Sequence record: OQ955832.1
Length of the DNA stretch: 57,756 bases
Direction: 5' to 3' (one strand)
Source: Escherichia phage vB_EcoS_PJ16
Shown here: positions 1 to 57,756 of the stretch, piece after piece
How positions within the stretch are numbered: the first letter of the stretch is position 1
How the letters are laid out: every line of letters starts with the position of its first letter
Program-made: the position numbers and the translations under genes
The notes under the pieces: model-generated
The model's database searches: none
What the model was told of the DNA's origin: nothing
The model's input: the letters and a program-made list of their open reading frames with translations, nothing else

Positions 1-206
1 TATCTTTTTATAGATAACATAGAAAACATAGATATAAAGAAGAAGTAGTATAGAAAGATAGAGATAGTACATATAGTGTATTAGCTGTAAATAGAGCTAA
101 AATAAAAGTCTGGGGGATACCTATTGTAATCTATGTTTTTATGCAAGTCTTTGAAATCATTGTGATTATGTGTTACGTATTTATGTATGTGATCGAAAAT
201 TAGTGC
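1..206. repeat. AT-rich non-coding repeat region (right half of hub A, continuing from the window end)
   Basis: No RBS-preceded ORF; short direct repeats (catagat, GCAYGTTGTG); positions 1-80 are homologous to 17749-17830. Confidence 0.6.
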
Positions 207-323
207 ATGTTGTGCACTAACTGTAAACTTAATACTAACATTGTATTAACTGTAAAACAGGGCGTGTGGACAACCCGTGGGTATCTGTGGGAAACTAATT
301 TAAAATTTATGGGAGACAAATTT

Positions 324-959
324 ATGAAAATTTCAGACCGGGCTAAAAGGGCTGCTCTGGAGTTAACAACCGATCAACTCCGTTTTGCTAACCTGTGGTT
401 AGATCGTGTCAATAACGGCTTCAGCAACGCTCAGTGCGTCTTACACGCTTATCCGGGACATAAAGACCCTGACGCAGCTAAAGTCACCGCACACCGCCTC
501 CTGTCGAATACGAAGGTGTTGAACTATCTGGACGCGATGGGAAGTCATGCGCTTGAATCTGTCGGGGAATCGTTAACGAGTCGTGTCGAGTGGTGGAAGC
601 GCGCGGCAAGCACGGCTGAAGAATTACTGGAACCGTACTGTCAGCGCGTCATCGTCCCTGGTGAAGACGATACAGAAGCGAAACACCTGTGGGTGAACAG
701 TACCGACGATATCCCCAGCCATCTGCAACAGTACGTAGTTTGCTACAAACGTTACATGCTGGGTGGATACATTCTGGTGACACGTGAACTGTTCGACCCG
801 AAAACTCGTGCAAAAGCGTCTGAACAACTGGATAAGATCACCGGGAACAGTATCGACCGTGTGGAATTGTCTGGCGTGGTTGGTAACGTGGTTCAGAGTG
901 TCCCTGAAGGTGCAACCATCGACGACATTGCGCAACTGTACCAGAAGGCGCTCAAATAA
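324..959 (+). CDS. Terminase small subunit (putative)
   Basis: Track ORF 207-959 trimmed to ATG 324 (GGGAGA 7 nt upstream); N-terminal ELTTDQLRFANLWL resembles TerS DNA-binding segment; terminator follows. Confidence 0.5.
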   Translation: MKISDRAKRAALELTTDQLRFANLWLDRVNNGFSNAQCVLHAYPGHKDPDAAKVTAHRLLSNTKVLNYLDAMGSHALESVGESLTSRVEWWKRAASTAEELLEPYCQRVIVPGEDDTEAKHLWVNSTDDIPSHLQQYVVCYKRYMLGGYILVTRELFDPKTRAKASEQLDKITGNSIDRVELSGVVGNVVQSVPEGATIDDIAQLYQKALK

Positions 960-1050
960 CGCCGGAAACCGTTTGCTTTTTCGATAAACAGGGTGGGGTG
1001 GTGCAAGTGTACTGGTGAAGGTGTTAAGTTCGTCAGAGAGCGTTTTAGAA

Positions 1051-1077
1051 AGCCCGGTTAATTCCGGGCTTTTTTTA
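1051..1077 (+). terminator. Rho-independent terminator
   Basis: Stem agcccgg/ccgggct, loop ttaatt, then T7 run. Confidence 0.7.
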
Positions 1078-1311
1078 GTAGAATGTTTTAGGTGCGGGAA
1101 GATTTGTATTAATGAAACTTTTCGCGTCATCAAGAGTTCTAAAGAAGCCATAATCTTTGTGATTCATTGTCACGTTGTATGGGTAATCACAGTTAAAACT
1201 TAAAGTCATAAAATAGATCCTGCCAATTTCTTTACCATTCTCAAAAATCGCAAGGTCTTTCGTAAGCAGTGAACCTGTTCCTAAAGCATATGCTGGTTCA
1301 AAAGTTTTCAT
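1075..1311 (-). CDS. Hypothetical protein (78 aa)
   Basis: Track ORF; start overlaps stop of upstream small ORF in ATGA arrangement. Confidence 0.4.
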   Translation of the reverse strand: MKTFEPAYALGTGSLLTKDLAIFENGKEIGRIYFMTLSFNCDYPYNVTMNHKDYGFFRTLDDAKSFINTNLPAPKTFY

Positions 1312-1460
1312 TTGAATTCATACTCCACAATACCAAATTCGTTAATAATTTGTGCTTTATAAAAACAACCTTTCGATGCCAGTTTATAGGCTTGTTCCAT
1401 AGTCATTTCACGATATTCAGCCATTGAATTTTCTGTTTCTAATATCATCAGTGTAACCAT
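1308..1460 (-). CDS. Hypothetical small protein (50 aa)
   Basis: Not in track; ATG with GAGGA RBS about 8 nt upstream; stop overlaps next start (ATGA). Confidence 0.35.
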   Translation of the reverse strand: MVTLMILETENSMAEYREMTMEQAYKLASKGCFYKAQIINEFGIVEYEFK

Positions 1461-1493
1461 TTTCCGGTTCCTCACAATTCGTTGTCTATGTGA

Positions 1494-1540
1494 GTAATTT
1501 ACACTTCCCTGTGTAATCCGTCAAGAATTATTTTAAATTT
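1494..1540 (-). promoter_or_regulatory. sigma70-type promoter with UP element (conserved family)
   Basis: Minus strand: UP AT-tract, -35 TTGACG (1519-1524), 17-bp spacer, -10 TAAATT (1496-1501). Confidence 0.65.
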
Positions 1541-1860
1541 TGTTTCAGTAACTTGTACGTTTCAGGACATTTACCGGATCCGCGTTCACGTTCATAAGCG
1601 GCACTAATAACGTCCCAGTTTTCAATCACACCTTTAAACGCCGGACACTTTTCAGCAATCAATGGAAAACTGTTTCTGATTTCCGGTACAGCTTCAACCA
1701 GGAACCAGCAACGGCGAAAATCGGAAACGTCAAGGGGTGCTCTAAACTCCCAGTCGTAACCCATTTCATTACCCGTGTGAATACAGACCATCGTTTTAGA
1801 ACTTAGTCCGGTTTCACCAGAACATAACCACTGAATAATACGTTCCTGTTCTGTTTTCAT
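1528..1860 (-). CDS. Hypothetical protein (110 aa)
   Basis: Track ORF; ATGA-coupled to upstream gene. Confidence 0.5.
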   Translation of the reverse strand: MKTEQERIIQWLCSGETGLSSKTMVCIHTGNEMGYDWEFRAPLDVSDFRRCWFLVEAVPEIRNSFPLIAEKCPAFKGVIENWDVISAAYERERGSGKCPETYKLLKQNLK

Positions 1861-2024
1861 TTCGTATCACCTATCATGAGCAAACAATCTGGTGTGTTAA
1901 TCCAGAAACGATCACCAACATCCGGGGAAGCATCCCAGGGCATCTTTTCAGTTACTTCCAGTTCAAGATCACCACGGGTATTTTCAGCGATAATTTTTAC
2001 AGGTACACCGTCATAGGTACTCAT
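1857..2024 (-). CDS. Hypothetical small protein (55 aa)
   Basis: Not in track; ATG overlaps RdgC stop (ATGA) and its stop overlaps next start. Confidence 0.4.
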
Positions 2025-2935
2025 CGTTTTGCCTCCCCGCCGAGTGCCACCACAAGTTGTTTAATCAGCGCCTGAAGTTCACCTGTCATTAGTACAAAAT
2101 CAGCGTCAAATCGTGCCAGAACATCTTCAAGGTCAATATCGTCATTCTGTCCGATCAGTCCATCACAGAACTTCACACGGTTTAATGTCATGCTGTCAGT
2201 TAGCGTAAACGTTACCCGCTGCTGCCAGTCCAGAGCCAGCTTTGTAACGACTTTCCCTGCTTCAATATGTGTGGCTATTTCATCACTGGTTAAATCCTGT
2301 TTTTTAACGCGTGCAACACCGCCGTCAGTCAGGATTGCTTTCAGTTCAGCAGCGTCACCCATTGTAAAACCTGTTGGCGCGTTTCCTGAACGTACCCACT
2401 CCGTTGTTGTCAGTTCAACAGGGTTTTCAGTTGTCAGTGGGACTACAGGCAGACTACCCAGGGATTTACGCAACAGCGCTAACGCATCTTCAGCCCGTTT
2501 AGCACTGGACGCATCAACCACGATTAACCCGTTAGTGATGTCGATCCATAACTGTGTACGACTGTTTTTAACGAACACCCGTGGTAACAGACTGTGTAAC
2601 ACTTCGTCTTTCAGCGCGTCTTTCTCTGTTTTCTTCAGTTTACGCGCCTGTTCAGCTTCCAGTTTGGCGATTCGCGCGTTCAGATGTTGTTTAATGACCG
2701 GGCCAGGAATAATCTTTTCCTGTTTCTGAATAGTCAGCAGATATTGCCCATTAGCCTGGTGAACCAGTGTATGATGTTGTTCAGTTGCCGGAATCCATCC
2801 AGTACGCGCCATATCCTGTGAACCGCACGGATTGAATTGAAACGCACACAGGCTGTCTTCCAGCGTTGGTAAATGGGCCATTAATTGCATCGGGTTAGTC
2901 AGGCGATAAATGATTGCGTTTTTAAAGAAGTTCAT
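2021..2935 (-). CDS. rdgC: Recombination-associated protein RdgC
   Basis: 304 aa; N-terminus FKNxxxYRL and long blocks ([53 protein letters not shown]) match enterobacterial RdgC as recalled. Confidence 0.85.
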
Positions 2936-3129
2936 AGTTCAATGTCCTGTGGTTTGATAGTAACTTTTCCGTCAAGAACAACAGTGTTTACACCACTTAG
3001 TTTTTGTTCTTCGTATAAATCAAGTTCAACATTAATTCCGACGATTGAGGCTTCGTGTATCGTGCTGTTTAACTGTTTAATAAGATCTAAAATTCTACGC
3101 TGATAATCTTGTGCTTCTGTTAGTTTCAT
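2932..3129 (-). CDS. Hypothetical protein (65 aa)
   Basis: Track ORF; ATGA-coupled chain. Confidence 0.5.
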
Positions 3130-3323
3130 ACACCACCTTCATTTTTAATATAGTCAGCAACTAAATCTTTGACTTCTACAATTTTAACAGCACCATTATA
3201 ATCAACCTCAATATGACAGTGACCATAACGCGCCGCTGTTAACCTGGCGTCGTTCAGTATTTTTAAATCTTTCAATACTTGTTCAATTGCTTGTTGTTTA
3301 ATTACAGATTCGTGCACAGTCAT
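3126..3323 (-). CDS. Hypothetical protein (65 aa)
   Basis: Track ORF; ATGA-coupled chain. Confidence 0.5.
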   Translation of the reverse strand: MTVHESVIKQQAIEQVLKDLKILNDARLTAARYGHCHIEVDYNGAVKIVEVKDLVADYIKNEGGV

Positions 3324-3475
3324 TTCCTGTTCCTTCTTTTCTTCGCCTCGCGTCGGGCTTTTGCAATACCTGTTTTACGATGTGGTTGTTTACGGTCAGT
3401 AATAAGTCGTTGTGGTGGAATACCCCACAATGTGTTAGTGGAACTTAACAGTTTAATCGCGTAATCAAGAATCAT
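3320..3475 (-). CDS. Hypothetical small basic protein (51 aa)
   Basis: Not in track; ATG overlaps upstream stop; Lys/Arg-rich C-terminus. Confidence 0.4.
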   Translation of the reverse strand: MILDYAIKLLSSTNTLWGIPPQRLITDRKQPHRKTGIAKARREAKKRRNRK

Positions 3476-3765
3476 ACGTTCACCACTTTTAAATCAGGTG
3501 TCAGGCTACGATGGTCATGATGACCGTTCATCGTAAACGAGAAAGTGTAATCGCACTGCTCACCGTCGAACGTGAAGGGGATTTGAAACCCTGTATCGTC
3601 AGTGATGCGAACTTTAACCGGGTATTCAGCTTGCGGATCGACTGCTACAACAGTGCCGAACGGTTGAGATTTGCGACGTGCGAGAATTTCTAACAGTCGT
3701 GGACTGGTGATTTCTACGTGTTGACCAGTTTTAAACATGGTGATAACTCCAGTTGTTTTACACAA
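3472..3765 (-). CDS. Hypothetical protein (97 aa)
   Basis: Track ORF; first gene downstream of promoter at 3794. Confidence 0.5.
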   Translation of the reverse strand: MCKTTGVITMFKTGQHVEITSPRLLEILARRKSQPFGTVVAVDPQAEYPVKVRITDDTGFQIPFTFDGEQCDYTFSFTMNGHHDHRSLTPDLKVVNV

Positions 3766-3768
3766 ACT

Positions 3769-3815
3769 GAAGTCTATCTGATAATGTGTAAACCGTCAAG
3801 AATTATTTTAAACTG
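3769..3815 (-). promoter_or_regulatory. sigma70-type promoter with UP element (conserved family)
   Basis: -35 TTGACG (3794-3799), 17-bp spacer, -10 TAGACT (3771-3776), AT-rich UP element. Confidence 0.55.
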
Positions 3816-3980
3816 TCCATCACTGTCTGCAGCGTAACAAATACCGTGACTGTAGATTGTCGCAGTTCGTGTAATGCGTTGATAGTCTGAGCATTGGTTA
3901 CGAACACGCAGGTCATACCCGGACTGTATGATTAGCCAGGTTGCAATGATGGCGAGTAATTTTAAAACGTATCTGAACAT
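3774..3980 (-). CDS. Hypothetical small membrane/secreted protein
   Basis: Track ORF 3774-3989 trimmed to ATG with AGGAG RBS; hydrophobic N-terminus; 3' end overlaps promoter. Confidence 0.4.
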   Translation of the reverse strand: MFRYVLKLLAIIATWLIIQSGYDLRVRNQCSDYQRITRTATIYSHGICYAADSDGQFKIILDGLHIIR

Positions 3981-4051
3981 GTTCCACACTCCTGTTTGAT
4001 AGTTTCAGGGTAGTGTGGAACTGGCGAAGATGGTATAGGATTTACGATAAT

Positions 4052-4441
4052 TTAACAGGGGTTTCGACTGGCATAAAACTTTGTACCGACTGGCATACGT
4101 TCCATGTTGAGTTTTCCACGTAGGTGTTTGTATGTTTCACCGGGAGAACGTAGTTCTGCTTCACACGGTCTTTCAACAATTTCACCCACGGGATCACCTA
4201 ACGCGCCTTTCCATCCTTCCCACATTGCAGTCATAGTGATAAACCAGACACTACCTAAACTGGCTTTCTTGTTCTCCCAGAACCAGTCTATGAACTCTAT
4301 CGACATTCCGTGCTGTTTTGCAATTTCATAACGGTCATCCACTTTTTTAACCCTCCACCCATATTTAGCACGATTCATAGCAGTCCGTTCATCATTCGTT
4401 GTGAACAGTACACGCCCGGATTTATGACAAATGTTCCACAT
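4052..4441 (-). CDS. Hypothetical protein
   Basis: Track ORF 4052-4474 (alternative GTG start); trimmed to first ATG; no recognisable motif. Confidence 0.4.
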   Translation of the reverse strand: MWNICHKSGRVLFTTNDERTAMNRAKYGWRVKKVDDRYEIAKQHGMSIEFIDWFWENKKASLGSVWFITMTAMWEGWKGALGDPVGEIVERPCEAELRSPGETYKHLRGKLNMERMPVGTKFYASRNPC

Positions 4442-4741
4442 TATAACTACCGCCTGAATAGTGATGTTTACCACACAACGATCTACTTACACGTTTCACA
4501 CTTGGCCCCTTCAGCCTTGTCTATTCCACACTGCAAATATTCATTTTCTTTTTGTTCTAATGTTTTTCCACGACACAAACCAACAGTGGTACTTTCTGGT
4601 GTCATTTTATATTTCTGATAGTTTGCTTCCAGTTGTCGAACACGGTGATAGTGTGCCGGATACATTGTGCGTAACATGTGGATTTCACCACCTGTCACCC
4701 GTGGTAAACTGTATAGAACAGTTACAAACGGACCGATAACC

Positions 4742-6505
4742 ATGAATAAGTTTACTGGAAATATTCATAATTACCCGCGCTGGCGTGATGCCTACGCAAA
4801 TGACGAACGTATCTGGCGAAAAGGTCAGCCACGACCAGATTACAAACAGTGTTACATTGACCGCATCAACCTGTTAAACCGTATGCGCACGGATCGGGCA
4901 ATTGTCCCGGTATTGAAAAAGTATTACGAAACAAACCCGGTAGCATTCATTCTCGACTGGGCGTTTACTTATGACCCGCGTAACGTCGGTACTGAGTACC
5001 CGCCTAACATGCCTTTCTGCCTTTTCGAACGTCAGATTGACATGGTTCAGTTTGTTTATGAAGCGCTTGAAGACAAAGAGAAAGGGCTTTGGGAAAAATC
5101 GCGAGACTATGGTGCGACCTGGGTAGCCTGTGGTTTGTCCGTGTGGGCGTGGCTGTATCGTCCCGGTTCTTCAGTTGGCTGGGGATCACGTAAAGAGCAG
5201 CTTGTTGATAAACTGGGCGACCCGGATAGTATTTTTGAAAAGATTCGCCAGATTATCCGCGCATTACCACCGGAATTACGTCCTGTTGGTCTGCGTGAAA
5301 AAGACCATCTGGTTTACATGAAATGTATCAACCCTGAAAACGGTGCAACAATTACTGGTGAAGCTGGCGATAACATCGGTCGTGGTGGTCGTAAATCTGT
5401 TTACTTTCTCGATGAAGCGGCACACGTAGATCGTCCTGAACTGATCGAAGCGTCGTTGTCAGCTAACACCAACGTCCGTATTGACATCAGTTCAGTTAAT
5501 GGCGTTGGTAACGTTTTTTATCGTAACCGTAAAGCGGGTCTGGAATGGGAACCGGGTAAGAAATTACCCCGTGGTAAATTGCGTGTCATGGTTCTGGACT
5601 GGCGTGATCACCCGGCTAAAGACGACGAATGGTATAAACGAGAAAAACAATCGTTCGCTGAAAAAGGTTTACAGCATATTTTTGCACAGGAAGTTGACCG
5701 CGATTATGCCGCTGCTGTTCAGGGTGTACTGATTAAAGCTGAATGGGTACGCGCTGCTTTTGACGCGTTCCGTGACACAGAATGGCGCAAAGCTAATGGA
5801 CTACTTACACCAACAGGTCAACGTATCGCCGGACAGGATGCCGCAGACGGTGGTGAAGACGCAAGCGCACTGGTAATTGCTCACGGTGTATTCCTGACAC
5901 ATCTGCAACTTGACCACAGGGGCGCTGAACTGGCTGCACCAGGAATGTTGACGATGGCTAATATGCTGGGTGTTGATGAATACTGGTACGAAGTTAACGG
6001 TGTTGGTACAGGCGTTAAAGTAGCGGCAAATGACCGAAAAGATACTTTACGCTTCCGTGTGCGTCCGTGGTTACCGAATGGAAAAGTTGTGGATCCGGGC
6101 GGTGATATTATCGGTGGTACGAAACCAGGTGACAAAGACCGTAAATCAAACAAAGATTATTTCTCAAATTATAAAGCACAGGCATCGTGGGCGTTACGCT
6201 TGCGTTGTCAGCGAATTTATAAATGGTATGTGGAAGGTCAACCACAGGATCCAGACGAAATCATTCTGATTGATCCATCACTGGAAAATGCACAACGGTT
6301 AGAAGCTGAGTTAAGCCAGCCAACGTATACCAGTAACGGTGCCGGGAAGATTGTGATCGACAAGAAACCAAACGGTAGTAAGTCACCAAACTTTTTCGAT
6401 GCTGCGGTTATTGCACTATCACCAAAACGTACCGAATTCGTTGAAGAACCGTTTACTGGCGGTGTGAATCCTGTTGGTACTCCTGAATACGGTGACATTT
6501 TTTAA
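4742..6505 (+). CDS. Terminase large subunit
   Basis: Track ORF 4667-6505, likely start ATG 4742; size and ATPase/nuclease-like organisation (DEAAH-like FLDEAAH) typical of TerL. Confidence 0.8.
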   Translation: MNKFTGNIHNYPRWRDAYANDERIWRKGQPRPDYKQCYIDRINLLNRMRTDRAIVPVLKKYYETNPVAFILDWAFTYDPRNVGTEYPPNMPFCLFERQIDMVQFVYEALEDKEKGLWEKSRDYGATWVACGLSVWAWLYRPGSSVGWGSRKEQLVDKLGDPDSIFEKIRQIIRALPPELRPVGLREKDHLVYMKCINPENGATITGEAGDNIGRGGRKSVYFLDEAAHVDRPELIEASLSANTNVRIDISSVNGVGNVFYRNRKAGLEWEPGKKLPRGKLRVMVLDWRDHPAKDDEWYKREKQSFAEKGLQHIFAQEVDRDYAAAVQGVLIKAEWVRAAFDAFRDTEWRKANGLLTPTGQRIAGQDAADGGEDASALVIAHGVFLTHLQLDHRGAELAAPGMLTMANMLGVDEYWYEVNGVGTGVKVAANDRKDTLRFRVRPWLPNGKVVDPGGDIIGGTKPGDKDRKSNKDYFSNYKAQASWALRLRCQRIYKWYVEGQPQDPDEIILIDPSLENAQRLEAELSQPTYTSNGAGKIVIDKKPNGSKSPNFFDAAVIALSPKRTEFVEEPFTGGVNPVGTPEYGDIF

Positions 6506-6511
6506 ACAGTG

Positions 6512-6545
6512 TGGCGGGATTATTCCCGCCCGTTTTCTTTTTAAT
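6512..6545 (+). terminator. Rho-independent terminator
   Basis: Stem ggcggga/cccgcc followed by T-rich tract. Confidence 0.65.
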
Positions 6546-6576
6546 TCTTGACAAATTACATTATAAATGTTTGTAA
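6535..6576 (+). promoter_or_regulatory. sigma70-type promoter (conserved family, -10 uncertain)
   Basis: TAATTCTTGACAAATTACA matches family consensus; -35 TTGACA 6548-6553; -10 position ambiguous. Confidence 0.45.
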
Positions 6577-6666
6577 ATTATCTGTTAGATTAATGTAACA
6601 CGTCTATACTCCTGCAGGTAACCAATCGGTTACAGTTAATTAACATTCTCTCACAGGAGTTTCAAC

Positions 6667-7365
6667 ATGTCTGACATGACTTTAGTTCCCACTGGCGGTT
6701 TCGGCGGTGAAGCTGGCGCGGCTGCACTTGGTGGTGGTATCGGCGGTCTTATCGGTTCCTGGTTCGGTAATGGCTGGGGTGGTGCCGGTGGTTGGGGTGG
6801 TCGTGGTATTGGTGCTGCTGAAGGTGTTGTTGTTCAGAACTCTCTGGATACTAACGCTATTCTTCAGGCTATTAATGCGGCGTCACTGGCTAACATTCAG
6901 GGTCAGAATGGTACTAACCTGACTGTTGAACGCTCAGCAGCTTCTACCTATAACGGTCTGACCCAACAAAACACACAAAACCTGCTGGCAAACGTTCAAG
7001 GTTTTGCAGGTCTGAACACTCAGATTCAGCAGGGTACTAACACGGTGACCAATGCGATCTGTGCGTCTGAAACTGCTGCACTGACTCGTTCTTTCCAGGC
7101 ACAGTTAGCGGCTGAGAAGTGTTGCTGTGAAACCAACCTGAATATCGAACGTCAGGCAGAAGCAACTCGTGCACTGATCCGTGATCAGTTCGCACAGTCT
7201 CAGGCTGTTCTGATTTGTGACCTGAAATCTCAGATTCAAACCCGTGACTTCCAGTTGTCTCAATTGTCACAAACGTCTCAGTTGGCGTGCAAAATTAACC
7301 AGGTCGATCAGCTTATTAACTTCAAGCTGCCTACTCCGCAAACTCCACCGACTGGCTGCTGCTAA
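6667..7365 (+). CDS. Glycine-rich protein with Cys clusters (unknown function)
   Basis: 232 aa; N-terminal GGxGG/GxxxG-rich tract, Q/N-rich middle, CCC and C-terminal GCC; good RBS AGGAG. Confidence 0.6.
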   Translation: MSDMTLVPTGGFGGEAGAAALGGGIGGLIGSWFGNGWGGAGGWGGRGIGAAEGVVVQNSLDTNAILQAINAASLANIQGQNGTNLTVERSAASTYNGLTQQNTQNLLANVQGFAGLNTQIQQGTNTVTNAICASETAALTRSFQAQLAAEKCCCETNLNIERQAEATRALIRDQFAQSQAVLICDLKSQIQTRDFQLSQLSQTSQLACKINQVDQLINFKLPTPQTPPTGCC

Positions 7366-7415
7366 TTGGTCAACTAAGCGCCTCTGTACGGGGCGCTTTA
7401 ACAGGAGATAAGAGT

Positions 7416-7775
7416 ATGCATTACAAACCGTATTACGTTATCAAAAAAGACGATGATGACGATGAAGAGGAAGATATAGAAATTCATCACCATCATCATT
7501 ATCACCACGGGCATCACCCGGACACGATGGGAGTATTTCATCATGATAGCTATGCTGGCGAACATGGTTCAGTTATGGCCCATGTTAAAGCACGTATGGA
7601 TAACCCTCCTTCGACTTGGGCGTCGTACCACGATAAGCCCGGCGGGATGATGTCCATTGTTGAAATGGAATATCGCGAACTGATGGAAGAAAAAACCGAA
7701 GGTTCGACGTCTGGTATTAAAAAAGAGCTAACGGATCTGGCTGCAGCCTGTATCCATGCACTTAAAAAGATGTAA
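7416..7775 (+). CDS. Acidic/His-rich protein (unknown function)
   Basis: 119 aa; DDDDDEEED followed by HHHHHYHHGHH; helical E-rich C-terminus. Confidence 0.6.
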   Translation: MHYKPYYVIKKDDDDDEEEDIEIHHHHHYHHGHHPDTMGVFHHDSYAGEHGSVMAHVKARMDNPPSTWASYHDKPGGMMSIVEMEYRELMEEKTEGSTSGIKKELTDLAAACIHALKKM

Positions 7776-7791
7776 CTAACAGGAAACCGAC

Positions 7792-8295
7792 ATGCAGAAT
7801 ATTAACGCAGGTATGGGTGTCACCCAGTTTAACGGTATGAAACCGCGAAGCACTATTAACATTGGTGGTGTGGAGTGGTCATTACGTCGGGATGCCACTG
7901 ACTCAACAACAATGTTTCCTCACCCGAAGGTAAGCTGGCTTAACGCTGGTTGTGAACCGATGGGTGATGGTCGTTTTCATTACTGTTGGATTTTGGGTGT
8001 AATTCCCCCGACACCGGGGACAATCGAACGACCTGTTAATGTGATGTATGTTGGTTTCCATCAATTTAAAATTAATATCGCACCTAATTCAATTAGTCAG
8101 GCTGATTTAGACAGGATGCATGTTTATGTCAGCGATACTTCTCATTTTGCTGGTGAATTTGTCAGTAAGTTTTTAGGTACAGAACCTGAACCTGTGGAAA
8201 CTCGTGAAAATATCAGCCCGTGGCCCCCGATGAATGATCCTCGTGAGCAACCAAAAGTAGCCAAAAATAAGGTAAACGAAGATGACGAAGAATGA
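7792..8295 (+). CDS. Hypothetical protein (167 aa)
   Basis: Track ORF with RBS. Confidence 0.55.
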   Translation: MQNINAGMGVTQFNGMKPRSTINIGGVEWSLRRDATDSTTMFPHPKVSWLNAGCEPMGDGRFHYCWILGVIPPTPGTIERPVNVMYVGFHQFKINIAPNSISQADLDRMHVYVSDTSHFAGEFVSKFLGTEPEPVETRENISPWPPMNDPREQPKVAKNKVNEDDEE

Positions 8296-8536
8296 AGGGG
8301 TAGACAAAGTAGTCGAAAGTCTGGGGTTACGCGCACACGTAATCGTAGACGAAGGTCACAGTCAAGAAGCGATCATGAAGTCGGCATTTAACGATTTTAA
8401 AGCGTTGGGTTCAATGAGTGGGATCATGGCAGTGATGACTACCGGGAAATTGAGCCAGCAACAGTTAGATCTGGCGCAACGTATCGCTGTGAAAGTAATT
8501 GCAGTTTTAGGTCTTAAAGAGTCAGAAAAAGCGTAA
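8282..8536 (+). CDS. Hypothetical protein (84 aa)
   Basis: Track ORF overlapping upstream gene end. Confidence 0.45.
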   Translation: MTKNEGVDKVVESLGLRAHVIVDEGHSQEAIMKSAFNDFKALGSMSGIMAVMTTGKLSQQQLDLAQRIAVKVIAVLGLKESEKA

Positions 8537-8549
8537 AAAGGGGGTTACT

Positions 8550-8714
8550 ATGTGTTGTAGAACATCGTGTTGTCTGGGAAGTCCTGCTACGCAATTTGGT
8601 CTTCTTCAGTCACAGATTGCACATACTCAGGCCGTTTTCAGAGGGTTTACCAGTCCGTTCATAGTACCATTACAGTTTTCCGCGTTCACGTTTAGACCTT
8701 TTGTATTTTACTGA
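8550..8714 (+). CDS. Cys-rich small peptide (54 aa, putative)
   Basis: Not in track; ATG 5 nt after AAGGGGG; begins MCCRTSCC; terminator follows. Confidence 0.3.
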   Translation: MCCRTSCCLGSPATQFGLLQSQIAHTQAVFRGFTSPFIVPLQFSAFTFRPFVFY

Positions 8715-8722
8715 TTGACTTT

Positions 8723-8748
8723 GCCCCGGAACTGTCCGGGGCTTTTTT
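8723..8748 (+). terminator. Rho-independent terminator
   Basis: Stem gccccgga/tccggggc then T6. Confidence 0.7.
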
Positions 8749-9023
8749 CAACGTCTGAAAGATGAAAGAACAGCGAGACTAACAGAACCTAAACCGAATA
8801 TGACGGCGTATGTTAGCTGATGTTGAAGTTTCACAAAACCGTAATAATCACTTTGTAATTCCACGATGTCAAAAGCAATTGAAAAACTGGTTACCAGCAA
8901 CATGATTGAAAGAACACGAATCAGAGCAACTGCTAACCCTATCACCCCTTGTTCTTTTTTCTCAGTTGTAATAACGACAACAATCATTAACAGAAGTGAA
9001 AAAGCAATGTACATATATTCCAT
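8748..9023 (-). CDS. Hypothetical membrane protein (91 aa)
   Basis: Track ORF; two hydrophobic helices. Confidence 0.5.
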   Translation of the reverse strand: MEYMYIAFSLLLMIVVVITTEKKEQGVIGLAVALIRVLSIMLLVTSFSIAFDIVELQSDYYGFVKLQHQLTYAVIFGLGSVSLAVLSSFRR

Positions 9024-9162
9024 AATGATTAGTCCCGATAAACTTCAGCACACCCGTAAATTTTACCAGGGTTGTAAGCCTGACACTGTTCGAACGTCAT
9101 GATACATTCTGTCACAGGTTCAATAGCCACACCATGCAGAACAAGCACTAGTACATAACCAA

Positions 9163-9492
9163 TTAACATTTTCTTAGAGTCTCCCGCCAGTTCAGCCCGT
9201 GTAGGTTTACTTTACATACAAGAATAAACGGAATATCAGGATCATACCACGAGCTACCGCTAATGTATGGGTCGTGTTCCCACGCGTAAACTTCACCATC
9301 AGCATCAGTAGTAATAACTGTATAGTTTTCTGGTATAGTTACTGACAATCCAAAATACATTACAGTTTTATAAAGATTCATTTTAACCAGTGTCATTTTA
9401 CAATCTGGTGCTTCTTCGTGGATATCCCACGATTTACCACAATGCGAACAATGATATTCATCATTACAGCGAATAGCGTTTACATGATTCAT
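9163..9492 (-). CDS. Hypothetical Cys-rich protein (109 aa)
   Basis: Track ORF; CxxC and HC pairs near N-terminus. Confidence 0.5.
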   Translation of the reverse strand: MNHVNAIRCNDEYHCSHCGKSWDIHEEAPDCKMTLVKMNLYKTVMYFGLSVTIPENYTVITTDADGEVYAWEHDPYISGSSWYDPDIPFILVCKVNLHGLNWRETLRKC

Positions 9493-9509
9493 GATTATTC
9501 TCCTGTTAT

Positions 9510-9710
9510 TCAGTTGACTAAGTAATAAATGTTATCACGGGCCAATTCATCAGCGTCTTCCTGACATTCGATTAAGGTGTTATCGTTACGCCATTCTTTA
9601 GCACATTCACGCGCTTGTTTACGACGTTTTTTCTTACTGTTACGAAGGTCTAAAAATATTTTTAATTCTTTATCATAAGCTCTTACCATACGTTTCATTG
9701 TACTTTTCAT
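9510..9710 (-). CDS. Hypothetical basic protein (66 aa)
   Basis: Track ORF. Confidence 0.45.
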   Translation of the reverse strand: MKSTMKRMVRAYDKELKIFLDLRNSKKKRRKQARECAKEWRNDNTLIECQEDADELARDNIYYLVN

Positions 9711-9713
9711 AAT

Positions 9714-9860
9714 TCAAAACCCCTTACTTTTAGCAATTTGTTGTGCACGTTTTTTAGTGTGACCAGCAGCAATTAAGCGTTTAATTTCGGCTTTACGGCG
9801 TACAAAGTGATCACTGCGTGAATTTTCAACCCACGACTGACTAATGTTTCTTGGATTCAT
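9714..9860 (-). CDS. Hypothetical small protein (48 aa), paralog of 10425-10625 C-terminus
   Basis: Not in track; shares about 35-nt repeat encoding KRLIAAGHTKKR; ATGA-coupled. Confidence 0.4.
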   Translation of the reverse strand: MNPRNISQSWVENSRSDHFVRRKAEIKRLIAAGHTKKRAQQIAKSKGF

Positions 9861-10195
9861 AATTCTATAGCCTTTGTCAGATATGAATGTTTCAGAACTT
9901 CACAAATTGTGTCATAATATTCAAATGTAACAGCAATAGTGTCAGCCGTTCGCTGATAGAAAAGAAAACCCTGATCATCCAATTGTTCAAGTATTTCAAT
10001 TTCTTCACTTGAACAATTACCGGAAATTATTTTCCCACCATTCAATACACAGTGAAGAATGAAAGGTAATAAACGTAACTCATGTTTGGTTAACTCGCGT
10101 TTAGTTTTAAACTGATATAATTGTTTCAGTTCATCGGTAACCATTCCACGGTGTTCTGGTTTTACTGGTATTAACATGTTCATCACTCCTTTCAT
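9857..10195 (-). CDS. Hypothetical protein (112 aa)
   Basis: Track ORF. Confidence 0.5.
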   Translation of the reverse strand: MKGVMNMLIPVKPEHRGMVTDELKQLYQFKTKRELTKHELRLLPFILHCVLNGGKIISGNCSSEEIEILEQLDDQGFLFYQRTADTIAVTFEYYDTICEVLKHSYLTKAIEL

Positions 10196-10424
10196 TTATA
10201 ATAAAGTTCTTTTTCAAGCCTGATGATTTGTTCTTTCAACCACGAAAGTTCTAAAAGAGTTTGTTTACCCCACGCCATCACTTCGGCATACCGTTTACAC
10301 TCATAACTGTGTTTTTTACGCTCGTAACAAGTAAGATGTCGCTGATGGCATGTGCTATTTAAAAGGTGAAACCTTATATTTACACTAACGCTGTTTTCAA
10401 TTAAATCATCATTTATGCAATCGT

Positions 10425-10625
10425 TTACATTGCGCCAGTCTTGTCGCGTTTTTTAGTGTGACCAGCAGCAATTAAGCGTTTTTCTACTTGGTCATTATAA
10501 GTTTTTAAAAGTTCGTCGCGCATTACTCGACATGTTTCACACGGGCATTTCATAACAGGTTCAGTACAAGCATTAGGATCTAATGACGCAATACCAAAAC
10601 CACTACCGTTGCCGTACATACTCAC
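10425..10625 (-). CDS. Hypothetical Cys-containing protein (66 aa)
   Basis: Track ORF; CPCETC motif; first gene after promoter at 10673. Confidence 0.45.
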   Translation of the reverse strand: MSMYGNGSGFGIASLDPNACTEPVMKCPCETCRVMRDELLKTYNDQVEKRLIAAGHTKKRDKTGAM

Positions 10626-10647
10626 TACTCCTGTTCAGTTGATGGTG

Positions 10648-10695
10648 AAAGCATAACTGCGTATCTGTAATCAGTCAAGAATTATTTTAACACCG
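10648..10695 (-). promoter_or_regulatory. sigma70-type promoter with UP element (conserved family)
   Basis: -35 TTGACT (10673-10678), -10 TATGCT-like, UP AATTATTTTAA. Confidence 0.5.
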
Positions 10696-10712
10696 TGCAA
10701 AAAAACCATCAC

Positions 10713-10721
10713 TGATATAAC
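10713..10721 (+). promoter_or_regulatory. Extended -10 element TGATATAAC (putative late promoter)
   Basis: TGnTATAAY without recognisable -35, about 40 nt upstream of portal start. Confidence 0.35.
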
Positions 10722-10760
10722 ATACGTTAAGAACCGTAAACCGTATGGAGCCTGTAGAAC

Positions 10761-12116
10761 ATGGCTGACCAACAATTCGAACAACTAGCCGTTGCCGGGT
10801 ACAGTCGAACAGGCAACCAGGTAAACGACGATTTTCTTCCTAAACTGAATGGTAAACAAGGCCGTCGTATTCTTCGTCAGATGGCTGAGAACGACGAAAC
10901 GATCGGTGGTGTACTGTTTGCTATGAGTAGCGTTTATCGTTCTGTACAGTGGATTTTTGACCCGTCTGACAAAGATGATCCAGAAGCTATCCGTTATTCA
11001 GAATGGTTACAGGATGCTATTGAAAATAAAATGGGTGATCCGCGTGGTGCACTCCCGGATGATACCTGGTCCGCGTTCGTTCAGACATGGACAGACGTTG
11101 ATGTATTCGGCTGGGGTTGGTATGACATCTGGGTCAAAGATCTTGATGACGGTACAGTGGGTATTGCCCGTCTGGTTCCTGTAGCACCTGAAACGCTTGC
11201 TGGCTGGGATATTGAAGAACCGACAGGTTATGTTCGTGGTATTTATCAATGTTCACCTAATCAGGGTACAACGACGTTAATCACACGTGACCGTTCGCTT
11301 CATTTGATTTCAAGTCCGAATAAAGGTAACCCGGAAGGTTTATCACTGCTGCGCACAGCTTATCGCCCGTGGTACTACAAAAAAGTGAATATGGAAATCG
11401 AATCCATACTTGCCGAACGTGGTACAGGGTTCCCGGTAATTACTGTCAACGCAGATATTAAGAAAGCGGCTAATGATCCTAATGTTCCTGAACAACAGCG
11501 TCAGGCAGCACAGGCGATGATTGATGACTATGAAAACATCGTCGCTAATATCAAACGCAATGAACAATCAGGACTGGTGATTTATTCTAAACCGTATATC
11601 ACGGGTTATGATAACGAAACAGGTGTTACTACGTACGGTGGTGAACAACAGGTGAAACTGGAATTCGTTACACCTAACCAGACCAGTTCTGTGGATATTG
11701 ACCGGACGATTAAACGCCTGGATACCAGTATTGCCCGTGCGTTACTGGCTGATTTTTTATTTTTTGGCAGTTCGGGTAATACAAGTAATGGTGCTAACCT
11801 GGGTAATCGTACTGAACTGTGGATCCGCGCAATGCAATCACGTATTGACAGCATTGTAGAATGTGTTAATCGTCAGTTGATACCGCAGTTATGGTCATTA
11901 AACGCATTTCCTGATGAATACCGCCCGTCGATTCGCGCCGGGTCGATCAGTAAAGACAGTATCGAGACGTTGACCACTGCACTTGCACGACTTGCACAAG
12001 CTGGTGCGCCTGTATTCCCGGATCCAGACCTTCAGGAATACGTGTATAAAGAGGCTGGTCTACCTATTACGGGGATTGATAAAGCCGGGGACGGATTACC
12101 GTCTATTGACGACTGA
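10761..12116 (+). CDS. Portal protein (putative)
   Basis: 451 aa; position and size between terminase and head morphogenesis gene; no motif confirmed. Confidence 0.5.
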   Translation: MADQQFEQLAVAGYSRTGNQVNDDFLPKLNGKQGRRILRQMAENDETIGGVLFAMSSVYRSVQWIFDPSDKDDPEAIRYSEWLQDAIENKMGDPRGALPDDTWSAFVQTWTDVDVFGWGWYDIWVKDLDDGTVGIARLVPVAPETLAGWDIEEPTGYVRGIYQCSPNQGTTTLITRDRSLHLISSPNKGNPEGLSLLRTAYRPWYYKKVNMEIESILAERGTGFPVITVNADIKKAANDPNVPEQQRQAAQAMIDDYENIVANIKRNEQSGLVIYSKPYITGYDNETGVTTYGGEQQVKLEFVTPNQTSSVDIDRTIKRLDTSIARALLADFLFFGSSGNTSNGANLGNRTELWIRAMQSRIDSIVECVNRQLIPQLWSLNAFPDEYRPSIRAGSISKDSIETLTTALARLAQAGAPVFPDPDLQEYVYKEAGLPITGIDKAGDGLPSIDD

Positions 12117-12119
12117 ATG

Positions 12120-12150
12120 AAAAAGGGACCGTTACTGGTCCCTTAATTTT
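12120..12150. terminator. Bidirectional rho-independent terminator
   Basis: Stem agggacc/ggtccct flanked by A-run and T-run between convergent genes. Confidence 0.65.
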
Positions 12151-12481
12151 ACTTAGTTTCAGGCTGCACGATTGACAGTAACTTACTCGCTTCATCAACC
12201 GCAGTCTGAATACGAGTCTGTAACGGATAACTGTTGTTGATCGCACGTTCCAGCGTTTTATCAAGCAGTTGCAGTTTGACTTCATCATCGCCAGTGAACG
12301 CGTACATGTCAGCGACAACTTCCTTAAACTGTGATGCTTGCTCAACAATAGTCGTGGTTACAATGTATTTCCAGACTTTGTTAAGTAGTTTAAATTTCAC
12401 TTCGTTGTCAGCAACTGCATCAACCAGAATTTCAGCAGCAGTCTTGTCATATTTAACAAGCTCAAGAATTTCAAAACGCAT
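12149..12481 (-). CDS. Hypothetical protein (110 aa)
   Basis: Track ORF. Confidence 0.5.
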   Translation of the reverse strand: MRFEILELVKYDKTAAEILVDAVADNEVKFKLLNKVWKYIVTTTIVEQASQFKEVVADMYAFTGDDEVKLQLLDKTLERAINNSYPLQTRIQTAVDEASKLLSIVQPETK

Positions 12482-12496
12482 TTAAGTCTTCTCCTG

Positions 12497-12841
12497 TCAG
12501 TTAACATACTTCGCGATCAGTTTATCACAATCCTCGCGACAGGTAGCATACTTAAACAGGTCACTGGCTGCTTCTGCGCGGTAGTCAGTATCAATGGTGT
12601 AATGTTCATTAACATAATTATAGGCTGCAAGGTAATTGCTGAACATCCCCGTGGTTACCACTTTCGGTTGTTCCCTTACGACCTTACCGTTAAACAGATG
12701 TGCGATTAGCAGAATCAGACCACCGATCACAGGACTTGTGAGAAATGCGATAAAGAACCATACACCAGGGTTACGACCTGTTTGTTTGGCAACACCCGCG
12801 ACAACCAGAGAGAAAAGAATCCATAAAATAGCGAATAACAT
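12497..12841 (-). CDS. Hypothetical membrane protein (114 aa)
   Basis: Track ORF; two N-terminal TM helices; strong RBS AGGAGG. Confidence 0.5.
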   Translation of the reverse strand: MLFAILWILFSLVVAGVAKQTGRNPGVWFFIAFLTSPVIGGLILLIAHLFNGKVVREQPKVVTTGMFSNYLAAYNYVNEHYTIDTDYRAEAASDLFKYATCREDCDKLIAKYVN

Positions 12842-12869
12842 GATTGTGTCCTCCTTTGTTTTGATGTTT

Positions 12870-12916
12870 GTAGGTTACACATCCTTGTGCAATCCGTCAA
12901 GAATTATTTTAGATTA
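12870..12916 (-). promoter_or_regulatory. sigma70-type promoter with UP element (conserved family)
   Basis: -35 TTGACG (12895-12900), 17-bp spacer, -10 TAACCT; leader nearly identical to promoter at 27470. Confidence 0.55.
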
Positions 12917-13152
12917 TCATAGACAGGCGGTAAACCCATTGCGGCCTGTACAGACCGTTTTTCGTATTCCTCCCGAAGTTTCTGAAGCTGTTCAATACCG
13001 ATGTCACAACCACGCATTATATCAGCGCACAGGTCGTTGTAGGTCGCTTCAGATTGTTTGCTGTGTGGGTAATCAACACAGGATGGATCTGCAATAATGA
13101 CTTTCGGCAGATACGCGACAGTATCGCCCATTGCGTTTTTAAATATCGTCAT
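12904..13152 (-). CDS. Hypothetical protein (82 aa)
   Basis: Track ORF. Confidence 0.45.
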   Translation of the reverse strand: MTIFKNAMGDTVAYLPKVIIADPSCVDYPHSKQSEATYNDLCADIMRGCDIGIEQLQKLREEYEKRSVQAAMGLPPVYDNLK

Positions 13153-13478
13153 AAGTACGATCCCACAATTGCAGCACAGTTGACGATCGCTAAACGCGTT
13201 GCTTTTTCACGGTCTTCTCCGTGGCTAACTGGTTGCTTATAACTAACGCCAGTATCAGGGTTATTAACCGTCACTTCGTTGTCACGAACATCCAGATCCA
13301 TGTACATGTTAACCATCAGACTGAAAGCATCCTCATTACGTGTAAGAGGGTTCCACAGGCGACCATTACCTATATCAATACCTTCGTTTATGTAACGTTC
13401 GTCGTACGCGATGTAATATTTACCCTGGATTTCAGCAGCCCGTGCTGCGTTGACTAATAAATCACGATTGTTCATCAT
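13149..13478 (-). CDS. Hypothetical protein (109 aa)
   Basis: Track ORF, ATGA-coupled. Confidence 0.45.
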   Translation of the reverse strand: MMNNRDLLVNAARAAEIQGKYYIAYDERYINEGIDIGNGRLWNPLTRNEDAFSLMVNMYMDLDVRDNEVTVNNPDTGVSYKQPVSHGEDREKATRLAIVNCAAIVGSYL

Positions 13479-13978
13479 ACCCGTCCTGTTGATCCAAACC
13501 CGCCATTACGCTGACTATCAACATCTGGTAATTCTTCCACTTCAACCAGGTTAACAGGTTCGACACGTTCAACCATAAGCTGACAAACGCGTTCACCGTC
13601 TGCGATGGTCTGTAATTTCTGCCCGTGGTTAGTCAGCGTAACGTAGTATTCTTCTTTGTAATCACGATCACCGATACCCACACAGTTGATCAGTGACAAA
13701 CCGTGTTTAAGACTCATGCCGGAACGTGGATAGAATTTAATGCAATATCCGCTATCAACTGACATTTTCAAACCAGTGGGGATCATAGCGCGGTCGCCGG
13801 GCCATAATGCGATTGTTCCTGCAACAACCGGACGTTCCACTTTAGCGCCTGATTCTGTGAATATAGTTACCGATTCTTCCCACAGGCAAGCACGAACGTC
13901 TAACCCGGCGCTGTCCGGTGTTGCACGTGTCGGAAGTTCAGCGCGGGGTGTTAGTTTTTTGATATACAGGTTAGTCAT
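13475..13978 (-). CDS. dut: dUTP diphosphatase (dUTPase)
   Basis: All five dUTPase motifs: SAGLD, PRSG, GIGDRDYK, GERVCQL, RNGGFGSTGR. Confidence 0.85.
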   Translation of the reverse strand: MTNLYIKKLTPRAELPTRATPDSAGLDVRACLWEESVTIFTESGAKVERPVVAGTIALWPGDRAMIPTGLKMSVDSGYCIKFYPRSGMSLKHGLSLINCVGIGDRDYKEEYYVTLTNHGQKLQTIADGERVCQLMVERVEPVNLVEVEELPDVDSQRNGGFGSTGRV

Positions 13979-14010
13979 TGTTTGATTCCTCAGTGTGTTT
14001 CGTTCGTGAC

Positions 14011-14058
14011 AAATGTTAGTGTTACTGCTTGCAATGTGTCAAGAATTATTTTAAACTT
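14011..14058 (-). promoter_or_regulatory. sigma70-type promoter with UP element (conserved family)
   Basis: -35 TTGACA (14037-14042), 18-bp spacer, -10 TAACAT (14013-14018). Confidence 0.55.
14029..14057 (+). promoter_or_regulatory. Putative divergent plus-strand promoter overlapping the minus-strand element
   Basis: TTGCAA-17 bp-TAAACT on plus strand; same arrangement recurs at 44612. Confidence 0.35.
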
Positions 14059-14085
14059 CTGTCAACGTTAACCAATGAGGAATAA

Positions 14086-14745
14086 ATGATGCGTAACTTT
14101 AACTGGAGTGAAGCACCTAACTGGGCTACATGTGTTGTTAAACCGAAAATTAAAGAACTCAGTGATGATTATCACTGGTCAGAAGAACCCTGTGCATCTG
14201 CACGCGTGATGAGAATTGAAACAGGTATTGGATTTACAATGAACTGTGAAAATTTCTGGGAAATCGTTGAAAAACGCCCTGTAGGTTCACCACGGGATGT
14301 AACGGTTACTCGTGTTAACGACGACCAGTTAGTCAAATATGGTTATACTATTCATACCAATGATAAAATAGCAAAATATGAACAACCATCAACAGTAACC
14401 CGTGCGTCTAGACCAACACCACCGTCAAATTGTCGGTGTACATTCACCCCTGTTCAACAACCATCAACAGCGTCTGACTTGCTGAAACAGGCTGAACAGC
14501 TACTGACAGAACGTGGTAAGCAGTACGACACGTCTGGTCAGGAACGTTCGTCAGCTAAAATCGTTGCTGCGTTTAACGCAATTACCGGGCGCGACTTAAC
14601 ACCGGGTGAAGGGTGGTTGTTTCTGATGTTGTTAAAAGCGGTTCGTTTCTATTCCAATACTGAAACACCACATCGTGACAGTCTGGAAGACCTGATCAGC
14701 TATGCTGCATTACATGCAGAGGAATATCTTAACGATGAACGGTGA
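14086..14745 (+). CDS. Hypothetical protein (219 aa)
   Basis: Track ORF; Cys-containing N-terminal half, helical C-terminal half. Confidence 0.5.
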   Translation: MMRNFNWSEAPNWATCVVKPKIKELSDDYHWSEEPCASARVMRIETGIGFTMNCENFWEIVEKRPVGSPRDVTVTRVNDDQLVKYGYTIHTNDKIAKYEQPSTVTRASRPTPPSNCRCTFTPVQQPSTASDLLKQAEQLLTERGKQYDTSGQERSSAKIVAAFNAITGRDLTPGEGWLFLMLLKAVRFYSNTETPHRDSLEDLISYAALHAEEYLNDER

Positions 14746-14917
14746 ACAAGCATTCGACCTTCTGGTTAAATACGACATTATTGTTATTCACTGTGACCGT
14801 GAACAAATCGTTTTCACAGACGATCTTCGTTATGAAGAACCTTATGACGGTGATAAACGGTCTGCCACGATTCGGTTAATCGAACGTGTGGCACGTGACA
14901 GAGGGGAACTATTATAA
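14735..14917 (+). CDS. Hypothetical protein (60 aa)
   Basis: Track ORF 14702-14917 trimmed to ATG 14735. Confidence 0.4.
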   Translation: MNGEQAFDLLVKYDIIVIHCDREQIVFTDDLRYEEPYDGDKRSATIRLIERVARDRGELL

Positions 14918-15111
14918 TGGTTCAAACTATTTCTGAATTACTACCCACCGTTTATGGCAACGTGACAGAACTTGCCAGGCGGATTGGGTGTAACAAAGCG
15001 ACAGTTTATAAATATATGGATGACACCAACGGTGAATTTCACGCAGTGGTGAATGGTAAGTTGATGGTCAGACCCGGTTTTAAAGGACGTTATAATCGTG
15101 ACAAAAGATGA
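14917..15111 (+). CDS. Hypothetical protein (64 aa)
   Basis: Track ORF. Confidence 0.4.
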   Translation: MVQTISELLPTVYGNVTELARRIGCNKATVYKYMDDTNGEFHAVVNGKLMVRPGFKGRYNRDKR

Positions 15112-15245
15112 AAAATTATTACGTGAACTTGAAATAGACTACGAACGAGCACAAAAAGCGTTACAGTTTCTGGAAGAACAGATCCGCGAAGTTAAGAATC
15201 GCATTCAGGGAACTGAAAAACGTAATCTTCCACGCCCGTAACACG

Positions 15246-15254
15246 TGATATAAT
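15246..15254 (+). promoter_or_regulatory. Extended -10 element TGATATAAT (putative late promoter)
   Basis: TGnTATAAT with no clear -35, immediately upstream of hairpin and head gene. Confidence 0.4.
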
Positions 15255-15256
15255 CG

Positions 15257-15283
15257 GCCTCAGTGTGTTAACTGAGGCTTTTT
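15257..15283 (+). terminator. Hairpin plus T5 (terminator and/or RBS-sequestering leader)
   Basis: Stem gcctcag/ctgaggc; right arm contains the GAGG SD of the 15284 gene. Confidence 0.5.
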
Positions 15284-16243
15284 ATGGCTACTAAAGACCC
15301 ATACCCGGATATTTCAGACAAGTATGACGCTCGCATTCGCGAAGCACTTGACGTTGTGTGGGAAAACGTGCGTCGTAGTGAGTCGTTAGCCAACCTGGAA
15401 TACATCATTGAAACTCAGGGTATTGCCGGATTACTCCCCATTCTTGAAACACTCCCTGATGAACTTAGTGCACAGTTGCGCCCGGTTATTGAAGATGCGA
15501 TCGCCGAATCAGGTCGTGTAGTCGTTCAGGTTTTACCGAAAGCGGCTGTAACAGGTCCGGTTGTGTTTAGTCTGGTCACCCCACAGGTCAGCACATATAT
15601 CAACAACTATGTCGGACAACTGATCCGTGAAGTCAGTGACGAAACAGTCAAAGCTGTTCAGATTGCTGTTAACCAGGGTGTGGTAACCGGACGAAATCCG
15701 CGTCAGATAGCCCGTGATTTTCGATCGTCAATAGGGTTAACCACACGGCAGGAAATGACGGTTCAACGTCTGCGATCAGCACTGGAAAAAGGTGAAGCAG
15801 GTTATGTGAACAGTCTGACCACTGTTACAGACAGTGGGAAGAACGCTGTAAGTGCCGGGAAACTATCACAGGCGAAGATTGACCAGATAATCGAACAGAC
15901 ACGCTTGCGTTACGTAAAACAGCGTACAGAGACAATAGCGCGTACTGAATCACTTCGTGCTGTATCAGTTGGTCAGGATCAGGCAATACGTCAGGGACAG
16001 ATTACCGGGGCTATTAGTAATGAATTGCTGAAGCGCTGGTTATACAGAAAGGATGGTCGGACACGTGATGCGCATATTTCCACGGGTGAAACGAATGGCT
16101 GGATACCAATGAACAGACCGTTTTCAACGCCGTTAGGACCACTTATGTTTCCTCGTGATCCTAACGGTAGTGCAGCGAATGTGATTAATTGCCGTTGCCG
16201 GGTACAGTACAGTTTGCCGGAAGATATAGGTTCGTTGGGTTAA
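15284..16243 (+). CDS. Head morphogenesis protein (Mu F / SPP1 gp7-like, putative)
   Basis: 319 aa; position after portal; C-terminal region resembles minor head protein family. Confidence 0.55.
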   Translation: MATKDPYPDISDKYDARIREALDVVWENVRRSESLANLEYIIETQGIAGLLPILETLPDELSAQLRPVIEDAIAESGRVVVQVLPKAAVTGPVVFSLVTPQVSTYINNYVGQLIREVSDETVKAVQIAVNQGVVTGRNPRQIARDFRSSIGLTTRQEMTVQRLRSALEKGEAGYVNSLTTVTDSGKNAVSAGKLSQAKIDQIIEQTRLRYVKQRTETIARTESLRAVSVGQDQAIRQGQITGAISNELLKRWLYRKDGRTRDAHISTGETNGWIPMNRPFSTPLGPLMFPRDPNGSAANVINCRCRVQYSLPEDIGSLG

Positions 16244-16470
16244 TCAGGTTCACGCCAGTCAAGAGGTCGCACATCACATAACAGACGAACATTATCTTCA
16301 AATTTTATGTTTATCCTGTGATGTGCAGTATCATTTTCATAAACAGAAGGCCATATTTCATAACCCTGAACAGTTCGTGCCACCCACTTGTTAATGCTTG
16401 CCAGATGGATCAACACTTCACAACCAACTGGAGGGAGGTTTTTACCATCCCAAATCTGTTTCATTCCCAT
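16240..16470 (-). CDS. Hypothetical protein (76 aa)
   Basis: Track ORF. Confidence 0.45.
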   Translation of the reverse strand: MGMKQIWDGKNLPPVGCEVLIHLASINKWVARTVQGYEIWPSVYENDTAHHRINIKFEDNVRLLCDVRPLDWREPD

Positions 16471-16679
16471 TATTTGCGCAACTCCTGTTTAACTGCATTT
16501 TCAATATCATCTAATGCTTTAATCTCGTGATCCCAGTACAAACGGTCATCGGTTCCTTCTACTATATCTGGTGGGTTTGCGTGTTCACGAGCGATTTTCA
16601 AAGCATCACGCCAGTTTTCAATATGAGTACTGATCATATCAGCGAGATTTGAATGACCTTTGTAATCTACGTTTTTCAT
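16470..16679 (-). CDS. Hypothetical protein (69 aa)
   Basis: Track ORF 16470-16859 trimmed to internal ATG with AAGGA RBS. Confidence 0.4.
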   Translation of the reverse strand: MKNVDYKGHSNLADMISTHIENWRDALKIAREHANPPDIVEGTDDRLYWDHEIKALDDIENAVKQELRK

Positions 16680-16926
16680 TATTTTCAGAATCCTTAATTT
16701 CTTGTAAAAGTTTGAAACCGTAATCGCCCATTTTTCGATCAAACCACGGTTTCTGTGTTTTAGCATAGGTATATGCTTTTTTGCCGTATACGTAGTGTGC
16801 GCCATAACTACCGAACTGACATTTCGGACAACCAACACCCGTGTTAAAAATCCATTCACAGGAGGCGCACACTCTTAGTTTAGCTGTCATAGTGGTTACT
16901 CCTGTTTCTCCCCGCAGAACGGACAA
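16639..16926 (-). CDS. Hypothetical zinc-ribbon protein (95 aa)
   Basis: Track ORF; CxxC...CxxC pairs. Confidence 0.45.
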   Translation of the reverse strand: MSVLRGETGVTTMTAKLRVCASCEWIFNTGVGCPKCQFGSYGAHYVYGKKAYTYAKTQKPWFDRKMGDYGFKLLQEIKDSENNEKRRLQRSFKSR

Positions 16927-17171
16927 TAAGACATTTTGATGTTGGTTTCCAGGCGTGTGAAGTTCTTCGCCAATTCACCGTTTTTCTTTTTAGCACGGTA
17001 TGCAAGACGATATTTCAACATAACGTGAATTTTACCAGACGTCAGACCGAAACACTGATTATCCCAGCCAACTTTATCAAACAGGTTAGTGCTGACTTCC
17101 GAACCTACTGGTACTTTTTCCATCAGACGTTTTTGAAGTTCGTCACCAACTTTTTTCATACAGTCACACAT
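16896..17171 (-). CDS. Hypothetical Cys-containing protein (92 aa)
   Basis: Track ORF 16896-17180 trimmed to ATG; CDC and CPFC motifs. Confidence 0.45.
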   Translation of the reverse strand: MCDCMKKVGDELQKRLMEKVPVGSEVSTNLFDKVGWDNQCFGLTSGKIHVMLKYRLAYRAKKKNGELAKNFTRLETNIKMSYCPFCGEKQE

Positions 17172-17545
17172 TACGCGCACCTCGATAGTCGTCTTAATTT
17201 AACGATCAACCTTGTGACTTTACTCCAGTCAGATTCAGTAAAGTCGTCCACATCTTTAGCCCATAACTCATTAACATGTCGTGGGTTATATGGTTCTTTC
17301 TTAACTGGCTATTTCCGTTTCTTTTTACCCATAGGTTATAACCCAAGTAAAAGTTTAAGCGCACATTTACGAGCATCGTTGACCATTTTTAATAATTCTT
17401 GTGTATCAATGGTGCGATCAGCGTGTTTAATCAGTTCATTCATACTATTAACCTCTTACTATTCCTACGACCACAGGTGCTGCGAAAATCATGAAAGCCA
17501 GTATGTAGTAAATCATCGCATGTCTCCTTTTTCTTCCTGTTAACC

Positions 17546-17592
17546 ACAGGGTAGTTGTGTCGGTGTAATTTGTCAAGAATTATTTTAAAGAT
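17546..17592 (-). promoter_or_regulatory. sigma70-type promoter with UP element (conserved family), left arm of divergent pair
   Basis: -35 TTGACA (17571-17576), 17-bp spacer, TACCCT; inverted copy of promoter at 17898. Confidence 0.55.
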
Positions 17593-17880
17593 ACAGCTAA
17601 TACAGAACGTGTACTAACTGCACATATTTCTACATAGGTTTCATGATTTTGAGTTGCAGCTAATACAGAACGTGTATTAGTAGATCATAGATTCATAGAT
17701 TTCGTCATGTTTATTTTTTAACCAACCTCTCTCTATCTTATTCTTTTTATTATCTTTTTATAATAAAAAGATAATAAACATAATAAACATAGATAAATAG
17801 AAGAGTAGTATAAGTAGTATAAGTTGCTGCAAGTAGGAGAGGTTTAAAAGGTATAGGGAGTCGCATACTTCCCATGAATC
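17581..17880. repeat. AT-rich non-coding repeat hub B
   Basis: No ORFs; direct repeats cagctaatacagaacgtgta x2, catagat repeats; homologous to window-end/start region. Confidence 0.65.
17746..17778. repeat. Perfect palindrome (16-bp arms, 1-nt centre)
   Basis: tttttattatctttttat a ataaaaagataataaaa read directly; core TTATCT...AGATAA also present at window junction. Confidence 0.8.
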
Positions 17881-17928
17881 TATACGTAAAATAATTCTTG
17901 ACGGATTACACCGACACAAATACCCTGT
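17880..17928 (+). promoter_or_regulatory. sigma70-type promoter with UP element (conserved family), right arm of divergent pair
   Basis: TAAAATAATTCTTGACGGATTACACC; -35 17898-17903, TACCCT at 17921-17926. Confidence 0.55.
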
Positions 17929-17956
17929 GGTTAAGAAAACAAGAAGGGTTGAATGT

Positions 17957-18304
17957 ATGAATCCGAACATCAGAGTTGCTACAGACGAATTCATTCGTCG
18001 CGCCCGTAAAGTTCACGGTGATCGTTACGACTACTCATTCAGCATTGTTGAAGATAGTTCCAGCACAGTGGTTATTATTGACTGTGAAACTAACACAGTG
18101 TTTTTCCAGGTTGTCGCTGAACATCTGGACGGTGTTGAACCAGTAACGACTGCTGTTGAACCAGTAACGACTGCTGTTGAATCGATCAAGAATCTTTCTG
18201 AGACATTCGGTAACGTTGCAAACAGCGTGTATCACCAGTGCAATTATTCATCTGAAATGTTAGAATTTAGTCATGTTGAAACAATACGAGGACAATCCCC
18301 GTGA
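17957..18304 (+). CDS. Hypothetical protein with degenerate zinc-ribbon-like N-domain and VEPVTTA repeat
   Basis: Track ORF 17927-18304 trimmed to ATG 17957; DEFIRRARKVHGDRYDYS matches N-domain of 26624-27235 protein but lacks Cys ligands. Confidence 0.45.
   Translation: MNPNIRVATDEFIRRARKVHGDRYDYSFSIVEDSSSTVVIIDCETNTVFFQVVAEHLDGVEPVTTAVEPVTTAVESIKNLSETFGNVANSVYHQCNYSSEMLEFSHVETIRGQSP
18134..18175 (+). repeat. 21-bp tandem repeat x2 (in-frame, VEPVTTA)
   Basis: gttgaaccagtaacgactgct repeated exactly. Confidence 0.8.
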
Positions 18305-18711
18305 TTAACGTAAAAGTTAATAAGGTTGACAACTCACTACGTATGGTATTCGGTTGGGGTAGTATCTGTAAAAAACGTAATCAGGAGACAGGTCAGTTAG
18401 AAATTTACACAGACACGGACAACGAGCAATTTCCCGAGGATGTCACTCTGAAAGCATGGCTGGACTTTATGAATTCTGACCAGCGCATCATGGACAATAT
18501 GCACAATGAACAACCTGTTGGGAAAGTTGTGTTTGCGTTCCCGATGACTGAAGACATTGCGGCAAGTTTTGGGCTGGTTGATAAACTGGATCAGACAGGC
18601 GTCATTGTTGGTACGTTGATAACTGATGACGAAGTTTTGAAAAAGTTTCAGACTGGTGAATATACGGGATATAGTATCGGTGGAACTGCATATTATGAGG
18701 ATGTGGAATAA
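18301..18711 (+). CDS. Hypothetical protein (possible prohead protease)
   Basis: Track ORF with GTG start overlapping upstream stop; location before scaffold-like gene; no catalytic motif confirmed. Confidence 0.35.
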   Translation: MINVKVNKVDNSLRMVFGWGSICKKRNQETGQLEIYTDTDNEQFPEDVTLKAWLDFMNSDQRIMDNMHNEQPVGKVVFAFPMTEDIAASFGLVDKLDQTGVIVGTLITDDEVLKKFQTGEYTGYSIGGTAYYEDVE

Positions 18712-19970
18712 TGCGTACAGATGGTACTAATCATTTACGCCGCGCTAAATCGATGAAGATCGGTTTTCTGTCCGGCGTGACAAAACCTGCTCACGAGGGA
18801 GCAAATGCTCTTGTTCTTAAATCACATTCAGAACCGCCTGCCGTTGCTCTTTTAAAGTCAACATTCAGTGCAGCACTGGCTGAAAAAGAACTTGAACAGA
18901 AAGTTCGCGATTTCCTCTCTAATTCGTGGATGTTGAACGATGCGCTTTATGAAGCAGCAGAGGATATTGCAAAAGATGATTCTATTACCGATAAACAAGC
19001 AGCATTGCGTGACGCGGTAATAGAATATATTATAACGTTGCAACAGGCCGCTGGTATTTCGATGAATAAAGCGAAAGGTGGTAAAACTGAAGACGGTGAA
19101 GTTTTCCCGGCATCTGATTATGCATATGTACCAGATCCAGAAAAACCTTCAACCTGGAAACTTCGTTTAACAGCTACCCCTGGCGGTGAACCTGATGCGC
19201 GTATTGTAGGCGCTGCACTTGCTGCATTAGGTCCGGGTTATCGCGGTAACAAAGTTGAAATCCCTGACGCCGATTTAGCAGGTGTGAAAAACAAAGTCCG
19301 ATCCGCGTGGAAAAAATTACACCCGGACCAGGAAGTACCTCAAGTTTTAAAAACGGCAGAGGAAATCGAAATGTCCGAACTGGAAAAATACAAAGCCCTG
19401 GCTGAGATGAACGACGTCCATAAGGCGTATCATAATTCTCTGCCTGAATCTGATCAGGAAGCATTCCGTAAAATGGATGCGACTGCTCGCGATGCCCTCG
19501 TGACGATGGCTAAACAGGCTGATGAATCGTTTACCACGATTGCGGGTCAGGTTGTTCAGAAATCTGTAGCTGGTCCGATGTATGACGTTCTGAAATCTCA
19601 GGACGAACAACTTCGCAAAGCACAGACTGAAGCGGCACTAGCGAAAGCTAAAGAAACCGTGAACGCTGATTTCGCACATATTCCGGGTGAAATGGTACAG
19701 AAAACCCAGATGGTCATGACTCTTGAGCGTTTACCGGAAGCGGATCGTAACTTCCTGGTTGAAAAACTCAAACAGGCCGATGAACTCTGGAAAGCACGTA
19801 AAGAGCCAGCAGCGCCGAATGGCAGTGGTAAAGGTTCCAGTGCACTGGAAGACATGATCAACGAATGGCTGAAAGCAAATCCGGGTAAAACACGCACCCA
19901 GGCTATGCAGGCCGTTTCTGCAACTAAAAAAGGTCAGGAAGCAATCGAAGCGATGCGAGGTGACGAATAA
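18711..19970 (+). CDS. Capsid scaffolding protein (putative)
   Basis: 419 aa, helical and rich in A/E/K, immediately upstream of decoration-like and capsid genes. Confidence 0.45.
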   Translation: MRTDGTNHLRRAKSMKIGFLSGVTKPAHEGANALVLKSHSEPPAVALLKSTFSAALAEKELEQKVRDFLSNSWMLNDALYEAAEDIAKDDSITDKQAALRDAVIEYIITLQQAAGISMNKAKGGKTEDGEVFPASDYAYVPDPEKPSTWKLRLTATPGGEPDARIVGAALAALGPGYRGNKVEIPDADLAGVKNKVRSAWKKLHPDQEVPQVLKTAEEIEMSELEKYKALAEMNDVHKAYHNSLPESDQEAFRKMDATARDALVTMAKQADESFTTIAGQVVQKSVAGPMYDVLKSQDEQLRKAQTEAALAKAKETVNADFAHIPGEMVQKTQMVMTLERLPEADRNFLVEKLKQADELWKARKEPAAPNGSGKGSSALEDMINEWLKANPGKTRTQAMQAVSATKKGQEAIEAMRGDE

Positions 19971-20380
19971 TGGCTAAGAACAGCAAAATCTACTGGAACT
20001 ATGAGCGCCCGACCCGTGCCGTTGCATCCGTGGCTATTTCGGCAGGTGTTGGTCTTGTTCTGGATACCAGTTTAGGTGACACTAACCAATGTGTACCTAA
20101 ATACAAACTCCCAACGGCTGGCGGTCGTATTGACGGTGTGGCTGTTGATGATGTCGCAGCAGGTGTATTCTTTGATCTGGTGAATGAAAAAGAAAAATTC
20201 GTACCAGTAAAAGCCGCTGCAACGTTCGCCACAGGTGTTGAGCTTGCTGTTGGTGCTGACGGACGATTCCAGACCGCTACTGCTGAACAACTGGTTGTGG
20301 CTATTTCTCAAACTGGTGCCACTGCTGAAAACCAGGTAGTTACCGCATTACTTATTGCACCGTATTCTAAAGGAGCATAA
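19970..20380 (+). CDS. Head decoration-like protein (putative)
   Basis: 136 aa, Ala/Gly/Val-rich, directly upstream of major capsid gene. Confidence 0.35.
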   Translation: MAKNSKIYWNYERPTRAVASVAISAGVGLVLDTSLGDTNQCVPKYKLPTAGGRIDGVAVDDVAAGVFFDLVNEKEKFVPVKAAATFATGVELAVGADGRFQTATAEQLVVAISQTGATAENQVVTALLIAPYSKGA

Positions 20381-20383
20381 CCG

Positions 20384-21403
20384 ATGAGTTACAAACAGAA
20401 TTTTCGCGACGTTGGCGCACCAGATACATTCCTGTCTAACTTTTCTGTAAGTTACTGGCAGGATACATCACTGTTTGTTGGTACTCGTTATTTCCCGGTA
20501 GTTCCTGTTAATCAGGCTGCTGGTAAGTTTCTGACTTACCCGAAAGGTTATTTCGGTCGTCCGGTTAACTCCAAACGTGCCGAAGATGGTGTTGCTAACA
20601 CTATTGGTTACAAAACCAAAAACCAGGGTTACACCGTTGATGACGATGCGATCCGTATCTTCATTTCTGACAAAAAACGTGCAAACGTTCAGAACGGTCA
20701 GCAACTGGATATGGAAGCGTCTGCAGTAACCACAGATGCGTTACTGATCAATAAAGAAGTGGATTTTGCTGAAAAATTCCTGACCGCTGGTAAATGGGGT
20801 CTTGATTTCCAGGGTAAAGACACGTCTCCGTCCACGGGTCAATTCCTGAAATGGTCTAATGCGAATGCCGATCCGATTGGTGATATCCTGTCACGTCGTG
20901 TTGCGTTCTCTCTGGCATCCGGTGGTCGCCGCTGGAATAAAGCACTGATGACGCTGGACGTGTATGACGCACTGACCCGTAGCCCGGCTGTTATTGACCG
21001 CATTAACGGTGGTTCTACCACTCAGAATCCGGGGATCGTGACTAAACAGGCACTGGCTGCACTGCTGGAAGTTGACGAACTGGAAATCATGCAGTCCGTG
21101 GTTAACATGGCTGCTGATGGCGTTGAAGACGGTGACGGCAATCCGCTGTCAGACTTCCAGTTTGCTAAAACTGGTGTGCTGATGCTCAACTATGTCGAAC
21201 CGACTGTTGGTAATATGAAACCTGTTGCGGCTGCGGGCTTCGTGTGGAACGAGTTCATCGGTCTGGGTGTTAACAACGGTCCGTCTATCCGCACCTATCC
21301 GGGTGTTGAAGGTCGTCGTGGTAATTTCGTTGAAGCGGAATTTGCCATTGATGTTCAGATGGTTGCACCTGACCTGGGCGTTCTGTTCTACGACGCGGTT
21401 TAA
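20384..21403 (+). CDS. Major capsid protein (putative)
   Basis: 339 aa; strong RBS; position after scaffold; followed by terminator. Confidence 0.6.
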   Translation: MSYKQNFRDVGAPDTFLSNFSVSYWQDTSLFVGTRYFPVVPVNQAAGKFLTYPKGYFGRPVNSKRAEDGVANTIGYKTKNQGYTVDDDAIRIFISDKKRANVQNGQQLDMEASAVTTDALLINKEVDFAEKFLTAGKWGLDFQGKDTSPSTGQFLKWSNANADPIGDILSRRVAFSLASGGRRWNKALMTLDVYDALTRSPAVIDRINGGSTTQNPGIVTKQALAALLEVDELEIMQSVVNMAADGVEDGDGNPLSDFQFAKTGVLMLNYVEPTVGNMKPVAAAGFVWNEFIGLGVNNGPSIRTYPGVEGRRGNFVEAEFAIDVQMVAPDLGVLFYDAV

Positions 21404-21423
21404 TAACAACTGTGGTATTATTA

Positions 21424-21451
21424 AGGGGTGGCTTATGCTGCCCCTTTTTTT
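21424..21451 (+). terminator. Rho-independent terminator
   Basis: GC stem ggggtggc...gctgcccc then T7. Confidence 0.65.
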
Positions 21452-21466
21452 CATGAGGTTAAAATC

Positions 21467-21820
21467 ATGCGTAATTCATATGATCCGTCACTGAAATATG
21501 TTTTCACCCGTCCGATGCTGTGGAATGGTAAACAGATGTCCGCTGGCGATAAAGTATCAACATCAAAAGCTATCCCGGCTGTTTTAAATGCCCTTGTGCG
21601 TATGCGCCACATTGAACCAGCTACTGCGACCGTTGAAGAACCAGTGACTGTAGCAACCGAAGAATCGGTATCAACCACAGCTGCTGAAATCCGACGTGAC
21701 GCGCCAAAAACCTATAACGTTTATGTTATGGGTATGCCGATGAATTCAGAATCATTCAGCAGTAAAAGTGCCGCTGCTGAATGGTGTGAATCTCAAGGCT
21801 TGACATATAACTATTCTTGA
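21467..21820 (+). CDS. Hypothetical protein (117 aa)
   Basis: Track ORF 21428-21820 trimmed to ATG 21467 with GAGG RBS. Confidence 0.45.
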   Translation: MRNSYDPSLKYVFTRPMLWNGKQMSAGDKVSTSKAIPAVLNALVRMRHIEPATATVEEPVTVATEESVSTTAAEIRRDAPKTYNVYVMGMPMNSESFSSKSAAAEWCESQGLTYNYS

Positions 21821-22573
21821 CCTATTGTTAGTTGTAGATAGTTTTCGTGGCGACTTTGCGGACTTTTTAGAAACTGACCACAAAGATAAATGCAAACGAA
21901 GAACGTTTTCTGATGGCGGCGTAATAGCCTGTAAGTCAGCAAGGTCTTCCGATTCCTTGTAAATAAATTCGGCGCACTGGCCCGGTGTGATTAATAATGG
22001 GCACCCACGAATGAGAGTATTGTGATTGATCGTCGTTCTTGCGCGCAAAGTCTGCTCGAAGACAGTATTCTCATTCGTGGGTAACAACGGGCGTGTCGCC
22101 TTAGTAAATCCCTCAAGGGTGCAGCGAATAATCCGGTAATGTCGTTGCCGTAAGCCGCACGAAACGTGGCACACAACAGGTAAGAGCATTTGGTCAATGC
22201 GAAGTTATTCGCGCAGACGTAAGGCCTAATTGTCGGCAGTGCTCTTATCGTTGTGGTGAATTGCAGTTCTCAGAAACAACCAGAAGATAAGCGTCTGGCA
22301 CCACAACACAAACACTCGCTGATAAGGAGGTGATCCTTATCTTGCTGGCGGGAAAGCCGCAAATCGTGGGTAAAGCATGTTGTGAAACATCCTGAACTGC
22401 GTGTCGTTTTACATAACTGGTTATTCACGTGTCACGCATAGGGGTATGTTGGGACGTCAGGTGTGGATGACCAGTTATGTAAAACCCTCATTATCACCCA
22501 GAGCCATTTGCCGTCTGTTTAAGACGGCTTTTTTCGTGCTAATATAACGAAAACATTTCTCACAGGTGATCAC
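21821..22573. other. ORF-free structured intergenic region (about 750 bp)
   Basis: All plus frames closed; minus ORFs lack RBS; long hairpins, palindromes and a terminator at its 3' end. Confidence 0.6.
22510..22534 (+). terminator. Rho-independent terminator
   Basis: Stem gccgtct/agacggc then T6. Confidence 0.7.
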
Positions 22574-22984
22574 ATGGCTATTACAGTTGAAGGTATTCGT
22601 TATTTGATCAGTGTCCCTGATGTTACTGATGAACAAATTCAGTGGTACATTGACAACGGTTATACAAATCCTCTCAGTATTTGCGTTGCTCTCTGTGATT
22701 ATATGGCGTCTATCGCCAGCAACGATACTGATATTAAAGTAGGTCCGATCTCACTCAGCAGTAGTCAGTCAGCAGACGCCTGGAATAAACTTAAAAAAGA
22801 TTTTATTTTACGTATTAATACTGGCGCTGATTCAGGTGGTGGTTTGTTAGGTAGTTTTATGGGTGTTGGTGGAGCTACATTAACTGGCGCTGGTATGCAA
22901 CCTGCTATTCAACGTGGTCAGTTCGACAACCCACCTGTAACACTTGAAAGCGGTGGTCGTGCACTTAACGAGGGTGAACGGTGA
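22574..22984 (+). CDS. Head-tail connector protein (putative)
   Basis: 136 aa; first gene of tail-proximal block. Confidence 0.4.
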   Translation: MAITVEGIRYLISVPDVTDEQIQWYIDNGYTNPLSICVALCDYMASIASNDTDIKVGPISLSSSQSADAWNKLKKDFILRINTGADSGGGLLGSFMGVGGATLTGAGMQPAIQRGQFDNPPVTLESGGRALNEGER

Positions 22985-23358
22985 TGGCAGACAAACGTCA
23001 AAGTGTCCTGAAAGGTGTTACTCGTGCACTTGCTGAAGTAGGTGAGGATTTGACGGTAAAACGTGTGACAACAGTTCCCAACCCGTCTAATCCTACATTA
23101 CCGGGTACAACCGTTACTGAATCACACACCTGTCGTGGTTATATTTACCCATTAGAAAAATGGGATCCGACTACTATGACCAGGATAACTACGACGATGG
23201 TAATTATGGATAGTCAGAGTTTTGAACCACGATTCGTTCCCGATCGGGGGGATGTTGTGGTTGATGAACGTGGTAAAGAATATCGCCTTCTTGATCGTCA
23301 AAACCCACGATTGTTAGGTGATGATATGGCGTTTATTCACCCTGTTGGAGCTGCCTGA
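22981..23358 (+). CDS. Head-tail joining protein (putative)
   Basis: 125 aa, start overlapping upstream stop. Confidence 0.4.
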   Translation: MMADKRQSVLKGVTRALAEVGEDLTVKRVTTVPNPSNPTLPGTTVTESHTCRGYIYPLEKWDPTTMTRITTTMVIMDSQSFEPRFVPDRGDVVVDERGKEYRLLDRQNPRLLGDDMAFIHPVGAA

Positions 23359-23359
23359 T

Positions 23360-23791
23360 ATGGCTAAGGCTAACGTTAACGATATAAACCGGATAACAGG
23401 TGTCTTTAAAGACATTAAAGCTGACTTGCGAGATTTTACCGATCGTGAAGTCATCCGGTATGTCCTGACGTTACGTAATATTCTTGTCAGTGAACCACCT
23501 GACGGTACACCTGTGGATACAGGCTGGGCAAGTAACAACTGGTGGTTCGATCAGGGGCAACCCGCTAATAGTCCTGATACACCAACAGGTAATGTTGAAG
23601 CCAGTAAAGCACGTATCGAACAGGATACGGTCACTATCAGCAGTATTAAAGTTAATGGTCAGGAACTGCATATTACTAACAACGTTCCTTACATTGGGGT
23701 TCTCAATGGTGGTAGCAGTACACAGACACCTTCCGGGTTTGTCGAACGTGCTATATTAAAAGCCGGAATAATGGTGAGGTTTAATCAGTGA
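23360..23791 (+). CDS. Neck/tail completion protein (putative)
   Basis: Track ORF 23318-23791 trimmed to ATG 23360 (GGAG RBS). Confidence 0.4.
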   Translation: MAKANVNDINRITGVFKDIKADLRDFTDREVIRYVLTLRNILVSEPPDGTPVDTGWASNNWWFDQGQPANSPDTPTGNVEASKARIEQDTVTISSIKVNGQELHITNNVPYIGVLNGGSSTQTPSGFVERAILKAGIMVRFNQ

Positions 23792-24213
23792 TGACACTCT
23801 CAGATGTTTCAGGAATTGTTTATAATCGCGTTCTGGCGAATCTTCCCGTGGAAATTACACCTGACCGATTTACAATCGCTTCTGGTCAACTCCCTGATGA
23901 CACTACAGAAAAACCAGGTTTGATTCTGACACACAATCCCGGCCCGCGGACAATAACCACGCTGGGTGGGGAAGGTGTTTGTCGTCGTCGTTTAAGAACA
24001 GGAAACGTTTTTTTACAGGTACGCACACCTGCTCAGTATGGTATGGACACTTTGAGTATTGATATTGCGGATCGGCTTGCAAAATTATTTGAAGGTGTCT
24101 GGCAGGACCGCCCGTTAATTTACACGAGTGTTGATATTCGTCATCAGGGTCGTGATAACGCGTGGTTTTTAACGAACGTCGTACTTAGTTACGAATACGA
24201 AGAAATATATTAA
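23788..24213 (+). CDS. Tail terminator-like protein (putative)
   Basis: 141 aa, immediately upstream of major tail protein. Confidence 0.4.
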   Translation: MMTLSDVSGIVYNRVLANLPVEITPDRFTIASGQLPDDTTEKPGLILTHNPGPRTITTLGGEGVCRRRLRTGNVFLQVRTPAQYGMDTLSIDIADRLAKLFEGVWQDRPLIYTSVDIRHQGRDNAWFLTNVVLSYEYEEIY

Positions 24214-24249
24214 ACTACGAATGATTGCAATCAAACGAGGCTTAGAACA

Positions 24250-25707
24250 ATGGCTGAATCAATTTTTAAATGTTCGCAAACACCTGCGGCTGACGTAAAC
24301 GCAACACGACTCAGTGTGGCAAAAGTCTGTGAACCTGTTTCTGGTACACCCTGGACGGTTCAACAACCGAATGAAATCAGTTCTTACAGTGCTGATATTA
24401 CAAAGACTCAGCGTACACCGATCAGTACGGACCGATCTGCACGTAAAGGCACAGTAACTAACGTTGAAGTTGCACCGGGTTTTCAGACAGACCTGACACT
24501 TGATACGTTCCGCTACTGGGGTGACGGATTCCTTTACAGTAAATGGGTCGGTGCTGGTGCAATTGATATTGACGTTACCAGTGTTGGCGGTGACGCTTAT
24601 AACGTTACTACTCTTGATGCGGCATTACCTGAAGGTTCTCTTGTTTATGCGACAGGTTTTACACTGGCTGCAAACAACGGTTTGAAAACTGTAGGCGCTG
24701 ATAGTACCACTACAGCTATCAACGTGTCAGGGCTTACTGCCGAAGCGTCACCGCCTGCTGAAGCTCGTTTGTATCTCGTGGGCTATGCAGCAACGTCTGG
24801 TGATATCGCTGTTAACAGTAATGGTCAGTTGACGTCTACCACCCTGGATTTTTCCACACTGGGTTTAGTACCTGGTCAGTATATTTATATTGACGGTCTA
24901 ACACAGTCGGTTACCAGTAAAATGGCCCGCGTGACTATGGTTGGTGATCATGTTCTGACTCTCGCTAACAGTGAATTCACCACTGAAGAAGGTACGGGTA
25001 AAACTGTACGTTTATTTGTTTCCAGTTTTGTTCGAAACGTTCCTGTTGACTCTGCAGAGTTCGTTAAAACTGAATACACAATGGAAGCACGTTACAACAC
25101 GACACCTGTCATTTATGAATATGCGCGTGCTGTAGCTGCAAATCAGATGACGATCAACGCGCCGTTGACTGAAAAAATGACAATGGATCTGACGTTTGTC
25201 GCACAAGACTTGTCAGCACCGTCAGAAACCGCGTTACCGGGTTCCGGGTATATTGAATTCGTGGCTAACGAAGCGTACAACACCGTAACGAACCTGAACC
25301 GTGTACGACTGACCGGGATTGATGATAGTGGACTCAGTACGTTCCTGAAAGACGTTACTGTCTCCGTGAATAACAACGTGTCAGGTGAAAACGTGCTGGG
25401 CGTGATGGGTGCTGCGTTTACCAACATCGGTAACCTGGAAATCACGATGGAAACTGAAACGGTGATGACGGATGGTGCTGTATTGGCTGCGATCCGTAAC
25501 AACGCGACCGTTAACTTCGAACTTGCTGGGGTAAACGGTGATGGTGCAATCGTGGTTAACATTCCTGCGATGACACTGGGCGACGGTTCTAAGAACCTGG
25601 CAACTGGCGAAAAAGTGAAAGTTACTGTCAGTGGTAATGCTCACGAAGAAGAATCGATCGGCTTTATGATTGGTTTCAGCTTGTTCCCGTACTTGCCTAC
25701 AGCATGA
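24250..25707 (+). CDS. Major tail (tube) protein (putative)
   Basis: 485 aa, Thr/Val/Gly-rich; position before chaperone pair and tape measure; terminator follows. Confidence 0.55.
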   Translation: MAESIFKCSQTPAADVNATRLSVAKVCEPVSGTPWTVQQPNEISSYSADITKTQRTPISTDRSARKGTVTNVEVAPGFQTDLTLDTFRYWGDGFLYSKWVGAGAIDIDVTSVGGDAYNVTTLDAALPEGSLVYATGFTLAANNGLKTVGADSTTTAINVSGLTAEASPPAEARLYLVGYAATSGDIAVNSNGQLTSTTLDFSTLGLVPGQYIYIDGLTQSVTSKMARVTMVGDHVLTLANSEFTTEEGTGKTVRLFVSSFVRNVPVDSAEFVKTEYTMEARYNTTPVIYEYARAVAANQMTINAPLTEKMTMDLTFVAQDLSAPSETALPGSGYIEFVANEAYNTVTNLNRVRLTGIDDSGLSTFLKDVTVSVNNNVSGENVLGVMGAAFTNIGNLEITMETETVMTDGAVLAAIRNNATVNFELAGVNGDGAIVVNIPAMTLGDGSKNLATGEKVKVTVSGNAHEEESIGFMIGFSLFPYLPTA

Positions 25708-25727
25708 CATGGTGGATGGTAGTGATT

Positions 25728-25751
25728 GCCCGGTTAACGCCGGGCTTTTTT
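25728..25751 (+). terminator. Rho-independent terminator
   Basis: Stem gcccgg/ccgggc then T6. Confidence 0.7.
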
Positions 25752-25812
25752 GTTGCGTAATTTGTACAGAACTATTATTATCTAATCGTCTAATACATAA
25801 AAGGTAAAAACC

Positions 25813-26235
25813 ATGTCAAAGTTTGACCATCTGAAAAAAGCACTTTCCCCATTAGTGCTGAAGTCTTCTGCTGAACTGATTTTAAATGAAAATTTCAGTA
25901 TCACTGTGTTGAACCTGAACACCGCTAATCAGGTATATAACGTAACAGTCGCGGACTATGTAAAACAAAACGGTGTGTTGTCTGAAAACTTCTTTGAAAA
26001 ACTGTGGAATCAGGAATATACACCAGAAGGTGTTAAGTTCGTGGCTAACGTTCTTATGCTGGACTGGAAACTGATTGGTGAAGATGACAAACCGGAACCA
26101 TTCAGTGTTGAAGAAGCTATTGAACTGTTAAGTGATGAACGTTTTGGTCAGGTGATCTACAGTCGTGTTATTCAGTTCGCAATTAATTCCGCATTCTTCA
26201 AGGACGAATGGGAAAAACAGATTGAAAAAAACTGA
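25813..26235 (+). CDS. Tail assembly chaperone (G-like)
   Basis: 140 aa, acidic; ends with slippery heptamer A_AAA_AAC just before stop. Confidence 0.6.
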   Translation: MSKFDHLKKALSPLVLKSSAELILNENFSITVLNLNTANQVYNVTVADYVKQNGVLSENFFEKLWNQEYTPEGVKFVANVLMLDWKLIGEDDKPEPFSVEEAIELLSDERFGQVIYSRVIQFAINSAFFKDEWEKQIEKN

Positions 26236-26531
26236 TCGACTTCCTCTTGTGGAACGATAAGACAGACGGGGACGACCTGGACTGGGTTACACAAGGGGCG
26301 GCTGCACGTGGTATATCTGTTCCGGTTGTTGTACAGAAACGACCTAGATTGCGACCTGATGCTATATTTTTTTGGAATGCTTACGTGGATCTGATGGAAG
26401 CTGATTGGGTTGCTTGTGAGCGATATGCACGGGTGTATAACGTTGATGTACAATTCCTATGGAAATTATTGGTAGCGTTGCGGTCTGCACGTGTTGTCGA
26501 GATGAAGAAAAATAAACACAAGCCCGGTTAG
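26226..26531 (+). CDS. Tail assembly chaperone -1 frameshift extension (GT-like)
   Basis: -1 frame opens at 26226 within the heptamer and runs to 26531; track ORF 26247-26531 is the same frame. Confidence 0.5.
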   Translation, partial: KKLIDFLLWNDKTDGDDLDWVTQGAAARGISVPVVVQKRPRLRPDAIFFWNAYVDLMEADWVACERYARVYNVDVQFLWKLLVALRSARVVEMKKNKHKPG

Positions 26532-26544
26532 TTCCGGGCTTTTT
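26519..26544. terminator. Bidirectional rho-independent terminator
   Basis: Stem agcccgg/ccgggct with U-rich tracts on both strands between convergent genes. Confidence 0.65.
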
Positions 26545-26623
26545 CATTTATGTAGTCGAGGATTGCAGGAGAGTATTTAAACCACTCTGTAGCACCGTCA
26601 AAACCTTTAAGACGCGCGTTAAG

Positions 26624-27235
26624 TTAATGATAGACCTTGTGTACCTCTTGTTCCAGTTTATACGCGTCGGCGCCTTGTGGGAACGGATACGACACGAGTT
26701 TAACCACGGGGTGTGGAGTTCGTCGTTGTAGTTGTCGTAGTCGCTGTTTTAAGTCGTTTGTAATACCAACTTTAAGCAGAGTAGGACACTGTTTATCGTC
26801 AGTTAACACGTAGAGCGTTCCGTGTTCTGACGGGTTAAAACCTGTTTCAGCGCACTGGGGGCAACCTTGTTTCATTGAAGTGTGATTGTTCGGAGTCTGT
26901 TCAAACACACCGTGTTCTGAACAAATGATTTTCACAGGAGTACACCGATTAACATACTCCACCAACGAATAGTCGTAACGGTCCCCGTGAACTTCACGGG
27001 CGCGTGTAATAAACTCTTCTGTGGTTAAACGTTGTTGCTTAACTGCACATTGGGGACAACCTCTCCCGCGAACATGATTATTAGGAATCTGTTCAAACAC
27101 ACCATGTTCAGGACAGGTGATCTTCACAGGAGTACACCAATTCACATACACCACTAGCGAGTAATCGTATTTGTGCCCATGAACTTCACGGGCACGTGTG
27201 ATAAATTCTTCTGTGGTTAAACGTTTCCTACTCAT
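26624..27235 (-). CDS. T5orf172 (GIY-YIG-like) domain protein with duplicated zinc-ribbon domains
   Basis: Two tandem copies of EEFITRAREVHG-YDYS...GCPQCA; C-terminal GTLYVLTDD...KVGIT...EQEVH resembles T5orf172 domain. Confidence 0.55.
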   Translation of the reverse strand: MSRKRLTTEEFITRAREVHGHKYDYSLVVYVNWCTPVKITCPEHGVFEQIPNNHVRGRGCPQCAVKQQRLTTEEFITRAREVHGDRYDYSLVEYVNRCTPVKIICSEHGVFEQTPNNHTSMKQGCPQCAETGFNPSEHGTLYVLTDDKQCPTLLKVGITNDLKQRLRQLQRRTPHPVVKLVSYPFPQGADAYKLEQEVHKVYH

Positions 27236-27236
27236 C

Positions 27237-27416
27237 TTATTTGTCGCTTTTTAACACAGCCCAGATTAACGCACCTAACCAACCGACGAATGTCCAACCC
27301 GCAAAGATGTTAAGTAAAATAATTGCTGTTTGTTGTTTATGTTTAATGTTAATCGCGATGAGTGCTGGGATCAGATATACAGCAGCGATTAAGAAAAGAA
27401 TGATGAAAGTAGCCAT
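27237..27416 (-). CDS. Small membrane protein, superinfection-immunity-like (59 aa)
   Basis: Not in track; strong RBS GGAGGG; NIFAGWTFVGWLGALIWAV resembles Imm-type motif. Confidence 0.45.
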   Translation of the reverse strand: MATFIILFLIAAVYLIPALIAINIKHKQQTAIILLNIFAGWTFVGWLGALIWAVLKSDK

Positions 27417-27444
27417 TTTGTAACCCTCCGTTGTTTTGTTGATT

Positions 27445-27492
27445 GTAGGTTACACGTCTTTGTGTAATCCGTCAAGAATTATTTTAAACGTT
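27445..27492 (-). promoter_or_regulatory. sigma70-type promoter with UP element (conserved family)
   Basis: -35 TTGACG (27470-27475), 17-bp spacer, TAACCT; leader paralogous to 12895 promoter. Confidence 0.55.
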
Positions 27493-27550
27493 TGTCGCTT
27501 TTTAGACCCGTGTTAAACTGTGTACATGCTTCGTGAAAAGGTTAACCACA

Positions 27551-30118
27551 ATGGCACAGTATCCGATTGATATAAAAATAGACACTGGTAACGCTGACAG
27601 AAATCTTAACAGTCTTAATAACCAGTTAGACCAAACAGCTAATTCTGCAAAATCTGCTGCACAAGCGGCAAACACTTTATCAAAAAGTGAACAGCAAGCT
27701 GCAAAATCTGCACAAGTAATGGCGTCAAATACTGGTAACGCTACATCATCTTTAAAGACGATGGCATCTGGCGTAAATCTTGCAACAAACGCCGTTCGTG
27801 GTTTTATGGCAATAGGTGCGGTGTCTTCTGCTATTGAGTTAGGAAAAGCGTTTATTGTTGCGGGTGATGCAGCTAATCAACTCGAAGCTCGTATTGCAAG
27901 ATTGACCGGGAGTACATCATCAGCCAAACAAACATTTCAAACACTCGCGGATATTGCCTCTAAAACAGGTGGTGGTCTTGCTGATACTGAACGTTTATGG
28001 GAAACCTTATCATCATCATTAAAGGATAGCGGTGCAACAAACGATCAGATATTACGATTAACTGAAACACTTCAAAAAATAGGTCGTGTTGGTGGTTCAT
28101 CTGCTGAAGAAATGTCTAACGCATTACGTCAGTTTGGTCAGTCAATTTCATCTGGTGTAGTTCGTGCAGAAGAATTTAACAGCATTGTTGAACAGATGCC
28201 AGAACTGGCAAGACAGATGGCTGCTGGTTTAGGTATTTCAATGGGTGAGTTACGTCAGCAAATGCTGAATGGTGAACTTACAGCGGAACAAGCATTGAAC
28301 GCTATCATTCGTCAAACGCAAAATGTTGATGAAGAATTTAGCAAATTGCCACGGTCTTTAGATCAGGCCACAAATTCGTTATCTGTATCGTTAGCCACGT
28401 TTGTTGCAAGCATGAATGATGTGACTGGAGCATCAAATCTTGCTGTAGACGCTATTGATACACTTACAGGTTTCATCAATAAATTAGGCGATGATTCAAC
28501 AACAACTGCTGATAAATTGTGGTCAATAGCTGGCGTAATATCTAAGTTACAACCTGGTGCTATCGGAGCATCCCTTGCCGATCTGGTCTGGTCAAATGAT
28601 GATGTAAATAATGCAAAAGCGTACAATGACCAGGTTGATAGATTTGTTAAAGCATCTGCTGCTGGATACGAACAAGCTAAAAAAAACCGTGATGCTACAA
28701 AACCTATTTCTATAAAAGGGACAAATGCATCAGACGCGGAAGCACAAAAACAGATTAAAAACCTAAAAGAACAGATCACTTACACCCAGGCGCTTGCTGA
28801 CGGTAACTATGAACTGGCAGCAAGTCAGAAACTGGGTAACAAAGCAACAAAGGAACAGATTGCAGACTACGCCGCGTTGTTGAAACAACAGGCAGAATAT
28901 AAAGAAAATCAAAAAAACCAGAAGAAATCAGCGAGTGCTGAAGCATCTGCTGCTAAACGTGCACAGAAAGAACTGGAACGTAATCAGGCTGCTAACCAGA
29001 AATACCTGAAAACGCTTCAGGATAAAATCAATGCTGGTAATTATGATGTTCAGTTAGCCCGCGAACAGGTTCAGATTGCTTTAACACAGGGATCGTCTGT
29101 TGAGCAACTTACAGCAACGTATCAGAAAGAATATCAGGTACGTCAACAGTTAACGCTGGCATCACAACAGGCAGAAGCACAGTCACGACTGAATAAAGAC
29201 GCGACTGATGCTGAACGTGCTGCCGTTGATGCGCATGTGGCTGCGTTGCAACGTCAACAGCAGATAGCACAGTTAAGCGCAGATGTAAAACAAGTTGACA
29301 TTGATGTGAAAGCACAGTTGAACCCGTATCAATCACAAATTGATCAGGTTAATCAACAGGAAGCAACACGTCTTAGTATTACCCAAGCTGCCCGTGAACA
29401 AGATTTAATCAACGAGCAACAATACCAGGATATGAAAACGCAGATTCAACAGGCTGGTGAACAAGCCCGTACGAATCTTGCAAATGCTAACTACAGCTTG
29501 TTGCTACAATCCAGTGCTGATTTTTTGGGTCAAATGGCTGCTGGTCTGGCACAATCTAAAGGTGAGCAATCAAACGCGTATAAAGCGATGTTTGCACTGT
29601 CTAAAGCCTTTAGTATTGCACAGGCAAGCATTAACCTGTGGACAGCAGTTAGCCAGGCTATGGCGTTGCCGTTCCCGGCGAATATTCCATTCATTGCACA
29701 GGCTTTAGCATACGGAACAAGCGTGTTAGGTAATATTCAGTCTGTGGCTGCAACAGGTTTTGCAACGGGTGGTTATGTTAAAGGACCGGGTACAGGTCAG
29801 AGTGACAGTATAAACGCACGTTTGAGTAATGGTGAATTTGTCAGCACCAAACAGGCTACCAGTCGTTATCGTAGCACTCTGGAAGCAATGAATCGTGGGA
29901 CATACACCCCCGGGTCTGAAGGTGGTTCATCACCTAATATTCAGGTTCATAACTACGGTGGTGAACGTGTTCAGGTGAAACAAGGATTAACACGGGATGA
30001 TGTAGTGCTTATCATAGGTGAAGAATTCCCACGACAATCAGCGGCACAATGGAATGACCCGTACAGTCAGACGAATAAAGCATTCAGGTCTAACTATGAT
30101 GCGAACAGGAAAATATAA
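27551..30118 (+). CDS. Tail tape measure protein
   Basis: Track ORF 27533-30118; 856-861 aa, helical, Q/A-rich; position after chaperone pair. Confidence 0.8.
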   Translation: MAQYPIDIKIDTGNADRNLNSLNNQLDQTANSAKSAAQAANTLSKSEQQAAKSAQVMASNTGNATSSLKTMASGVNLATNAVRGFMAIGAVSSAIELGKAFIVAGDAANQLEARIARLTGSTSSAKQTFQTLADIASKTGGGLADTERLWETLSSSLKDSGATNDQILRLTETLQKIGRVGGSSAEEMSNALRQFGQSISSGVVRAEEFNSIVEQMPELARQMAAGLGISMGELRQQMLNGELTAEQALNAIIRQTQNVDEEFSKLPRSLDQATNSLSVSLATFVASMNDVTGASNLAVDAIDTLTGFINKLGDDSTTTADKLWSIAGVISKLQPGAIGASLADLVWSNDDVNNAKAYNDQVDRFVKASAAGYEQAKKNRDATKPISIKGTNASDAEAQKQIKNLKEQITYTQALADGNYELAASQKLGNKATKEQIADYAALLKQQAEYKENQKNQKKSASAEASAAKRAQKELERNQAANQKYLKTLQDKINAGNYDVQLAREQVQIALTQGSSVEQLTATYQKEYQVRQQLTLASQQAEAQSRLNKDATDAERAAVDAHVAALQRQQQIAQLSADVKQVDIDVKAQLNPYQSQIDQVNQQEATRLSITQAAREQDLINEQQYQDMKTQIQQAGEQARTNLANANYSLLLQSSADFLGQMAAGLAQSKGEQSNAYKAMFALSKAFSIAQASINLWTAVSQAMALPFPANIPFIAQALAYGTSVLGNIQSVAATGFATGGYVKGPGTGQSDSINARLSNGEFVSTKQATSRYRSTLEAMNRGTYTPGSEGGSSPNIQVHNYGGERVQVKQGLTRDDVVLIIGEEFPRQSAAQWNDPYSQTNKAFRSNYDANRKI

Positions 30119-30621
30119 TGAGCAATACAGATGATTTACCACGGCTTGAGTACGGCGCGAAAATGGTGTTACCTGAGCGTGATAATTACAGTTACAGTCC
30201 ACCGTGGGGCGTAACTAAATCTGATATTTCCGGTACGTTATCACGGTTGGGTCGTAGTGCCTTTGGTGGTCCTGCTCAGGTATCGTGTACAATTCAGTTA
30301 TATAGTCCTGCGATGCTTCAGTGGTGGGACGATTTTTATAATCTGGAAATCGCTGAAGGTAGTAAGCGGTTTGTGATGCAACTGTTTGTGAACGGTTTGA
30401 TTCAGGAACACGTTGTTCAGATTGTCAGTAACCCGTCATCCTCTGTTGTAGGATGGAAAGGATCTGTCGATCTACAGTTGCAAGCTGTTCCTGTAATCGA
30501 CCGTTGCGCAATGGCATCACGATTGTTAATCACTAAATGCCAGGGTGATTACGCTGCTTGTTACCTTAAAGAAATTATTGATACTGGCCTACTCTTAAAT
30601 AACGCGTGGACACCAGAATGA
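30118..30621 (+). CDS. Minor tail protein (M-like, putative)
   Basis: Position directly after tape measure. Confidence 0.4.
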   Translation: MSNTDDLPRLEYGAKMVLPERDNYSYSPPWGVTKSDISGTLSRLGRSAFGGPAQVSCTIQLYSPAMLQWWDDFYNLEIAEGSKRFVMQLFVNGLIQEHVVQIVSNPSSSVVGWKGSVDLQLQAVPVIDRCAMASRLLITKCQGDYAACYLKEIIDTGLLLNNAWTPE

Positions 30622-31124
30622 AAGACGAACTGCGTGAATTATTAACGGTCGCGACAACAGGTAAAGGTGTTGTTGACGGTGTGAAACTGAATCATAGTTC
30701 ATGGCCCAATCCGCTATACATCACCAGTGTTTATCCGGGATTTATCGCGGTGCATGAAGACGGTAAGGAATATGAGTACGAGTATGTTCCGATGTCCGTC
30801 AAGAAGGCGAATAAACAAAACGATTTATCACAGGATTATTCATTCACTATTCAGGATTTGAATGAAGTTGTTGGTGTGTATCTGGACTTAATTCCTCTTG
30901 ACAGTAATGAAAAACCATCTGTTGAGTTGCGAACGTTTGTTTACCGTGAAGATGGTTCCATGTCTGATATTCAGGATGGACCATATCTTCTGGAATCTGG
31001 CGATATTACTACTGAACCACAGGGTTGTACGTTTACAGCGTCACCACCTATTACAAACTTTGCCGGGACAGGTGAACTATATACGTTTGAACGTTTTCCC
31101 ACTCTACTGGCGTATGCAACATGA
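30606..31124 (+). CDS. Minor tail protein (L-like, putative)
   Basis: Position in lambda-like tip module. Confidence 0.4.
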   Translation: MDTRMKDELRELLTVATTGKGVVDGVKLNHSSWPNPLYITSVYPGFIAVHEDGKEYEYEYVPMSVKKANKQNDLSQDYSFTIQDLNEVVGVYLDLIPLDSNEKPSVELRTFVYREDGSMSDIQDGPYLLESGDITTEPQGCTFTASPPITNFAGTGELYTFERFPTLLAYAT

Positions 31125-31480
31125 TCGGTGATCGCTATGATATTGACAAATGGAATTGTACACACGAGGTTAGTCAGTGGTATCAGGTCCACAACTACCC
31201 ACACGTATTGAAAACTGTTTCAGGTGATGAATGGGATATTGCGTTTGTCAGATGGATGCGAAAACGTTTTTCATCAATTACCACACCGGAACAAGGCGCG
31301 CTTGTACTGATGAAGAACAGATATTCAGGCGGTTTTCACGTTGGTGTGTGGGATTGTGGAATGGTTCATCATTGTTATCAGCCACCTGGTGATTCACCAG
31401 GACAGACAATCAGATCACCTTTAAGTATAATCAAGACAGCACATAAAGAAATCACGTTCTGGAGAATGAAAAGTGTCTAA
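31121..31480 (+). CDS. Tail assembly protein with NlpC/P60-like features (K-like, putative)
   Basis: 119 aa; conserved Cys and His (NCTHEV, VHH) in a K-like position. Confidence 0.4.
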   Translation: MIGDRYDIDKWNCTHEVSQWYQVHNYPHVLKTVSGDEWDIAFVRWMRKRFSSITTPEQGALVLMKNRYSGGFHVGVWDCGMVHHCYQPPGDSPGQTIRSPLSIIKTAHKEITFWRMKSV

Positions 31481-34001
31481 AGTCATCTATCACACTAATC
31501 CTGTTGAACACGCTGATAACGTTGACTTTGGTGAATGGATGCTGAAACGCTGGCCCGTGGGTACTGTTCGCCCGCGTGGGTTACTGATTTATAAAAACGA
31601 CGAAAACATTACCCAGAAATGGGTCACTGACCCCAGCGTATTAACTGATCCTGATGCTGTTTATCACATTTATGAATTACCAAAAGGTGGGGTGATTAGT
31701 GCAATAACGAAAGTTATTAGCACAATTCTAAACCCCATTTTAAAATTGTTCATGCCGAATACCAGTGCGTCGGCTAATCTTAAGAACTCACGTTCAGCGT
31801 CGTCTAACAACGCGCTTCAGGGGCGTACCAACGCTTCACGACCGGGTGAACGTATTTCTGATATCCGTGGTCGTGTACTGGCATATCCTGATCTGTTAAT
31901 GGACTACCGAATCTTTATTGACCGAACAGAATATGAAGTTCAGTTCCTGTGTCTGGGCGCTGGTGAATACGAAGTCGAAGACGTTCGTGACGGTATTACA
32001 CCTGCGGTAAATATAAGTGGTGAAAAATTAGACTTTTATAAAAAAGGTAATGCACCAGGGTATGGTTCTCCATATATGAATATCGGTGGTGCAATTGATA
32101 TTAACACTTTTCCGATCATGGTTGCTAAGTCATCGAACGAAGCAGACGGATCTGAAGTTAAGCCACCAAACTATGCTGATATTAGTAAAGCAAGTTTTAA
32201 AATTTACAGCACAGGTGAAATTGATACTACGATTTCCAGCGATGATAACACTACTATTGACTGGTCGGAACGTGCACCAATCGGTAGTAAAATACGTTTA
32301 TCGCAATTTTACAGTTTTACACCTAATACTTTACCGTTAAACACGTATGTACGTAATGACCTGTCCGGTGATTACGATGTTATTTATGCAGGTGAGAATA
32401 CGTTAATCATTGATACTAATGGTCGTGATGGTTGGGATGCTCTGTCTGAAAGTGGTCAGGCTGCGTATACACAGGCTTACTTGCGAAATGACGGTTACTG
32501 GGAATTTGAAACCACTGAAGGAAGTGGAAGTTTTTTATACAAATTTTCACCATCTCTTGACAGCACTATGCCGTATATTGTCGGACCTTATCTGATCGAT
32601 AGTGCGGATAAGCTGATGATCAACCTTTATGCACAGAATGGTGTGTATAAAACTGATGGTGATATTTATCCGTTTACCTGTGACTTCCAGGTAGTCTTGT
32701 CAGACCCGAACGGTGTAAAAGCGAATGTGACACACTCTATGTCTGTCAGTGGTCGCTATACAGAAGCTGTAGGCAGTTCATTAATTGTGGATAATCCTTT
32801 TGACGGTCCTGTCAATGTGTCTGTAAGACGACTGTCAAACACAGATAAAGATTTCGAAGGGTCTGTTGTTGACAACATCAAGTGGCGCGATTTATACGCT
32901 ATAACGAACGTTTCTCCGCGTTCCTATGGTGATGTGACATTGATTCATACAGTGACAAAAGCAACAAACGCGGCACTGAAACAAAAAGAACGTAAATTAA
33001 ACATGATTGCAACACGCGTGTATAACGATGTTGCAAGTAGTAATTTTGCAGATGTTGTAATGTCAATGCACACAGATCCTTTATTTGGTCGTCGCACATT
33101 GGACACTATTGATCGCGATGCTTTATATGCTGTTCAGGAACAACTTCTTGAATATTTTGGTGACCAACGAGCAATTGAAGTTGGCTATACGTTTGATAAT
33201 AACAGTACGACGTACGAAGAAGGATTGGACACTATCTGTAACACGGTGAATGTTAAACCGTATCAGATCGGTAGTGTATTGTATTTCTGGCCTGAATTAC
33301 CGCAAGACCAGTCTGCAATGCAGTTTGGTCATGCGTTTAAAATTCCTGACAGTGATAAACGCACACGTTCTTTTGCACCACCTAAAGAATATACTGGTGT
33401 TCAGGTTAAATATTTCGACCACGATGAAAAATCATATTTATATGTTACTAAAGGCGAAGAAACAAACCTTAATAAAATAGACCTTGTTGCATGTCAGTCG
33501 CGATACCTTGCAAACATCCGTGCTAATCGTGAGATGAATAAATTACGTTACCAGCGTATTACTCACGAGTGCACAGCACTTAGTATCGGGTTACAGGCTA
33601 CCCCGGGTATGCGTGTGGATATGATTGACAATACCCGTATGAAACAACACGAAGGTGTTGTTGTCGATGTTGACGGTTTAACACTTATTCTCAGCGATCC
33701 TGTTACATTCACCACGGGTAATACATACAGCATAACGTTAACACACCGACTGGGAACACTTGAAAACATTCCTGTAACTGCCGGGGATGATGAATTTTCA
33801 GTGGTAATGGCTTATCAACCATCTGAAGAAATTTACACGGGGTGGTTGCGTGACCGTACCGCATACGTGATCCGTACTGATGATGAAAGAAGTAAATTAG
33901 CAATGCTTGTTCAGAACATGGAACCGTCAGGAAGGGATAATAACTATCAGGTAGGTTTAACGTGCATCAATTACGATGCACGTTATTATCAGGATGATTA
34001 A
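31473..34001 (+). CDS. Tail tip / host specificity protein (I/J-like)
   Basis: 842 aa; last gene of tail module. Confidence 0.55.
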   Translation: MSKVIYHTNPVEHADNVDFGEWMLKRWPVGTVRPRGLLIYKNDENITQKWVTDPSVLTDPDAVYHIYELPKGGVISAITKVISTILNPILKLFMPNTSASANLKNSRSASSNNALQGRTNASRPGERISDIRGRVLAYPDLLMDYRIFIDRTEYEVQFLCLGAGEYEVEDVRDGITPAVNISGEKLDFYKKGNAPGYGSPYMNIGGAIDINTFPIMVAKSSNEADGSEVKPPNYADISKASFKIYSTGEIDTTISSDDNTTIDWSERAPIGSKIRLSQFYSFTPNTLPLNTYVRNDLSGDYDVIYAGENTLIIDTNGRDGWDALSESGQAAYTQAYLRNDGYWEFETTEGSGSFLYKFSPSLDSTMPYIVGPYLIDSADKLMINLYAQNGVYKTDGDIYPFTCDFQVVLSDPNGVKANVTHSMSVSGRYTEAVGSSLIVDNPFDGPVNVSVRRLSNTDKDFEGSVVDNIKWRDLYAITNVSPRSYGDVTLIHTVTKATNAALKQKERKLNMIATRVYNDVASSNFADVVMSMHTDPLFGRRTLDTIDRDALYAVQEQLLEYFGDQRAIEVGYTFDNNSTTYEEGLDTICNTVNVKPYQIGSVLYFWPELPQDQSAMQFGHAFKIPDSDKRTRSFAPPKEYTGVQVKYFDHDEKSYLYVTKGEETNLNKIDLVACQSRYLANIRANREMNKLRYQRITHECTALSIGLQATPGMRVDMIDNTRMKQHEGVVVDVDGLTLILSDPVTFTTGNTYSITLTHRLGTLENIPVTAGDDEFSVVMAYQPSEEIYTGWLRDRTAYVIRTDDERSKLAMLVQNMEPSGRDNNYQVGLTCINYDARYYQDD

Positions 34002-36037
34002 ATCAATCCATAAATGGCATTGTGTATTACGACACCCCCAACAACAGAGGAAACATTGAAATTAATTTCAGCTTTGTAAGCTCCTGGTGGAACACAATCT
34101 ACCAAAGCATAAAAATTGAACGTGCCTCCTGCTGAGATGTTATATCCCATGGAGTCCGCGACAGCATTTCCTTGTTGGTCAAGGAACCTAAGTGACGCCA
34201 GGGTGGTTGTTGTATTTTTAGCCCAAAAACCAAGCTGAAAATAACGACCTGGCTCACAATCAATGATTGTTTGGGTGAAATTAGCTGCTGCGTCAGATGA
34301 TGGTACAGATAAAACAAAAGAAGTTGAAAACATTAAATCATTAGGAACATCGTTTGTTGTAGTAGCAGTGACAACTCCTGTTCCAGTTTGCGAGAGTGTC
34401 CAGTTAGATATGTTTAAAAACTGTCCTGAGCCATTACTGATGCTATTAATATAAGGGCTTACAATGCTCCCTAAATTCCAGTTACTTGTGATAAATCCTG
34501 CCCGTGGATAGCACCCTCTGGACATTACTTTTTTGCTCGCGCCACCTATCAACTGTCTTGTGGGAAATCCGGTAGCAATCGTTGTATTCCCATAGAGGGG
34601 TAACGAGCAATTATTTAGGCTAACAACCCCATCGCCGTTGCTAACAATAGGTACACTGGTATACCCGTCTGGGAGTAGTATCGTCGAATTACTGACGGTT
34701 AATCGTGAACTGCCATCCACAGTAAACCCAACGAAACTCTGACCAGGTTGGTACTCAATGTTACCGTTTGTGAAAACCACTGTTGCGTTATCTGATAACG
34801 CAACAGTAGGGTCAAAATATCCTGATTTTTTACCTGCCGGTAGAGAGCAGCTATCGAATATAAATTGACCATTAACAAACGTGAAAGGTCCACCGTTGTC
34901 AACCATCCAGCAGTGATTAAATTTTATAACCTCACCGGAATTCGCTGGTGAATTGAAAATAGCAGAATTTGTAAAACTTCTGGACAACGCGCATTTATCA
35001 AAAAGAATACGATATGCATTATCAAGAAACTCAATTCCGGCAGTTGAGATAAACCCACTATTAGATATTCTTAACTCTGATACTACACCACTGGTAGAGC
35101 CACCGATAGCCAATTTCCTGGAACCTTTTCCGACGAATGACACACCACTCATCAAAGCAGTTGCGTTAACTGCATCTCTGTTAATGTAATCCGCGCCTGT
35201 ATTAATAATGGTTAGGTAGTAGTCACCGGTTACAGATGCAGTTTCTGTTAAAGTACATTTATTTTTTCCAATAAGTGCGCCTTTTGCTATGTCGAAAATA
35301 ATCGGTGTTGTTATCTCACCAGAAACAGGAACCACACAGTCAAATCCGGCAGCGTTTATTTTGTTGATGAATACCGCCAAATCTTCGGTTCCAGTATAAC
35401 CAGCATCATACACGTCCACGGTGCCGTTGAAGAATTTTCTTTTCCATACCACACCGTTTCCGGGGAAGGTAACAATATTGTCTACAGTAGTAGTCGCGCT
35501 AACAGCTACCATAATACCACCACCAAAATTAAACCCGCTCACATACGAATCAAGAATTATGGAATCACCAATTGATCCTGATATCGATGATAACTCAGAA
35601 ACTGATGATACAGTCCCTATATAAGACAAACCATTTGATTTGTTTAAATCAGAACGTAACATTAAATCCGTCTGATTAACCCAGTGTGTAGCATCAATAC
35701 CACCCGTAGTTGCAGGTGTTGAACCAGGTGGAACAATTTTAGGCAACATACCCATCCACTGGTAATAATTACCTTCTGATTCATATAGTAGTGTTTCCCA
35801 ACGATGGTTAATAGTACTACCGCCTTCAAACGAACCGTCTGCAGGTTTAAAACCAACTGAACTAAAAAAACCATCCAGTGTTTTGTTAGTAACTGATTCG
35901 CCACGGATTGTATCGGTTGCTTCCAGTGCAGGTTTACCGGTAGCGTCACGACTTTTTGCAACGTGTTCAATATGTAAAATCGCTTGTTTGCCTGTTTTCA
36001 AATCATCAGCACTGATATAATCGTTACAGTTAGCCAT
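33998..36037 (-). CDS. Tailspike / receptor-binding protein with beta-helix-like repeats
   Basis: Track ORF 33998-36064 trimmed to ATG 36037 (GGAG RBS); Gly/Ser/Thr/Asn-rich repetitive beta-strand pattern. Confidence 0.6.
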   Translation of the reverse strand: MANCNDYISADDLKTGKQAILHIEHVAKSRDATGKPALEATDTIRGESVTNKTLDGFFSSVGFKPADGSFEGGSTINHRWETLLYESEGNYYQWMGMLPKIVPPGSTPATTGGIDATHWVNQTDLMLRSDLNKSNGLSYIGTVSSVSELSSISGSIGDSIILDSYVSGFNFGGGIMVAVSATTTVDNIVTFPGNGVVWKRKFFNGTVDVYDAGYTGTEDLAVFINKINAAGFDCVVPVSGEITTPIIFDIAKGALIGKNKCTLTETASVTGDYYLTIINTGADYINRDAVNATALMSGVSFVGKGSRKLAIGGSTSGVVSELRISNSGFISTAGIEFLDNAYRILFDKCALSRSFTNSAIFNSPANSGEVIKFNHCWMVDNGGPFTFVNGQFIFDSCSLPAGKKSGYFDPTVALSDNATVVFTNGNIEYQPGQSFVGFTVDGSSRLTVSNSTILLPDGYTSVPIVSNGDGVVSLNNCSLPLYGNTTIATGFPTRQLIGGASKKVMSRGCYPRAGFITSNWNLGSIVSPYINSISNGSGQFLNISNWTLSQTGTGVVTATTTNDVPNDLMFSTSFVLSVPSSDAAANFTQTIIDCEPGRYFQLGFWAKNTTTTLASLRFLDQQGNAVADSMGYNISAGGTFNFYALVDCVPPGAYKAEINFNVSSVVGGVVIHNAIYGLI
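36013..36021 (+). promoter_or_regulatory. Extended -10 element TGATATAAT (putative late promoter for lysis cassette)
   Basis: Third copy of TGATATAAY motif, 43 nt upstream of 36064 ATG, embedded in tailspike 5' end. Confidence 0.35.
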
Positions 36038-36063
36038 CTTTAAGTCTCCAGGAGTGTAGAACA

Positions 36064-36387
36064 ATGTCTGATAACCCAGTGTTGAGGTATTGGCCTATAA
36101 TAGCATTTGTTGCCACGGGGTTGGTAGGTTACGGGGTAACTCAAAACCAAATCAATTCTAATGAAAAAGATATTGCAGATGCAAAAACCTATGCGCATGA
36201 GGCGCTTAATCTGGCAAAGCGAGTGGAATCCCGAGTGGATGTCCACGACATCAAAATCGAATATCAGGCAACACAGAACGCTGAAATCCTCACCAGTGTT
36301 AAAGAGCTAACACAGTCAACAAATGACCTGAAAGTTGTTATTGAAGGTTTGAAAGCGGAACAACGTAAAACCGGGAGTAAGCAATGA
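36064..36387 (+). CDS. Membrane protein with N-terminal TM helix and coiled coil (lysis-associated, putative)
   Basis: 107 aa; AGGAG RBS; first gene of lysis cassette. Confidence 0.5.
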   Translation: MSDNPVLRYWPIIAFVATGLVGYGVTQNQINSNEKDIADAKTYAHEALNLAKRVESRVDVHDIKIEYQATQNAEILTSVKELTQSTNDLKVVIEGLKAEQRKTGSKQ

Positions 36388-36773
36388 GTAACTTTAAATT
36401 CAGTCAGAGAAGTGAAAATAATCTGAAAGGGGTTAACCCGGATCTTGTGAAAATCGTGCGTCGGGCACTTCAGTTATCACCCGTTGATTTCGGTATCACA
36501 GAAGGTTTACGAACTGTTGAACGACAACGACAACTGGTTGCTGCAGGTAAAAGTCAGACGATGAACAGTCGCCATATTTCAGGCCATGCCGTGGATGTAT
36601 TCGCATATCCTACACCTGCTGGGTCGTGGGAATGGAAATACTATGAACAAATTGCCACTGCATTTAAACAGGCTGCAAAAGAACTGAACATCCCTGTTGA
36701 ATGGGGTGGTGACTGGAAAACCCTGAAAGATGGTCCACACTTCCAGTTACCACATGCAAAATATCCGGCGTGA
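36384..36773 (+). CDS. Endolysin, peptidase M15 family
   Basis: SRHISGHAVDV and DGPHFQL zinc-binding motifs. Confidence 0.8.
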   Translation: MSNFKFSQRSENNLKGVNPDLVKIVRRALQLSPVDFGITEGLRTVERQRQLVAAGKSQTMNSRHISGHAVDVFAYPTPAGSWEWKYYEQIATAFKQAAKELNIPVEWGGDWKTLKDGPHFQLPHAKYPA

Positions 36774-36783
36774 GATAACTGTC

Positions 36784-37014
36784 ATGGACAAGTTCAGCAT
36801 ATTACGTAACACAACCGGGGGGATTTCTTTAAGCCGCGCACAAGCGGCTTTAGGCTTCCTCGTGGTAACAGGCATTCTGATTTACCAGGCCGTGGATCGT
36901 ACACTTGATGATACAGTGCTGTTAACCTATTTCGGTTTCTGTATAGGTCAGTATGTTGGTGCTAAAAAAATCGCTGTAGATAAACAACGAGGTACGCCAA
37001 ATGACAACCCGTAG
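36784..37014 (+). CDS. Holin (putative, two TM helices)
   Basis: Track ORF 36730-37014 trimmed to ATG 36784; two hydrophobic helices. Confidence 0.45.
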   Translation: MDKFSILRNTTGGISLSRAQAALGFLVVTGILIYQAVDRTLDDTVLLTYFGFCIGQYVGAKKIAVDKQRGTPNDNP

Positions 37015-37399
37015 TGTGTTAATCACCGTTGTTGCAACCGTTCTTGTGTTAAGCATAGGTGCGTATACGTGTTACCACGCTGGGTATAAAGCACGGGTAA
37101 ATGAAGAACATCAGGAACGTTTAGACGATGCACAACGGGAACAACAACGGTTAAAGGCACAACAGGAACTGGCAGATGATGTACTTCGTGGTTTAGCTGA
37201 CTGGTCGCAGAATACTAAAATCGTGGAAATACGACATGAAAAGACTAATACTGTTTTTCGTAACGAGTGTCTTACTTCTGAATATCAACGCTTGTACAAC
37301 GAACGAGTTACCGAAGCAGAAGCCCGTTTATCAGGCCGCATTAGTTCAGAAGTGTCAGACCGAAAACCTTCCACGGCTGAACGGTCTGACAGGAAGTGA
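37001..37399 (+). CDS. i-spanin (Rz-like)
   Basis: N-terminal TM helix then charged coiled coil. Confidence 0.55.
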   Translation: MTTRSVLITVVATVLVLSIGAYTCYHAGYKARVNEEHQERLDDAQREQQRLKAQQELADDVLRGLADWSQNTKIVEIRHEKTNTVFRNECLTSEYQRLYNERVTEAEARLSGRISSEVSDRKPSTAERSDRK

Positions 37400-37484
37400 T
37401 TCAACAGATGTTAATGACCAGTGGTTAGATATTTATTTCAAATGTGCAACTATTCACAACGCATTAGTAGACAGTCTTCAGTAA
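37236..37484 (+). CDS. o-spanin (Rz1-like lipoprotein)
   Basis: Out-of-frame overlap with i-spanin; signal peptide with lipobox-like INAC. Confidence 0.5.
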   Translation: MKRLILFFVTSVLLLNINACTTNELPKQKPVYQAALVQKCQTENLPRLNGLTGSDSTDVNDQWLDIYFKCATIHNALVDSLQ

Positions 37485-37697
37485 ATCTTCAACCGATACT
37501 TCAATCCACGATGCGGGAACCGGATATTCAGTCCGGTACATGAACAAGGATGTTCCTATCAACCCGTGTGGATCTGTTTTAATCCCTCGCATGTTCAACA
37601 ATGGAAAAAACTGTTCGCGTGTTTGTGGCAACCGTGCAAAGCGTCCTGTCGGGCGTTTAGCAGGATCCATAGGGTTGAATTCAACGATTGTGGACAT
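37464..37697 (-). CDS. Hypothetical protein (77 aa)
   Basis: Track ORF; last gene of leftward replication operon. Confidence 0.4.
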   Translation of the reverse strand: MSTIVEFNPMDPAKRPTGRFARLPQTREQFFPLLNMRGIKTDPHGLIGTSLFMYRTEYPVPASWIEVSVEDLLKTVY

Positions 37698-37703
37698 AGT
37701 GAG

Positions 37704-38144
37704 TTACTCCAGTGAATAGATTGTAATTTCGCAATCAATGTTGTTCAATTTTTCATAAATCAAAGGTCTGACTACTGACCATGATAAACCACCATTTGAA
37801 CAACCTAATCGTGGTAATGAAACTGAACGTATTTTAAAGTGTCTGATGACTTTTATAAGATCGTCCAAACCATATTCAATCCATTGTAATTGTGAAGGAT
37901 TACACCAATGCTCTTTAGTTGGAAAATTAATAATTATCTGATTGTTTTCAGATGTGACAAACATTTTTCCAACTTTTACATGGTGTTGTTCACACGCTTT
38001 TCGGTACTGTTTAAAATTGTCAGGAAAGGTTCTTTTAAACGCTAAAGCAATACCTTTACCCATTACACCAACGCAATTCACCGTGTTTACTAGAGCATGT
38101 GAATTGCTTTTAAGAAGGTCCCCCGTGACTTCTATTACTGACAT
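37704..38144 (-). CDS. Macrodomain protein, TARG1/DarG-like
   Basis: GDLLxxNSHALVNTVNCVGVMGKGIALAFK and PRLGCSNGGLSW resemble TARG1-type macrodomain signature. Confidence 0.7.
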   Translation of the reverse strand: MSVIEVTGDLLKSNSHALVNTVNCVGVMGKGIALAFKRTFPDNFKQYRKACEQHHVKVGKMFVTSENNQIIINFPTKEHWCNPSQLQWIEYGLDDLIKVIRHFKIRSVSLPRLGCSNGGLSWSVVRPLIYEKLNNIDCEITIYSLE

Positions 38145-38649
38145 AACAATAACTCCTGTACGCTTGTCGTTTTATTTTCTGATAGTCGGAAACTTTTACA
38201 GATCTCGTTTTACATTCACCGATACGATATGGGTCGAAAACAAACATCACCTGTGAACGGTCATTTCCTCCTGCTGGTAACCTGGTGTCAGGATCTACAA
38301 ACGCTATACGACCTTTAAACACCCATAGTTCCGAACAATGTGTCAGTGCTTTGTGAAACCAGTCTGCAGACGTCATAGCGTTCACGAGTAATAACGAACC
38401 AGTTCCTTGATGAACAGTGGTTATTATTTTATTAACCCATGGAGACGGATCGCTGTATGGTGGATTACACCAGACGAACCCACCACCATTACTTTGAACA
38501 ATCGAATTCCAGTCTTTATTCAGACTATCAGTGATAAACAACGAACATTTAGCGTTAGAACCATCGGTACACACATCAAGAACAAGTGGGAATTCACGAG
38601 AAACGTTATCAATAAAATCCCACGGTGTTTCCCAGTTGTCTTTAGCCAT
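38110..38649 (-). CDS. DNA N6-adenine methyltransferase (phage Dam type)
   Basis: Track ORF 38110-38766 trimmed to ATG 38649 (GGAGAG RBS); WETPWDF, VLDVCTD, NPPY motifs. Confidence 0.7.
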   Translation of the reverse strand: MAKDNWETPWDFIDNVSREFPLVLDVCTDGSNAKCSLFITDSLNKDWNSIVQSNGGGFVWCNPPYSDPSPWVNKIITTVHQGTGSLLLVNAMTSADWFHKALTHCSELWVFKGRIAFVDPDTRLPAGGNDRSQVMFVFDPYRIGECKTRSVKVSDYQKIKRQAYRSYCYVSNRSHGGPS

Positions 38650-38995
38650 GTTCCGGTACGCTCTCCACGCTGTAATAAACGGGGATACCCAGACGTTCAG
38701 CTTCTGCAATTTCCGCAATAGTCCCGGACGAACGACGATAATCAGGAAGCACCAGAACAGCGTCACAGCGGCGCATAATTTCTAACGTGCCTGACAGGTA
38801 GTATTCAGGTTGTATATTGCGTAAACCTCCGTCAAAGTCCCACAATTCGGTGTTCTTGTGAGGGATAACAGGGAACCACCCCGGACGTTGTAAAGCAAGT
38901 CGTTTACCTGCCTGTTCAGCGCGTGACACGTTACGGGATGTTTTAAGCGCACAGTCAGCACGATAAGGCCCGGCAATGTAACAGAGTTTAATCAT
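38642..38995 (-). CDS. Nucleoside 2-deoxyribosyltransferase-like protein
   Basis: Track ORF 38642-39085 trimmed to ATG 38995; IAGPY start and DAVLVLPDYRRSSGTIAEIAEAERLGIPV resemble the fold signature. Confidence 0.5.
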   Translation of the reverse strand: MIKLCYIAGPYRADCALKTSRNVSRAEQAGKRLALQRPGWFPVIPHKNTELWDFDGGLRNIQPEYYLSGTLEIMRRCDAVLVLPDYRRSSGTIAEIAEAERLGIPVYYSVESVPEHG

Positions 38996-39219
38996 GGTTG
39001 TTTTCCTGCATCTGTATAATGAGCTATGATTTCTTCCAAACAATTTATTGTGAAGAGAAATTTTAAACCAACCCGACATTCCCAAATATGTTCTCTCAGA
39101 TCTCTTGGGTCGGTGTACCCTCCGACAATAATAAAATTTTTAATCTCTTGTTTATATTTATCGGGAACGAAGTTGAAAAAGTCACGTTTAGTCTTAATTT
39201 CCCGACTGAATCTACTCAT
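38992..39219 (-). CDS. Hypothetical protein (75 aa)
   Basis: Track ORF, ATGA-coupled. Confidence 0.4.
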   Translation of the reverse strand: MSRFSREIKTKRDFFNFVPDKYKQEIKNFIIVGGYTDPRDLREHIWECRVGLKFLFTINCLEEIIAHYTDAGKQP

Positions 39220-39748
39220 GACGATTCATTCCTTCTAACATATCCCAGATAAGCGCAACACGACGCGGGTCAGTGCTGATAGTGTGTAAAGTTTCACATC
39301 CGTAATGCCATCCCCAGCGAACGGATAATTCTGACAGCAGATAACCACGGGAGTTAGCCAGTTCAGCCAGTTCACCAGGTTTGAACGTTGTTGTGTTAGG
39401 TTCTGTAAGAACACGAGTACCACAGATAGCGTCACTGATGCGCCACGGTTTCATCAGGTCATCAACTTTGTACCAGTTACTGATACTGATTTCAGACGTT
39501 CCCCAGCGTGCAGCCAGTTTCAGACGTTCCTGACGGGCCGGGAACATTGGCATTTGTGGTAAACGCAGTTGGGTCTGTTCTGCAGGTTCGAACATGTCAT
39601 CGTCTGTTAAACGAAATTCACCACGGTCATCAATATAAAAACCACGGGAACGACCATCACGGGTGAACCCGTCAACACGGTTGTAAATTTTACCGGGAGT
39701 AAAGACACCAATCGGTGAACCAGCTACAAATTTGTGTGAAGTATGCAT
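39212..39748 (-). CDS. Hypothetical protein (178 aa)
   Basis: Track ORF. Confidence 0.5.
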   Translation of the reverse strand: MHTSHKFVAGSPIGVFTPGKIYNRVDGFTRDGRSRGFYIDDRGEFRLTDDDMFEPAEQTQLRLPQMPMFPARQERLKLAARWGTSEISISNWYKVDDLMKPWRISDAICGTRVLTEPNTTTFKPGELAELANSRGYLLSELSVRWGWHYGCETLHTISTDPRRVALIWDMLEGMNRHE

Positions 39749-39787
39749 TGTTATCGCCTCAATAAGTTTTAAATAATTCTATACGGT

Positions 39788-41644
39788 TTACCGAAGTGGT
39801 GCAACGAGTTTTTCAGCTTCTTTGATGTAAAAATCATAATTGAGTGTTGCCCGGTTAAAACGTTTCATGTCGTTACATTCCGTGGTCAACCAACCTTTAC
39901 ACACGGACATGCGGCGTTCAGGCGCGTCAGGGTTCAGTTTCAGTGATTTTGCCAGCGGTGGCATGACTTTTGTCAACGGTGCACCATCTGTACTGACGTA
40001 ATAACGGGTAATGTTCTGAACCTGTTTATCACCCCATAATAACTTGCTGTTACGCGGTACTTTCGTCACCAACATAAAATCGTGAATGTCTTCGTGTGAT
40101 GTTATAAAATCACGAATGTCTTTATTGTGTACCAGTGCTGCTTCAGCCGCTTTTGCGACAACCTGCATACTGTGGTTTTGATGCCAACCAAGGTCAACAC
40201 TGTGGCAATAAGCACCTTTACGTTTAACTTTCTTACCACCTTCATAAACAGCGATGTAGTTATTTACATCGCGGATAAACATCACGTCATAAATCGCTTC
40301 TTCAAGCTGGAGTCTGGTTAATTTTTCCCACGCGTGACGAACCTGTTCTACTTGTCCGATAAATACTCGTGGTACGTAAACAGTAAGACCATCTGTGTTA
40401 GCCTGAATCATGGATAAACCAGGGATTTTCAGAAGTTCTTCAGCCAACATGCACAAAAGTAACTGTCCATTAATCGTAATAGCCATTGTATAAGCAGGAT
40501 CGTAGAATGGACTGTATACGTTATTACTGTCACCATACACACCGTTTAATGCCAGTTTTAACATTGCATTTTCTGGTGTACCTTTCGGGTAACTGGAACG
40601 CATGTCATAAACATTTTTATAAATGGTGCAAAATTGTTTTCCCAAATGTGCAGGGTAAAGTTCATTACTAATCGCAAGGTTTGGATAAAAACTGGCAACA
40701 TCCAAATCGATGATCACATAATTTTCAGTGGACCTTATAGTTTGAGATTCAATAGACCCGTGGATACCACCCGTACCAAAATCAAACGAGAACCCGTTAA
40801 TATCTGCGCTTAAATCAGTAAACACACCTTTTGTTTCAGTGATGACCTGTTGACGTAACCAGTTAAGAACACGATTAAATTCAGGCTGTTCAAAACGGAC
40901 ATAAGGGAAAATCACGCTGTTCAATGCGATTGATAGTCTGTGCGTCTGTCGTGGTTTTCTGCTACCCGGTTCGAAACATTGAATACCTGATTTTTCAAGT
41001 TCCATAATGAAATAGTCTTTACCGATTTTCGTGTCATTATGGTTCATGAAATTACGACCGTATTTAGCAGAAAGTTCACGACGAAAATCTATCAGCTTTT
41101 TACTGTGTTTATAAAACATCAAAGTCGCTTTCAAATCGTGTATCAGATATTGACGAAGCGTATCAATTTGAGAATTGGTTAAATAAGTCCCTGGTGTAAA
41201 CGGGAGGTCTTCAATGTTTTCCATTCTCATATTGAATTCAAGTGTTTTCAGACTTGTTCGTTTTGCCTGATTGTCGAAATGATGAATTTTATACAAATCA
41301 AGCTGGGGAACTATCCAGTCTTTTTCCCACACCATATGAGCAAAACGATTTTCATCACCAGCGTTAATTATCGAATCACCTTTTTTGTAAATGTCTGCGT
41401 TGGTGATATACATGATGTTGTTCAAAATAGAATGCTGAACAGGATAGTCGTAACCCAGATTGTTATAACCAACTTCTTCAGCACGATGTTCACGCAAATA
41501 TTCTGTGAACAGGTAAAAAGCCTGACGATCGTCGCGACGATGTGAAATCTCAAAAATATAAGGTGTTTCAGTTAATGCGTGAATAGCACCGAACAGGAAA
41601 ACATTAGGATAGTTTTCAATATCGTGAACGTAAGCATCTGACAT
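39788..41644 (-). CDS. DNA polymerase, family B-like (compact)
   Basis: 618 aa; motif A DLDVASFYPNL, motif B KLALNGVYG, motif C-like ANTDGL, exo I-like HDIEN. Confidence 0.75.
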   Translation of the reverse strand: MSDAYVHDIENYPNVFLFGAIHALTETPYIFEISHRRDDRQAFYLFTEYLREHRAEEVGYNNLGYDYPVQHSILNNIMYITNADIYKKGDSIINAGDENRFAHMVWEKDWIVPQLDLYKIHHFDNQAKRTSLKTLEFNMRMENIEDLPFTPGTYLTNSQIDTLRQYLIHDLKATLMFYKHSKKLIDFRRELSAKYGRNFMNHNDTKIGKDYFIMELEKSGIQCFEPGSRKPRQTHRLSIALNSVIFPYVRFEQPEFNRVLNWLRQQVITETKGVFTDLSADINGFSFDFGTGGIHGSIESQTIRSTENYVIIDLDVASFYPNLAISNELYPAHLGKQFCTIYKNVYDMRSSYPKGTPENAMLKLALNGVYGDSNNVYSPFYDPAYTMAITINGQLLLCMLAEELLKIPGLSMIQANTDGLTVYVPRVFIGQVEQVRHAWEKLTRLQLEEAIYDVMFIRDVNNYIAVYEGGKKVKRKGAYCHSVDLGWHQNHSMQVVAKAAEAALVHNKDIRDFITSHEDIHDFMLVTKVPRNSKLLWGDKQVQNITRYYVSTDGAPLTKVMPPLAKSLKLNPDAPERRMSVCKGWLTTECNDMKRFNRATLNYDFYIKEAEKLVAPLR

Positions 41645-41724
41645 AATAAAATCCTGATAAGTAAATGGGGCGCTATGGCCCCATGTCTGTTTAAAGCGGT
41701 ATGTCGTCCCAGTTCCAGTAACTA

Positions 41725-42588
41725 TCAGTAACCGTTACCGTTGAGAAAATTAGGGGCCGGGGTGGTCATTACCATATAACCGTTAGCGATCAGTTGTTCA
41801 TCGTTCCAACCTTGCGCAATAAACTGTTCGTAAGTTGCACCACCTGCTTTTTCAGTCATTACCTTCACAGGCGCTGCTACAGGTGCTGCCGCTGGTGTAG
41901 GCGCTGCTACAGGTGCTGCCGCTGGTATAGGCGCTGCTACAGGTGCTGCCGCTGGTGTAGGCGCTGCTACAGGTGCTGCCGCTGGTGTTACGCCGATCGG
42001 ACGTGCACCTTCAGGCATTGCAGGTGCAGCACCGAACACAGAGGCCGGAGCCGGACCGGAAATGATTTCTTCACCTGCATAAAGCAATTGCGCCATTTCC
42101 ATATTGATATACACACCAGCCTGATTACCTGTACGACCGTTTGCAACAGATGACCCGCTGATACGGTAGTAATACCCTTTTTTCGCCAGATTTTTATCAA
42201 TAACTGGCTGGTACGCTGCGTTATAAACAGGACACGCGTCAATAGCCACGTTGCGTGAGAAACCAATAACCCAGTGACCAGCATAACCCGTTTTACTCGC
42301 ATGTTTCGGATCGTCACCGTTAATAATTTTCCATGCGAAAGTTGGTTGTTGTGGTTCGCCGTTCACATAGTGTGAGTTAGCCGCTCGCATGATCGCCTGG
42401 AATACCGTACCCAGTTCACCTTGTTCTTCCCACCAGTTCGCCGCTGTTTTAGGAAACGCCAGACCAACCCACCAGTTATGTTTTTCAGGTGCTAACGGTT
42501 TATTTTCGTGGTCATGAGTGTTGATGTCGAAAAAAGAACCGCCAACCAGACGACCAACCGGAGTTACAAAAGATTCTTTCTGTGCCAT
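41725..42588 (-). CDS. ssDNA-binding-like protein (DUF2815-like, putative) with Pro/Ala repeat linker
   Basis: N-terminal VTPVGRLVGGSFF pattern; four PTPAAAPVAA repeats; sits between nuclease and polymerase. Confidence 0.4.
   Translation of the reverse strand: MAQKESFVTPVGRLVGGSFFDINTHDHENKPLAPEKHNWWVGLAFPKTAANWWEEQGELGTVFQAIMRAANSHYVNGEPQQPTFAWKIINGDDPKHASKTGYAGHWVIGFSRNVAIDACPVYNAAYQPVIDKNLAKKGYYYRISGSSVANGRTGNQAGVYINMEMAQLLYAGEEIISGPAPASVFGAAPAMPEGARPIGVTPAAAPVAAPTPAAAPVAAPIPAAAPVAAPTPAAAPVAAPVKVMTEKAGGATYEQFIAQGWNDEQLIANGYMVMTTPAPNFLNGNGY
41871..41990 (-). repeat. 30-bp tandem repeat x4 (in-frame, Pro/Ala-rich)
   Basis: gcgctgctacaggtgctgccgctggtgtag repeated with 1-2 substitutions. Confidence 0.85.
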
Positions 42589-42603
42589 GTTATTAACCTT
42601 CTT

Positions 42604-43749
42604 TTAAAGTGGACGTGCGCCAGTCGGCATCGTCACGGGTTTATTAAAAACAGATTCTGCCAGTGTGCTGTGACCTTTACGCGGGTCACTGTCAGGTACT
42701 AAAACTGGCTGACCTTCTGGTTTTGTAGTACACATGTCAACAAGTGCCGGGGGCAGTGATTTTTCCAGTGTTGACAACGGTTTTAATTTACGTTCGTACA
42801 ATGTTTCAGGGTTTACACCAAACATGGGTGCAGCACCGATCAGTTTTCCTTCGTCCGTAAGCTGACGTCGGGTTTGCTTTGTTGCGAGTTTAAAACCCGG
42901 TAAAGCCTTACCCATGCGAACAAAATGTAACCCCTGAGTATGTAACGCTGTTTTTGCTTCAGAAGAACGCGTATACAGTTCTTCAAGAAGTGCCAGACGA
43001 CGCGCTACTTCTTCTGGCGTAAGTGATGCTGGTGCATCAAGAACAGTAGCCAATTCTAAAACCCTCTCATACATCGCCGGACACATACCACGCGCCGGAC
43101 AGTAATGACAATGACTACCAACATTTAACGGTGCGTCTGGTTTATGTGCTTCGTTAAACCCGTGTTTAAATCGTTCAACCCAGTCCATCAATGTCACCCG
43201 GTTAAACTCCCATCGTCTTACAGGTCCGAGTGGGTGATAAGCCCGTGGCTGAACGATTGTGAACACAACACGCTTAACAGTATCAATACAACGTTGATCC
43301 AGTGCGTAATAGATCCCCTGTGAGTTATCAACTGCTTCAACTGCAACATGACCGTATTTATAATCCCATACGTAAAGCGTATCAGTATTAAAGTCATACC
43401 AGCGATAATCACAGGTTCCGTACTGACCGGGTAACAACCAGTCAATGTGAATGCGAACTTCTGAAAACAGCGGATCGAGTTTCGCACCAACTGAAAGAAC
43501 ATCTGCTATAAAGTCATCCGCGTAAATGTGCATGTCTTCAGTAACCTGAACACCGTTAGGAGCAAGACACGGCATTAATGGCGGTTTACCTTTAATCTTC
43601 TGTTCTAACACCCAGTGCCCGGCTGTACCTTCTTCAGCACTGGGTGACGATGGTTCTACATAGTCAATCCGCTGTGACAGTTGAACGCTACCCGGACAAG
43701 CTAACCAACGTTTTGATCCACTGGCACTAAAGGTAGCGTGACTTGTCAT
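42604..43749 (-). CDS. PD-(D/E)XK nuclease, DUF2800 (Cas4-like) family
   Basis: N-terminus HATFSASGSKRWLACPGS and C-terminal Cys cluster CHYCPARGMC. Confidence 0.65.
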   Translation of the reverse strand: MTSHATFSASGSKRWLACPGSVQLSQRIDYVEPSSPSAEEGTAGHWVLEQKIKGKPPLMPCLAPNGVQVTEDMHIYADDFIADVLSVGAKLDPLFSEVRIHIDWLLPGQYGTCDYRWYDFNTDTLYVWDYKYGHVAVEAVDNSQGIYYALDQRCIDTVKRVVFTIVQPRAYHPLGPVRRWEFNRVTLMDWVERFKHGFNEAHKPDAPLNVGSHCHYCPARGMCPAMYERVLELATVLDAPASLTPEEVARRLALLEELYTRSSEAKTALHTQGLHFVRMGKALPGFKLATKQTRRQLTDEGKLIGAAPMFGVNPETLYERKLKPLSTLEKSLPPALVDMCTTKPEGQPVLVPDSDPRKGHSTLAESVFNKPVTMPTGARPL

Positions 43750-44501
43750 CAGAATGCCCCACCCATTTGTTTAACAGACTCAGCCTGACCGACAATATTT
43801 TCAGCATCAGCAGGGGCAGCGTTGATACGTTCAATCAGTTCGATGATAGATTTCAGTTTCACCGGGTCATCAATTTGCATCACGTTCTGAGTTTCATACA
43901 GTCCCATGATTCGCTGACTTAACGGCGCAGCACGGTCACCCGTAATTTGTCCAAACATCTGCATCAGTGCTGACTGAAGAACCTGGGTGTTATAAACTTT
44001 AGCCGGATCCGTGGTTACAGGTTGCTCAGCAGGCGCGACTGGTGCTGCTGGTGCTGCTGGTACAACTGGAGCTACCGGAGCGGCAGGAACCGCTGGAGCA
44101 GGATCAACAGGTGCTACATAACCCGGTGCAAGTTCTGCAGGTCCAGTATAACGCCCTGCTTCAACTGCTTCAGCGATAAGTTCACGTTTAACACCGTCAA
44201 CAAACGCTTCATCCAGTTTTTTCTTCTGACGCCACAGACCGTCACCTTTGTTCAGGGATTTACTGTCAGTGTGGATACGCGGATCATGACGCAAACCCCA
44301 TTTGTCGAACTCTTCAGTGCTGGTTTCGTTATCGTCAACATCTTCAGTTGGTGCAGATACAACAGGTAGTGATTCAGCAACGACAGAAACGATTTCTTCT
44401 TTCGTAATCGGTGAGACACTTTTACCAGCAATCGCCGCTGCCAGATTGTTGATCGCAGTTTCCAGACCCGGAGCAGTTACAAGTAATTTAACTTCGAACA
44501 T
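43749..44501 (-). CDS. Hypothetical protein with Pro/Ala-rich linker (250 aa)
   Basis: Track ORF; first gene after promoters 44557/44620. Confidence 0.5.
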   Translation of the reverse strand: MFEVKLLVTAPGLETAINNLAAAIAGKSVSPITKEEIVSVVAESLPVVSAPTEDVDDNETSTEEFDKWGLRHDPRIHTDSKSLNKGDGLWRQKKKLDEAFVDGVKRELIAEAVEAGRYTGPAELAPGYVAPVDPAPAVPAAPVAPVVPAAPAAPVAPAEQPVTTDPAKVYNTQVLQSALMQMFGQITGDRAAPLSQRIMGLYETQNVMQIDDPVKLKSIIELIERINAAPADAENIVGQAESVKQMGGAF

Positions 44502-44531
44502 TACATTTTCCTCTTGTTGTTTGGTTGTCGC

Positions 44532-44578
44532 TAACTTTAAAAGGTGTTGTGTAATCTGTCAAGAATTATTTTACACTC
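44532..44578 (-). promoter_or_regulatory. sigma70-type promoter with UP element (conserved family)
   Basis: -35 TTGACA (44557-44562), 17-bp spacer, -10 TAAAGT (44534-44539). Confidence 0.6.
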
Positions 44579-44593
44579 ACCTTTCGTTGATGC

Positions 44594-44641
44594 AGATGTT
44601 AGAGGAATAAGTTGCAATGCGTCAAGAACTATTTTAAACTT
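44594..44641 (-). promoter_or_regulatory. sigma70-type promoter with UP element (conserved family), tandem second copy
   Basis: -35 TTGACG (44620-44625), 18-bp spacer, -10 TAACAT. Confidence 0.55.
44612..44640 (+). promoter_or_regulatory. Putative divergent plus-strand promoter
   Basis: TTGCAA-17 bp-TAAACT; 37 nt upstream of helicase GTG start. Confidence 0.4.
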
Positions 44642-44676
44642 TTTTCACGATTCGATATTAGCTGAAGGAAAGATAC

Positions 44677-47355
44677 GTGAGTCAACAACCACTTCGTTAT
44701 TACCAACAAGATGCAGTTAACAACGTGCGCCAGGCATGGTCGAACGGTGCTAATGACGTGATTCTTGTGCTTCCCACTGGCTGTCATGCTAAAGACAGTG
44801 AAATTCTTATGTACAACGGTGATGTTATAAAAGTACAGGATGTTTTACCTGGTGATTTATTGATGGGTCGTGATTCATTACCACGAACCGTGTTAGCGTT
44901 AGCTCGTGGCAGAGAAGAAATGTTTGAAATCATCCCAGTCAAAGGGTCACCTTTCCGTGTAAATAAAAATCACATATTACATTTGATACATACTGAATCA
45001 AAAGAAGAAATAGACATTTCTGTAAGTGATTACTTACAGAAATCAAATTATTTCAAACATTGCCACAAGTTGCTTCGTACGGGGGTTGATTTCGAATATC
45101 GCGAACCACCGACTTTAGACCCGTGGTTTGCCGGGATTATGATCGGTGATGGTAGTTACAAATCAGGTACACCACGTCTGACAAATGCAGACTCAAGTAT
45201 TTTAGAAAAGGCTACTTTTTACGCAAACCTTTTTGGATGTGTCTGCAAAGATGTAAAAGGTAACAACTGTGTTACACGTTATTTCGGTTATCCCGGGTCA
45301 TCGCGTTCGGTTAGTAACCCGTTGAGCGATGCGATGAAATCTGATGGATTGTGGGGGAAAATCGCACATGAAAAATCAATACCTGATGTGTATAAAAAAG
45401 GAAGCAGAAACACACGTTTAAACGTTCTGGCAGGATTAATTGATAGCGACGGATATATTTCACATAAGGGCGTTGATTTTGTGTCCAAATCACAGCAGTT
45501 AGCCGCTGATTTAGTGTTCGTTGCAAGAAGCCTGGGGAAAGCCGCGTATTACAAAGCCTGTGTTAAATCATGTCAAACGGGTAATGCAAACATTTACTAC
45601 AGAGTGAGTATTAGTGGCGATTTAAGCGATGTACCATTCGTTAGAAAACATGGTGATTTAACGAGAAAGCAGAAGAAAAATCATTTAGTAACGGGCTTTT
45701 CTGTTCGGTCTGTTGGTGAAGATAATTTTTATGGTTTTATGGTTAACGGTGACAATCTTTATCTTACGTCAGACTTCATCATCCATCATAACAGTGGTAA
45801 AACACGTACTATGGCTGAACTACTAAAATCCGACGGTGTAAAAGTCATCCAGGCACACCGCAAAGAACTAGTTAGTCAAATCGCAATGGCTGTTGCTCGC
45901 CAGGGGTTAGCACACAGATTTATAGCGCAAAAAGATACTGTTAAGTTTGCAACTAATCAGCAGATGAAAACGCTTGGTTACAGTACCTATTCCCCCGGTG
46001 CTGACATCGTTATTACCAGTTCACAAACGTTAAGAACAAAACAGTACGAACGATGGTACAACGACGTGTCTCTTGTATTCAGCGACGAAGCGCATCACCT
46101 GGTGCGTGGCACACAGTGGGGAGACTGCCGGGAAAAATTCCCTAACGCTAAAGGTCTGGGTGTTACAGCCACACCGATCCGTGCTGACGGTAAAGGCCTG
46201 GGTCGTCATGCATCAGGTTACGCAGATCAGATGATCATTGGTCCGTCAATGCGTGAATTAATCAGTCAACAACACCTGGCTGATTATCGTCTGATCATGG
46301 CTGAAACAGACCTGGAATTAACCGCAGAAATGATTTCTCATACGACGGGTGATTACAAACCATCTGCGTTAAAAAAAGCGATGGAAGATTCAAACATTGT
46401 TGGTGATACCGTTAGTACGTGGAAAACGTATGCAGATGGTTTACTCACTGTTGTGTTTACGTGTGATGTGGATTCTGCTGAAGCACTTGCAAAAGAATTT
46501 CGCGATGCTGGCATTCCTGCAGAGGCGATCAGTTCACGAAACAGTAATCAGGAACGAGCGGATATTCTGGAACGTTTTGAACGACGTAAAACACTCGTGC
46601 TATGTAACAACGATTTATTCGGTGAAGGATACGACTGTCCGGCAATGGAATGTGCAGTAATGGATCGCCCCACAGAATCTTACTCTTTGTTTGTACAACA
46701 AATGGGTCGACCATTGCGTTTCAAACCCGGTAAAAAAGCACTGATTATTGATAAAGTCGGTAATGTTCGTCGATTTCTGGCCCGTGGTTTTCCACTTCCT
46801 GATCAGCATTACAACTGGTCTTTAGATGACCGTGACCGTCGTTCATCTAACAGCAGTGGGAACAGTAATACAACATGTACAAACAAGGGTGATCCTGATA
46901 ATGGTATTCCACCGTGTCTGAAGCCTTATCCGTCTGGTCTTCCGTGCTGCCCGTATTGTGGTCATGTTCCTGAAAAAGCCGAACGCTCAGGCCCGGATCG
47001 TGTAGAAGGTAATTTACGTGAACTGACACCTGAAGAACTGGAAGAATTACGCCGGGCAGTGGTGATAATCGACCGTGACCCTGTTGCAGTAAAAGAACAA
47101 ATGTTAAACGCGGGTGCACCCCCTGTTGCAGCTTACAGTGCAATGAAAAACATTCAGGCAATGAACGATGCACAGCGTAAGTTACGCAGCATGATCACCA
47201 CATGGGCAGGTATTCAGCGTGATAAAGGTATACCCGTTGATGACGCTTACAAGATGTTTTACAGGGTGTTTGGTGTTGATGTACTTAGTGCACAGGGCTT
47301 ACGTACTCGTGAAGCTAATGAACTCGCCGCAAGGGTTGCAAGTTCATTAATCTGA
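44677..47355 (+). CDS. SF2 DEAH-type DNA helicase, intein-containing precursor
   Basis: GTG start with AAGGA RBS; Walker A split as LPTG / SGKT by intein; DEAHH, TATP, QQMGRPLR motifs; C-terminal CxxC zinc ribbon. Confidence 0.85.
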   Translation: MSQQPLRYYQQDAVNNVRQAWSNGANDVILVLPTGCHAKDSEILMYNGDVIKVQDVLPGDLLMGRDSLPRTVLALARGREEMFEIIPVKGSPFRVNKNHILHLIHTESKEEIDISVSDYLQKSNYFKHCHKLLRTGVDFEYREPPTLDPWFAGIMIGDGSYKSGTPRLTNADSSILEKATFYANLFGCVCKDVKGNNCVTRYFGYPGSSRSVSNPLSDAMKSDGLWGKIAHEKSIPDVYKKGSRNTRLNVLAGLIDSDGYISHKGVDFVSKSQQLAADLVFVARSLGKAAYYKACVKSCQTGNANIYYRVSISGDLSDVPFVRKHGDLTRKQKKNHLVTGFSVRSVGEDNFYGFMVNGDNLYLTSDFIIHHNSGKTRTMAELLKSDGVKVIQAHRKELVSQIAMAVARQGLAHRFIAQKDTVKFATNQQMKTLGYSTYSPGADIVITSSQTLRTKQYERWYNDVSLVFSDEAHHLVRGTQWGDCREKFPNAKGLGVTATPIRADGKGLGRHASGYADQMIIGPSMRELISQQHLADYRLIMAETDLELTAEMISHTTGDYKPSALKKAMEDSNIVGDTVSTWKTYADGLLTVVFTCDVDSAEALAKEFRDAGIPAEAISSRNSNQERADILERFERRKTLVLCNNDLFGEGYDCPAMECAVMDRPTESYSLFVQQMGRPLRFKPGKKALIIDKVGNVRRFLARGFPLPDQHYNWSLDDRDRRSSNSSGNSNTTCTNKGDPDNGIPPCLKPYPSGLPCCPYCGHVPEKAERSGPDRVEGNLRELTPEELEELRRAVVIIDRDPVAVKEQMLNAGAPPVAAYSAMKNIQAMNDAQRKLRSMITTWAGIQRDKGIPVDDAYKMFYRVFGVDVLSAQGLRTREANELAARVASSLI
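44782..45792 (+). mobile_element. Intein with double-LAGLIDADG homing endonuclease in helicase P-loop
   Basis: Begins with Cys after LPTG, ends HN before Ser; LAGLIDSDG and FAGIMIGDG motifs; 337 codons in frame. Confidence 0.8.
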
Positions 47356-47396
47356 TGGTAATCTGCATAGAAATATTTTAAACGTAAGGAACTGTA

Positions 47397-47888
47397 ATGA
47401 CAACGCTTGAACAATGGGCGATTCGTCACGGTATTAGTCAGATGGCGTTGTACGAGTTATACGCTCTTTATCAGCCTGACGGAACACCACACGAAGACGG
47501 TGTAAGTGAAAGCGCTACCAGTAAAGAGTGTGAACTGATTGCAGCACGTGCCGGGCAACGTATCTGGCGTAATAACTCAGGTGCTCTGAAAAACGAAAAA
47601 GGAATGATGGTTCGTTATGGTCTTGGTAACACCAGTGCGAAAATCAACGCTGTTATGAAGTCAAGCGACTACATCGGCATTAAAACCAAAATCGTTACAC
47701 CGGATATGATCGGTTCGAAAGTGGGCGTCTTTATTGCTGCCGAAATGAAACGCCCTGACTGGTACATGACCCCGAGTGACAGACATGCACAAGCACAGGC
47801 CACTTTCGGTGCGATTGTTGAAAACGCAGGTGGTGAATTTCGTTTCATCACTCATCCTTCACAATTTGAAAAATGGATTAAACAATGA
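47397..47888 (+). CDS. VRR-NUC domain nuclease
   Basis: RNNSG, D-Y-IG, E-K and QAQ elements in order. Confidence 0.6.
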   Translation: MTTLEQWAIRHGISQMALYELYALYQPDGTPHEDGVSESATSKECELIAARAGQRIWRNNSGALKNEKGMMVRYGLGNTSAKINAVMKSSDYIGIKTKIVTPDMIGSKVGVFIAAEMKRPDWYMTPSDRHAQAQATFGAIVENAGGEFRFITHPSQFEKWIKQ

Positions 47889-48160
47889 ATAAAAAATCTT
47901 TAATCGCAACAATTGTAAGTCCTGAATACAAACAAAAACGTGAATCAATAACGTCTGAAATTGTTTCTGAATTTGATGACGTTAAAAAAACAAACCAACG
48001 CGTATCACGTCTGCAAAAACTGATTGATAACCACGGTATTGAAGCTGTTGCTAAACGTCTGAACGTTACTGAAATTCATGTTAAACGTAATCTGCTTACC
48101 GGGCGATCTGCTATCAACCTGGTCAAACTGATGGCTGCTGAACGTCAGTTCGGAGCGTAA
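47885..48160 (+). CDS. Hypothetical protein (91 aa)
   Basis: Track ORF. Confidence 0.45.
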   Translation: MNKKSLIATIVSPEYKQKRESITSEIVSEFDDVKKTNQRVSRLQKLIDNHGIEAVAKRLNVTEIHVKRNLLTGRSAINLVKLMAAERQFGA

Positions 48161-48163
48161 ATT

Positions 48164-50518
48164 ATGAAAGGGTTACTGAACCGTAAACAGTGGGTCATGT
48201 GGCGGCTTGAGACAGTCGCCGATCGTCCAAAACCAACAAAAGTACCATATAGCCCGGTACACGGTTATAAAGCCAGTACCACTAACCCTAACGACTGGTC
48301 TGACTATCACACCGCGTTAGGTATGGCGCAAATGTACGGTATGTCCGGCGTTGGTTTTGTATTCACAGAAAATGACCCTTATTTCTTTATCGATGTTGAT
48401 AACTGTCTGGTAGATCAGGCAACAGCTACGTGGTCACCTCTGGCGCATGAATTCGTAAACCGTTTCCCAAATGCTTACACTGAAGTAAGTCAGTCAGGAA
48501 CAGGTTTACATATCATCTGTGCTTATACCAGCATGCCGGAAGGTTTTAACAGTCTGAACGACCAGAAAACCGGGTTGGAAATGTACTGGCGTGATCGTTT
48601 CGTCGCGATGACGCTCACGGGGAATGGTGATGTTGATATTGATTATACCCAGGGCATTCATGATTCTATTGCCCGGTATGGTCGTATCCGTTCAGACCGT
48701 TCCGCACGCTGGACAACAGCACCCTGTGATGACTGGTCAGGTCCGACAGACGACGATGAACTGATTAAAATGGCGTTAAATTCGTCCAGTGCTGCTTCAG
48801 TATTTGGCAATAAAGCGTCATTTGCGGATCTGTGGAATGCAAACGTTGAACGCCTGTCTGTGTCATATCCCAGCGACCAGGGAAAAGACTACAATGCATC
48901 TGCCGCTGATGCTGCCCTGTGTTCACACCTTGCATTCTGGACTGGGAAAGATTGCGAACGCATTGAACGGTTGTTTAACCGTTCCGGGCTGGTTCGTGGT
49001 AAATGGACAGATCGTCAGGATTACCGTGAAAACACAATTCTGGGCGCTGTGGAACGTTGTGATACTGTGTATCGTAGTCAACCGACACTGACACCAGAAC
49101 TGATGAAAGCAGTCACACCAGCGCCTACCATCGTTCCTAACGGTGGAACACCTGCGTACATGAGTGTGAAACCCGGTGAAGGTGCATATGGTTCAAACCA
49201 CACAGTTAACGCATCCACTTTCGTTAATAACTATTATCCGAACAACACATTGATTTTCGTCCAGCAACAGCCGTACCGGTTTAACGGTCGTGTATGGGAA
49301 CGTGTGAGTGAAGATGAACTGAAACATCAGATATCTATGGCAATGCTCGCCAGCGAACCAAAAGCTGACGTGATTAATGGTACGTACAAGGTATTGTCGT
49401 ATTTATTCACACGGGCTGATCGTGAGCTTGGAACATGGCCCGGCGTTGATGTGTCACACTACATTGTATGTCAGAATGGGATACTGGATGTACACACGGG
49501 TAAATGTGATGCACACAACCCGGATTTCTTTACAACCAGTATTTTACCGTATAGCTACGATCCGTTTGCCCGTGCACCAGCGTTTGAACAGTTTCTTAAT
49601 ACAACTCTGGAAGGTGATCAGGAACGTATCGCACTGTTGCAGGAATGGCTGGGTTACATGCTTGTCAACTCGTATGACTATCAGAAAGCGATGCTGTTGA
49701 TTGGTGCACCACGTTCCGGTAAAGGTACGATTGGTCGCATCATTCAGGCACTGGTAGGTGATGAAGCGTATGCAGGGATCACACTAGAGGGTTTAGCCAG
49801 TGATGCGGTACTTGAAACTGTGCTGGATAAATCTGTGCTGTTTATTGGTGATGCTCACAGTGTGTCCGGGCCTGATCGCAACCGAATTCTGGACCGTTTC
49901 AAATCTATTACAGGTTGTGATGCGATTCCGGTTAATCGTAAGTATAAAGGTGCATGGAACGGTCGTTTACCTGGACGTATGACACTGGCTGCTAACAACA
50001 TACCGGCATTTGCTGATGATTCAGGTGCAATGGCTAACCGTTTACTGATCCTACCATTCAACATTTCGTTCCTGGGTCGTGAAGATACCACTCTGGAAGC
50101 ACGACTGATGAAAGAACTACCTGGGATCTGTAACTGGGCGATTGAAGGTTTACAACGGTTACGTGCAAACGGACGGTTTACTGAACCAAAAGCAAGTCTG
50201 GAAGAACGTCAGGAAATTATGGACCAACAATCACCACTTAGAAGTTTTATCAGAGATTGTTGCGAATTGGTATCTGATGGTGAGGTGCACACTGAAGAAC
50301 TCTATGGTCGTTATCGTCTCTGGAAAACACAGGAAGGTGGTCCAGCAATGACTAAAACTGCATTTAGTCGGGCGTTTAAATCCACCCTTCGTGGTAAAGT
50401 GAAAAAAGACGTTGTTAATATAAATAACGTTCGACTAAACGGTTTCAGGGGTATTCGTCTTCTCCCTTTTCAGTCAACAGCTAATATAGTGCCTTTCCCA
50501 CCTGCGAGTAATGGTTAG
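48164..50518 (+). CDS. Primase-polymerase / P4-D5-type helicase
   Basis: 784 aa; N-terminal prim-pol-like region (FIDVD), C-terminal Walker A GAPRSGKGT. Confidence 0.75.
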   Translation: MKGLLNRKQWVMWRLETVADRPKPTKVPYSPVHGYKASTTNPNDWSDYHTALGMAQMYGMSGVGFVFTENDPYFFIDVDNCLVDQATATWSPLAHEFVNRFPNAYTEVSQSGTGLHIICAYTSMPEGFNSLNDQKTGLEMYWRDRFVAMTLTGNGDVDIDYTQGIHDSIARYGRIRSDRSARWTTAPCDDWSGPTDDDELIKMALNSSSAASVFGNKASFADLWNANVERLSVSYPSDQGKDYNASAADAALCSHLAFWTGKDCERIERLFNRSGLVRGKWTDRQDYRENTILGAVERCDTVYRSQPTLTPELMKAVTPAPTIVPNGGTPAYMSVKPGEGAYGSNHTVNASTFVNNYYPNNTLIFVQQQPYRFNGRVWERVSEDELKHQISMAMLASEPKADVINGTYKVLSYLFTRADRELGTWPGVDVSHYIVCQNGILDVHTGKCDAHNPDFFTTSILPYSYDPFARAPAFEQFLNTTLEGDQERIALLQEWLGYMLVNSYDYQKAMLLIGAPRSGKGTIGRIIQALVGDEAYAGITLEGLASDAVLETVLDKSVLFIGDAHSVSGPDRNRILDRFKSITGCDAIPVNRKYKGAWNGRLPGRMTLAANNIPAFADDSGAMANRLLILPFNISFLGREDTTLEARLMKELPGICNWAIEGLQRLRANGRFTEPKASLEERQEIMDQQSPLRSFIRDCCELVSDGEVHTEELYGRYRLWKTQEGGPAMTKTAFSRAFKSTLRGKVKKDVVNINNVRLNGFRGIRLLPFQSTANIVPFPPASNG

Positions 50519-50529
50519 TCGTTGCACAA

Positions 50530-50577
50530 GGACGTGTAAAATAATTCTTGACGAATTACAGATATGTGCGCTATAGT
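50530..50577 (+). promoter_or_regulatory. sigma70-type promoter with UP element (conserved family)
   Basis: TAAAATAATTCTTGACGAATTACA; -35 50548-50553, -10 TATAGT 50572-50577. Confidence 0.55.
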
Positions 50578-50608
50578 CTGTACATCAAGTGAACAAGGAG
50601 TGATTGTT

Positions 50609-50821
50609 ATGAAACCACGCTACCGATTAATGAGACTTTCACAGTGTCCTAACGGAACACGGTTTTATTTTTATCGTCTGAAGCAACTATTACCTTTCAC
50701 GTTAATTGCTAACAGCTTCAAGAAACACGAAAGTATTTATCACGAGGGTCATGATTTTAATATAACCGCGCGAAAATACAGAACGTCTATTTATAAACTT
50801 GTGTGGGCTAAGGTGAACTAA
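50609..50821 (+). CDS. Hypothetical protein (70 aa)
   Basis: Track ORF 50564-50821 trimmed to ATG 50609 (AAGGAG RBS), downstream of predicted TSS. Confidence 0.4.
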   Translation: MKPRYRLMRLSQCPNGTRFYFYRLKQLLPFTLIANSFKKHESIYHEGHDFNITARKYRTSIYKLVWAKVN

Positions 50822-50822
50822 A

Positions 50823-51020
50823 ATGAAAAACATATTTGACCGTTTAATTACTGCTATTATTTTCCTTGTATCCATAACACTCGCTTCTTGTATTGTCGGA
50901 CTAATGACCCGTGGTAATCATGCGGAAACACCGTGGTGGTTTCTGGCGGGTCTTGGATTATTAGCGGCTGCTGCATCAATTGGCGCGTGTATGTGGGGAG
51001 TGAAAAACGATCATGACTGA
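50823..51020 (+). CDS. Small membrane protein (65 aa)
   Basis: Two hydrophobic helices. Confidence 0.45.
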   Translation: MKNIFDRLITAIIFLVSITLASCIVGLMTRGNHAETPWWFLAGLGLLAAAASIGACMWGVKNDHD

Positions 51021-51228
51021 GTTCGGTGCTGTAATCAAAAAAGAAGACCGTTATGCACATATTGATACCCGGATTACCTGGGTTGATATCAGTGAAGCTA
51101 CTCTGTTCAGTTCAACTTACATGGCTGGTGTTGCACTTAAAGCACTTCGTGATCAAGGTTTCAATTGCAGAAAAGTAACAATCGCGCCTGTTAAAATCAC
51201 ACGAATTGTCGAGGAGACAGAAGGATGA
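51013..51228 (+). CDS. Hypothetical protein (71 aa)
   Basis: Track ORF. Confidence 0.4.
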   Translation: MTEFGAVIKKEDRYAHIDTRITWVDISEATLFSSTYMAGVALKALRDQGFNCRKVTIAPVKITRIVEETEG

Positions 51229-51905
51229 AAGTCGTCTGGTCGTTATTCGATGGTTCCGGGATTATGGGTTTACCGTGGGCTAAGGCTGGCTATCAGGTTT
51301 ATTGCTTTAATGCTGATTCCGGTAATCACGGGGAATATTTTATTAAAGCTGATCACCCCAATCTTCATTACGTTAATCAATGGATTGATCCACAGTTTGC
51401 AATTAAGCAGGAAATACTGGGAACACCTTTACCGTCAATTATTTTTGGTTTTCCGGATTGCACCCTGTTTGCTCAAAGCGGTTCGCAACATAACCGGGAT
51501 GACGCTGAACTACAGTATGCACTGGCAAACGCAAAACTGATCCGGGAACTCGGAGAACGTTATAACGTACCCTGGATGGTGGAAAACCCTGTCGGTGCTT
51601 TATCGCGTCCTGAAATGATGGGGACACCTGACGCTTATTTTCATCCGTGGGAATATGGCGGTTATATGACAACAGATGATAAACCTTTTCACCCTAAAAT
51701 GCCGATGTTTGACGGATACACGAAGAAAACATGTCTGTGGTTCGGTAACGGTTTCAGAATGCCTGAAAAACGTCCCGGACCGATTAATATTGGTTTCTTC
51801 TGGGGCTGGAAATATCTGGGTGGTAAATCTGAAACAACTAAACAGTTACGTTCATTAACCCCGCGTGGCTTTGCTCGCGCTGTATTTGAGGCTAATAAAC
51901 AATGA
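51225..51905 (+). CDS. C5-cytosine methyltransferase-like protein (short, atypical)
   Basis: Motif I-like LFDGSG, motif IV-like GFPDC, motif VI-like ENPVG; only 226 aa, no obvious target-recognition domain. Confidence 0.5.
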   Translation: MKVVWSLFDGSGIMGLPWAKAGYQVYCFNADSGNHGEYFIKADHPNLHYVNQWIDPQFAIKQEILGTPLPSIIFGFPDCTLFAQSGSQHNRDDAELQYALANAKLIRELGERYNVPWMVENPVGALSRPEMMGTPDAYFHPWEYGGYMTTDDKPFHPKMPMFDGYTKKTCLWFGNGFRMPEKRPGPINIGFFWGWKYLGGKSETTKQLRSLTPRGFARAVFEANKQ

Positions 51906-52297
51906 TAATAGTCGTTACAGGCGGTCGTGACTTCAACGACAGAACAGCGGTATTTTCAGCATTAGGGTTACTTCACAAACAATTCCCGGTTACCGAACTG
52001 ATTGAAGGCGGTGCATCAGGTGTTGATAACCTGTGTAAGCAATGGGCGCAATTACACGGTATTCCTGTACGTAGTTGCCCGGCAGCATGGGACGATCTGA
52101 CTGTACCAGGTGCGGTTGTAAAACAGGGTAAGCATGGGCCTTATAACGCTGTTGCAGGTCATCAACGTAATCAGGCAATGTTAGAGGGTGAACCACGCCC
52201 TACATACGGTGTTGTGTTCCCCGGTGGGCGTGGTACTGCCGACATGCATCGTCGTATGTTGAAAGCTGGTTTAACTGTGTGGGTTCCATATCCTTAA
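51902..52297 (+). CDS. SLOG/LOG-like Rossmann-fold protein (DUF2493-like)
   Basis: VVTGGRDF, GGASGVD and PGGRGTADM motifs. Confidence 0.5.
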   Translation: MIIVVTGGRDFNDRTAVFSALGLLHKQFPVTELIEGGASGVDNLCKQWAQLHGIPVRSCPAAWDDLTVPGAVVKQGKHGPYNAVAGHQRNQAMLEGEPRPTYGVVFPGGRGTADMHRRMLKAGLTVWVPYP

Positions 52298-52334
52298 AAT
52301 AATTCTTGACAGATTACCAACCTCCCCCGATAAT
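52290..52334 (+). promoter_or_regulatory. sigma70-type promoter with UP element (conserved family)
   Basis: TAAAATAATTCTTGACAGATTACC; -35 52306-52311, 17-bp spacer, -10 GATAAT 52329-52334. Confidence 0.6.
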
Positions 52335-52357
52335 TAGCCTCAGTTAACACACATGAG
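52335..52357 (+). promoter_or_regulatory. 5' leader hairpin overlapping SD (inverted version of hairpin at 15257)
   Basis: Stem gcctcag/gaggc; right arm contains GAGG SD of the 52369 gene. Confidence 0.45.
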
Positions 52358-52368
52358 GCTAAACACAA

Positions 52369-53136
52369 ATGGCTAACATTAACTCCCTTCGCAAGCTGTC
52401 TGATACCGATAAAACCAACGTAAAACGTGGTAATGCGTATCGTATTGATCCGCGTATTATCAAGATTCGTCCAGGACATAACCCACGCGGTGTGTTTACC
52501 GACAACTACTGGGAAACTGAAGCAGCACTGGCACACATTGAAAACTTTCGTCAGGCTTATACTAACGGCGATTTCGTTCCACCCATCGTGGTACAGGTTG
52601 TTGACGGTGTTCCGTATGTCCAGGATGGTGAGCATCGTTTACGTGGTGTATTGGCAGCTATTGACGCCGGGACGCCGATTCTGACAGTAGACGTTGTTGA
52701 ATCGTCCGGTGACGAACTACAACAGACCCTGACACTGTTAAAAGGTAATGAAGGTAAACCGTGGTCCCCTGTTGAACGTGCTGTTATTTACGGTCGTTTC
52801 CGTTCATATGGCATGAGTGTTGAGCAGATCGCTACACAGGTCGGTAAAACCGTTCAGCACGTTTACGAACAACTGAATATTCTTGATATGCCGCTGGAAC
52901 TTAAACGTCGTATTCAGAACGGCGAAATCAGCGCGTCAGCAGCCATTCGCCAGTTTAAAGCAGGTGATAAAGAACCAGTAGTAACGCGTCGTCCGCCTGC
53001 TAAACTGGTACGGTCTGCAGTGGAAGCAATCCGTGGTGAATGGTCTGTAACCCGTTCGGAAGGTGGTAAAGTCCTGGTTGAACTTACCGCTGAACAGTTT
53101 GAAGCGTTAAAAGCACTGAAGGAGCACCAGTTATGA
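52369..53136 (+). CDS. ParB-like nuclease domain protein
   Basis: KIRPGHNPRG and DGEHRLRGVLAA resemble ParB/sulfiredoxin N-domain motifs. Confidence 0.65.
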   Translation: MANINSLRKLSDTDKTNVKRGNAYRIDPRIIKIRPGHNPRGVFTDNYWETEAALAHIENFRQAYTNGDFVPPIVVQVVDGVPYVQDGEHRLRGVLAAIDAGTPILTVDVVESSGDELQQTLTLLKGNEGKPWSPVERAVIYGRFRSYGMSVEQIATQVGKTVQHVYEQLNILDMPLELKRRIQNGEISASAAIRQFKAGDKEPVVTRRPPAKLVRSAVEAIRGEWSVTRSEGGKVLVELTAEQFEALKALKEHQL

Positions 53137-53312
53137 AAAACCGTAAAGCAAAGATTCTGTTAGTTCGTAGAAACGCTCCTGGCGTCTGGCAGTGGGTGAG
53201 ACTCAGCAACCGACGGATGGGGTTGATGAAATATTACGGGATGATGGATTGCAGTTTTTGCAAAAAAACCCAGCGCGGCGCAAAACCGCTGGAAAAACCA
53301 CTTTCGCATTAA
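53133..53312 (+). CDS. Hypothetical small basic protein, tandem paralog 1 (59 aa)
   Basis: Not in track; ATGA-coupled to ParB-like gene; NRKAKILLVRR...WVRLSNRRM shared with next gene. Confidence 0.35.
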   Translation: MKNRKAKILLVRRNAPGVWQWVRLSNRRMGLMKYYGMMDCSFCKKTQRGAKPLEKPLSH

Positions 53313-53323
53313 AGGAGAGTGAT

Positions 53324-53521
53324 ATGGCAACCAACAATCGTAAAGCCAAGATGCTTATTTCCCGTGTATACAGCCGTTGCTATCCCAGCCAGTGGTTGAG
53401 AGTTAGCAATCGCCGTATGGTGTTGTACTTATATTCTGGAATTGCCAGAGATGGAATCAAAGATAAGCGTAGCGCGGCGCAAAACCGCTGGAAAAACCAC
53501 TTGCGTACTAAAGGAGAGTGA
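53324..53521 (+). CDS. Hypothetical small basic protein, tandem paralog 2 (65 aa)
   Basis: Track ORF 53192-53521 trimmed to ATG 53324 after AGGAGAG RBS. Confidence 0.4.
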   Translation: MATNNRKAKMLISRVYSRCYPSQWLRVSNRRMVLYLYSGIARDGIKDKRSAAQNRWKNHLRTKGE

Positions 53522-53522
53522 T

Positions 53523-53786
53523 ATGGCAACTTTAACAAAAAAAGAACGGGCATGGTTGAATGAATTACAGGACGTTCTTGATCGCTGCCCATCACCGAAA
53601 AAAATTGGTTTTTACACCATTGGCGATAAAAGCATTTACCTGTATGACCTACGCCGCATGGATGAAATCATGGAGGCTCTTGATAATCGTTCGTCGGTGG
53701 ATTGGTGTGTTGCTGTCCATGATATGAATGCCGGATTTGATGAAAAGATTTTGTTCCCCTCATCAGTTGAAAGCACTGCGGGTTAA
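53523..53786 (+). CDS. Hypothetical protein (87 aa)
   Basis: Track ORF 53442-53786 trimmed to ATG 53523 after repeated RBS element. Confidence 0.45.
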   Translation: MATLTKKERAWLNELQDVLDRCPSPKKIGFYTIGDKSIYLYDLRRMDEIMEALDNRSSVDWCVAVHDMNAGFDEKILFPSSVESTAG

Positions 53787-53796
53787 GGAGTAACAC

Positions 53797-54465
53797 ATGA
53801 CCACTATTACCAAAGAGCGACTGCTGACAATCAGGCAATGGCGCGAAACATACGGACCTGGTAGCAATGTTGTACTGCCAGCAGAAGAAGCGGAAGAACT
53901 GGCACGAATTGCTCTGGCATCGCTGGAAGCAGAACCAGTTGCTTATATTTTCAAACATCCGGCCGGGAAATTATTCTGGGCTTTAACGGATGAAAGCAAT
54001 AAAGAGCAACCGGACGTTATTCCTGTTTATGCTGACTCACCTGCGCCGGTTGTGCCGGATGAAATAGACGTAAACGATGTACCAAGGGCGGTGACATATT
54101 TCAAGACACACAGAGATTGTTACGCAGATGGCTGGAACGCCTGCCGCGCCGCCATGCTTCAGTCCGGAAACTTTCGGGAAAACAAGAATTCGTCAACCAA
54201 TAATTTTCGGGAAATCGCGGAAACGTCAACCAACTATCCGGTAATTCCTAGTGAGGTGTTGTCCGCAATCCTGAAGGTTGCCAAGATTCGTGCCGATTTC
54301 GATGATTTTGACGGTGACAGGCGAGGTATCGGTGATTGTCTGGATGAGGCTGAGCAAGAGCTTATCGTTACCATTAACAAATATGCCAGTCAGTTAGCAG
54401 CAGAACCGATAGCGACTAATGAAAATCGTTGGGTTGCCAAACTAACCGGGAGTAAAAAGAAATGA
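53797..54465 (+). CDS. Hypothetical protein (222 aa)
   Basis: Track ORF. Confidence 0.5.
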   Translation: MTTITKERLLTIRQWRETYGPGSNVVLPAEEAEELARIALASLEAEPVAYIFKHPAGKLFWALTDESNKEQPDVIPVYADSPAPVVPDEIDVNDVPRAVTYFKTHRDCYADGWNACRAAMLQSGNFRENKNSSTNNFREIAETSTNYPVIPSEVLSAILKVAKIRADFDDFDGDRRGIGDCLDEAEQELIVTINKYASQLAAEPIATNENRWVAKLTGSKKK

Positions 54466-54632
54466 CTAAAATCTACATTACAAAATATGCATTAACAACT
54501 GGTGTTTTCAGTGTAGATGCTAAAATAAAATCAGATGGTACAAGTGCAACTTTCTACGACAAAAGAAACATACGACAGTTTGTTTATGGTAAAGATTTTT
54601 GGTTGACACCGGAAGAGGCTTTTATTGATTGA
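54462..54632 (+). CDS. Hypothetical small protein (56 aa)
   Basis: Not in track; ATGA-coupled. Confidence 0.35.
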   Translation: MTKIYITKYALTTGVFSVDAKIKSDGTSATFYDKRNIRQFVYGKDFWLTPEEAFID

Positions 54633-54721
54633 GAGCGTCGTCGAATAAACAAATTAAAATCTCTGGAGAAACAGAAACAAAAAATCGAAAGTTTAAACTT
54701 TCAAATTATTAAGGAACATTT

Positions 54722-54946
54722 ATGACTATCCGACTGATGAATCCAACCGTTGCCCGTGATATTAAACCGGGTGACAAGATTGAAGTATTTAACGAATGGT
54801 ACTGGGTACGTTATATCAATTACCACGGGGCAACACTTACGCTTCGCTTACAACCGGAAGATGAACCGCTATCACCATTTTTCGAAAACGACCGCGTTGT
54901 GGTGACAGTACCAGAAGATCTAATGATTGATGTCGAGGTGCGTTAA
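54722..54946 (+). CDS. Hypothetical protein (74 aa)
   Basis: Track ORF with AAGGA RBS. Confidence 0.45.
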   Translation: MTIRLMNPTVARDIKPGDKIEVFNEWYWVRYINYHGATLTLRLQPEDEPLSPFFENDRVVVTVPEDLMIDVEVR

Positions 54947-55270
54947 ATGACTGTATATGAAATGGAAGGTTTTCTTCGTGGTAAATGTGTTCCGGGTGAT
55001 CTGAAAGTTAACGAAACAAACGCTGAATATCTTGTCCGTAAGTTCGGTGAACTTGAAAATAAATGTGCGGCGCTGGCTGAGGAGAATGTTCGACTTAAGT
55101 CAGGTATAGCTGGCCTGATACATCTCGGTATTCGATACGCAGATGTTGATGTAATGAAAATTGCTGGAGATGCACAGCTTTCTACCCCATGCACTGATGA
55201 CATCATAAACAGCATTATCCAAAAAGAAACCAGTGATAAACGTGCACAAGCACAAAATGTTCCCTCGTAA
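54947..55270 (+). CDS. Hypothetical protein (107 aa)
   Basis: Track ORF. Confidence 0.45.
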   Translation: MTVYEMEGFLRGKCVPGDLKVNETNAEYLVRKFGELENKCAALAEENVRLKSGIAGLIHLGIRYADVDVMKIAGDAQLSTPCTDDIINSIIQKETSDKRAQAQNVPS

Positions 55271-55499
55271 CGGTTTGAAGTGGTCCGCACGAGATCTGGC
55301 GTTATTAAAAATTAATGCAGGAAAGATCAGTGCGGATGAAATAGCGTATTACCTTCGCCGGGACGTTGAAGCGGTACACATTAAAGCGTCACGTCTCGGT
55401 ATATCACTGGTAACCAATAAATGTAAACGTGGTCATGCGCGAGTTTACAAAAAAGGTAGATGGCGCTGTCCTGAGTGTAGAAAATTAAAAGGGTATTAA
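55257..55499 (+). CDS. Hypothetical zinc-finger protein
   Basis: Track ORF 55233-55499 trimmed to ATG; C-terminal CKRGH...CPEC. Confidence 0.4.
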   Translation: MFPRNGLKWSARDLALLKINAGKISADEIAYYLRRDVEAVHIKASRLGISLVTNKCKRGHARVYKKGRWRCPECRKLKGY

Positions 55500-55501
55500 A
55501 T

Positions 55502-56071
55502 ATGACACCTGAACAATTCGCAACAGCAGCACACGGTGATCAACTTCGTAAGTATACCAACGACCCATATGTGAACCACTGCCGGAACGTTGCTGAACTG
55601 GTTAAACGCTATGGTGGTACGCCGGATATGGTTACCGCTGCCTGGCTGCATGACGTCGTTGAAGATACGCCCGTGACCGTGGGTGATGTGTGTTCGCAGT
55701 TCGGTGAGACTGTGGCACGTTATGTTGATCAGCTTACTGATGTGAGTCGTCCACACCACGGCAACCGTGTTAAGCGTAAAGCACGGGACATCGACCATTT
55801 ATCACGGGCTGAACCTGTGGTGAAAACTATAAAACTGTGTGATCTGCTGGATAACACATCTTCAATTGACCGACACGATCCGAAGTTTGCTGTAACATAC
55901 CTGGCTGAAAAACAACTCATGCTTGCTCACCTGTCAGACGCCAGTAATCAGGAGTTATACGCGCTTGTTGAGCGTGAATTGTTTAAAGCCAAATACAAAC
56001 TAACGAACGTCCAGTTAACCGCGTTTGACAAACACTACGACGCACTGGTTAAAGCGATGGGGGAGTTGTGA
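55502..56071 (+). CDS. HD-domain phosphohydrolase, SpoT/RelA-hydrolase-like
   Basis: AAHGDQLRK, H-x3-VA and AAWLHDVVEDT match the (p)ppGpp-hydrolase HD signature. Confidence 0.65.
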   Translation: MTPEQFATAAHGDQLRKYTNDPYVNHCRNVAELVKRYGGTPDMVTAAWLHDVVEDTPVTVGDVCSQFGETVARYVDQLTDVSRPHHGNRVKRKARDIDHLSRAEPVVKTIKLCDLLDNTSSIDRHDPKFAVTYLAEKQLMLAHLSDASNQELYALVERELFKAKYKLTNVQLTAFDKHYDALVKAMGEL

Positions 56072-56295
56072 TTATGATTGCAGATCAACTACTGTGTAAA
56101 CTACGCGCGGACCTGATTAATAAAAAGTTTTGTCGTGATATAAACAAACCACTGGCATTTGTAAAAGTGCTCAACGTCTACAGAGCAGGTCGTGGTTTTA
56201 AGGTCATGTTCAGATACGGTGATGACGGTCCTGTCGTATATTGTGGTTACACCAATTTTTTGAAACGTTACCCGGAGGAACTAACACATGAATAA
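56068..56295 (+). CDS. Hypothetical protein (75 aa)
   Basis: Track ORF. Confidence 0.45.
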   Translation: MIMIADQLLCKLRADLINKKFCRDINKPLAFVKVLNVYRAGRGFKVMFRYGDDGPVVYCGYTNFLKRYPEELTHE

Positions 56296-56542
56296 AGCAT
56301 CACCTGTAGAAATACGCAAATGTCTTGAAATGGCAAACAGTCTTGCACATGCAGGGATTAGATTTGTCCCTGTACCGGTAACCAGTGATGATGAATTTAA
56401 TTCGCTGGTTTCTCATTCTTACGGGATACTGGACAAAATAGCAGACGATTGTGATACGACTAACCGCCAGTTCGAAAGCCTCAGCAACCACAAACATCAC
56501 TTCATCAACGGCACTTGCGTAGAGTGCCTGAAAAGTGAATAA
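56288..56542 (+). CDS. Hypothetical protein (84 aa)
   Basis: Track ORF; terminator follows. Confidence 0.45.
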   Translation: MNKASPVEIRKCLEMANSLAHAGIRFVPVPVTSDDEFNSLVSHSYGILDKIADDCDTTNRQFESLSNHKHHFINGTCVECLKSE

Positions 56543-56565
56543 CTACCCGTTCATATTAATTATCA

Positions 56566-56590
56566 GTGCGCTCTATGTGGCGCACGTTTT
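56566..56590 (+). terminator. Rho-independent terminator
   Basis: Stem gtgcgc/gcgcac then GTTTT. Confidence 0.55.
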
Positions 56591-56640
56591 CTATGAGGTG
56601 TACCGATGACTATAAGACGTGTTGTGTGTGCAGAAACTGA

Positions 56641-56672
56641 CTAAAAAGCGGGGCTAATTACCCCGCTATCTT
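56641..56672. terminator. Bidirectional terminator hairpin
   Basis: Stem agcgggg/ccccgct; T-run on minus strand side after the 56672-57475 gene. Confidence 0.6.
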
Positions 56673-57475
56673 TATTGACCCATCATATCTTTATACATCA
56701 TCAAAACAACATCATCCGGCATATTATCTACATCGCAATGCGGGTTATGTGATAACGCATACAGTCTGATTTTCTCCTTCAAATCGCTGACATCGACTAC
56801 AGGTGCTTCCACTCGTGTTACAGGTGCTTCCACTCGTGATACAGATGCTTCCACTCGTGCTACAGGTGGTTCCACTCGTGCTACAGGTGGTTCCACTCGT
56901 GCTACAGGTGGTTCACAAACCATCACGTTAAACGGTGTTCCGGTGCCTTCGTATTTTTCAAGCAAATCGACCATTACGTTTACACATTCCGGGATCCAGC
57001 CCCGGCGCAAACCATTCTGAATCCAACTGTCAGTAATTGTGTGTTCGTTTAAATTCCTGCGTAACACGTATCTTGCACATTCAAAATTACCGCACATCGC
57101 CTCAAACCGTGTCCACACGTCGTGACCGTGAACAGCTTCCAGGATCTGTGAATCAACGTATCTGACACGTTGCCAGTAGTTATTAGCAAAACGCCTGTGT
57201 GGTAATTTCTGACGCAGTTCGGTAACCGGTATTGTGTGTTTAAGAACAATGTTTTCGTCAGAATGTTGTACTGTCAAGGGTGACAGTGTGAAGTCAGTAA
57301 TCTCTTCAAGAATAATACTGATCGTTTCATATTTAGGATGAAACCTACCGCTTAACCATTGATTGTAACGACCAACAGTTACCTTAACACCTCGACGATT
57401 AAGGTATTCAACAGCATTTTGTACCCCGCCTTTTAAATCTATCAATTCGTCTAAAAGGTTCTTTTTCATTATCAC
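56672..57475 (-). CDS. Hypothetical protein with VEPPVAR heptad tandem repeats (267 aa)
   Basis: Strong RBS AGGAGGGG; 21-bp in-frame repeats near C-terminus. Confidence 0.55.
   Translation of the reverse strand: MIMKKNLLDELIDLKGGVQNAVEYLNRRGVKVTVGRYNQWLSGRFHPKYETISIILEEITDFTLSPLTVQHSDENIVLKHTIPVTELRQKLPHRRFANNYWQRVRYVDSQILEAVHGHDVWTRFEAMCGNFECARYVLRRNLNEHTITDSWIQNGLRRGWIPECVNVMVDLLEKYEGTGTPFNVMVCEPPVARVEPPVARVEPPVARVEASVSRVEAPVTRVEAPVVDVSDLKEKIRLYALSHNPHCDVDNMPDDVVLMMYKDMMGQ
56799..56916 (-). repeat. 21-bp tandem repeat, about 5.5 copies (in-frame)
   Basis: acaggtgcttccactcgtgtt and variants, read directly. Confidence 0.85.
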
Positions 57476-57756
57476 CCCTCCTTATTCAACCACGGGTAAA
57501 GCATAACTCGTGTTGGCAGCTAGTGCAAGATGTGCTTTATATGTTAGTGTATTTACACCTAATGCATGTTGTGCTTTAGCAGCTAGTGCAAGATGCACGT
57601 TGTGTATTAGCTGTTAGTGCACGTTGTGTATCTATGTTGGTACAGCTAATGCACGTTGTGAATTATATAGTGCATATAGTGCATTAAAGTTATACTTAAC
57701 ATAGATTTCGTCATGTTTATTTTTTGATCAACCCCTCATTATCTTTTTATAGATAA
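57476..57756. repeat. AT-rich non-coding repeat region (left half of hub A)
   Basis: Direct repeats GCACGTTGTG x3 plus variants, agctagtgcaagatg x2; 57700-57756 homologous to 17690-17760. Confidence 0.65.
57498..57530 (-). promoter_or_regulatory. Putative sigma70 promoter for 56672-57475 gene
   Basis: Minus strand TTGCAC-17 bp-TATGCT followed by leader ACCCGTGGTT similar to hub B promoters. Confidence 0.4.

What the first reader, a model, noticed from the sequence alone, without database searches (positions are those of the whole stretch)
1..206. Second copy of the repeat hub and a 17-bp direct repeat at both window ends
The first 17 nt (tatctttttatagataa) are identical to the last 17 nt of the window. 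The regions either side of the junction are homologous to hub B (17690-17830). This fits a circular or circularly permuted assembly linearised inside the hub, or a short genuine terminal repeat. TerS begins immediately to the right (324), so the hub may also carry the packaging initiation site.
Basis: seen in the sequence. Interest (0 to 1): 0.5.

Follow-up and report, generated by a model that had tools for sequence, protein, structure and literature searches.

The report
Circular phage genome cut inside control region
The matching 17 bases at the two ends most likely show only that a circular phage genome assembly was cut open inside its main gene-control region, which is real, is partly duplicated elsewhere in the genome, and probably holds binding sites for a neighbouring phage regulator protein.

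Summary
Bases 1-17 equal bases 57740-57756, the 17-mer occurs nowhere else, and the sequence around the junction is homologous to 17694-17836 (69% identity, E 3e-14).

The window is a complete genome of a 9NA/Sasha-like siphovirus. When the ends are joined, the junction is collinear with nine relatives in which it lies inside the record or contig. The terminase matches a phage group shown experimentally to package by the pac-headful route. So the window is a circularly closing assembly, not a genome with fixed ends.

One point stays open. All relatives carry an extra 17 nt exactly at the join. The window's intergenic region is 593 nt with one copy of the 17-mer and 610 nt, as in relatives, with two. 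Only reads or PCR can settle whether a tandem duplication is real.

The "hub" is the divergent control region between terS and a leftward gene. That gene's confidently modelled N-terminal domain resembles Cro/CI helix-turn-helix domains. Nine to eleven 19-bp palindromes lie only in the two hubs. The repeat type changes between lineages together with that N-terminal domain, and not with TerS. This argues against the palindromes being TerS pac sites.

Hub B is a duplication found only in the E. coli-phage clade. The pac location remains untested here. Interest is low to moderate.

The parts
1..17 (.). Left copy of the terminal 17-mer TATCTTTTTATAGATAA
   Evidence: Identical to 57740-57756 and unique in the window.
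57740..57756 (.). Right copy of the terminal 17-mer
   Evidence: In all relatives this 17-mer occurs once at this place, preceded by an imperfect 17-nt unit TATCTTATTCTTTTTAT (11 of 17 matches) that the window lacks.
57470..57756 (.). Left half of hub A, the intergenic region between the gp84-like gene and terS. It holds six palindromic sites and the left part of the AT-rich core.
18..323 (.). Right half of hub A. It holds the right part of the AT-rich core, three palindromic sites and the conserved pre-terS motif (268-295).
57700..57756 (.). Hub A core, left part, homologous to hub B. It includes the 26-nt exact repeat 57700-57725.
18..94 (.). Hub A core, right part, homologous to hub B. It is 77% AT and rich in ATAGA repeats, partly at 9-nt spacing.
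57521..57539 (.). Palindromic site TAGTGCAAGATGTGCTTTA (1 mismatch to TARTRCA-N5-TGYAYTA). It overlaps the -35 of the candidate leftward promoter.
57560..57578 (.). Palindromic site TAATGCATGTTGTGCTTTA
57591..57609 (.). Weaker site AGATGCACGTTGTGTATTA (2 mismatches)
57615..57633 (.). Weaker site TAGTGCACGTTGTGTATCT (2 mismatches)
57647..57665 (.). Palindromic site TAATGCACGTTGTGAATTA
57668..57686 (.). Palindromic site TAGTGCATATAGTGCATTA (exact match)
65..83 (.). Palindromic site TAGTACATATAGTGTATTA (exact match)
201..219 (.). Palindromic site TAGTGCATGTTGTGCACTA (exact match, perfect 7/7 dyad)
230..248 (.). Palindromic site TAATACTAACATTGTATTA (1 mismatch)
56672..57469 (-). gp84-like gene (265 aa). 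Residues 1-63 (nt 57281-57469) form a Cro/CI-like four-helix domain, followed by a disordered linker, a helical middle domain, PVARVE tandem repeats (nt 56789-56914) and a C-terminal helical part. It is the proposed binder of the palindromes.
57500..57528 (-). Candidate sigma-70 promoter for the gp84-like gene (TTGCAC-17-TATGCT; TATGAT in Bas82)
   Evidence: Read from the sequence. It was not listed by the consensus scan over this region.
56647..56667 (.). Bidirectional terminator-like hairpin ending the single-gene leftward unit
324..959 (+). terS (small terminase, 211 aa)
1051..1076 (+). Hairpin plus T-run after terS (AGCCCGG-TTAATT-CCGGGCT-TTTTTT). terS therefore looks like a single-gene rightward unit.
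   Evidence: Read from the sequence. It was not flagged by the scan.
17694..17836 (.). Hub B core, the second copy of the AT-rich core. It is the most AT-rich 100 nt of the genome (82%).
17598..17616 (.). Hub B palindromic site TAATACAGAACGTGTACTA
17661..17679 (.). Hub B palindromic site TAATACAGAACGTGTATTA
17540..17587 (-). Left arm of the 48-nt inverted repeat flanking hub B. It contains TTGACA-17-TACCCT (17548-17576) reading leftward.
17887..17934 (+). Right arm of the 48-nt inverted repeat. It contains TTGACG-17-TACCCT (17898-17926) reading rightward towards the gene at 17957.
4667..6505 (+). terL (large terminase), used here to infer the packaging class

Best explanation
The window is a complete, circularly closing assembly of a 9NA/Sasha-like siphovirus that packages DNA by the pac-site headful route, so its virion DNA has no fixed ends. 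The 17-nt identity at the two ends is most likely closure overlap, and the replicating genome would then carry the 17-mer once (57,739 bp).

The cut falls in the AT-rich centre of the roughly 600-bp divergent control region (hub A). This region lies between a single-gene leftward unit (the gp84-like gene) and the single-gene rightward terS unit.

Hub A consists of an AT-rich, ATAGA-repeat core flanked on both sides by arrays of 19-bp dyad-symmetric sites, TA[AG]T[AG]CA-N5-TG[CT]A[CT]TA. By inference, these are operators bound by dimers of the adjacent gene's Cro/CI-like N-terminal helix-turn-helix domain. One site overlaps the -35 of that gene's own candidate promoter, which would allow autoregulation.

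A segment of about 300 bp (two sites plus the core) was duplicated in the E. coli-infecting clade. It sits between two inverted copies of a promoter-like element inside the virion-gene region (hub B), which would place a second pair of divergent units under the same control.

Shown here: the end identity, circular collinearity, the hub A/hub B homology, confinement of the sites to the hubs, the change of repeat type together with the N-terminal domain and not with TerS, and the helix-turn-helix-like fold. Inferred: actual binding, the regulatory outcome, and the single copy of the 17-mer.
For: End identity and uniqueness of the 17-mer.

Genome identity: best matches are AVIO78A, PDP46, Bas82, Sashavirus and 9NA.

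Collinearity: the one-copy junction aligns in a single piece with Bas82 52940-53729 (a circular record) and runs across 536P12. terS and the gp84-like gene sit on one contig with hub A between them in four ENA contigs and one JGI contig.

[quoted passage not shown] Sergei is presumed permuted (PMC8273493). The TerL nuclease domain is nearest to Sf6 gp2 (E about 1e-10), and TerL is 92-99.7% identical within the group.

Sites: 9 matches with at most 1 mismatch against 0.22 expected, all in hub A (7) or hub B (2). 7-N5-7 dyads number 8 against 1.33 in shuffles.

Covariation with the gp84-like N-domain: it is identical in window, Bas82 and Sergei, which share the site type. In BDX09P1 only the first ~75 residues differ, and the adjacent left array is of another type: TAATMCTNNNNTAG, 6 matches, all in its hub A. 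9NA has its own type: TGTTANNNKNAAC, 12 matches, all in its hub, ten of them forming five inverted pairs with the same 5-nt spacer. The Klebsiella phage has another.

TerS is about 90% identical across all of these. The window's TerS N-terminus is closer to 9NA and Klebsiella than to Bas82 and Sergei, which is the opposite of the site pattern.

Fold: the N-domain model has pLDDT 91.7 and pTM 0.78. Its Foldseek list is almost entirely Cro/CI/XRE helix-turn-helix domains at TM 0.56-0.67 and rmsd 1.8-2.9 A.

Hub B is present only in the five E. coli-clade relatives. In Sasha and Sergei the hub B query matches only their hub A, at 84% identity.
Against: With one copy of the 17-mer, the window's intergenic region is 593 nt, against 610-611 nt in the seven relatives measured. 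The missing 17 nt abut the cut, and the gap length equals the overlap length. That is a double coincidence under the simple overlap model.

From my own knowledge, 17 is not a usual k-mer size for common assemblers.

No Foldseek match is individually significant (best E 0.59), and Pfam finds nothing.

The covariation is confounded by linkage. The N-domain coding sequence lies next to the left array, so a single recombination event would swap both.

BDX09P1 keeps window-type sites on the terS side of hub A and in its hub B despite a different N-domain. Either specificity overlaps or another protein binds them.

No sigma-70-like promoter for terS was found.

Arrays of this size next to an AT-rich segment also suit a replication origin.
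Confidence: 0.55

Rival explanations
1. The genome really carries two perfect tandem copies of the 17-mer at this spot, and the contig was broken or opened between them. The second unit of an ancestral imperfect 17-nt tandem repeat would have replaced the first.
For: Relatives have two 17-nt units in register here: TATCTTATTCTTTTTAT followed by TATCTTTTTATAGATAA, with 11 of 17 positions matching. Keeping both window copies gives a 610-nt intergenic region, the same as relatives at 610-611 nt. This would explain why the overlap length equals the apparent deletion length and why the break sits exactly there. The spot is indel-prone: the window's hub B has an 11-nt inverted-duplication insertion at the homologous position.
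Against: It needs at least two mutational steps, against a single 17-nt deletion for the one-copy reading. With usual k-mer sizes an assembler would read straight through a 34-nt tandem repeat. No public contig shows either form of the junction.
Confidence: 0.25
2. The 17 nt mark true physical ends of virion DNA. They would be either a 17-nt cohesive end filled in during library preparation or a very short direct terminal repeat, so the phage would not be a headful packager.
For: The repeat is exact and lies upstream of terS, where cos and pac sites often lie. A filled-in 5' overhang would appear as a short terminal direct repeat (my own knowledge of library preparation).
Against: [quoted passage not shown] The nearest solved terminases are of the headful type, Sf6 gp2. 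Relatives were assembled as circles or opened at other nearby positions with no overlap.
Confidence: 0.05
3. Hub A is, or contains, the pac site. TerS would bind repeated elements there and the first headful cut would be made in or near the AT-rich core, as at SPP1 pacL/pacR or the P1 pac repeats.
For: Hub A lies directly upstream of terS. Repeats flank an AT-rich centre. The core and the pre-terS motif (268-295) are conserved across the family, as is TerS. From my recollection of the abstract of Zeng et al. 2019, 9NA initiation cuts are scattered over about 170 bp, but I do not know their position.
Against: The repeat type changes between lineages while TerS stays about 90% identical, and the window's TerS N-terminal variant does not track the site type. 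The shared core exists twice in this genome, which would give two pac sites 17.7 kb apart. In P22, pac lies inside terS (my own knowledge).
Confidence: 0.12
4. Hub A is the replication origin. The repeat arrays would be iterons for the multi-domain gp84-like protein acting as an initiator, as lambda O acts at ori, and the AT-rich core would be the unwinding element. Hub B would then be a second origin or origin remnant.
For: Nine to eleven sites flank the AT-rich core, and the two cores rank first and third among the most AT-rich 100-nt stretches of the genome. The adjacent gene encodes a DNA-binding domain, a disordered linker and further domains. It is a core gene found only in this phage group and has no other assigned role. 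Type-specific swapping of the DNA-binding domain together with its sites is also seen for lambdoid O proteins and ori (my own knowledge).
Against: There is no similarity to any known initiator. GC skew shows no switch at the hubs beyond what gene orientation explains. BDX09P1 has different site types on the two sides of the core, which is awkward for a single initiator. The sites lie at promoters, as operators do.
Confidence: 0.2

Closest known systems
Circularly closing assemblies of pac-type headful phages, specifically Salmonella phage 9NA and the Sasha/Sergei/Solent group (Casjens et al. 2014, PMC4153490; Zeng et al. 2019, not readable here)
   Same: Same gene order: gp84-like gene, large intergenic region, terS. 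TerS is about 90% identical across the group and TerL 92-99.7%. 9NA assembled as a circle. Other labs also opened their records inside this same intergenic region.
   Different: The other records checked (9NA, Sasha, Sergei, BDX09P1) have no terminal overlap. The window has 17 nt of overlap and lacks a 17-nt unit that all relatives keep.
Cro/CI-type repressor and operator modules of lambdoid and P2-like phages, where type-specific DNA-binding domains are exchanged together with their operators
   Same: A small helix-turn-helix domain of Cro/CI-like fold is encoded next to multiple dyad-symmetric sites at divergent promoters. The binding domain and the adjacent sites are exchanged together between relatives.
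   Different: The phage group is virulent, and no lysogeny genes were reported for 9NA. The protein has 265 aa with extra domains and a variable tandem-repeat linker. There are 9-11 sites rather than 3+3, and they flank an AT-rich repeat core that is itself duplicated at a second locus. Binding has not been tested.
Lambda ori/O-type iteron origins and iteron-plasmid origins
   Same: There is an array of repeated sites with dyad symmetry next to an AT-rich segment. The gene for a modular DNA-binding protein lies alongside, and its specificity domain varies with the repeats.
   Different: There is no sequence or fold similarity to O or Rep proteins. The sites lie in an intergenic promoter region and on both sides of the AT-rich core.
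Repeat-containing pac sites (SPP1 pacL/pacC/pacR, P1 pac)
   Same: Repeats flank a central region immediately upstream of terS.
   Different: The repeats do not covary with TerS. The core is not unique in the genome. No cleavage data are available here.

Membership tests
Circularly permuted pac-headful genome whose assembly closes into a circle (9NA-like phages) | The two ends of the linear record are contiguous in the genome | tested here: met
   The joined ends align in one piece with Bas82, a circular record, and run across 536P12. Four ENA contigs and one JGI contig also carry the junction internally.
Circularly permuted pac-headful genome whose assembly closes into a circle (9NA-like phages) | Large terminase of the headful class, orthologous to that of an experimentally characterised headful phage | tested here: met
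   The nearest PDB sequences are Sf6 gp2 and 8dkr, E about 1e-10. TerL is 92-99.7% identical to TerL of SP-062, Carvaje, Bas82 and PDP46. The 9NA experiment is described.
Circularly permuted pac-headful genome whose assembly closes into a circle (9NA-like phages) | [quoted passage not shown] | not testable with these tools
   This needs virion DNA or raw reads. It is reported for 9NA only.
Circularly permuted pac-headful genome whose assembly closes into a circle (9NA-like phages) | The terminal overlap is present once in the genome (reads span a single copy) | tested here: inconclusive
   No reads are available. No public contig shows either form of the junction, and the window's source was not found. 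One copy gives a 593-nt intergenic region and two copies 610 nt, against 610-611 nt in relatives.
Fixed-end genomes (short direct terminal repeat or cohesive ends) | Terminase related to those of DTR or cos packagers | tested here: not met
   Sf6-type headful relatives and 9NA-group orthologues.
Fixed-end genomes (short direct terminal repeat or cohesive ends) | Relatives share the same ends | tested here: not met
   Relatives are circular, or are opened at other positions with no overlap.
Cro/CI (XRE-like) repressor-operator module | DNA-binding domain with the helix-turn-helix fold | tested here: inconclusive
   The model is confident (pLDDT 91.7). The top hits are almost all Cro/CI/XRE domains at TM 0.56-0.67, but the best E is 0.59 and there is no Pfam match.
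Cro/CI (XRE-like) repressor-operator module | Several dyad-symmetric sites clustered at the promoters next to the regulator gene | tested here: met
   Nine sites against 0.22 expected, all in the two hubs. One overlaps the -35 of the candidate gp84-like promoter.
Cro/CI (XRE-like) repressor-operator module | Site sequence changes together with the DNA-binding domain across relatives | tested here: met
   Two caveats apply: the domain and left array are physically linked, and BDX09P1 keeps window-type sites in hub B and on the terS side.
Cro/CI (XRE-like) repressor-operator module | Demonstrated binding and repression | not testable with these tools
   Needs EMSA or footprinting and transcript mapping.
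TerS-bound pac site | The recognition sequence covaries with, or is as conserved as, the TerS DNA-binding domain | tested here: not met
   For the palindromes: TerS is about 90% identical across phages with unrelated repeat types, and the TerS N-terminal variants do not follow the site type. This was not tested for the conserved core or the pre-terS motif.
TerS-bound pac site | A single site per genome | tested here: not met
   This applies to the shared core only, which is present at hub A and hub B.
TerS-bound pac site | Mapped initiation cleavage | not testable with these tools
   No reads are available, and the paper that maps 9NA pac is not held.
Iteron-type replication origin | Repeat array adjacent to an AT-rich, easily melted segment | tested here: met
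Iteron-type replication origin | Adjacent protein related to known initiators | tested here: not met
   No Pfam, PDB-sequence or fold match to initiators.
Iteron-type replication origin | Initiation mapped to the site | not testable with these tools
   Needs replication-intermediate or marker-frequency data.

The most novel reading that the evidence does not exclude
A group of virulent siphoviruses carries an immunity-like specificity module. It would consist of a modular regulator with a swappable Cro/CI-like N-terminal domain and matching arrays of dyad sites around a conserved AT-rich repeat core. The site-plus-core cassette would be portable, having been copied into the virion-gene region in the E. 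coli clade. The same core might also serve as origin or packaging start, and the 17-nt unit at its centre might vary in copy number between phages.
Probability: 0.3. Interest if true: 0.5.

Novelty: new member of a known kind. Interest (0 to 1): 0.3.

Why it matters
For annotation, the record should be treated as circular or permuted, with a length of 57,739 or 57,756 bp depending on one PCR, and not as a genome with terminal repeats.

[quoted passage not shown] This analysis gives a concrete, testable candidate for their central control region, for the protein that reads it (a core gene of unknown function), and for natural specificity variants (window/Sasha type, BDX09P1 type, 9NA type, Klebsiella type) that could serve as ready-made swap experiments.

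It also narrows the search for pac. The palindromes are unlikely to be the TerS target.

Tried and rejected
- **Junction searches.** I searched all three public contig collections for either junction form (gap of 0 or 17) and for the window's unique hub B insertion, and found nothing. An exact-product lookup of the window's gp84-like protein also found nothing. The one-copy versus two-copy question therefore could not be settled.
- **Zeng et al. 2019.** The paper on 9NA pac mapping is not held under its PMC id or DOI. Citing papers give no coordinates.
- **GC skew.** It shows no origin-like switch beyond gene orientation.
- **Rfam.** A scan of an uninterrupted hub A (Bas82) and hub B found no family; the only match had E 0.84.
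- **Small ORFs in the core.** The reading frames differ between hub A and hub B (22 versus 7 codons when read from the sequence), so this idea was rejected.
- **Consensus promoter scan of hub A.** It gave no more sites than shuffles and no terS promoter.
- **Dyads as a family-wide feature.** 7-N5-7 dyads are significantly enriched only in the window and Bas82. 9NA has longer 13-N5-13 pairs, and the Klebsiella phage has direct repeats.
- **ACCC(N)GTGG as a promoter family.** The motif is enriched (17 against 2.8 expected), but most copies are inside genes with unrelated upstream sequence, so this was rejected.
- **Full-length gp84-like model.** Its fold search gave nothing significant. The PDB sequence profile search gave only chance-level hits.
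- **Host-factor boxes.** I compared the sites by eye with LexA, CRP, TyrR, TrpR and DnaA consensus sequences from memory. None fits.

Full report
**1. Observation**

The first 17 nt of the window (TATCTTTTTATAGATAA) are identical to the last 17 nt. No longer prefix equals a suffix, and the 17-mer occurs nowhere else on either strand. No sub-word of 13 nt or more recurs elsewhere. The probability of this word at a given position is about 2.6e-10, so the identity is not chance.

A sensitive self-comparison of the circularised intergenic region against the window confirms the second part of the observation. Window 57700-57756 plus 18-94 is homologous to 17694-17836, with 69% identity over 143 columns and E 3e-14. 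This includes a 26-nt exact repeat. The cut lies in the middle of the shared segment.

TerS is at 324-959.

**2. What the window is**

The window is a whole genome of a 9NA/Sasha-like siphovirus. Its best matches are the E. coli phages AVIO78A, PDP46 and KarinMuster_Bas82, then Sashavirus, and 9NA at greater distance.

When the ends are joined with one copy of the 17-mer, the junction is collinear in a single piece with Bas82 (a circular record, 52940-53729) and with 536P12. Four ENA metagenome contigs and one JGI contig carry terS, the same intergenic region and the leftward gene on one contig.

9NA assembled as a circle. [quoted passage not shown] Sergei is presumed permuted (PMC8273493).

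The window's TerL is 92-99.7% identical to TerL across the group, and its nuclease domain is nearest to the Sf6 gp2-type headful terminase among solved structures.

The window is therefore a circularly closing assembly of a headful phage. Fixed ends, whether cos or a short terminal repeat, are unlikely.

**3. The unresolved detail at the join**

All nine relatives read ...CTC TC TATCTTATTCTTTTTAT TATCTTTTTATAGATAA CATAG.... That is an imperfect tandem pair of 17-nt units with 11 of 17 positions matching. The window reads ...CTC AT TATCTTTTTATAGATAA and then ends.

With one copy of the 17-mer the window's intergenic region is 593 nt, 17 nt shorter than relatives. With both copies it is 610 nt, against 610-611 nt in the seven relatives measured.

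Under the plain overlap model, the apparent deletion abuts the cut and has the same length as the overlap. That is an uncomfortable coincidence. Under the tandem-duplication model, two mutational steps are needed, and a normal assembler would have read through the repeat.

The spot is demonstrably unstable. At the homologous position the window's hub B has an 11-nt insertion that is an inverted copy of the adjacent sequence and is absent from relatives' hub B.

I could not find the window's source or any other assembly of the same phage. I put about 0.55-0.6 on a single copy, 0.25 on a real duplication and 0.05 on physical ends.

The position of the cut is itself uninformative. 9NA was opened inside the same conserved element (CCTTAT|CTTTTAAC). 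Sasha, Sergei, AVIO78A and PDP46 were opened 48 nt to the right, and Solent about 33 nt to the left. None of the records checked for it (9NA, Sasha, Sergei, BDX09P1) has a terminal overlap. Opening these genomes in the middle of the large intergenic region upstream of terS appears to be a habit.

**4. Anatomy of hub A**

The intergenic region spans 57470-57756 plus 18-323.

- **Left flank.** A single gene on the minus strand (56672-57469, 265 aa) ends at a bidirectional hairpin at 56647-56667.
- **Right flank.** terS is followed by a hairpin and T-run at 1051-1076, and then by genes on the other strand.
- **Core.** The centre is AT-rich (77%, third highest in the genome; hub B's core is first at 82%). 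It is rich in ATAGA, with 11 of the genome's 32 copies in the two cores, partly at 9-nt spacing.
- **Palindromes.** A 19-bp palindrome, TA[AG]T[AG]CA-N5-TG[CT]A[CT]TA, lies on both sides of the core. There are 9 matches with at most one mismatch against 0.22 expected. Seven are in hub A, two are in hub B, and none is elsewhere. Two weaker copies in hub A bring the total there to nine.
- **Promoter overlap.** The leftmost site overlaps the -35 of a candidate promoter for the leftward gene, TTGCAC-17-TATGCT (TATGAT in Bas82), as read from the sequence.

**5. Which protein reads the palindromes**

TerS is about 90% identical in window, Bas82, Sergei, BDX09P1, 9NA and a Klebsiella relative. In residues 14-55 the window's TerS is closer to 9NA and Klebsiella than to Bas82 and Sergei. 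The repeat types follow the opposite pattern:

| Phage | Repeat type | Evidence |
|---|---|---|
| Window, Bas82, Sergei, Sasha | Share one palindrome type | |
| 9NA | TGTTANNNKNAAC: 12 matches, all in its hub, ten forming five inverted pairs with the same 5-nt spacer | |
| Klebsiella phage VLCpiS10a | TGGTARGNKGAAAC: 4 direct copies, all in its hub | |
| BDX09P1 | TAATMCTNNNNTAG: 6 matches, all in its hub A | |

The leftward gene's product follows the sites. Its first ~70 residues are identical in window, Bas82 and Sergei. BDX09P1 differs from them only in the first ~75 residues, while the rest of the protein is nearly identical. 9NA, SP069 and the Klebsiella phage each have different N-termini.

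This protein is a core gene found only in this phage group. It occurs in 22 phage records and 11 protein clusters, belongs to PHROG 25538 (unknown function), and has no Pfam match.

Modelled alone, residues 1-63 give a confident four-helix domain (pLDDT 91.7, pTM 0.78). Its structural neighbours are almost all Cro/CI/XRE helix-turn-helix domains: the DdrO N-terminal domain, Xfaso-1 Cro, P2 C, N15 Cro on its operator, Aca7, Aca2, TP901-1 CI and ImmR. They match at TM 0.56-0.67 and rmsd 1.8-2.9 A, but no single match is significant; the best E is 0.59.

The rest of the protein is a disordered linker, a helical middle domain (duplicated in the Klebsiella phages), disordered PVARVE repeats that vary in number between phages, and a helical C-terminus.

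**6. Interpretation of hub function**

The simplest reading is a regulator and its operators at divergent promoters, exchanged as a unit between relatives, as happens with lambdoid immunity regions.

Three caveats apply:
- The N-domain coding sequence is next to the left array, so linkage alone could co-transfer them.
- BDX09P1 keeps window-type sites on the terS side of hub A and in its hub B.
- No binding data exist.

A replication origin with the same protein as initiator fits the site number and the AT-rich core about as well. Nothing in sequence or fold supports it, however, and GC skew is uninformative.

The pac idea is weakened for the palindromes, because they do not covary with TerS. 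It is also weakened for the shared core, because the core occurs twice in this genome. It is not excluded for other parts of hub A, such as the family-wide motif GGACAAnCCGTGnnTATCTGTGnGAAAC at 268-295.

**7. Hub B**

Hub B is found only in the five E. coli-clade relatives. In Sasha and Sergei the hub B query matches only their hub A, at 84% identity. It is therefore a lineage-specific copy of two sites plus the core.

It sits between the arms of a 48-nt inverted repeat (94% complementary). Each arm carries TTGAC[AG]-17-TACCCT pointing outward, towards the flanking genes.

**8. Comparison with the known, and verdict**

The end repeat is ordinary: a closing assembly of a permuted phage genome, with one open question that a PCR can settle.

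The hub is a real regulatory element of a familiar general kind. It combines a helix-turn-helix regulator with dyad sites, in a phage group whose control circuitry has not been described in the papers I could read.

I rate it a new member of a known kind, with interest of about 0.3.

Noticed in passing
window 17760-17771 (hub B): Hub B has an 11-12-nt insertion (ATAATAAAAAGA) that is absent from hub B of BDX09P1, Bas82 and AVIO78A. It is a perfect inverted copy of 17742-17753 and creates a 24-nt near-perfect hairpin. It lies at the position homologous to the 17-nt gap in hub A, so the centre of the core seems prone to template-switch indels.
   Followed up: partly
window 17540-17587 and 17887-17934: A 48-nt inverted repeat (94% complementary) brackets hub B. 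Each arm carries an outward-facing TTGAC[AG]-17-TACCCT promoter-like element just upstream of the flanking genes.
   Followed up: partly
window, genome-wide (for example 273, 2577, 4697, 17544, 17922, 50907, 57490): ACCC(N)GTGG occurs 17 times against 2.8 expected (0 of 100 shuffles reach 17), and most copies are followed by T. Copies sit just upstream of the genes flanking both hubs, but most are inside genes with unrelated context. The function is unknown.
   Followed up: partly
window 56789-56914 (minus strand, gp84-like residues 186-227): There are tandem 7-residue repeats (EPPVARV and variants) predicted to be disordered. Their number varies widely between relatives, from about 3 in BDX09P1 to about 10 in Sergei and none in 9NA. 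Sergei and Sasha annotate this as a direct tandem repeat region.
   Followed up: partly
L017 1-700 (JGI metagenome contig Ga0564369_00234): This is a fold-back arrangement. The first 15 nt of terS are fused in frame to codon 8 of the gp84-like gene (protein P0001, 316 aa). An inverted copy of the gp84-like 5' end sits at the contig end. It is either an assembly chimera or a rearranged genome.
   Followed up: partly
window 363-488 (TerS residues 14-55): The TerS N-terminal region is mosaic. The window and BDX09P1 carry the 9NA/Klebsiella variant (TTDQLRF...HKDPDAAKVT), whereas Bas82 and Sergei carry another (SPEQLKF...HTSDAAAATT). If pac lies inside the 5' part of terS, this swap would carry it along.
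   Followed up: no
L015 1134-1343 (Salmonella phage SP069): SP069 encodes a stand-alone 69-aa copy of the 9NA-type N-terminal domain immediately upstream of its own full-length gp84-like gene, which has a different N-domain. By eye, its hub contains both 9NA-like and Klebsiella-like repeat types.
   Followed up: no
L013 825-1372 and L009 (Sashavirus BDX09P1): BDX09P1 carries two site types in one genome: its own type to the left of the hub A core, and window-type sites to the right of the core and in hub B. What binds the window-type sites there is unexplained.
   Followed up: partly
window 45547-45565 and 45595-45613: Two weak matches to the palindrome (2 mismatches each) lie 48 nt apart, outside the hubs. 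This could be a third, degenerate binding locus or chance.
   Followed up: no
window 268-295: The motif GGACAAcCCGTGggTATCTGTGgGAAAC just upstream of the terS ribosome-binding site is conserved in 9NA and the Klebsiella phage, although the surrounding hub sequence has diverged. No sigma-70-like promoter was found for terS, so this may be a late-promoter or other control element.
   Followed up: no

What the first reader, a model, noticed from the sequence alone, without database searches (positions are those of the whole stretch)
1494..1540. Genome-wide family of at least 13 near-identical promoter elements (TAAAATAATTCTTGACRGATTACA)
The same 25-30-bp element recurs with -35 hexamers at 1519, 3794, 6548, 10673, 12895, 14037, 17571, 17898, 27470, 44557, 44620, 50548 and 52306, in both orientations. 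Each has a TAnnnT-type -10 hexamer 17-18 bp downstream, except the 6548 copy, where the -10 is ambiguous. Each precedes a block of small early or accessory genes. The conserved GATTACA just after -35 and the identical UP tract suggest selection for more than RNAP binding, perhaps a shared regulator or a recombination hotspot for moron shuffling.
Basis: seen in the sequence. Interest (0 to 1): 0.6.

Follow-up and report, generated by a model that had tools for sequence, protein, structure and literature searches.

The report
Conserved early promoter family of a 9NA-like phage
A virulent 9NA-like coliphage starts its early and accessory gene blocks from 13 near-identical copies of one bacterial-type promoter; this is a familiar phage strategy, but part of the conserved sequence is not explained by what RNA polymerase is known to read.

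Summary
The window is a complete 9NA-like siphophage (Sashavirus/Nonanavirus). It holds 13 copies of ttTAAAATAATTC-TTGACr-gATTrCA; 11 share an exact 16-mer. Geometry fits sigma-70: a 17-18 bp spacer, a weak TAnnnT -10 with no TGn, then a short A-rich leader, RBS and start codon.

The ~27-bp block (-49 to -23) is under purifying selection. Orthologous copies in Salmonella 9NA and Klebsiella KP13-27 are 85-90% identical in the block but 64-69% in the flanks. Proteus Gorganvirus keeps TTTAAAATA, C-TTGAC and ATTACA in register.

The same block occurs once in unrelated temperate Klebsiella and E. coli prophages, upstream of a HicA/DUF1902 toxin-antitoxin pair. That context implies host polymerase suffices.

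Virion and lysis genes use a second class, extended -10 TGATATAAY without a -35.

Mosaic junctions are about 5-fold enriched at copies, and some indels are bounded by them. They account for only about 9% of junctions, and the excess over other gene junctions is marginal.

A shared regulator remains possible: gATTrCA is conserved, and two conserved copies lack a promoter. None was identified.

Verdict: a phage-specific early promoter family, a known kind and moderately interesting. The main 9NA genomics paper could not be read, so prior description is not excluded.

The parts
1496..1540 (-). Class A promoter copy 1: block, -35 TTGACG at 1519-1524, -10 TAAATT. It contains TTACAC-N6-GTGTAA. It drives a DUF7170 gene (1308-1460) and a 78-aa gene. 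The stop codon of upstream gene 1528-1860 lies inside the block.
3771..3815 (-). Copy 2: -35 at 3794-3799, -10 TAGACT. It heads the block of small genes plus RdgC (3738 down to 1528).
6532..6583 (+). Copy 3, divergent: only AATTC-TTGACA-AATTACA is kept and the -10 is ambiguous. It lies directly after the terL terminator hairpin (6513-6530) and heads genes 6667-8714.
10650..10694 (-). Copy 4: -35 at 10673-10678, -10 TATGCT. It heads leftward small genes (10619 down to 8748) and lies back-to-back with the class B portal promoter at 10713.
12872..12916 (-). Copy 5: -35 at 12895-12900, -10 TAACCT, with a near-palindrome TTGCAC-N6-GTGTAA. The stop codon of upstream gene 12904-13152 lies inside the block.
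14013..14058 (-). Copy 6: -35 at 14037-14042, spacer 18, -10 TAACAT. It heads the dUTPase block.
17540..17592 (-). Copy 7: -35 at 17571-17576, -10 TACCCT. It is one arm of a 48-nt inverted repeat with copy 8.
17882..17934 (+). Copy 8: -35 at 17898-17903, -10 TACCCT. It heads a 115-aa ORF (17957-18304) that runs into the prohead protease and head genes. 9NA and KP13-27 have no copy at this position.
27447..27491 (-). Copy 9: -35 at 27470-27475, -10 TAACCT, with TTACAC-N6-GTGTAA. It drives a superinfection-immunity gene and a T5orf172-type gene.
44534..44578 (-). Copy 10: -35 at 44557-44562, -10 TAAAGT. It is the proximal member of a tandem pair heading the leftward replication block (250-aa gene, exonuclease, ssDNA-binding protein, DNA polymerase).
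44596..44641 (-). Copy 11: -35 at 44620-44625, one mismatch in the 16-mer, -10 TAACAT. It is the distal member of the tandem pair, 63 bp upstream of copy 10.
50532..50577 (+). Copy 12: -35 at 50548-50553, spacer 18, -10 TATAGT. It lies after the primase gene and heads rightward accessory genes.
52290..52334 (+). Copy 13: -35 at 52306-52311, -10 GATAAT. Its first TAA is the stop codon of gene 51902-52297. It drives a ParB-HTH gene through a leader with a conserved hairpin.
39764..39793 (+). Degenerate copy TTTTAAATAATTC-TATACG-GTTTACC, with no usable -35 or -10. It is antisense to its neighbours, lies in the 39-bp gap after the DNA polymerase stop codon, and is conserved at the same place in all six genomes.
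47356..47385 (-). Degenerate copy TTTAAAATATTTC-TATGCA-GATTACC, antisense, in the gap after the helicase gene. It is found in 5 of the 6 genomes. In 9NA the flanks are perfect but TTGACA has become TAAACA.
10713..10721 (+). Class B promoter (context, not part of the family): extended -10 TGATATAAC, 40 nt upstream of the portal ATG, conserved in all six genomes.
15246..15254 (+). Class B: TGATATAAT upstream of the head-morphogenesis gene (15284), conserved in 5 of 6 genomes.
36013..36021 (+). Class B: TGATATAAT upstream of the holin/lysis genes (36064), conserved in all six genomes.

Best explanation
The 13 elements are the phage's main class of host sigma-70 promoters for early, replication and accessory genes.

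Each is a compact expression cassette. A 27-bp recruitment block comes first: an A-rich proximal UP-like tract, TTC, then a near-perfect -35 TTGACr followed by gATTrCA. A variable 10-11 bp follows, then a deliberately weak -10 (TAnnnT, no TGn), then a ~25-nt A-rich leader with a Shine-Dalgarno sequence and the start codon.

Inferred: recruitment of RNA polymerase through sigma region 4 and the alpha C-terminal domain is maximised, while the -10 sets each promoter's individual strength.

Virion and lysis genes use a different class that does not depend on a -35 (extended -10 TGATATAAY). The two classes could therefore be switched by anything that acts on the -35/UP block. At the portal locus the two lie back-to-back and would compete for polymerase (inferred).

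Because the block is a 27-bp exact repeat heading gene cassettes, it also serves occasionally as a crossover site for gain, loss and exchange of cassettes.
For: Repeat is real and far beyond chance.

Geometry across 77 copies in six genomes: spacer of 17 bp in 55 and 18 bp in 21; -10 reads T70 A73 nnn T72; 0 of 77 have TGn; the distance from the -10 to the start codon has a median of 31.5 nt; the leader is 46% A.

All copies are co-oriented with a downstream gene that has an RBS. They head every leftward small-gene block and the leftward (DNA polymerase) replication block.

The products of the first genes downstream of the copies are of unknown function; the blocks they head also include dUTPase, RdgC, a superinfection-immunity protein and a ParB-HTH protein.

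Purifying selection: block identity is 85-90% against 64-69% in the flanks at orthologous sites versus KP13-27 and 9NA. The core AAATAATTCTTGAC is near-invariant in all six genomes. A variant is kept in register in Proteus phages.

Host polymerase suffices (inferred from context): the same 26-27 nt block lies upstream of a DUF1902/HicA toxin-antitoxin pair in an E. coli prophage and in temperate Klebsiella phages that share no genes with this phage.

Second class: TGATATAAY is conserved upstream of the portal and holin genes in all six genomes and of the head-morphogenesis gene in five of six. The Vibrio relative has 7 TGATATACT, all upstream of virion genes.

Recombination: 66 of 720 block ends lie at copies against 13.2 expected, and junctions lie in or beside the block.
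Against: No transcript 5' ends, RNA-seq or in vitro data exist for any member, so both promoter activity and 'early' timing are inferred.

The invariance of gATTrCA, and of the exact UP sequence, exceeds what polymerase contacts are known to demand.

Two conserved copies have no -35 or -10.

Copy 17898+ reads into head genes, and copy 6548 has no clear -10.

Promoters for terS, terL, the tape-measure gene, the head operon in 9NA, and the helicase-primase genes were not found, so the two-class scheme is incomplete.

The class B motif is not enriched by count alone (4 observed vs 2.2 expected).
Confidence: 0.8

Rival explanations
1. The block is a promoter and also an operator. A conserved phage-encoded protein, or a phage-modified polymerase, reads the AAATAATTC and gATTrCA parts to activate or shut off all class A promoters together. 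That would time the switch to the class B virion promoters, in the manner of T4 AsiA/MotA.
For: gATTrCA is conserved across Escherichia, Salmonella, Klebsiella and Proteus phages, outside any known polymerase contact.

The lineage-specific change at -39 to -37 (ATT to TGG) is shared by several copies within the Proteus genomes.

The Vibrio relative has its own conserved string in the same position.

The degenerate copies at 39780+ and 47369- keep the flanks but lack both -35 and -10, as expected for pure binding sites.

Inverted partners of TTACAC occur at 5-6 of 13 loci against 0.3 expected.

The promoter architecture fits this logic: class A depends on the -35, class B does not.
Against: No DNA-binding, anti-sigma or MotA-like protein was found among about 50 products scanned. 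Only a ParB-HTH protein and NinH turned up.

The spacing of the inverted partners is inconsistent (6, 22 or 31 nt, or upstream), which does not fit one dimer geometry.

The block works, presumably, in prophages that lack all 9NA-like genes.
Confidence: 0.3
2. The primary selected role of the repeat is as a recombination substrate, a mobile regulatory cassette like the T4-type PeSLs. On this view the sequence is kept identical so that promoter-led gene cassettes can be shuffled, and promoter function is secondary.
For: Junction enrichment at copies.

The RdgC cassette is bounded by two copies in the window but there is a single chimeric copy in 536P12 and 9NA, with the crossover after TTGACGG.

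A cassette that is present in relatives and absent here starts 4 nt from the block.

The block has been transferred to unrelated prophages.

Published precedent: PMC2839356.
Against: Only about 9% of junctions are at copies. Compared with other gene junctions the excess is marginal (p=0.06).

Homogenisation for recombination would allow lineages to drift apart, yet the same sequence is held from E. coli phages to Klebsiella phages.

There is no conserved stem-loop.

27 bp is short for efficient homologous exchange.
Confidence: 0.15
3. The copies are not promoters but binding sites for some other process, such as replication, partition (a parS for the ParB-like protein) or packaging.
For: A ParB-HTH gene lies directly downstream of copy 52306+. 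Non-promoter copies exist.
Against: The strict -35 / 17-18 bp / -10 / leader / RBS / ATG geometry and the co-orientation with genes at all 13 sites are not expected for such sites.

The block also sits upstream of a toxin-antitoxin operon in prophages.
Confidence: 0.04

Closest known systems
T4-type early promoters and PeSL (promoter-early stem-loop) cassettes of RB49/phi1 (Arbiol et al. 2010, PMC2839356; PMC4122927)
   Same: Both are many near-identical strong sigma-70-like promoters with an AT-rich tract upstream of the -35. Both are placed ahead of small genes of unknown function, and both are used as crossover sites for insertion, deletion and replacement of gene cassettes.
   Different: This element has no conserved stem-loop or terminator component. 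The conserved part is a 27-bp block ending just after the -35, and the -10 is weak and variable. The host phage is a 58-kb siphophage in which these cassettes interrupt the virion gene order. Recombination at copies accounts for a minority of junctions. No mini-circles were tested.
UP-element plus consensus -35 promoters of E. coli (rrnB P1 type; proximal UP subsite AAAAAARNR at -46 to -38; classical 'tcTTGACat') - from my knowledge of Estrem/Ross/Gourse and Hawley & McClure
   Same: An A-rich tract at -45 to -39 in fixed register with TTGAC, preceded by TC, is consistent with contact between the alpha C-terminal domain and sigma region 4.
   Different: There is no distal UP subsite. The exact sequence is invariant, whereas UP elements are degenerate. 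There is an additional conserved gATTrCA at -29 to -23. This comparison was not tested here.
T4 AsiA/MotA temporal switch
   Same: One promoter class depends on the -35, and a second class (extended -10) does not. That is the arrangement that makes inactivation of sigma region 4 an effective switch.
   Different: No AsiA or MotA homologue was detected. No MotA-box-like element was seen at class B promoters. This is an analogy of logic only.
Morons of temperate phages (promoter-gene-terminator units)
   Same: Promoter-led cassettes are inserted between existing genes, ending at a pre-existing terminator. The same block heads a toxin-antitoxin moron in prophages.
   Different: Here the phage is virulent, and one promoter sequence is reused for all cassettes and also for core replication genes.

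Membership tests
Sigma-70 (housekeeping) promoter | -35 hexamer close to TTGACA | tested here: met
   All 13 window copies have TTGAC[GAT]. 73 of 77 copies across six genomes have it; the exceptions are TAGAC, TTGAT (twice) and TTGGC.
Sigma-70 (housekeeping) promoter | -10 hexamer with T-12, A-11 and T-7, placed 16-18 bp from the -35 | tested here: met
   The spacer is 17 bp in 55 copies, 18 bp in 21 and 16 bp in 1. T70/A73/T72 of 77. Copy 6548 is ambiguous.
Sigma-70 (housekeeping) promoter | Transcription starts 6-9 nt downstream of the -10 with sigma-70 holoenzyme | not testable with these tools
   No transcript data were found for any member of this phage group.
Sigma-70 (housekeeping) promoter | Co-oriented with, and upstream of, a translatable gene | tested here: met
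   11 of 13 copies have an RBS and start codon 24-46 nt after the -10. Copy 44625 is followed by copy 44562, and copy 6548 is followed by the ATG at 6667.
UP-element-containing promoter | A/T-rich tract at -40 to -60 that binds the alpha C-terminal domain and raises activity | tested here: inconclusive
   TAAAATAAT at -46 to -38 resembles the proximal subsite consensus. There is no conservation at -57 to -47. Binding and activity cannot be tested here.
PeSL mobile regulatory cassette (T4-type phages) | Strong sigma-70-like early promoter with an AT-rich upstream tract, repeated many times | tested here: met
PeSL mobile regulatory cassette (T4-type phages) | An associated stable stem-loop that acts as a terminator or attenuator | tested here: not met
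   Folding -85 to +25 of all 13 copies shows no shared hairpin; z-scores run from -3.3 to +1.9 and most are near 0. Only copy 6548 follows a terminator. The 6-bp TTACAC/GTGTAA stems occur at 3 loci only.
PeSL mobile regulatory cassette (T4-type phages) | Recombination between copies produces insertion, deletion or replacement of the flanked genes | tested here: met
   The RdgC cassette is bounded by two copies against a single chimeric copy in 536P12 and 9NA. 66 of 720 ends lie at copies against 13.2 expected. The effect is modest.
PeSL mobile regulatory cassette (T4-type phages) | Mini-circles formed by exchange between neighbouring copies | not testable with these tools
   This needs inverse PCR on infected cells.
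Operator of a dimeric repressor | Inverted half-sites at fixed spacing, shared by the regulated promoters | tested here: not met
   Partners of TTACAC are enriched (18 of 77 against 1.8 expected), but they lie at gaps of 6, 10, 22 or 31 nt or upstream, and are absent from about half of the loci.

The most novel reading that the evidence does not exclude
The 27-bp block is read by something besides polymerase: a conserved, still unidentified phage factor that shuts off all class A promoters at the early-to-late switch.

On this reading the identical block upstream of HicA/DUF1902 toxin-antitoxin modules in E. coli and Klebsiella prophages would be promoter mimicry. When an invading 9NA-like phage silences its own early promoters, it would also silence the antitoxin-toxin operon. 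That would free the toxin and abort the infection.
Probability: 0.07. Interest if true: 0.75.

Novelty: new member of a known kind. Interest (0 to 1): 0.38.

Why it matters
It gives a nearly complete, testable transcription map for an understudied phage group. That group includes Bas82 of the BASEL collection and the plasmid-dependent phage PDP46.

The map has two parts: one reused early promoter cassette, and a separate class of -35-independent promoters for virion and lysis genes.

It explains how small gene blocks can sit, in the opposite orientation, between virion assembly genes. It also shows how those blocks are gained and lost.

The block is a compact, apparently very strong, portable promoter half. 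It may be useful for engineering.

The conserved gATTrCA and the non-promoter copies point to a regulator or a polymerase contact that has not been described.

Tried and rejected
1. Candidate late-gene motif TAAACTGTRTA: not enriched (6 observed vs 3.7 expected), so dropped.

2. TGATATAAT by count alone: not significant. It was kept only because of its position and its conservation across genomes.

3. Hairpin or terminator as part of the element: rejected. One copy is annotated as a 'terminator' in the AVIO78A and Solent records. In AVIO78A the feature lies on that copy's TTACAC-N6-GTGTAA stem, and I read this as a mis-call.

4. Rfam scan of the window: no family reached its threshold.

5. Host promoter or host-factor site: the E. 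coli, Salmonella and Klebsiella representative genomes have no copy, and the 22 hits in 185,579 species are scattered background. Only 8 of 5,426 complete E. coli genomes carry a partial copy; the one examined lies in a prophage-like region. By eye, the IHF, Fis, CRP and DnaA-box consensus sequences do not fit (my knowledge, not computed).

6. The 'large inversion' in Proteus phage Isfahan as a test of recombination between inverted copies: the record differs by segment order rather than inversion, it is flagged UNVERIFIED_ORG, and one junction lies inside a gene. Not used.

7. Regulator search by Pfam and PHROGs on about 50 products found no candidate beyond a ParB-HTH protein and NinH.

8. 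Zeng et al. 2019 (J Virol, 9NA-like phage genomics) could not be opened by DOI, PMC id or PubMed id.

Full report
**What the window is.** The 57,756-bp window is a complete or nearly complete genome of a virulent 9NA-like siphophage. It is 96-97% identical to Sashavirus BDX09P1 and to Escherichia phage KarinMuster (Bas82). It is about 81-88% identical to Salmonella phages 9NA, Sasha, Sergei and Solent, and about 80% identical to a group of Klebsiella phages.

A crude gene map (refined) shows the unusual layout already noted for 9NA (PMC4153490). The virion genes read rightward: terS, terL, portal, head, tail, tape measure and tail tip. Blocks of small leftward genes interrupt them repeatedly. 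A leftward replication block (ending in the DNA polymerase) and a rightward helicase-primase-accessory block follow.

- TTGACRGATTACA with up to 2 mismatches gives 16 hits against 4.35 expected, and none of 100 shuffles reach 16. Three of these hits lack the upstream tract and are chance matches.
- Eleven share an exact 16-mer, TAAAATAATTCTTGAC, and a twelfth has one mismatch.
- Copy 6548 keeps only AATTC-TTGACA-AATTACA.
- A weight-matrix scan adds two degenerate copies, at 39780+ and 47369-.

**Anatomy.** Information content is high and continuous from about -49 to -23: ttTAAAATAATTC TTGACr gATTrCA. Across 77 copies in six genomes:
- the spacer is 17 bp in 55 copies and 18 bp in 21;
- the -10 keeps only T-12 (70/77), A-11 (73/77) and T-7 (72/77), and its middle positions are often C;
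- no copy has a TGn extension;
- the distance from the -10 to the start codon has a median of 31.5 nt;
- the leader is 46% A and 11% T.

Every copy points at a gene with a ribosome-binding site. In four places the promoter overlaps the 3' end of the preceding gene. In three of these the stop codon lies inside the block, using one of its TAA triplets, and in the fourth the TAG of the -10 hexamer is the stop.

Subfamilies share homology as far as the start codon. One example is the 48-nt inverted repeat formed by copies 17576- and 17898+. The repeated unit is therefore a whole expression cassette.

**What the copies drive.** They head all the leftward small-gene blocks, the leftward (DNA polymerase) replication block (as a tandem pair) and two rightward accessory blocks. 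The products of the first genes downstream of the copies are of unknown function. The blocks they head also include RdgC, dUTPase, a superinfection-immunity protein, a T5orf172-type protein, a YspA/SLOG protein, a ParB-HTH protein and an HD-domain protein. This gene content fits early or middle expression. The timing is inferred, because no transcript data exist for the group.

**Selection on the block.** Each of the six whole genomes has 11-15 good copies. AAATAATTC-TTGAC is near-invariant in all of them, including Klebsiella phage KP13-27, whose genes are only about 75-80% identical at nucleotide level.
- At orthologous sites the block is 85% identical (KP13-27) and 90% identical (9NA). The adjacent upstream DNA is 64% and 68% identical, and the downstream DNA 68% and 69%.
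- Homogenisation within a genome cannot explain the same sequence being held across lineages. This is purifying selection.
- Proteus phage PM-CJR belongs to another genus (Gorganvirus; portal 60% identical at protein level) and has the same alternating layout. It has at least 11 copies of a variant, TTTAAAATATGGC-TTGACA-nATTACAg. TTTAAAATA, C-TTGAC and ATTACA are retained in register, and only -39 to -37 differ as a group.
- A Vibrio relative (portal 42% identical) has its own conserved string after the -35: TTGACA-nn-yGTAAC-GGT.

**Distribution outside the group.**
- In IMG/VR, the 19-base core AAATAATTCTTGACNNATTNCA is multi-copy only on contigs homologous to the window.
- In the phage database it is multi-copy (6-13 places per record) only in 9NA-like records.
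- One unrelated lineage carries a single copy identical over 26-27 nt. These are temperate Klebsiella phages or prophages, and the copy lies just past the tail-fibre gene. Identity is confined to the block, and the cargo has no homologue in 9NA-like genomes.
- In an E. coli prophage the block lies 44 nt upstream of a DUF1902 (HicB-like) gene followed by a HicA toxin gene.
- Bacterial representative genomes give only 22 scattered single hits in unrelated AT-rich taxa, and none in E. coli, Salmonella or Klebsiella. Only 8 of 5,426 complete E. coli genomes carry a partial copy.

The block is therefore not a host regulatory site. It is a portable unit, and in a lysogen it must work with host polymerase alone (inference from context).

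**A second promoter class.** TGATATAAY is an extended -10 with no recognisable -35. It lies 35-45 nt upstream of the portal, head-morphogenesis and holin start codons. It is conserved at the portal and holin sites in all six genomes, and at the head-morphogenesis site in five.

The Vibrio relative has seven TGATATACT, all on the virion-gene strand and each just upstream of an ATG. Three of them lie back-to-back with leftward promoters.

By count alone the motif is not significant in the window. The case rests on position and conservation.

This gives a two-class scheme. Class A depends on UP and the -35 and has a weak -10. Class B does not depend on a -35. At the portal locus the two are 35 bp apart and divergent, so two polymerases would overlap there (inference).

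The scheme is incomplete. I could not identify promoters for terS, terL, the tape-measure gene or the helicase-primase genes.

**Recombination.**
- Against five relatives, 6 of 130 unique alignment-block ends fall inside a copy, where about 1 is expected. Against other gene junctions the excess is marginal (8/10 vs 36/74, p=0.06).
- Over all 15 genome pairs, using each genome's own copies, 66 of 720 ends lie at copies against 13.2 expected. These counts are not independent, because the genomes share ancestry.
- At nucleotide level there are three informative junctions:
  - The RdgC cassette (window 1528-3738) is bounded by copies 3799- and 1524-. Phages 536P12 and 9NA have a single copy there, and in 536P12 the crossover comes right after TTGACGG.
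  - A leftward cassette that relatives carry between the major tail gene and the chaperone gene starts 4 nt upstream of its block and ends at a terminator. The window lacks it.
  - The copy that relatives carry upstream of terL is missing here, with the break 17 nt from the block.
- This behaviour resembles the PeSLs of T4-type phages (PMC2839356), but it accounts for only about 9% of junctions. The element also lacks the PeSL stem-loop.

**Is there more than polymerase binding?** Four observations point that way.
- gATTrCA is conserved across four host genera.
- The UP tract is invariant rather than merely A-rich.
- Two conserved copies have intact flanks but no -35 or -10. In 9NA one of them has 16/16 upstream bases and a perfect GATTAC, but TTGACA has become TAAACA.
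- Inverted partners of TTACAC are 10-fold enriched, though at inconsistent spacing.

Two observations point against it. No regulator candidate emerged. And the block is used in prophages that share no genes with these phages. I rate a dedicated factor at about 0.3.

**Prior knowledge.**
- The 2014 9NA genome announcement does not mention promoters.
- The motif string is absent from the open full-text library.
- The AVIO78A paper counts 'seven promoters'. Its GenBank record labels a few copies only as generic TTGACA-N15-18-TATAAT matches.
- The main genomics paper on the group (Zeng et al. 2019) could not be read, so an earlier description cannot be excluded.

**Verdict.** This is a real, strongly selected family of phage early promoters. 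It is a known kind of feature, with some unexplained details that experiments could resolve.

Noticed in passing
window 10713-10721 (+), 15246-15254 (+), 36013-36021 (+); L105 (Vibrio phage) 3796, 5243, 15447, 16816, 19155, 19656, 23341 (+): There is a second promoter class, extended -10 TGATATAAY (TGATATACT in the Vibrio relative) without a -35, lying 30-45 nt upstream of virion and lysis gene start codons. It is conserved across genera by position, although the count alone is not significant.
   Followed up: partly
window 17594-17613, 17657-17676 (+), 57594-57613 (-), 77-87 (-), 57643-57653 (+): A repeat family CAGCTAATACA[GC]AACGTG[TC]A is confined to two AT-rich non-coding regions. One lies between the divergent copies 17576-/17898+ upstream of the head genes. 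The other spans the window ends upstream of terS. These may be late-regulator, origin or pac-related sites. A 24-nt near-palindrome lies at 17738-17786.
   Followed up: partly
window 39764-39793 (+) and 47356-47385 (-): Two degenerate copies of the block lack both a -35 and a -10. They are antisense to their neighbours and sit in the short gaps after the DNA polymerase and helicase genes. The 39780+ copy is found at the same place in all six genomes and the 47369- copy in five, including 9NA and KP13-27.
   Followed up: partly
L107 (E. coli NZ_CM129878) 3501-3526; L018 4741-4762; L081 (Klebsiella phage ST512-KPC3phi13.3): The same 26-27 nt block occurs as a single copy upstream of a DUF1902 (HicB-like)/HicA toxin-antitoxin pair, or of other variable cargo, in unrelated temperate phages and prophages, just past the tail-fibre genes.
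   Followed up: partly
window 44781-45809 within ORF 44677-47355: The helicase ORF is 892 aa and carries an in-frame insertion of about 1,030 bp that is absent from all relatives. It may be an intein or a homing-endonuclease insertion.
   Followed up: no
window 4052-4743 (-): This region replaces the leftward promoter copy and small genes that relatives carry just upstream of terL. Two adjacent ORFs (4052-4474 and 4483-4743) might be a split or frameshifted endonuclease-like gene.
   Followed up: no
window 21821-22573: This 753-bp stretch in the late region has no convincing ORF and differs between close relatives. A promoter-like TATAACTATTCTTGAC lies at 21806, and the corresponding site is annotated as a promoter in AVIO78A. 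No Rfam family matches it.
   Followed up: partly
window 52335-52361: A 5'UTR hairpin (tagcctcagttaacacacatgaggcta) lies between copy 52306+ and the ParB-HTH gene. It is conserved in 9NA and KP13-27, with a compensatory change of the outer base pair (cagcctca...tgaggctg).
   Followed up: no
window about 53134-54423: These accessory genes are 95-99% identical to genes of phage P7 (upf89) and of Stx/lambdoid prophages, which indicates recent horizontal exchange with temperate phages.
   Followed up: no
KC139633 (1-30) and KC139635 (2153-2182), Salmonella phage FSL SP-062 draft contigs: These draft contigs end exactly in block copies, so the repeat broke that assembly. One copy is annotated as a 'terminator' in both the AVIO78A and Solent records; in AVIO78A the feature lies on the TTACAC-N6-GTGTAA stem.
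   Followed up: no
L104 (Proteus phage PM-CJR) 25437 (-), 38478 (-): Block variants carry TATAC in place of TTGAC. In the copy at 38478, TTGCAA-N17-TATACT would make the TATAC the -10 of a shifted promoter. The same TATAC substitution is seen at window 39780+.
   Followed up: no

Follow-up and report, generated by a model that had tools for sequence, protein, structure and literature searches.

A full-length RdgC of apparently ancient enterobacterial descent in the terminase region of a 9NA-like phage

RdgC is a documented antagonist of RecA (Briggs 2010, PMC2965237), and the earlier note on this DNA was right that the protein modulates RecA. The window, i.e., the whole stretch of 57,756 nucleotides analyzed here, carries an rdgC gene whose product resembles E. 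coli RdgC, in places residue for residue. The locus raises the question of whether this likeness betrays a recent capture from an enterobacterial host, as the earlier note had proposed, together with a second one: what would a RecA antagonist bring to a virulent phage that encodes replication and annealing proteins of its own? The joint reading that we favor, at a probability of about 0.6, is that the gene encodes a functional RdgC, that its acquisition is old, that 9NA-like phages have since inherited it vertically as an accessory gene that they can do without, and that its product would act by obstructing RecA.

The RdgC protein and its conserved residues

The rdgC CDS was located at 2021..2935 on the minus strand (ORF list, Pfam, PHROG, and NCBIfam), starting with ATG, ending with TGA, and encoding 304 amino acid residues. 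The product belongs to the RdgC family (Pfam PF04381, NCBIfam PRK00321); it matches PF04381 with 379.2 bits (cut-off 25, E 1.8e-113), and the alignment runs end to end, with protein residues 3-301 facing profile positions 2-298 of 298. It matches PHROG 724 ("exonuclease recombination-associated") with an E value of 3.7e-126 and passes both the NCBIfam equivalog NF001462 (410.8 bits, cut-off 330) and NF001464 (328.1 bits, cut-off 227). Of the NCBIfam models, the enterobacterial equivalog NF001460 scores highest, yet the 466.8 bits obtained lie below its cut-off of 501, compared with 664.3 bits for E. coli RdgC. Among known structures, that of E. coli RdgC (2OWL_A) was matched with an E value of 3e-126, phage residues 2-304 being aligned with residues 2-303, and that of P. 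aeruginosa RdgC (2OWY_A) with an E value of 1.4e-65. An AlphaFold2 monomer computed from an alignment of 20 phage-clade sequences, too shallow to yield a usable model, had a mean pLDDT of 53 and a pTM of 0.40; a model of our own is superfluous because a crystal structure with 65% identity exists. The product of 2021-2935 is a genuine, intact, full-length RdgC of the enterobacterial type, and the ORF list, the end-to-end Pfam alignment, and the 2OWL match all bear out the 304-residue RdgC named in the earlier note.

Aligned by BLASTP with chromosomal E. coli RdgC, the window RdgC shows 197 identities over 305 positions (65%), with 77% positives and 3 gap positions, a value well above the 35% below which the earlier note was prepared to give up the resemblance. 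Four runs are free of mismatches, namely residues 89-106 (18 residues), 108-119 (12), 152-167 (16), and 223-240 (18). The long stretches of near-identity described in the earlier note do exist, but the protein as a whole, at 65%, is not near-identical to its E. coli counterpart. The identity reaches 83% in residues 71-122 and 82% in residues 201-240, which correspond to the finger domain and the interface helix of the base domain, and is 44% in residues 1-70. Within these N-terminal 70 residues, the identity fraction is 0.77-0.84 inside the phage clade and 0.72-0.79 inside the chromosomal group but 0.42-0.49 between the two. The net charge is −2 for the window RdgC versus −8 for E. coli RdgC, and the mean net charge per monomer is −3.2 for the phage clade versus −9.0 for chromosomal RdgC.

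The electropositive finger (tip) domain comprises codons 78-116, equivalent to E. coli residues 77-115, and maps to 2588..2704 on the minus strand. The fingertip residues R98, K99, K101, and K102, which correspond to E. coli R97, K98, K100, and K101, are each basic in at least 120 of the 121 phage-clade sequences; E. coli RdgC depends on these basic fingertip residues to load onto circular DNA (Briggs 2010, PMC2965237). The gate interface lies at codons 119-121 (R-V-F; 2573..2581, minus strand), and its residues R119 and F121, corresponding to E. coli R118 and F120, are invariant in all 121 phage-clade and all 47 chromosomal sequences. The horseshoe (base-domain) dimer-interface helix covers codons 213-228 (2252..2299, minus strand), where Q213, E219, H223, and K228, the counterparts of E. 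coli Q212, E218, H222, and K227, are invariant in 121/121 phage-clade sequences. The roles of the gate and horseshoe residues in E. coli RdgC have been described (Briggs 2010, PMC2965237; for the gate also Ha 2007, PMC1885664). In P. aeruginosa RdgC, mutating eight pore residues lowers dsDNA binding (Ha 2007, PMC1885664), and at these positions (P. aeruginosa R4, K70, R81, R122, K146, R198, R208, and R252) the window RdgC has K or R in 8/8 cases. Over the 12 basic fingertip and pore positions together, nearly all of the 121 clade members carry K or R, a few having Q, H, S, or N at single positions. Judged from the alignments, the residues defined by mutagenesis are all retained in the window RdgC.

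Genome context and distribution among phages

By its similarity to other phage genomes, the window is assigned as the nearly complete genome of a virulent 9NA-like (Nonanavirus/Sashavirus) siphophage. Its first 25 kb are 97.5% identical to Sashavirus BDX09P1 over 83% of the query and also match the E. coli phages Bas82 KarinMuster, AVIO78A, and PDP46, the relatives from Salmonella and Klebsiella being more distant. Phages of this type are virulent and use pac/headful packaging (PMC4153490). The replication and recombination module was located by tblastn of annotated Bas82 proteins, which matched the window at 93-99% identity: a DNA polymerase, a Gp2.5-like ssDNA-binding/annealing protein, and an exonuclease lie within 39791..44501 on the minus strand, and a helicase (45775-47352) and a primase (48164-50515) lie on the plus strand. 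A tRNA scan of the window found none.

The genes terS (207-959, plus strand, PHROG 51) and terL (about 4742-6505, plus strand) flank a leftward cluster of the ORF list at 1075..4743 on the minus strand, which consists of about 12 small accessory ORFs and rdgC, its sole large gene. Small genes interspersed among virion genes are a known trait of 9NA-type phages (PMC4153490). Upstream of rdgC, an ORF of 65 amino acids (2932..3129, minus strand) ends in a TGA stop that overlaps the rdgC ATG as ATGA in the sequence gaactATGAact, and downstream, the ATG of an ORF of 55 amino acids (1857..2024, minus strand) overlaps the rdgC TGA in the same way (aaacgATGAgt), both ORFs being taken from the ORF list. 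The ATGA overlaps at both ends of rdgC point to translational coupling within an operon. The 65-residue product gave a weak PHROG match only and no Pfam match, and the 55-residue product has homologues in Klebsiella phages, with 82% identity to KP13-27 and e270.1 by tblastn. No recognizable domain was found in the rdgC neighbors with PHROG and Pfam, and no PADLOC defense model matched RdgC or three neighbors at E ≤ 0.1. A promoter and terminator scan of 900-4900 returned counts not above those of shuffled sequence and is uninformative on the operon boundaries.

RdgC-family genes are common in phages; a tblastn search with the window protein found matches in 506 phage records. Among the named phages, the identity to the window RdgC is 89-97% in E. 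coli phages (Sashavirus BDX09P1 97.4%, AVIO78A 96.7%, PDP46 92.8%, and Bas82 KarinMuster 89.2%), 85-86% in Salmonella phages (Solent, Sergei, and SP069), and 78-80% in Klebsiella phages (KP13-27, VLCpiS10a, and e270.1). In a search of a 5.8-billion-protein collection, the best 120 of 3,864 matching 90%-identity clusters were all 79-95% identical and lay on phage-sized contigs, none of them longer than 61.6 kb. The orthologue has already been annotated in FSL SP-062 and SP069 ("RdgC exonuclease") and in Solent, Sergei, AVIO78A, Bas82, and the Klebsiella phages, other labels being "exonuclease recombination-associated" and "putative recombination-associated protein".

In Bas82, Solent, KP13-27, and e270.1, rdgC occupies the same site, in a leftward small-ORF cluster between terS and terL. 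The RdgC identities of these four phages (89, 86, 80, and 78%, respectively) parallel those of TerS (94, 94, 87, and 86%), and the divergence of rdgC keeps in step with that of TerS and TerL across the phages of E. coli, Salmonella, and Klebsiella. Along with rdgC, orf3472, orf3774, and orf4052 have homologues in 4/4 of these relatives, the Klebsiella phages having only a partial homologue of orf4052; elsewhere in the cluster, the small ORFs are mosaic. At the terS-terL locus of phages 9NA and Sasha, rdgC is absent, which indicates that the gene is dispensable. Taken over the phages compared, rdgC appears to have been inherited vertically over a long time in the 9NA-like group, with occasional loss. 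Comparisons between phage copies gave dN/dS values of 0.09-0.17, with dS reaching 1.8, which argue for purifying selection on a gene that is functional rather than decaying.

Possible roles of the phage RdgC

E. coli RdgC forms a toroidal dimer around DNA, inhibits RecA strand exchange, the RecA ATPase, and LexA cleavage, and counters the RecFOR-mediated loading of RecA; it is a non-specific, nucleoid-associated binder of both dsDNA and ssDNA (PMC2965237). The window RdgC is most likely a DNA-encircling ring dimer of the same kind that hinders RecA on DNA, and we infer ring formation, DNA binding, RecA antagonism, and a benefit to the phage from the residue conservation and the 65% identity. 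In the mechanism that we propose, the basic finger would load the phage RdgC onto DNA, and the ring would encircle the duplex with no sequence preference and obstruct the RecA filament in strand exchange and in its LexA co-protease activity. Expression from the translationally coupled leftward cluster would give the infected cell a higher dose of RdgC. This surplus would deny host RecA and RecFOR access to the intermediates of phage replication and recombination, so that recombination-dependent replication would fall to the phage exonuclease and the Gp2.5-like annealing protein; the surplus RdgC would also damp SOS. The literature searched held no experiments on any phage-encoded RdgC, and the role in vivo is extrapolated from E. 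coli. It counts against this model that suppressing SOS is of no obvious use to a virulent phage and that 9NA and Sasha manage without rdgC. The idea in the earlier note that the phage manipulates host recombination through RdgC is nevertheless plausible.

The lower acidity and the clade-specific N-terminus of the phage RdgC hint at specialization, and given the divergence in charge and in the N-terminal region, its partner interactions or its affinity may differ from those of host RdgC. A reading that goes further would make the RdgC of 9NA-like phages a specialized anti-RecA or anti-defense takeover factor derived from a host regulator, more than a spare host copy. In such a scheme, the remodeled N-terminal third and the loss of about 6 negative charges per monomer would allow the protein to out-compete host regulation or to evade it, and RecA-dependent processes, such as SOS, the induction of rival prophages, and defenses that sense RecA or DNA damage, would be shut down in the course of lytic infection. 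We put this forward tentatively, as a possibility on the unlikely side.

A RecA-independent role in DNA protection or nucleoid organization is doubtful. Here, the ring dimer would coat or cap phage DNA, such as headful ends or rolling-circle tails, and either shield it from RecBCD and other nucleases or organize replicating DNA. The non-specific, nucleoid-associated binding of dsDNA and ssDNA by RdgC would suit such a function, the reduced negative charge of the phage clade could tighten DNA binding, and pac/headful packaging implies exposed linear ends; in addition, a Gam-like gene was not noticed in the Bas82 annotation. However, rdgC is dispensable in 9NA and Sasha, and E. coli RdgC is not known to block RecBCD, which also weighs against protection.

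Quite unlikely is a role resembling that of RexA, in which the RdgC fold would serve as a DNA-binding switch, a phage-exclusion factor, or a developmental regulator instead of a RecA antagonist. RdgC and lambda RexA are structurally homologous (PMC11077077), Casjens and colleagues raised a RexA-like action as a possibility for the RdgC homologues that lambdoid phages carry (PMC12315714), and prophage-borne RdgC copies adjoin CI-like repressors (L055); the divergence of the N-terminal third of the phage RdgC would also be consistent with a changed role. In the window, no RexA model of PADLOC was matched at E ≤ 0.1, and no RexB-like partner was found among neighbors that are devoid of recognizable domains.

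Origin of the gene and comparison with known systems

The phage rdgC appears to descend from the enterobacterial rdgC lineage; at 11 derived sites, the Enterobacterales uniformly differ from the Pseudomonas and Vibrio-phage outgroups, and the phage clade shares their state at 11/11. How old this descent is bears on the earlier note's proposal of a recent capture. If taken from present-day E. coli or Salmonella, rdgC would be a moron newly derived from the host and would identify that host. We consider such a capture very improbable. The overall identity of 65% and the identical runs of 12-18 residues would fit it at the protein level, but the synonymous sites are saturated: in the codon alignment with E. 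coli rdgC, the nucleotide identity is 63%, pS is 0.749, and dS is about 4.7 or undefined, compared with a dS of 1.23 between the rdgC genes of E. coli and Salmonella. Even in most of the stretches of identical protein sequence, only 30-55% of the third positions agree with E. coli rdgC. Among 5,426 complete E. coli genomes searched by blastn, the chromosomal rdgC aligned in 5,425, but the alignments, about 70% identical, covered only 68-74% of the gene, and in none of the genomes (0/5,426) did a copy reach a coverage of 80%. The GC3 of the phage gene, 0.443, is phage-like (0.393 ± 0.043 for the long ORFs of the phage, z = +1.1) and not host-like, the values for E. coli and Salmonella rdgC being 0.599 and 0.655, respectively.

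The exception is the finger segment, codons 81-112, which shares 83% DNA identity with E. coli and uses the same codon at 21 of the 28 identical residues, versus 42% elsewhere in the gene (binomial P about 4e-4). A patch of gene conversion with E. coli was considered for this segment and rejected, as the excess is equally high against Serratia (20/25) and occurs against other hosts; its presence in 5/5 phage copies tested further rules out such a patch. The codon likeness is a property of a Lys/Glu/Ala/Leu-rich (AAA/GAA/CTG/GCG-rich) segment with strongly preferred codons and, being common to all phage copies, does not speak for a recent transfer. The identical runs of the protein coincide with columns at least 97% invariant over the phage-clade and chromosomal sequences combined, and since these runs make up the finger, gate, and interface helix, they reflect constraint and not recency.

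The phylogenetic comparison of phage and host copies, which the earlier note had named as a check, also went against a recent capture. In neighbor-joining (NJ) trees, the window RdgC and 14 representative relatives form a phage clade with 100% bootstrap, and the chromosomal Enterobacterales sequences are monophyletic to the exclusion of this clade in 84.5% of the bootstraps, with the family-level taxonomy reproduced; these trees are NJ with Kimura distances only and have three outgroups, two of them phage copies. The Salmonella representative, RdgC of "Salmonella phage S.Kent 1-2-1", was counted as chromosomal; taking it as a phage copy (64%) was rejected because the sequence comes from a host chromosome, its identity to E. 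coli RdgC being 93%. In a scan of one genome per species, the RdgC proteins from many Enterobacterales were all 60-66% identical to the window RdgC. The latter is 62-67% identical to each of 47 chromosomal Enterobacterales RdgC sequences and equidistant from all families, compared with 70-93% for E. coli RdgC against the same set. The distance to P. aeruginosa RdgC is 1.09 for the phage lineage versus 0.89, which indicates a faster phage branch. From the phage clade, the family distances range from 0.458 (Enterobacteriaceae) up to 0.529 (Morganellaceae), and those of the same families to the Pseudomonas outgroup range from 0.868 up to 0.929; as the two gradients mirror each other, they reflect differences in rate and not affinity to a donor. 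For naming a donor family, the informative columns among the shared derived sites are too few (1-5 per comparison). On these comparisons, the split from chromosomal rdgC would be roughly as deep as the radiation of the Enterobacterales families, with an uncertain branch point, and the acquisition by the phage group is probably very old, not recent, as would also fit a deep phage clade that is syntenic across three host genera.

Taken at face value, a BLASTP search would seem to bear out a recent capture. Database proteins labeled "RdgC [Salmonella enterica]", 84-87% identical to the window RdgC, lie on contigs of about 54-59 kb, a phage size, inside bacterial assemblies. Of these entries, P0036 (87% identical) was examined; its gene lies beside terminase genes on a contig of 55,935 bp, which proved to be a whole phage genome. 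The useful outcome is a correction: the host-like amino acid motifs reflect constraint on the finger and the dimer interface, not recent transfer, and they place the host only at the level of Enterobacterales. The support for host assignment claimed from rdgC holds at the level of this order but does not extend to the genus, and the call of Escherichia comes instead from the similarity of the whole genome and of RdgC to other phages.

That rdgC is a decaying or non-functional passenger, as its absence from 9NA and Sasha and the non-essential P1 homologue (hrdC, in a CRISPRi screen; PMC10695390) might suggest, is hardly credible against full-length intact frames in over 120 clusters, the low dN/dS, the conservation of all functional residues, and translational coupling to both neighbors. 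Phage RdgC is already known, with a PHROG of its own (724), P1 HrdC, and annotations in near-identical phages, and the protein described here is ordinary, nothing new in kind.

Compared with E. coli RdgC (P36767; PDB 2OWL), the phage RdgC is within one residue in length, 65% identical end to end, and shares the finger, gate, horseshoe, and pore residues, so that a toroidal-dimer mechanism would apply by inference. It is not a strict ortholog, however, for it falls outside the chromosomal clade and below the NF001460 cut-off. The locations differ as well, E. coli rdgC lying between mak and ppnP and the phage rdgC in the leftward accessory cluster between terS and terL. In other 9NA-like phages, the orthologous rdgC has the same position and operon layout, and the differences are only drift and mosaic small neighbors. 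RdgC-family genes also occur on P1-like plasmids and in lambdoid prophages, and some mobile-element copies are fused to an FtsK-gamma domain. In the case of P1/P7 HrdC and the RdgC of lambdoid prophages, the proteins likewise belong to mobile elements and branch outside the chromosomal clade but share only 58% identity with the window protein. The trees do not support placing them together with the 9NA-like clade (bootstrap ≤33%), and they may be independent acquisitions. The surroundings of these temperate-element copies are also different, P1 hrdC adjoining the dmt methylase and the prophage copies adjoining repressor or replication genes. Lambda RexA, a non-specific DNA binder, is a distant structural homologue of the RdgC center and base domains (PMC11077077), with no detectable sequence similarity to the window RdgC. 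RexA lacks the finger (tip) domain and the ring closure, both of which the window RdgC retains, and acts with RexB in the lysogen, whereas the 9NA-like phage type is virulent.

Charge and fixed substitutions in phage RdgC

The RdgC proteins of the 9NA-like phage clade, to which the window protein (2021-2935, minus strand) belongs, are consistently less acidic than the chromosomal RdgC proteins, with a mean net charge of -3.2 (range -7 to +1) versus -9.0 (-11 to -6). Ten substitutions, such as E72Q, Q126R, R70Q, and R123K, are fixed in the phage clade, and the charge changes caused by the loss of Glu at positions 195 and 203, replaced by Ala, Ser, or Thr, are near-fixed.

Records with probably misleading names

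Plain BLASTP alone would give the false impression of a close host copy, through entries named for Salmonella. The entries titled 'recombination-associated protein RdgC [Salmonella enterica]' show 84-87% identity to the window protein and lie on contigs of ~54-59 kb within Salmonella assemblies. In the one Salmonella-named entry that we examined, P0036, a protein from the clusters matching the window protein (locus L095; assembly GCA_005555735.1), the terminase genes adjoin rdgC, and the contig that carries it (AADEQG010000015.1, 55,935 bp) is a whole-phage contig, not host chromosome.

Host-type RdgC is also encoded by a record named for a phage, OR851377.1 'Salmonella phage S.Kent 1-2-1' (locus L085; 1,994 bp, UNVERIFIED_ORG). 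This RdgC is 93% identical to that of E. coli and is placed among the Enterobacteriaceae chromosomal copies; despite the phage label, the record is almost certainly Salmonella chromosomal DNA. Enterobacterial rdgC was likewise observed in records named for a Firmicute ('Vagococcus sp. WN89Y', locus L004), with an RdgC 90% identical to that of E. coli, and for a Pseudomonas ('Pseudomonas lundensis I31', locus L033), with an RdgC that groups tightly with Serratia quinivorans. Both assemblies are probably wrongly labelled or contaminated.

Genes around terS and terL

Because rdgC is absent from the terS-terL leftward cluster of the type phages 9NA and Sasha (positions 1-6500 of each; loci L093 and L094), and the number of small ORFs in this cluster differs, with nine in 9NA and only three in Sasha, the cluster is a hotspot at which genes are gained and lost in the 9NA-like group. 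The 140-aa ORF of the window's cluster (4052-4474, minus strand) matches DUF5490 below threshold (23.9 bits versus 27); its identity is 99% in the E. coli phage Bas82, and 56-74%, over partial alignments only, in the Salmonella and Klebsiella relatives. For the homologue in the Salmonella phage Solent, the annotators recorded a weak likeness to T4 Gp55.3.

Two ORFs on the plus strand downstream of terL are odd. In the 232-aa ORF (6667-7365), the N-terminus is rich in glycine, and both a CCC motif and a GCC at the C-terminus are present; the 119-aa ORF (7416-7775) contains the acidic run DDDDDEEED followed by the histidine tract HHHHHYHHGHH. Neither has a match in Pfam, and their Bas82 homologues are annotated as 'hypothetical'.

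RdgC fused to FtsK-gamma in prophages

A second, prophage-borne rdgC copy was observed in Serratia quinivorans (NZ_CAMKGL010000001.1; L023:2989-4131, in the numbering of the compared locus), located directly behind the genes for a replication initiator (lambdoid-type) and a helicase loader (P-like). In its 380-aa product, RdgC (PF04381) is fused at the C-terminus to the DNA-binding domain FtsK-gamma (PF09397, 80.5 bits), and the 382-aa copy of Pectobacterium sp. B1J-3 (locus L074) clusters with this protein in the tree. A domain architecture in which an RdgC ring is joined to a winged helix that reads sequence is unusual.
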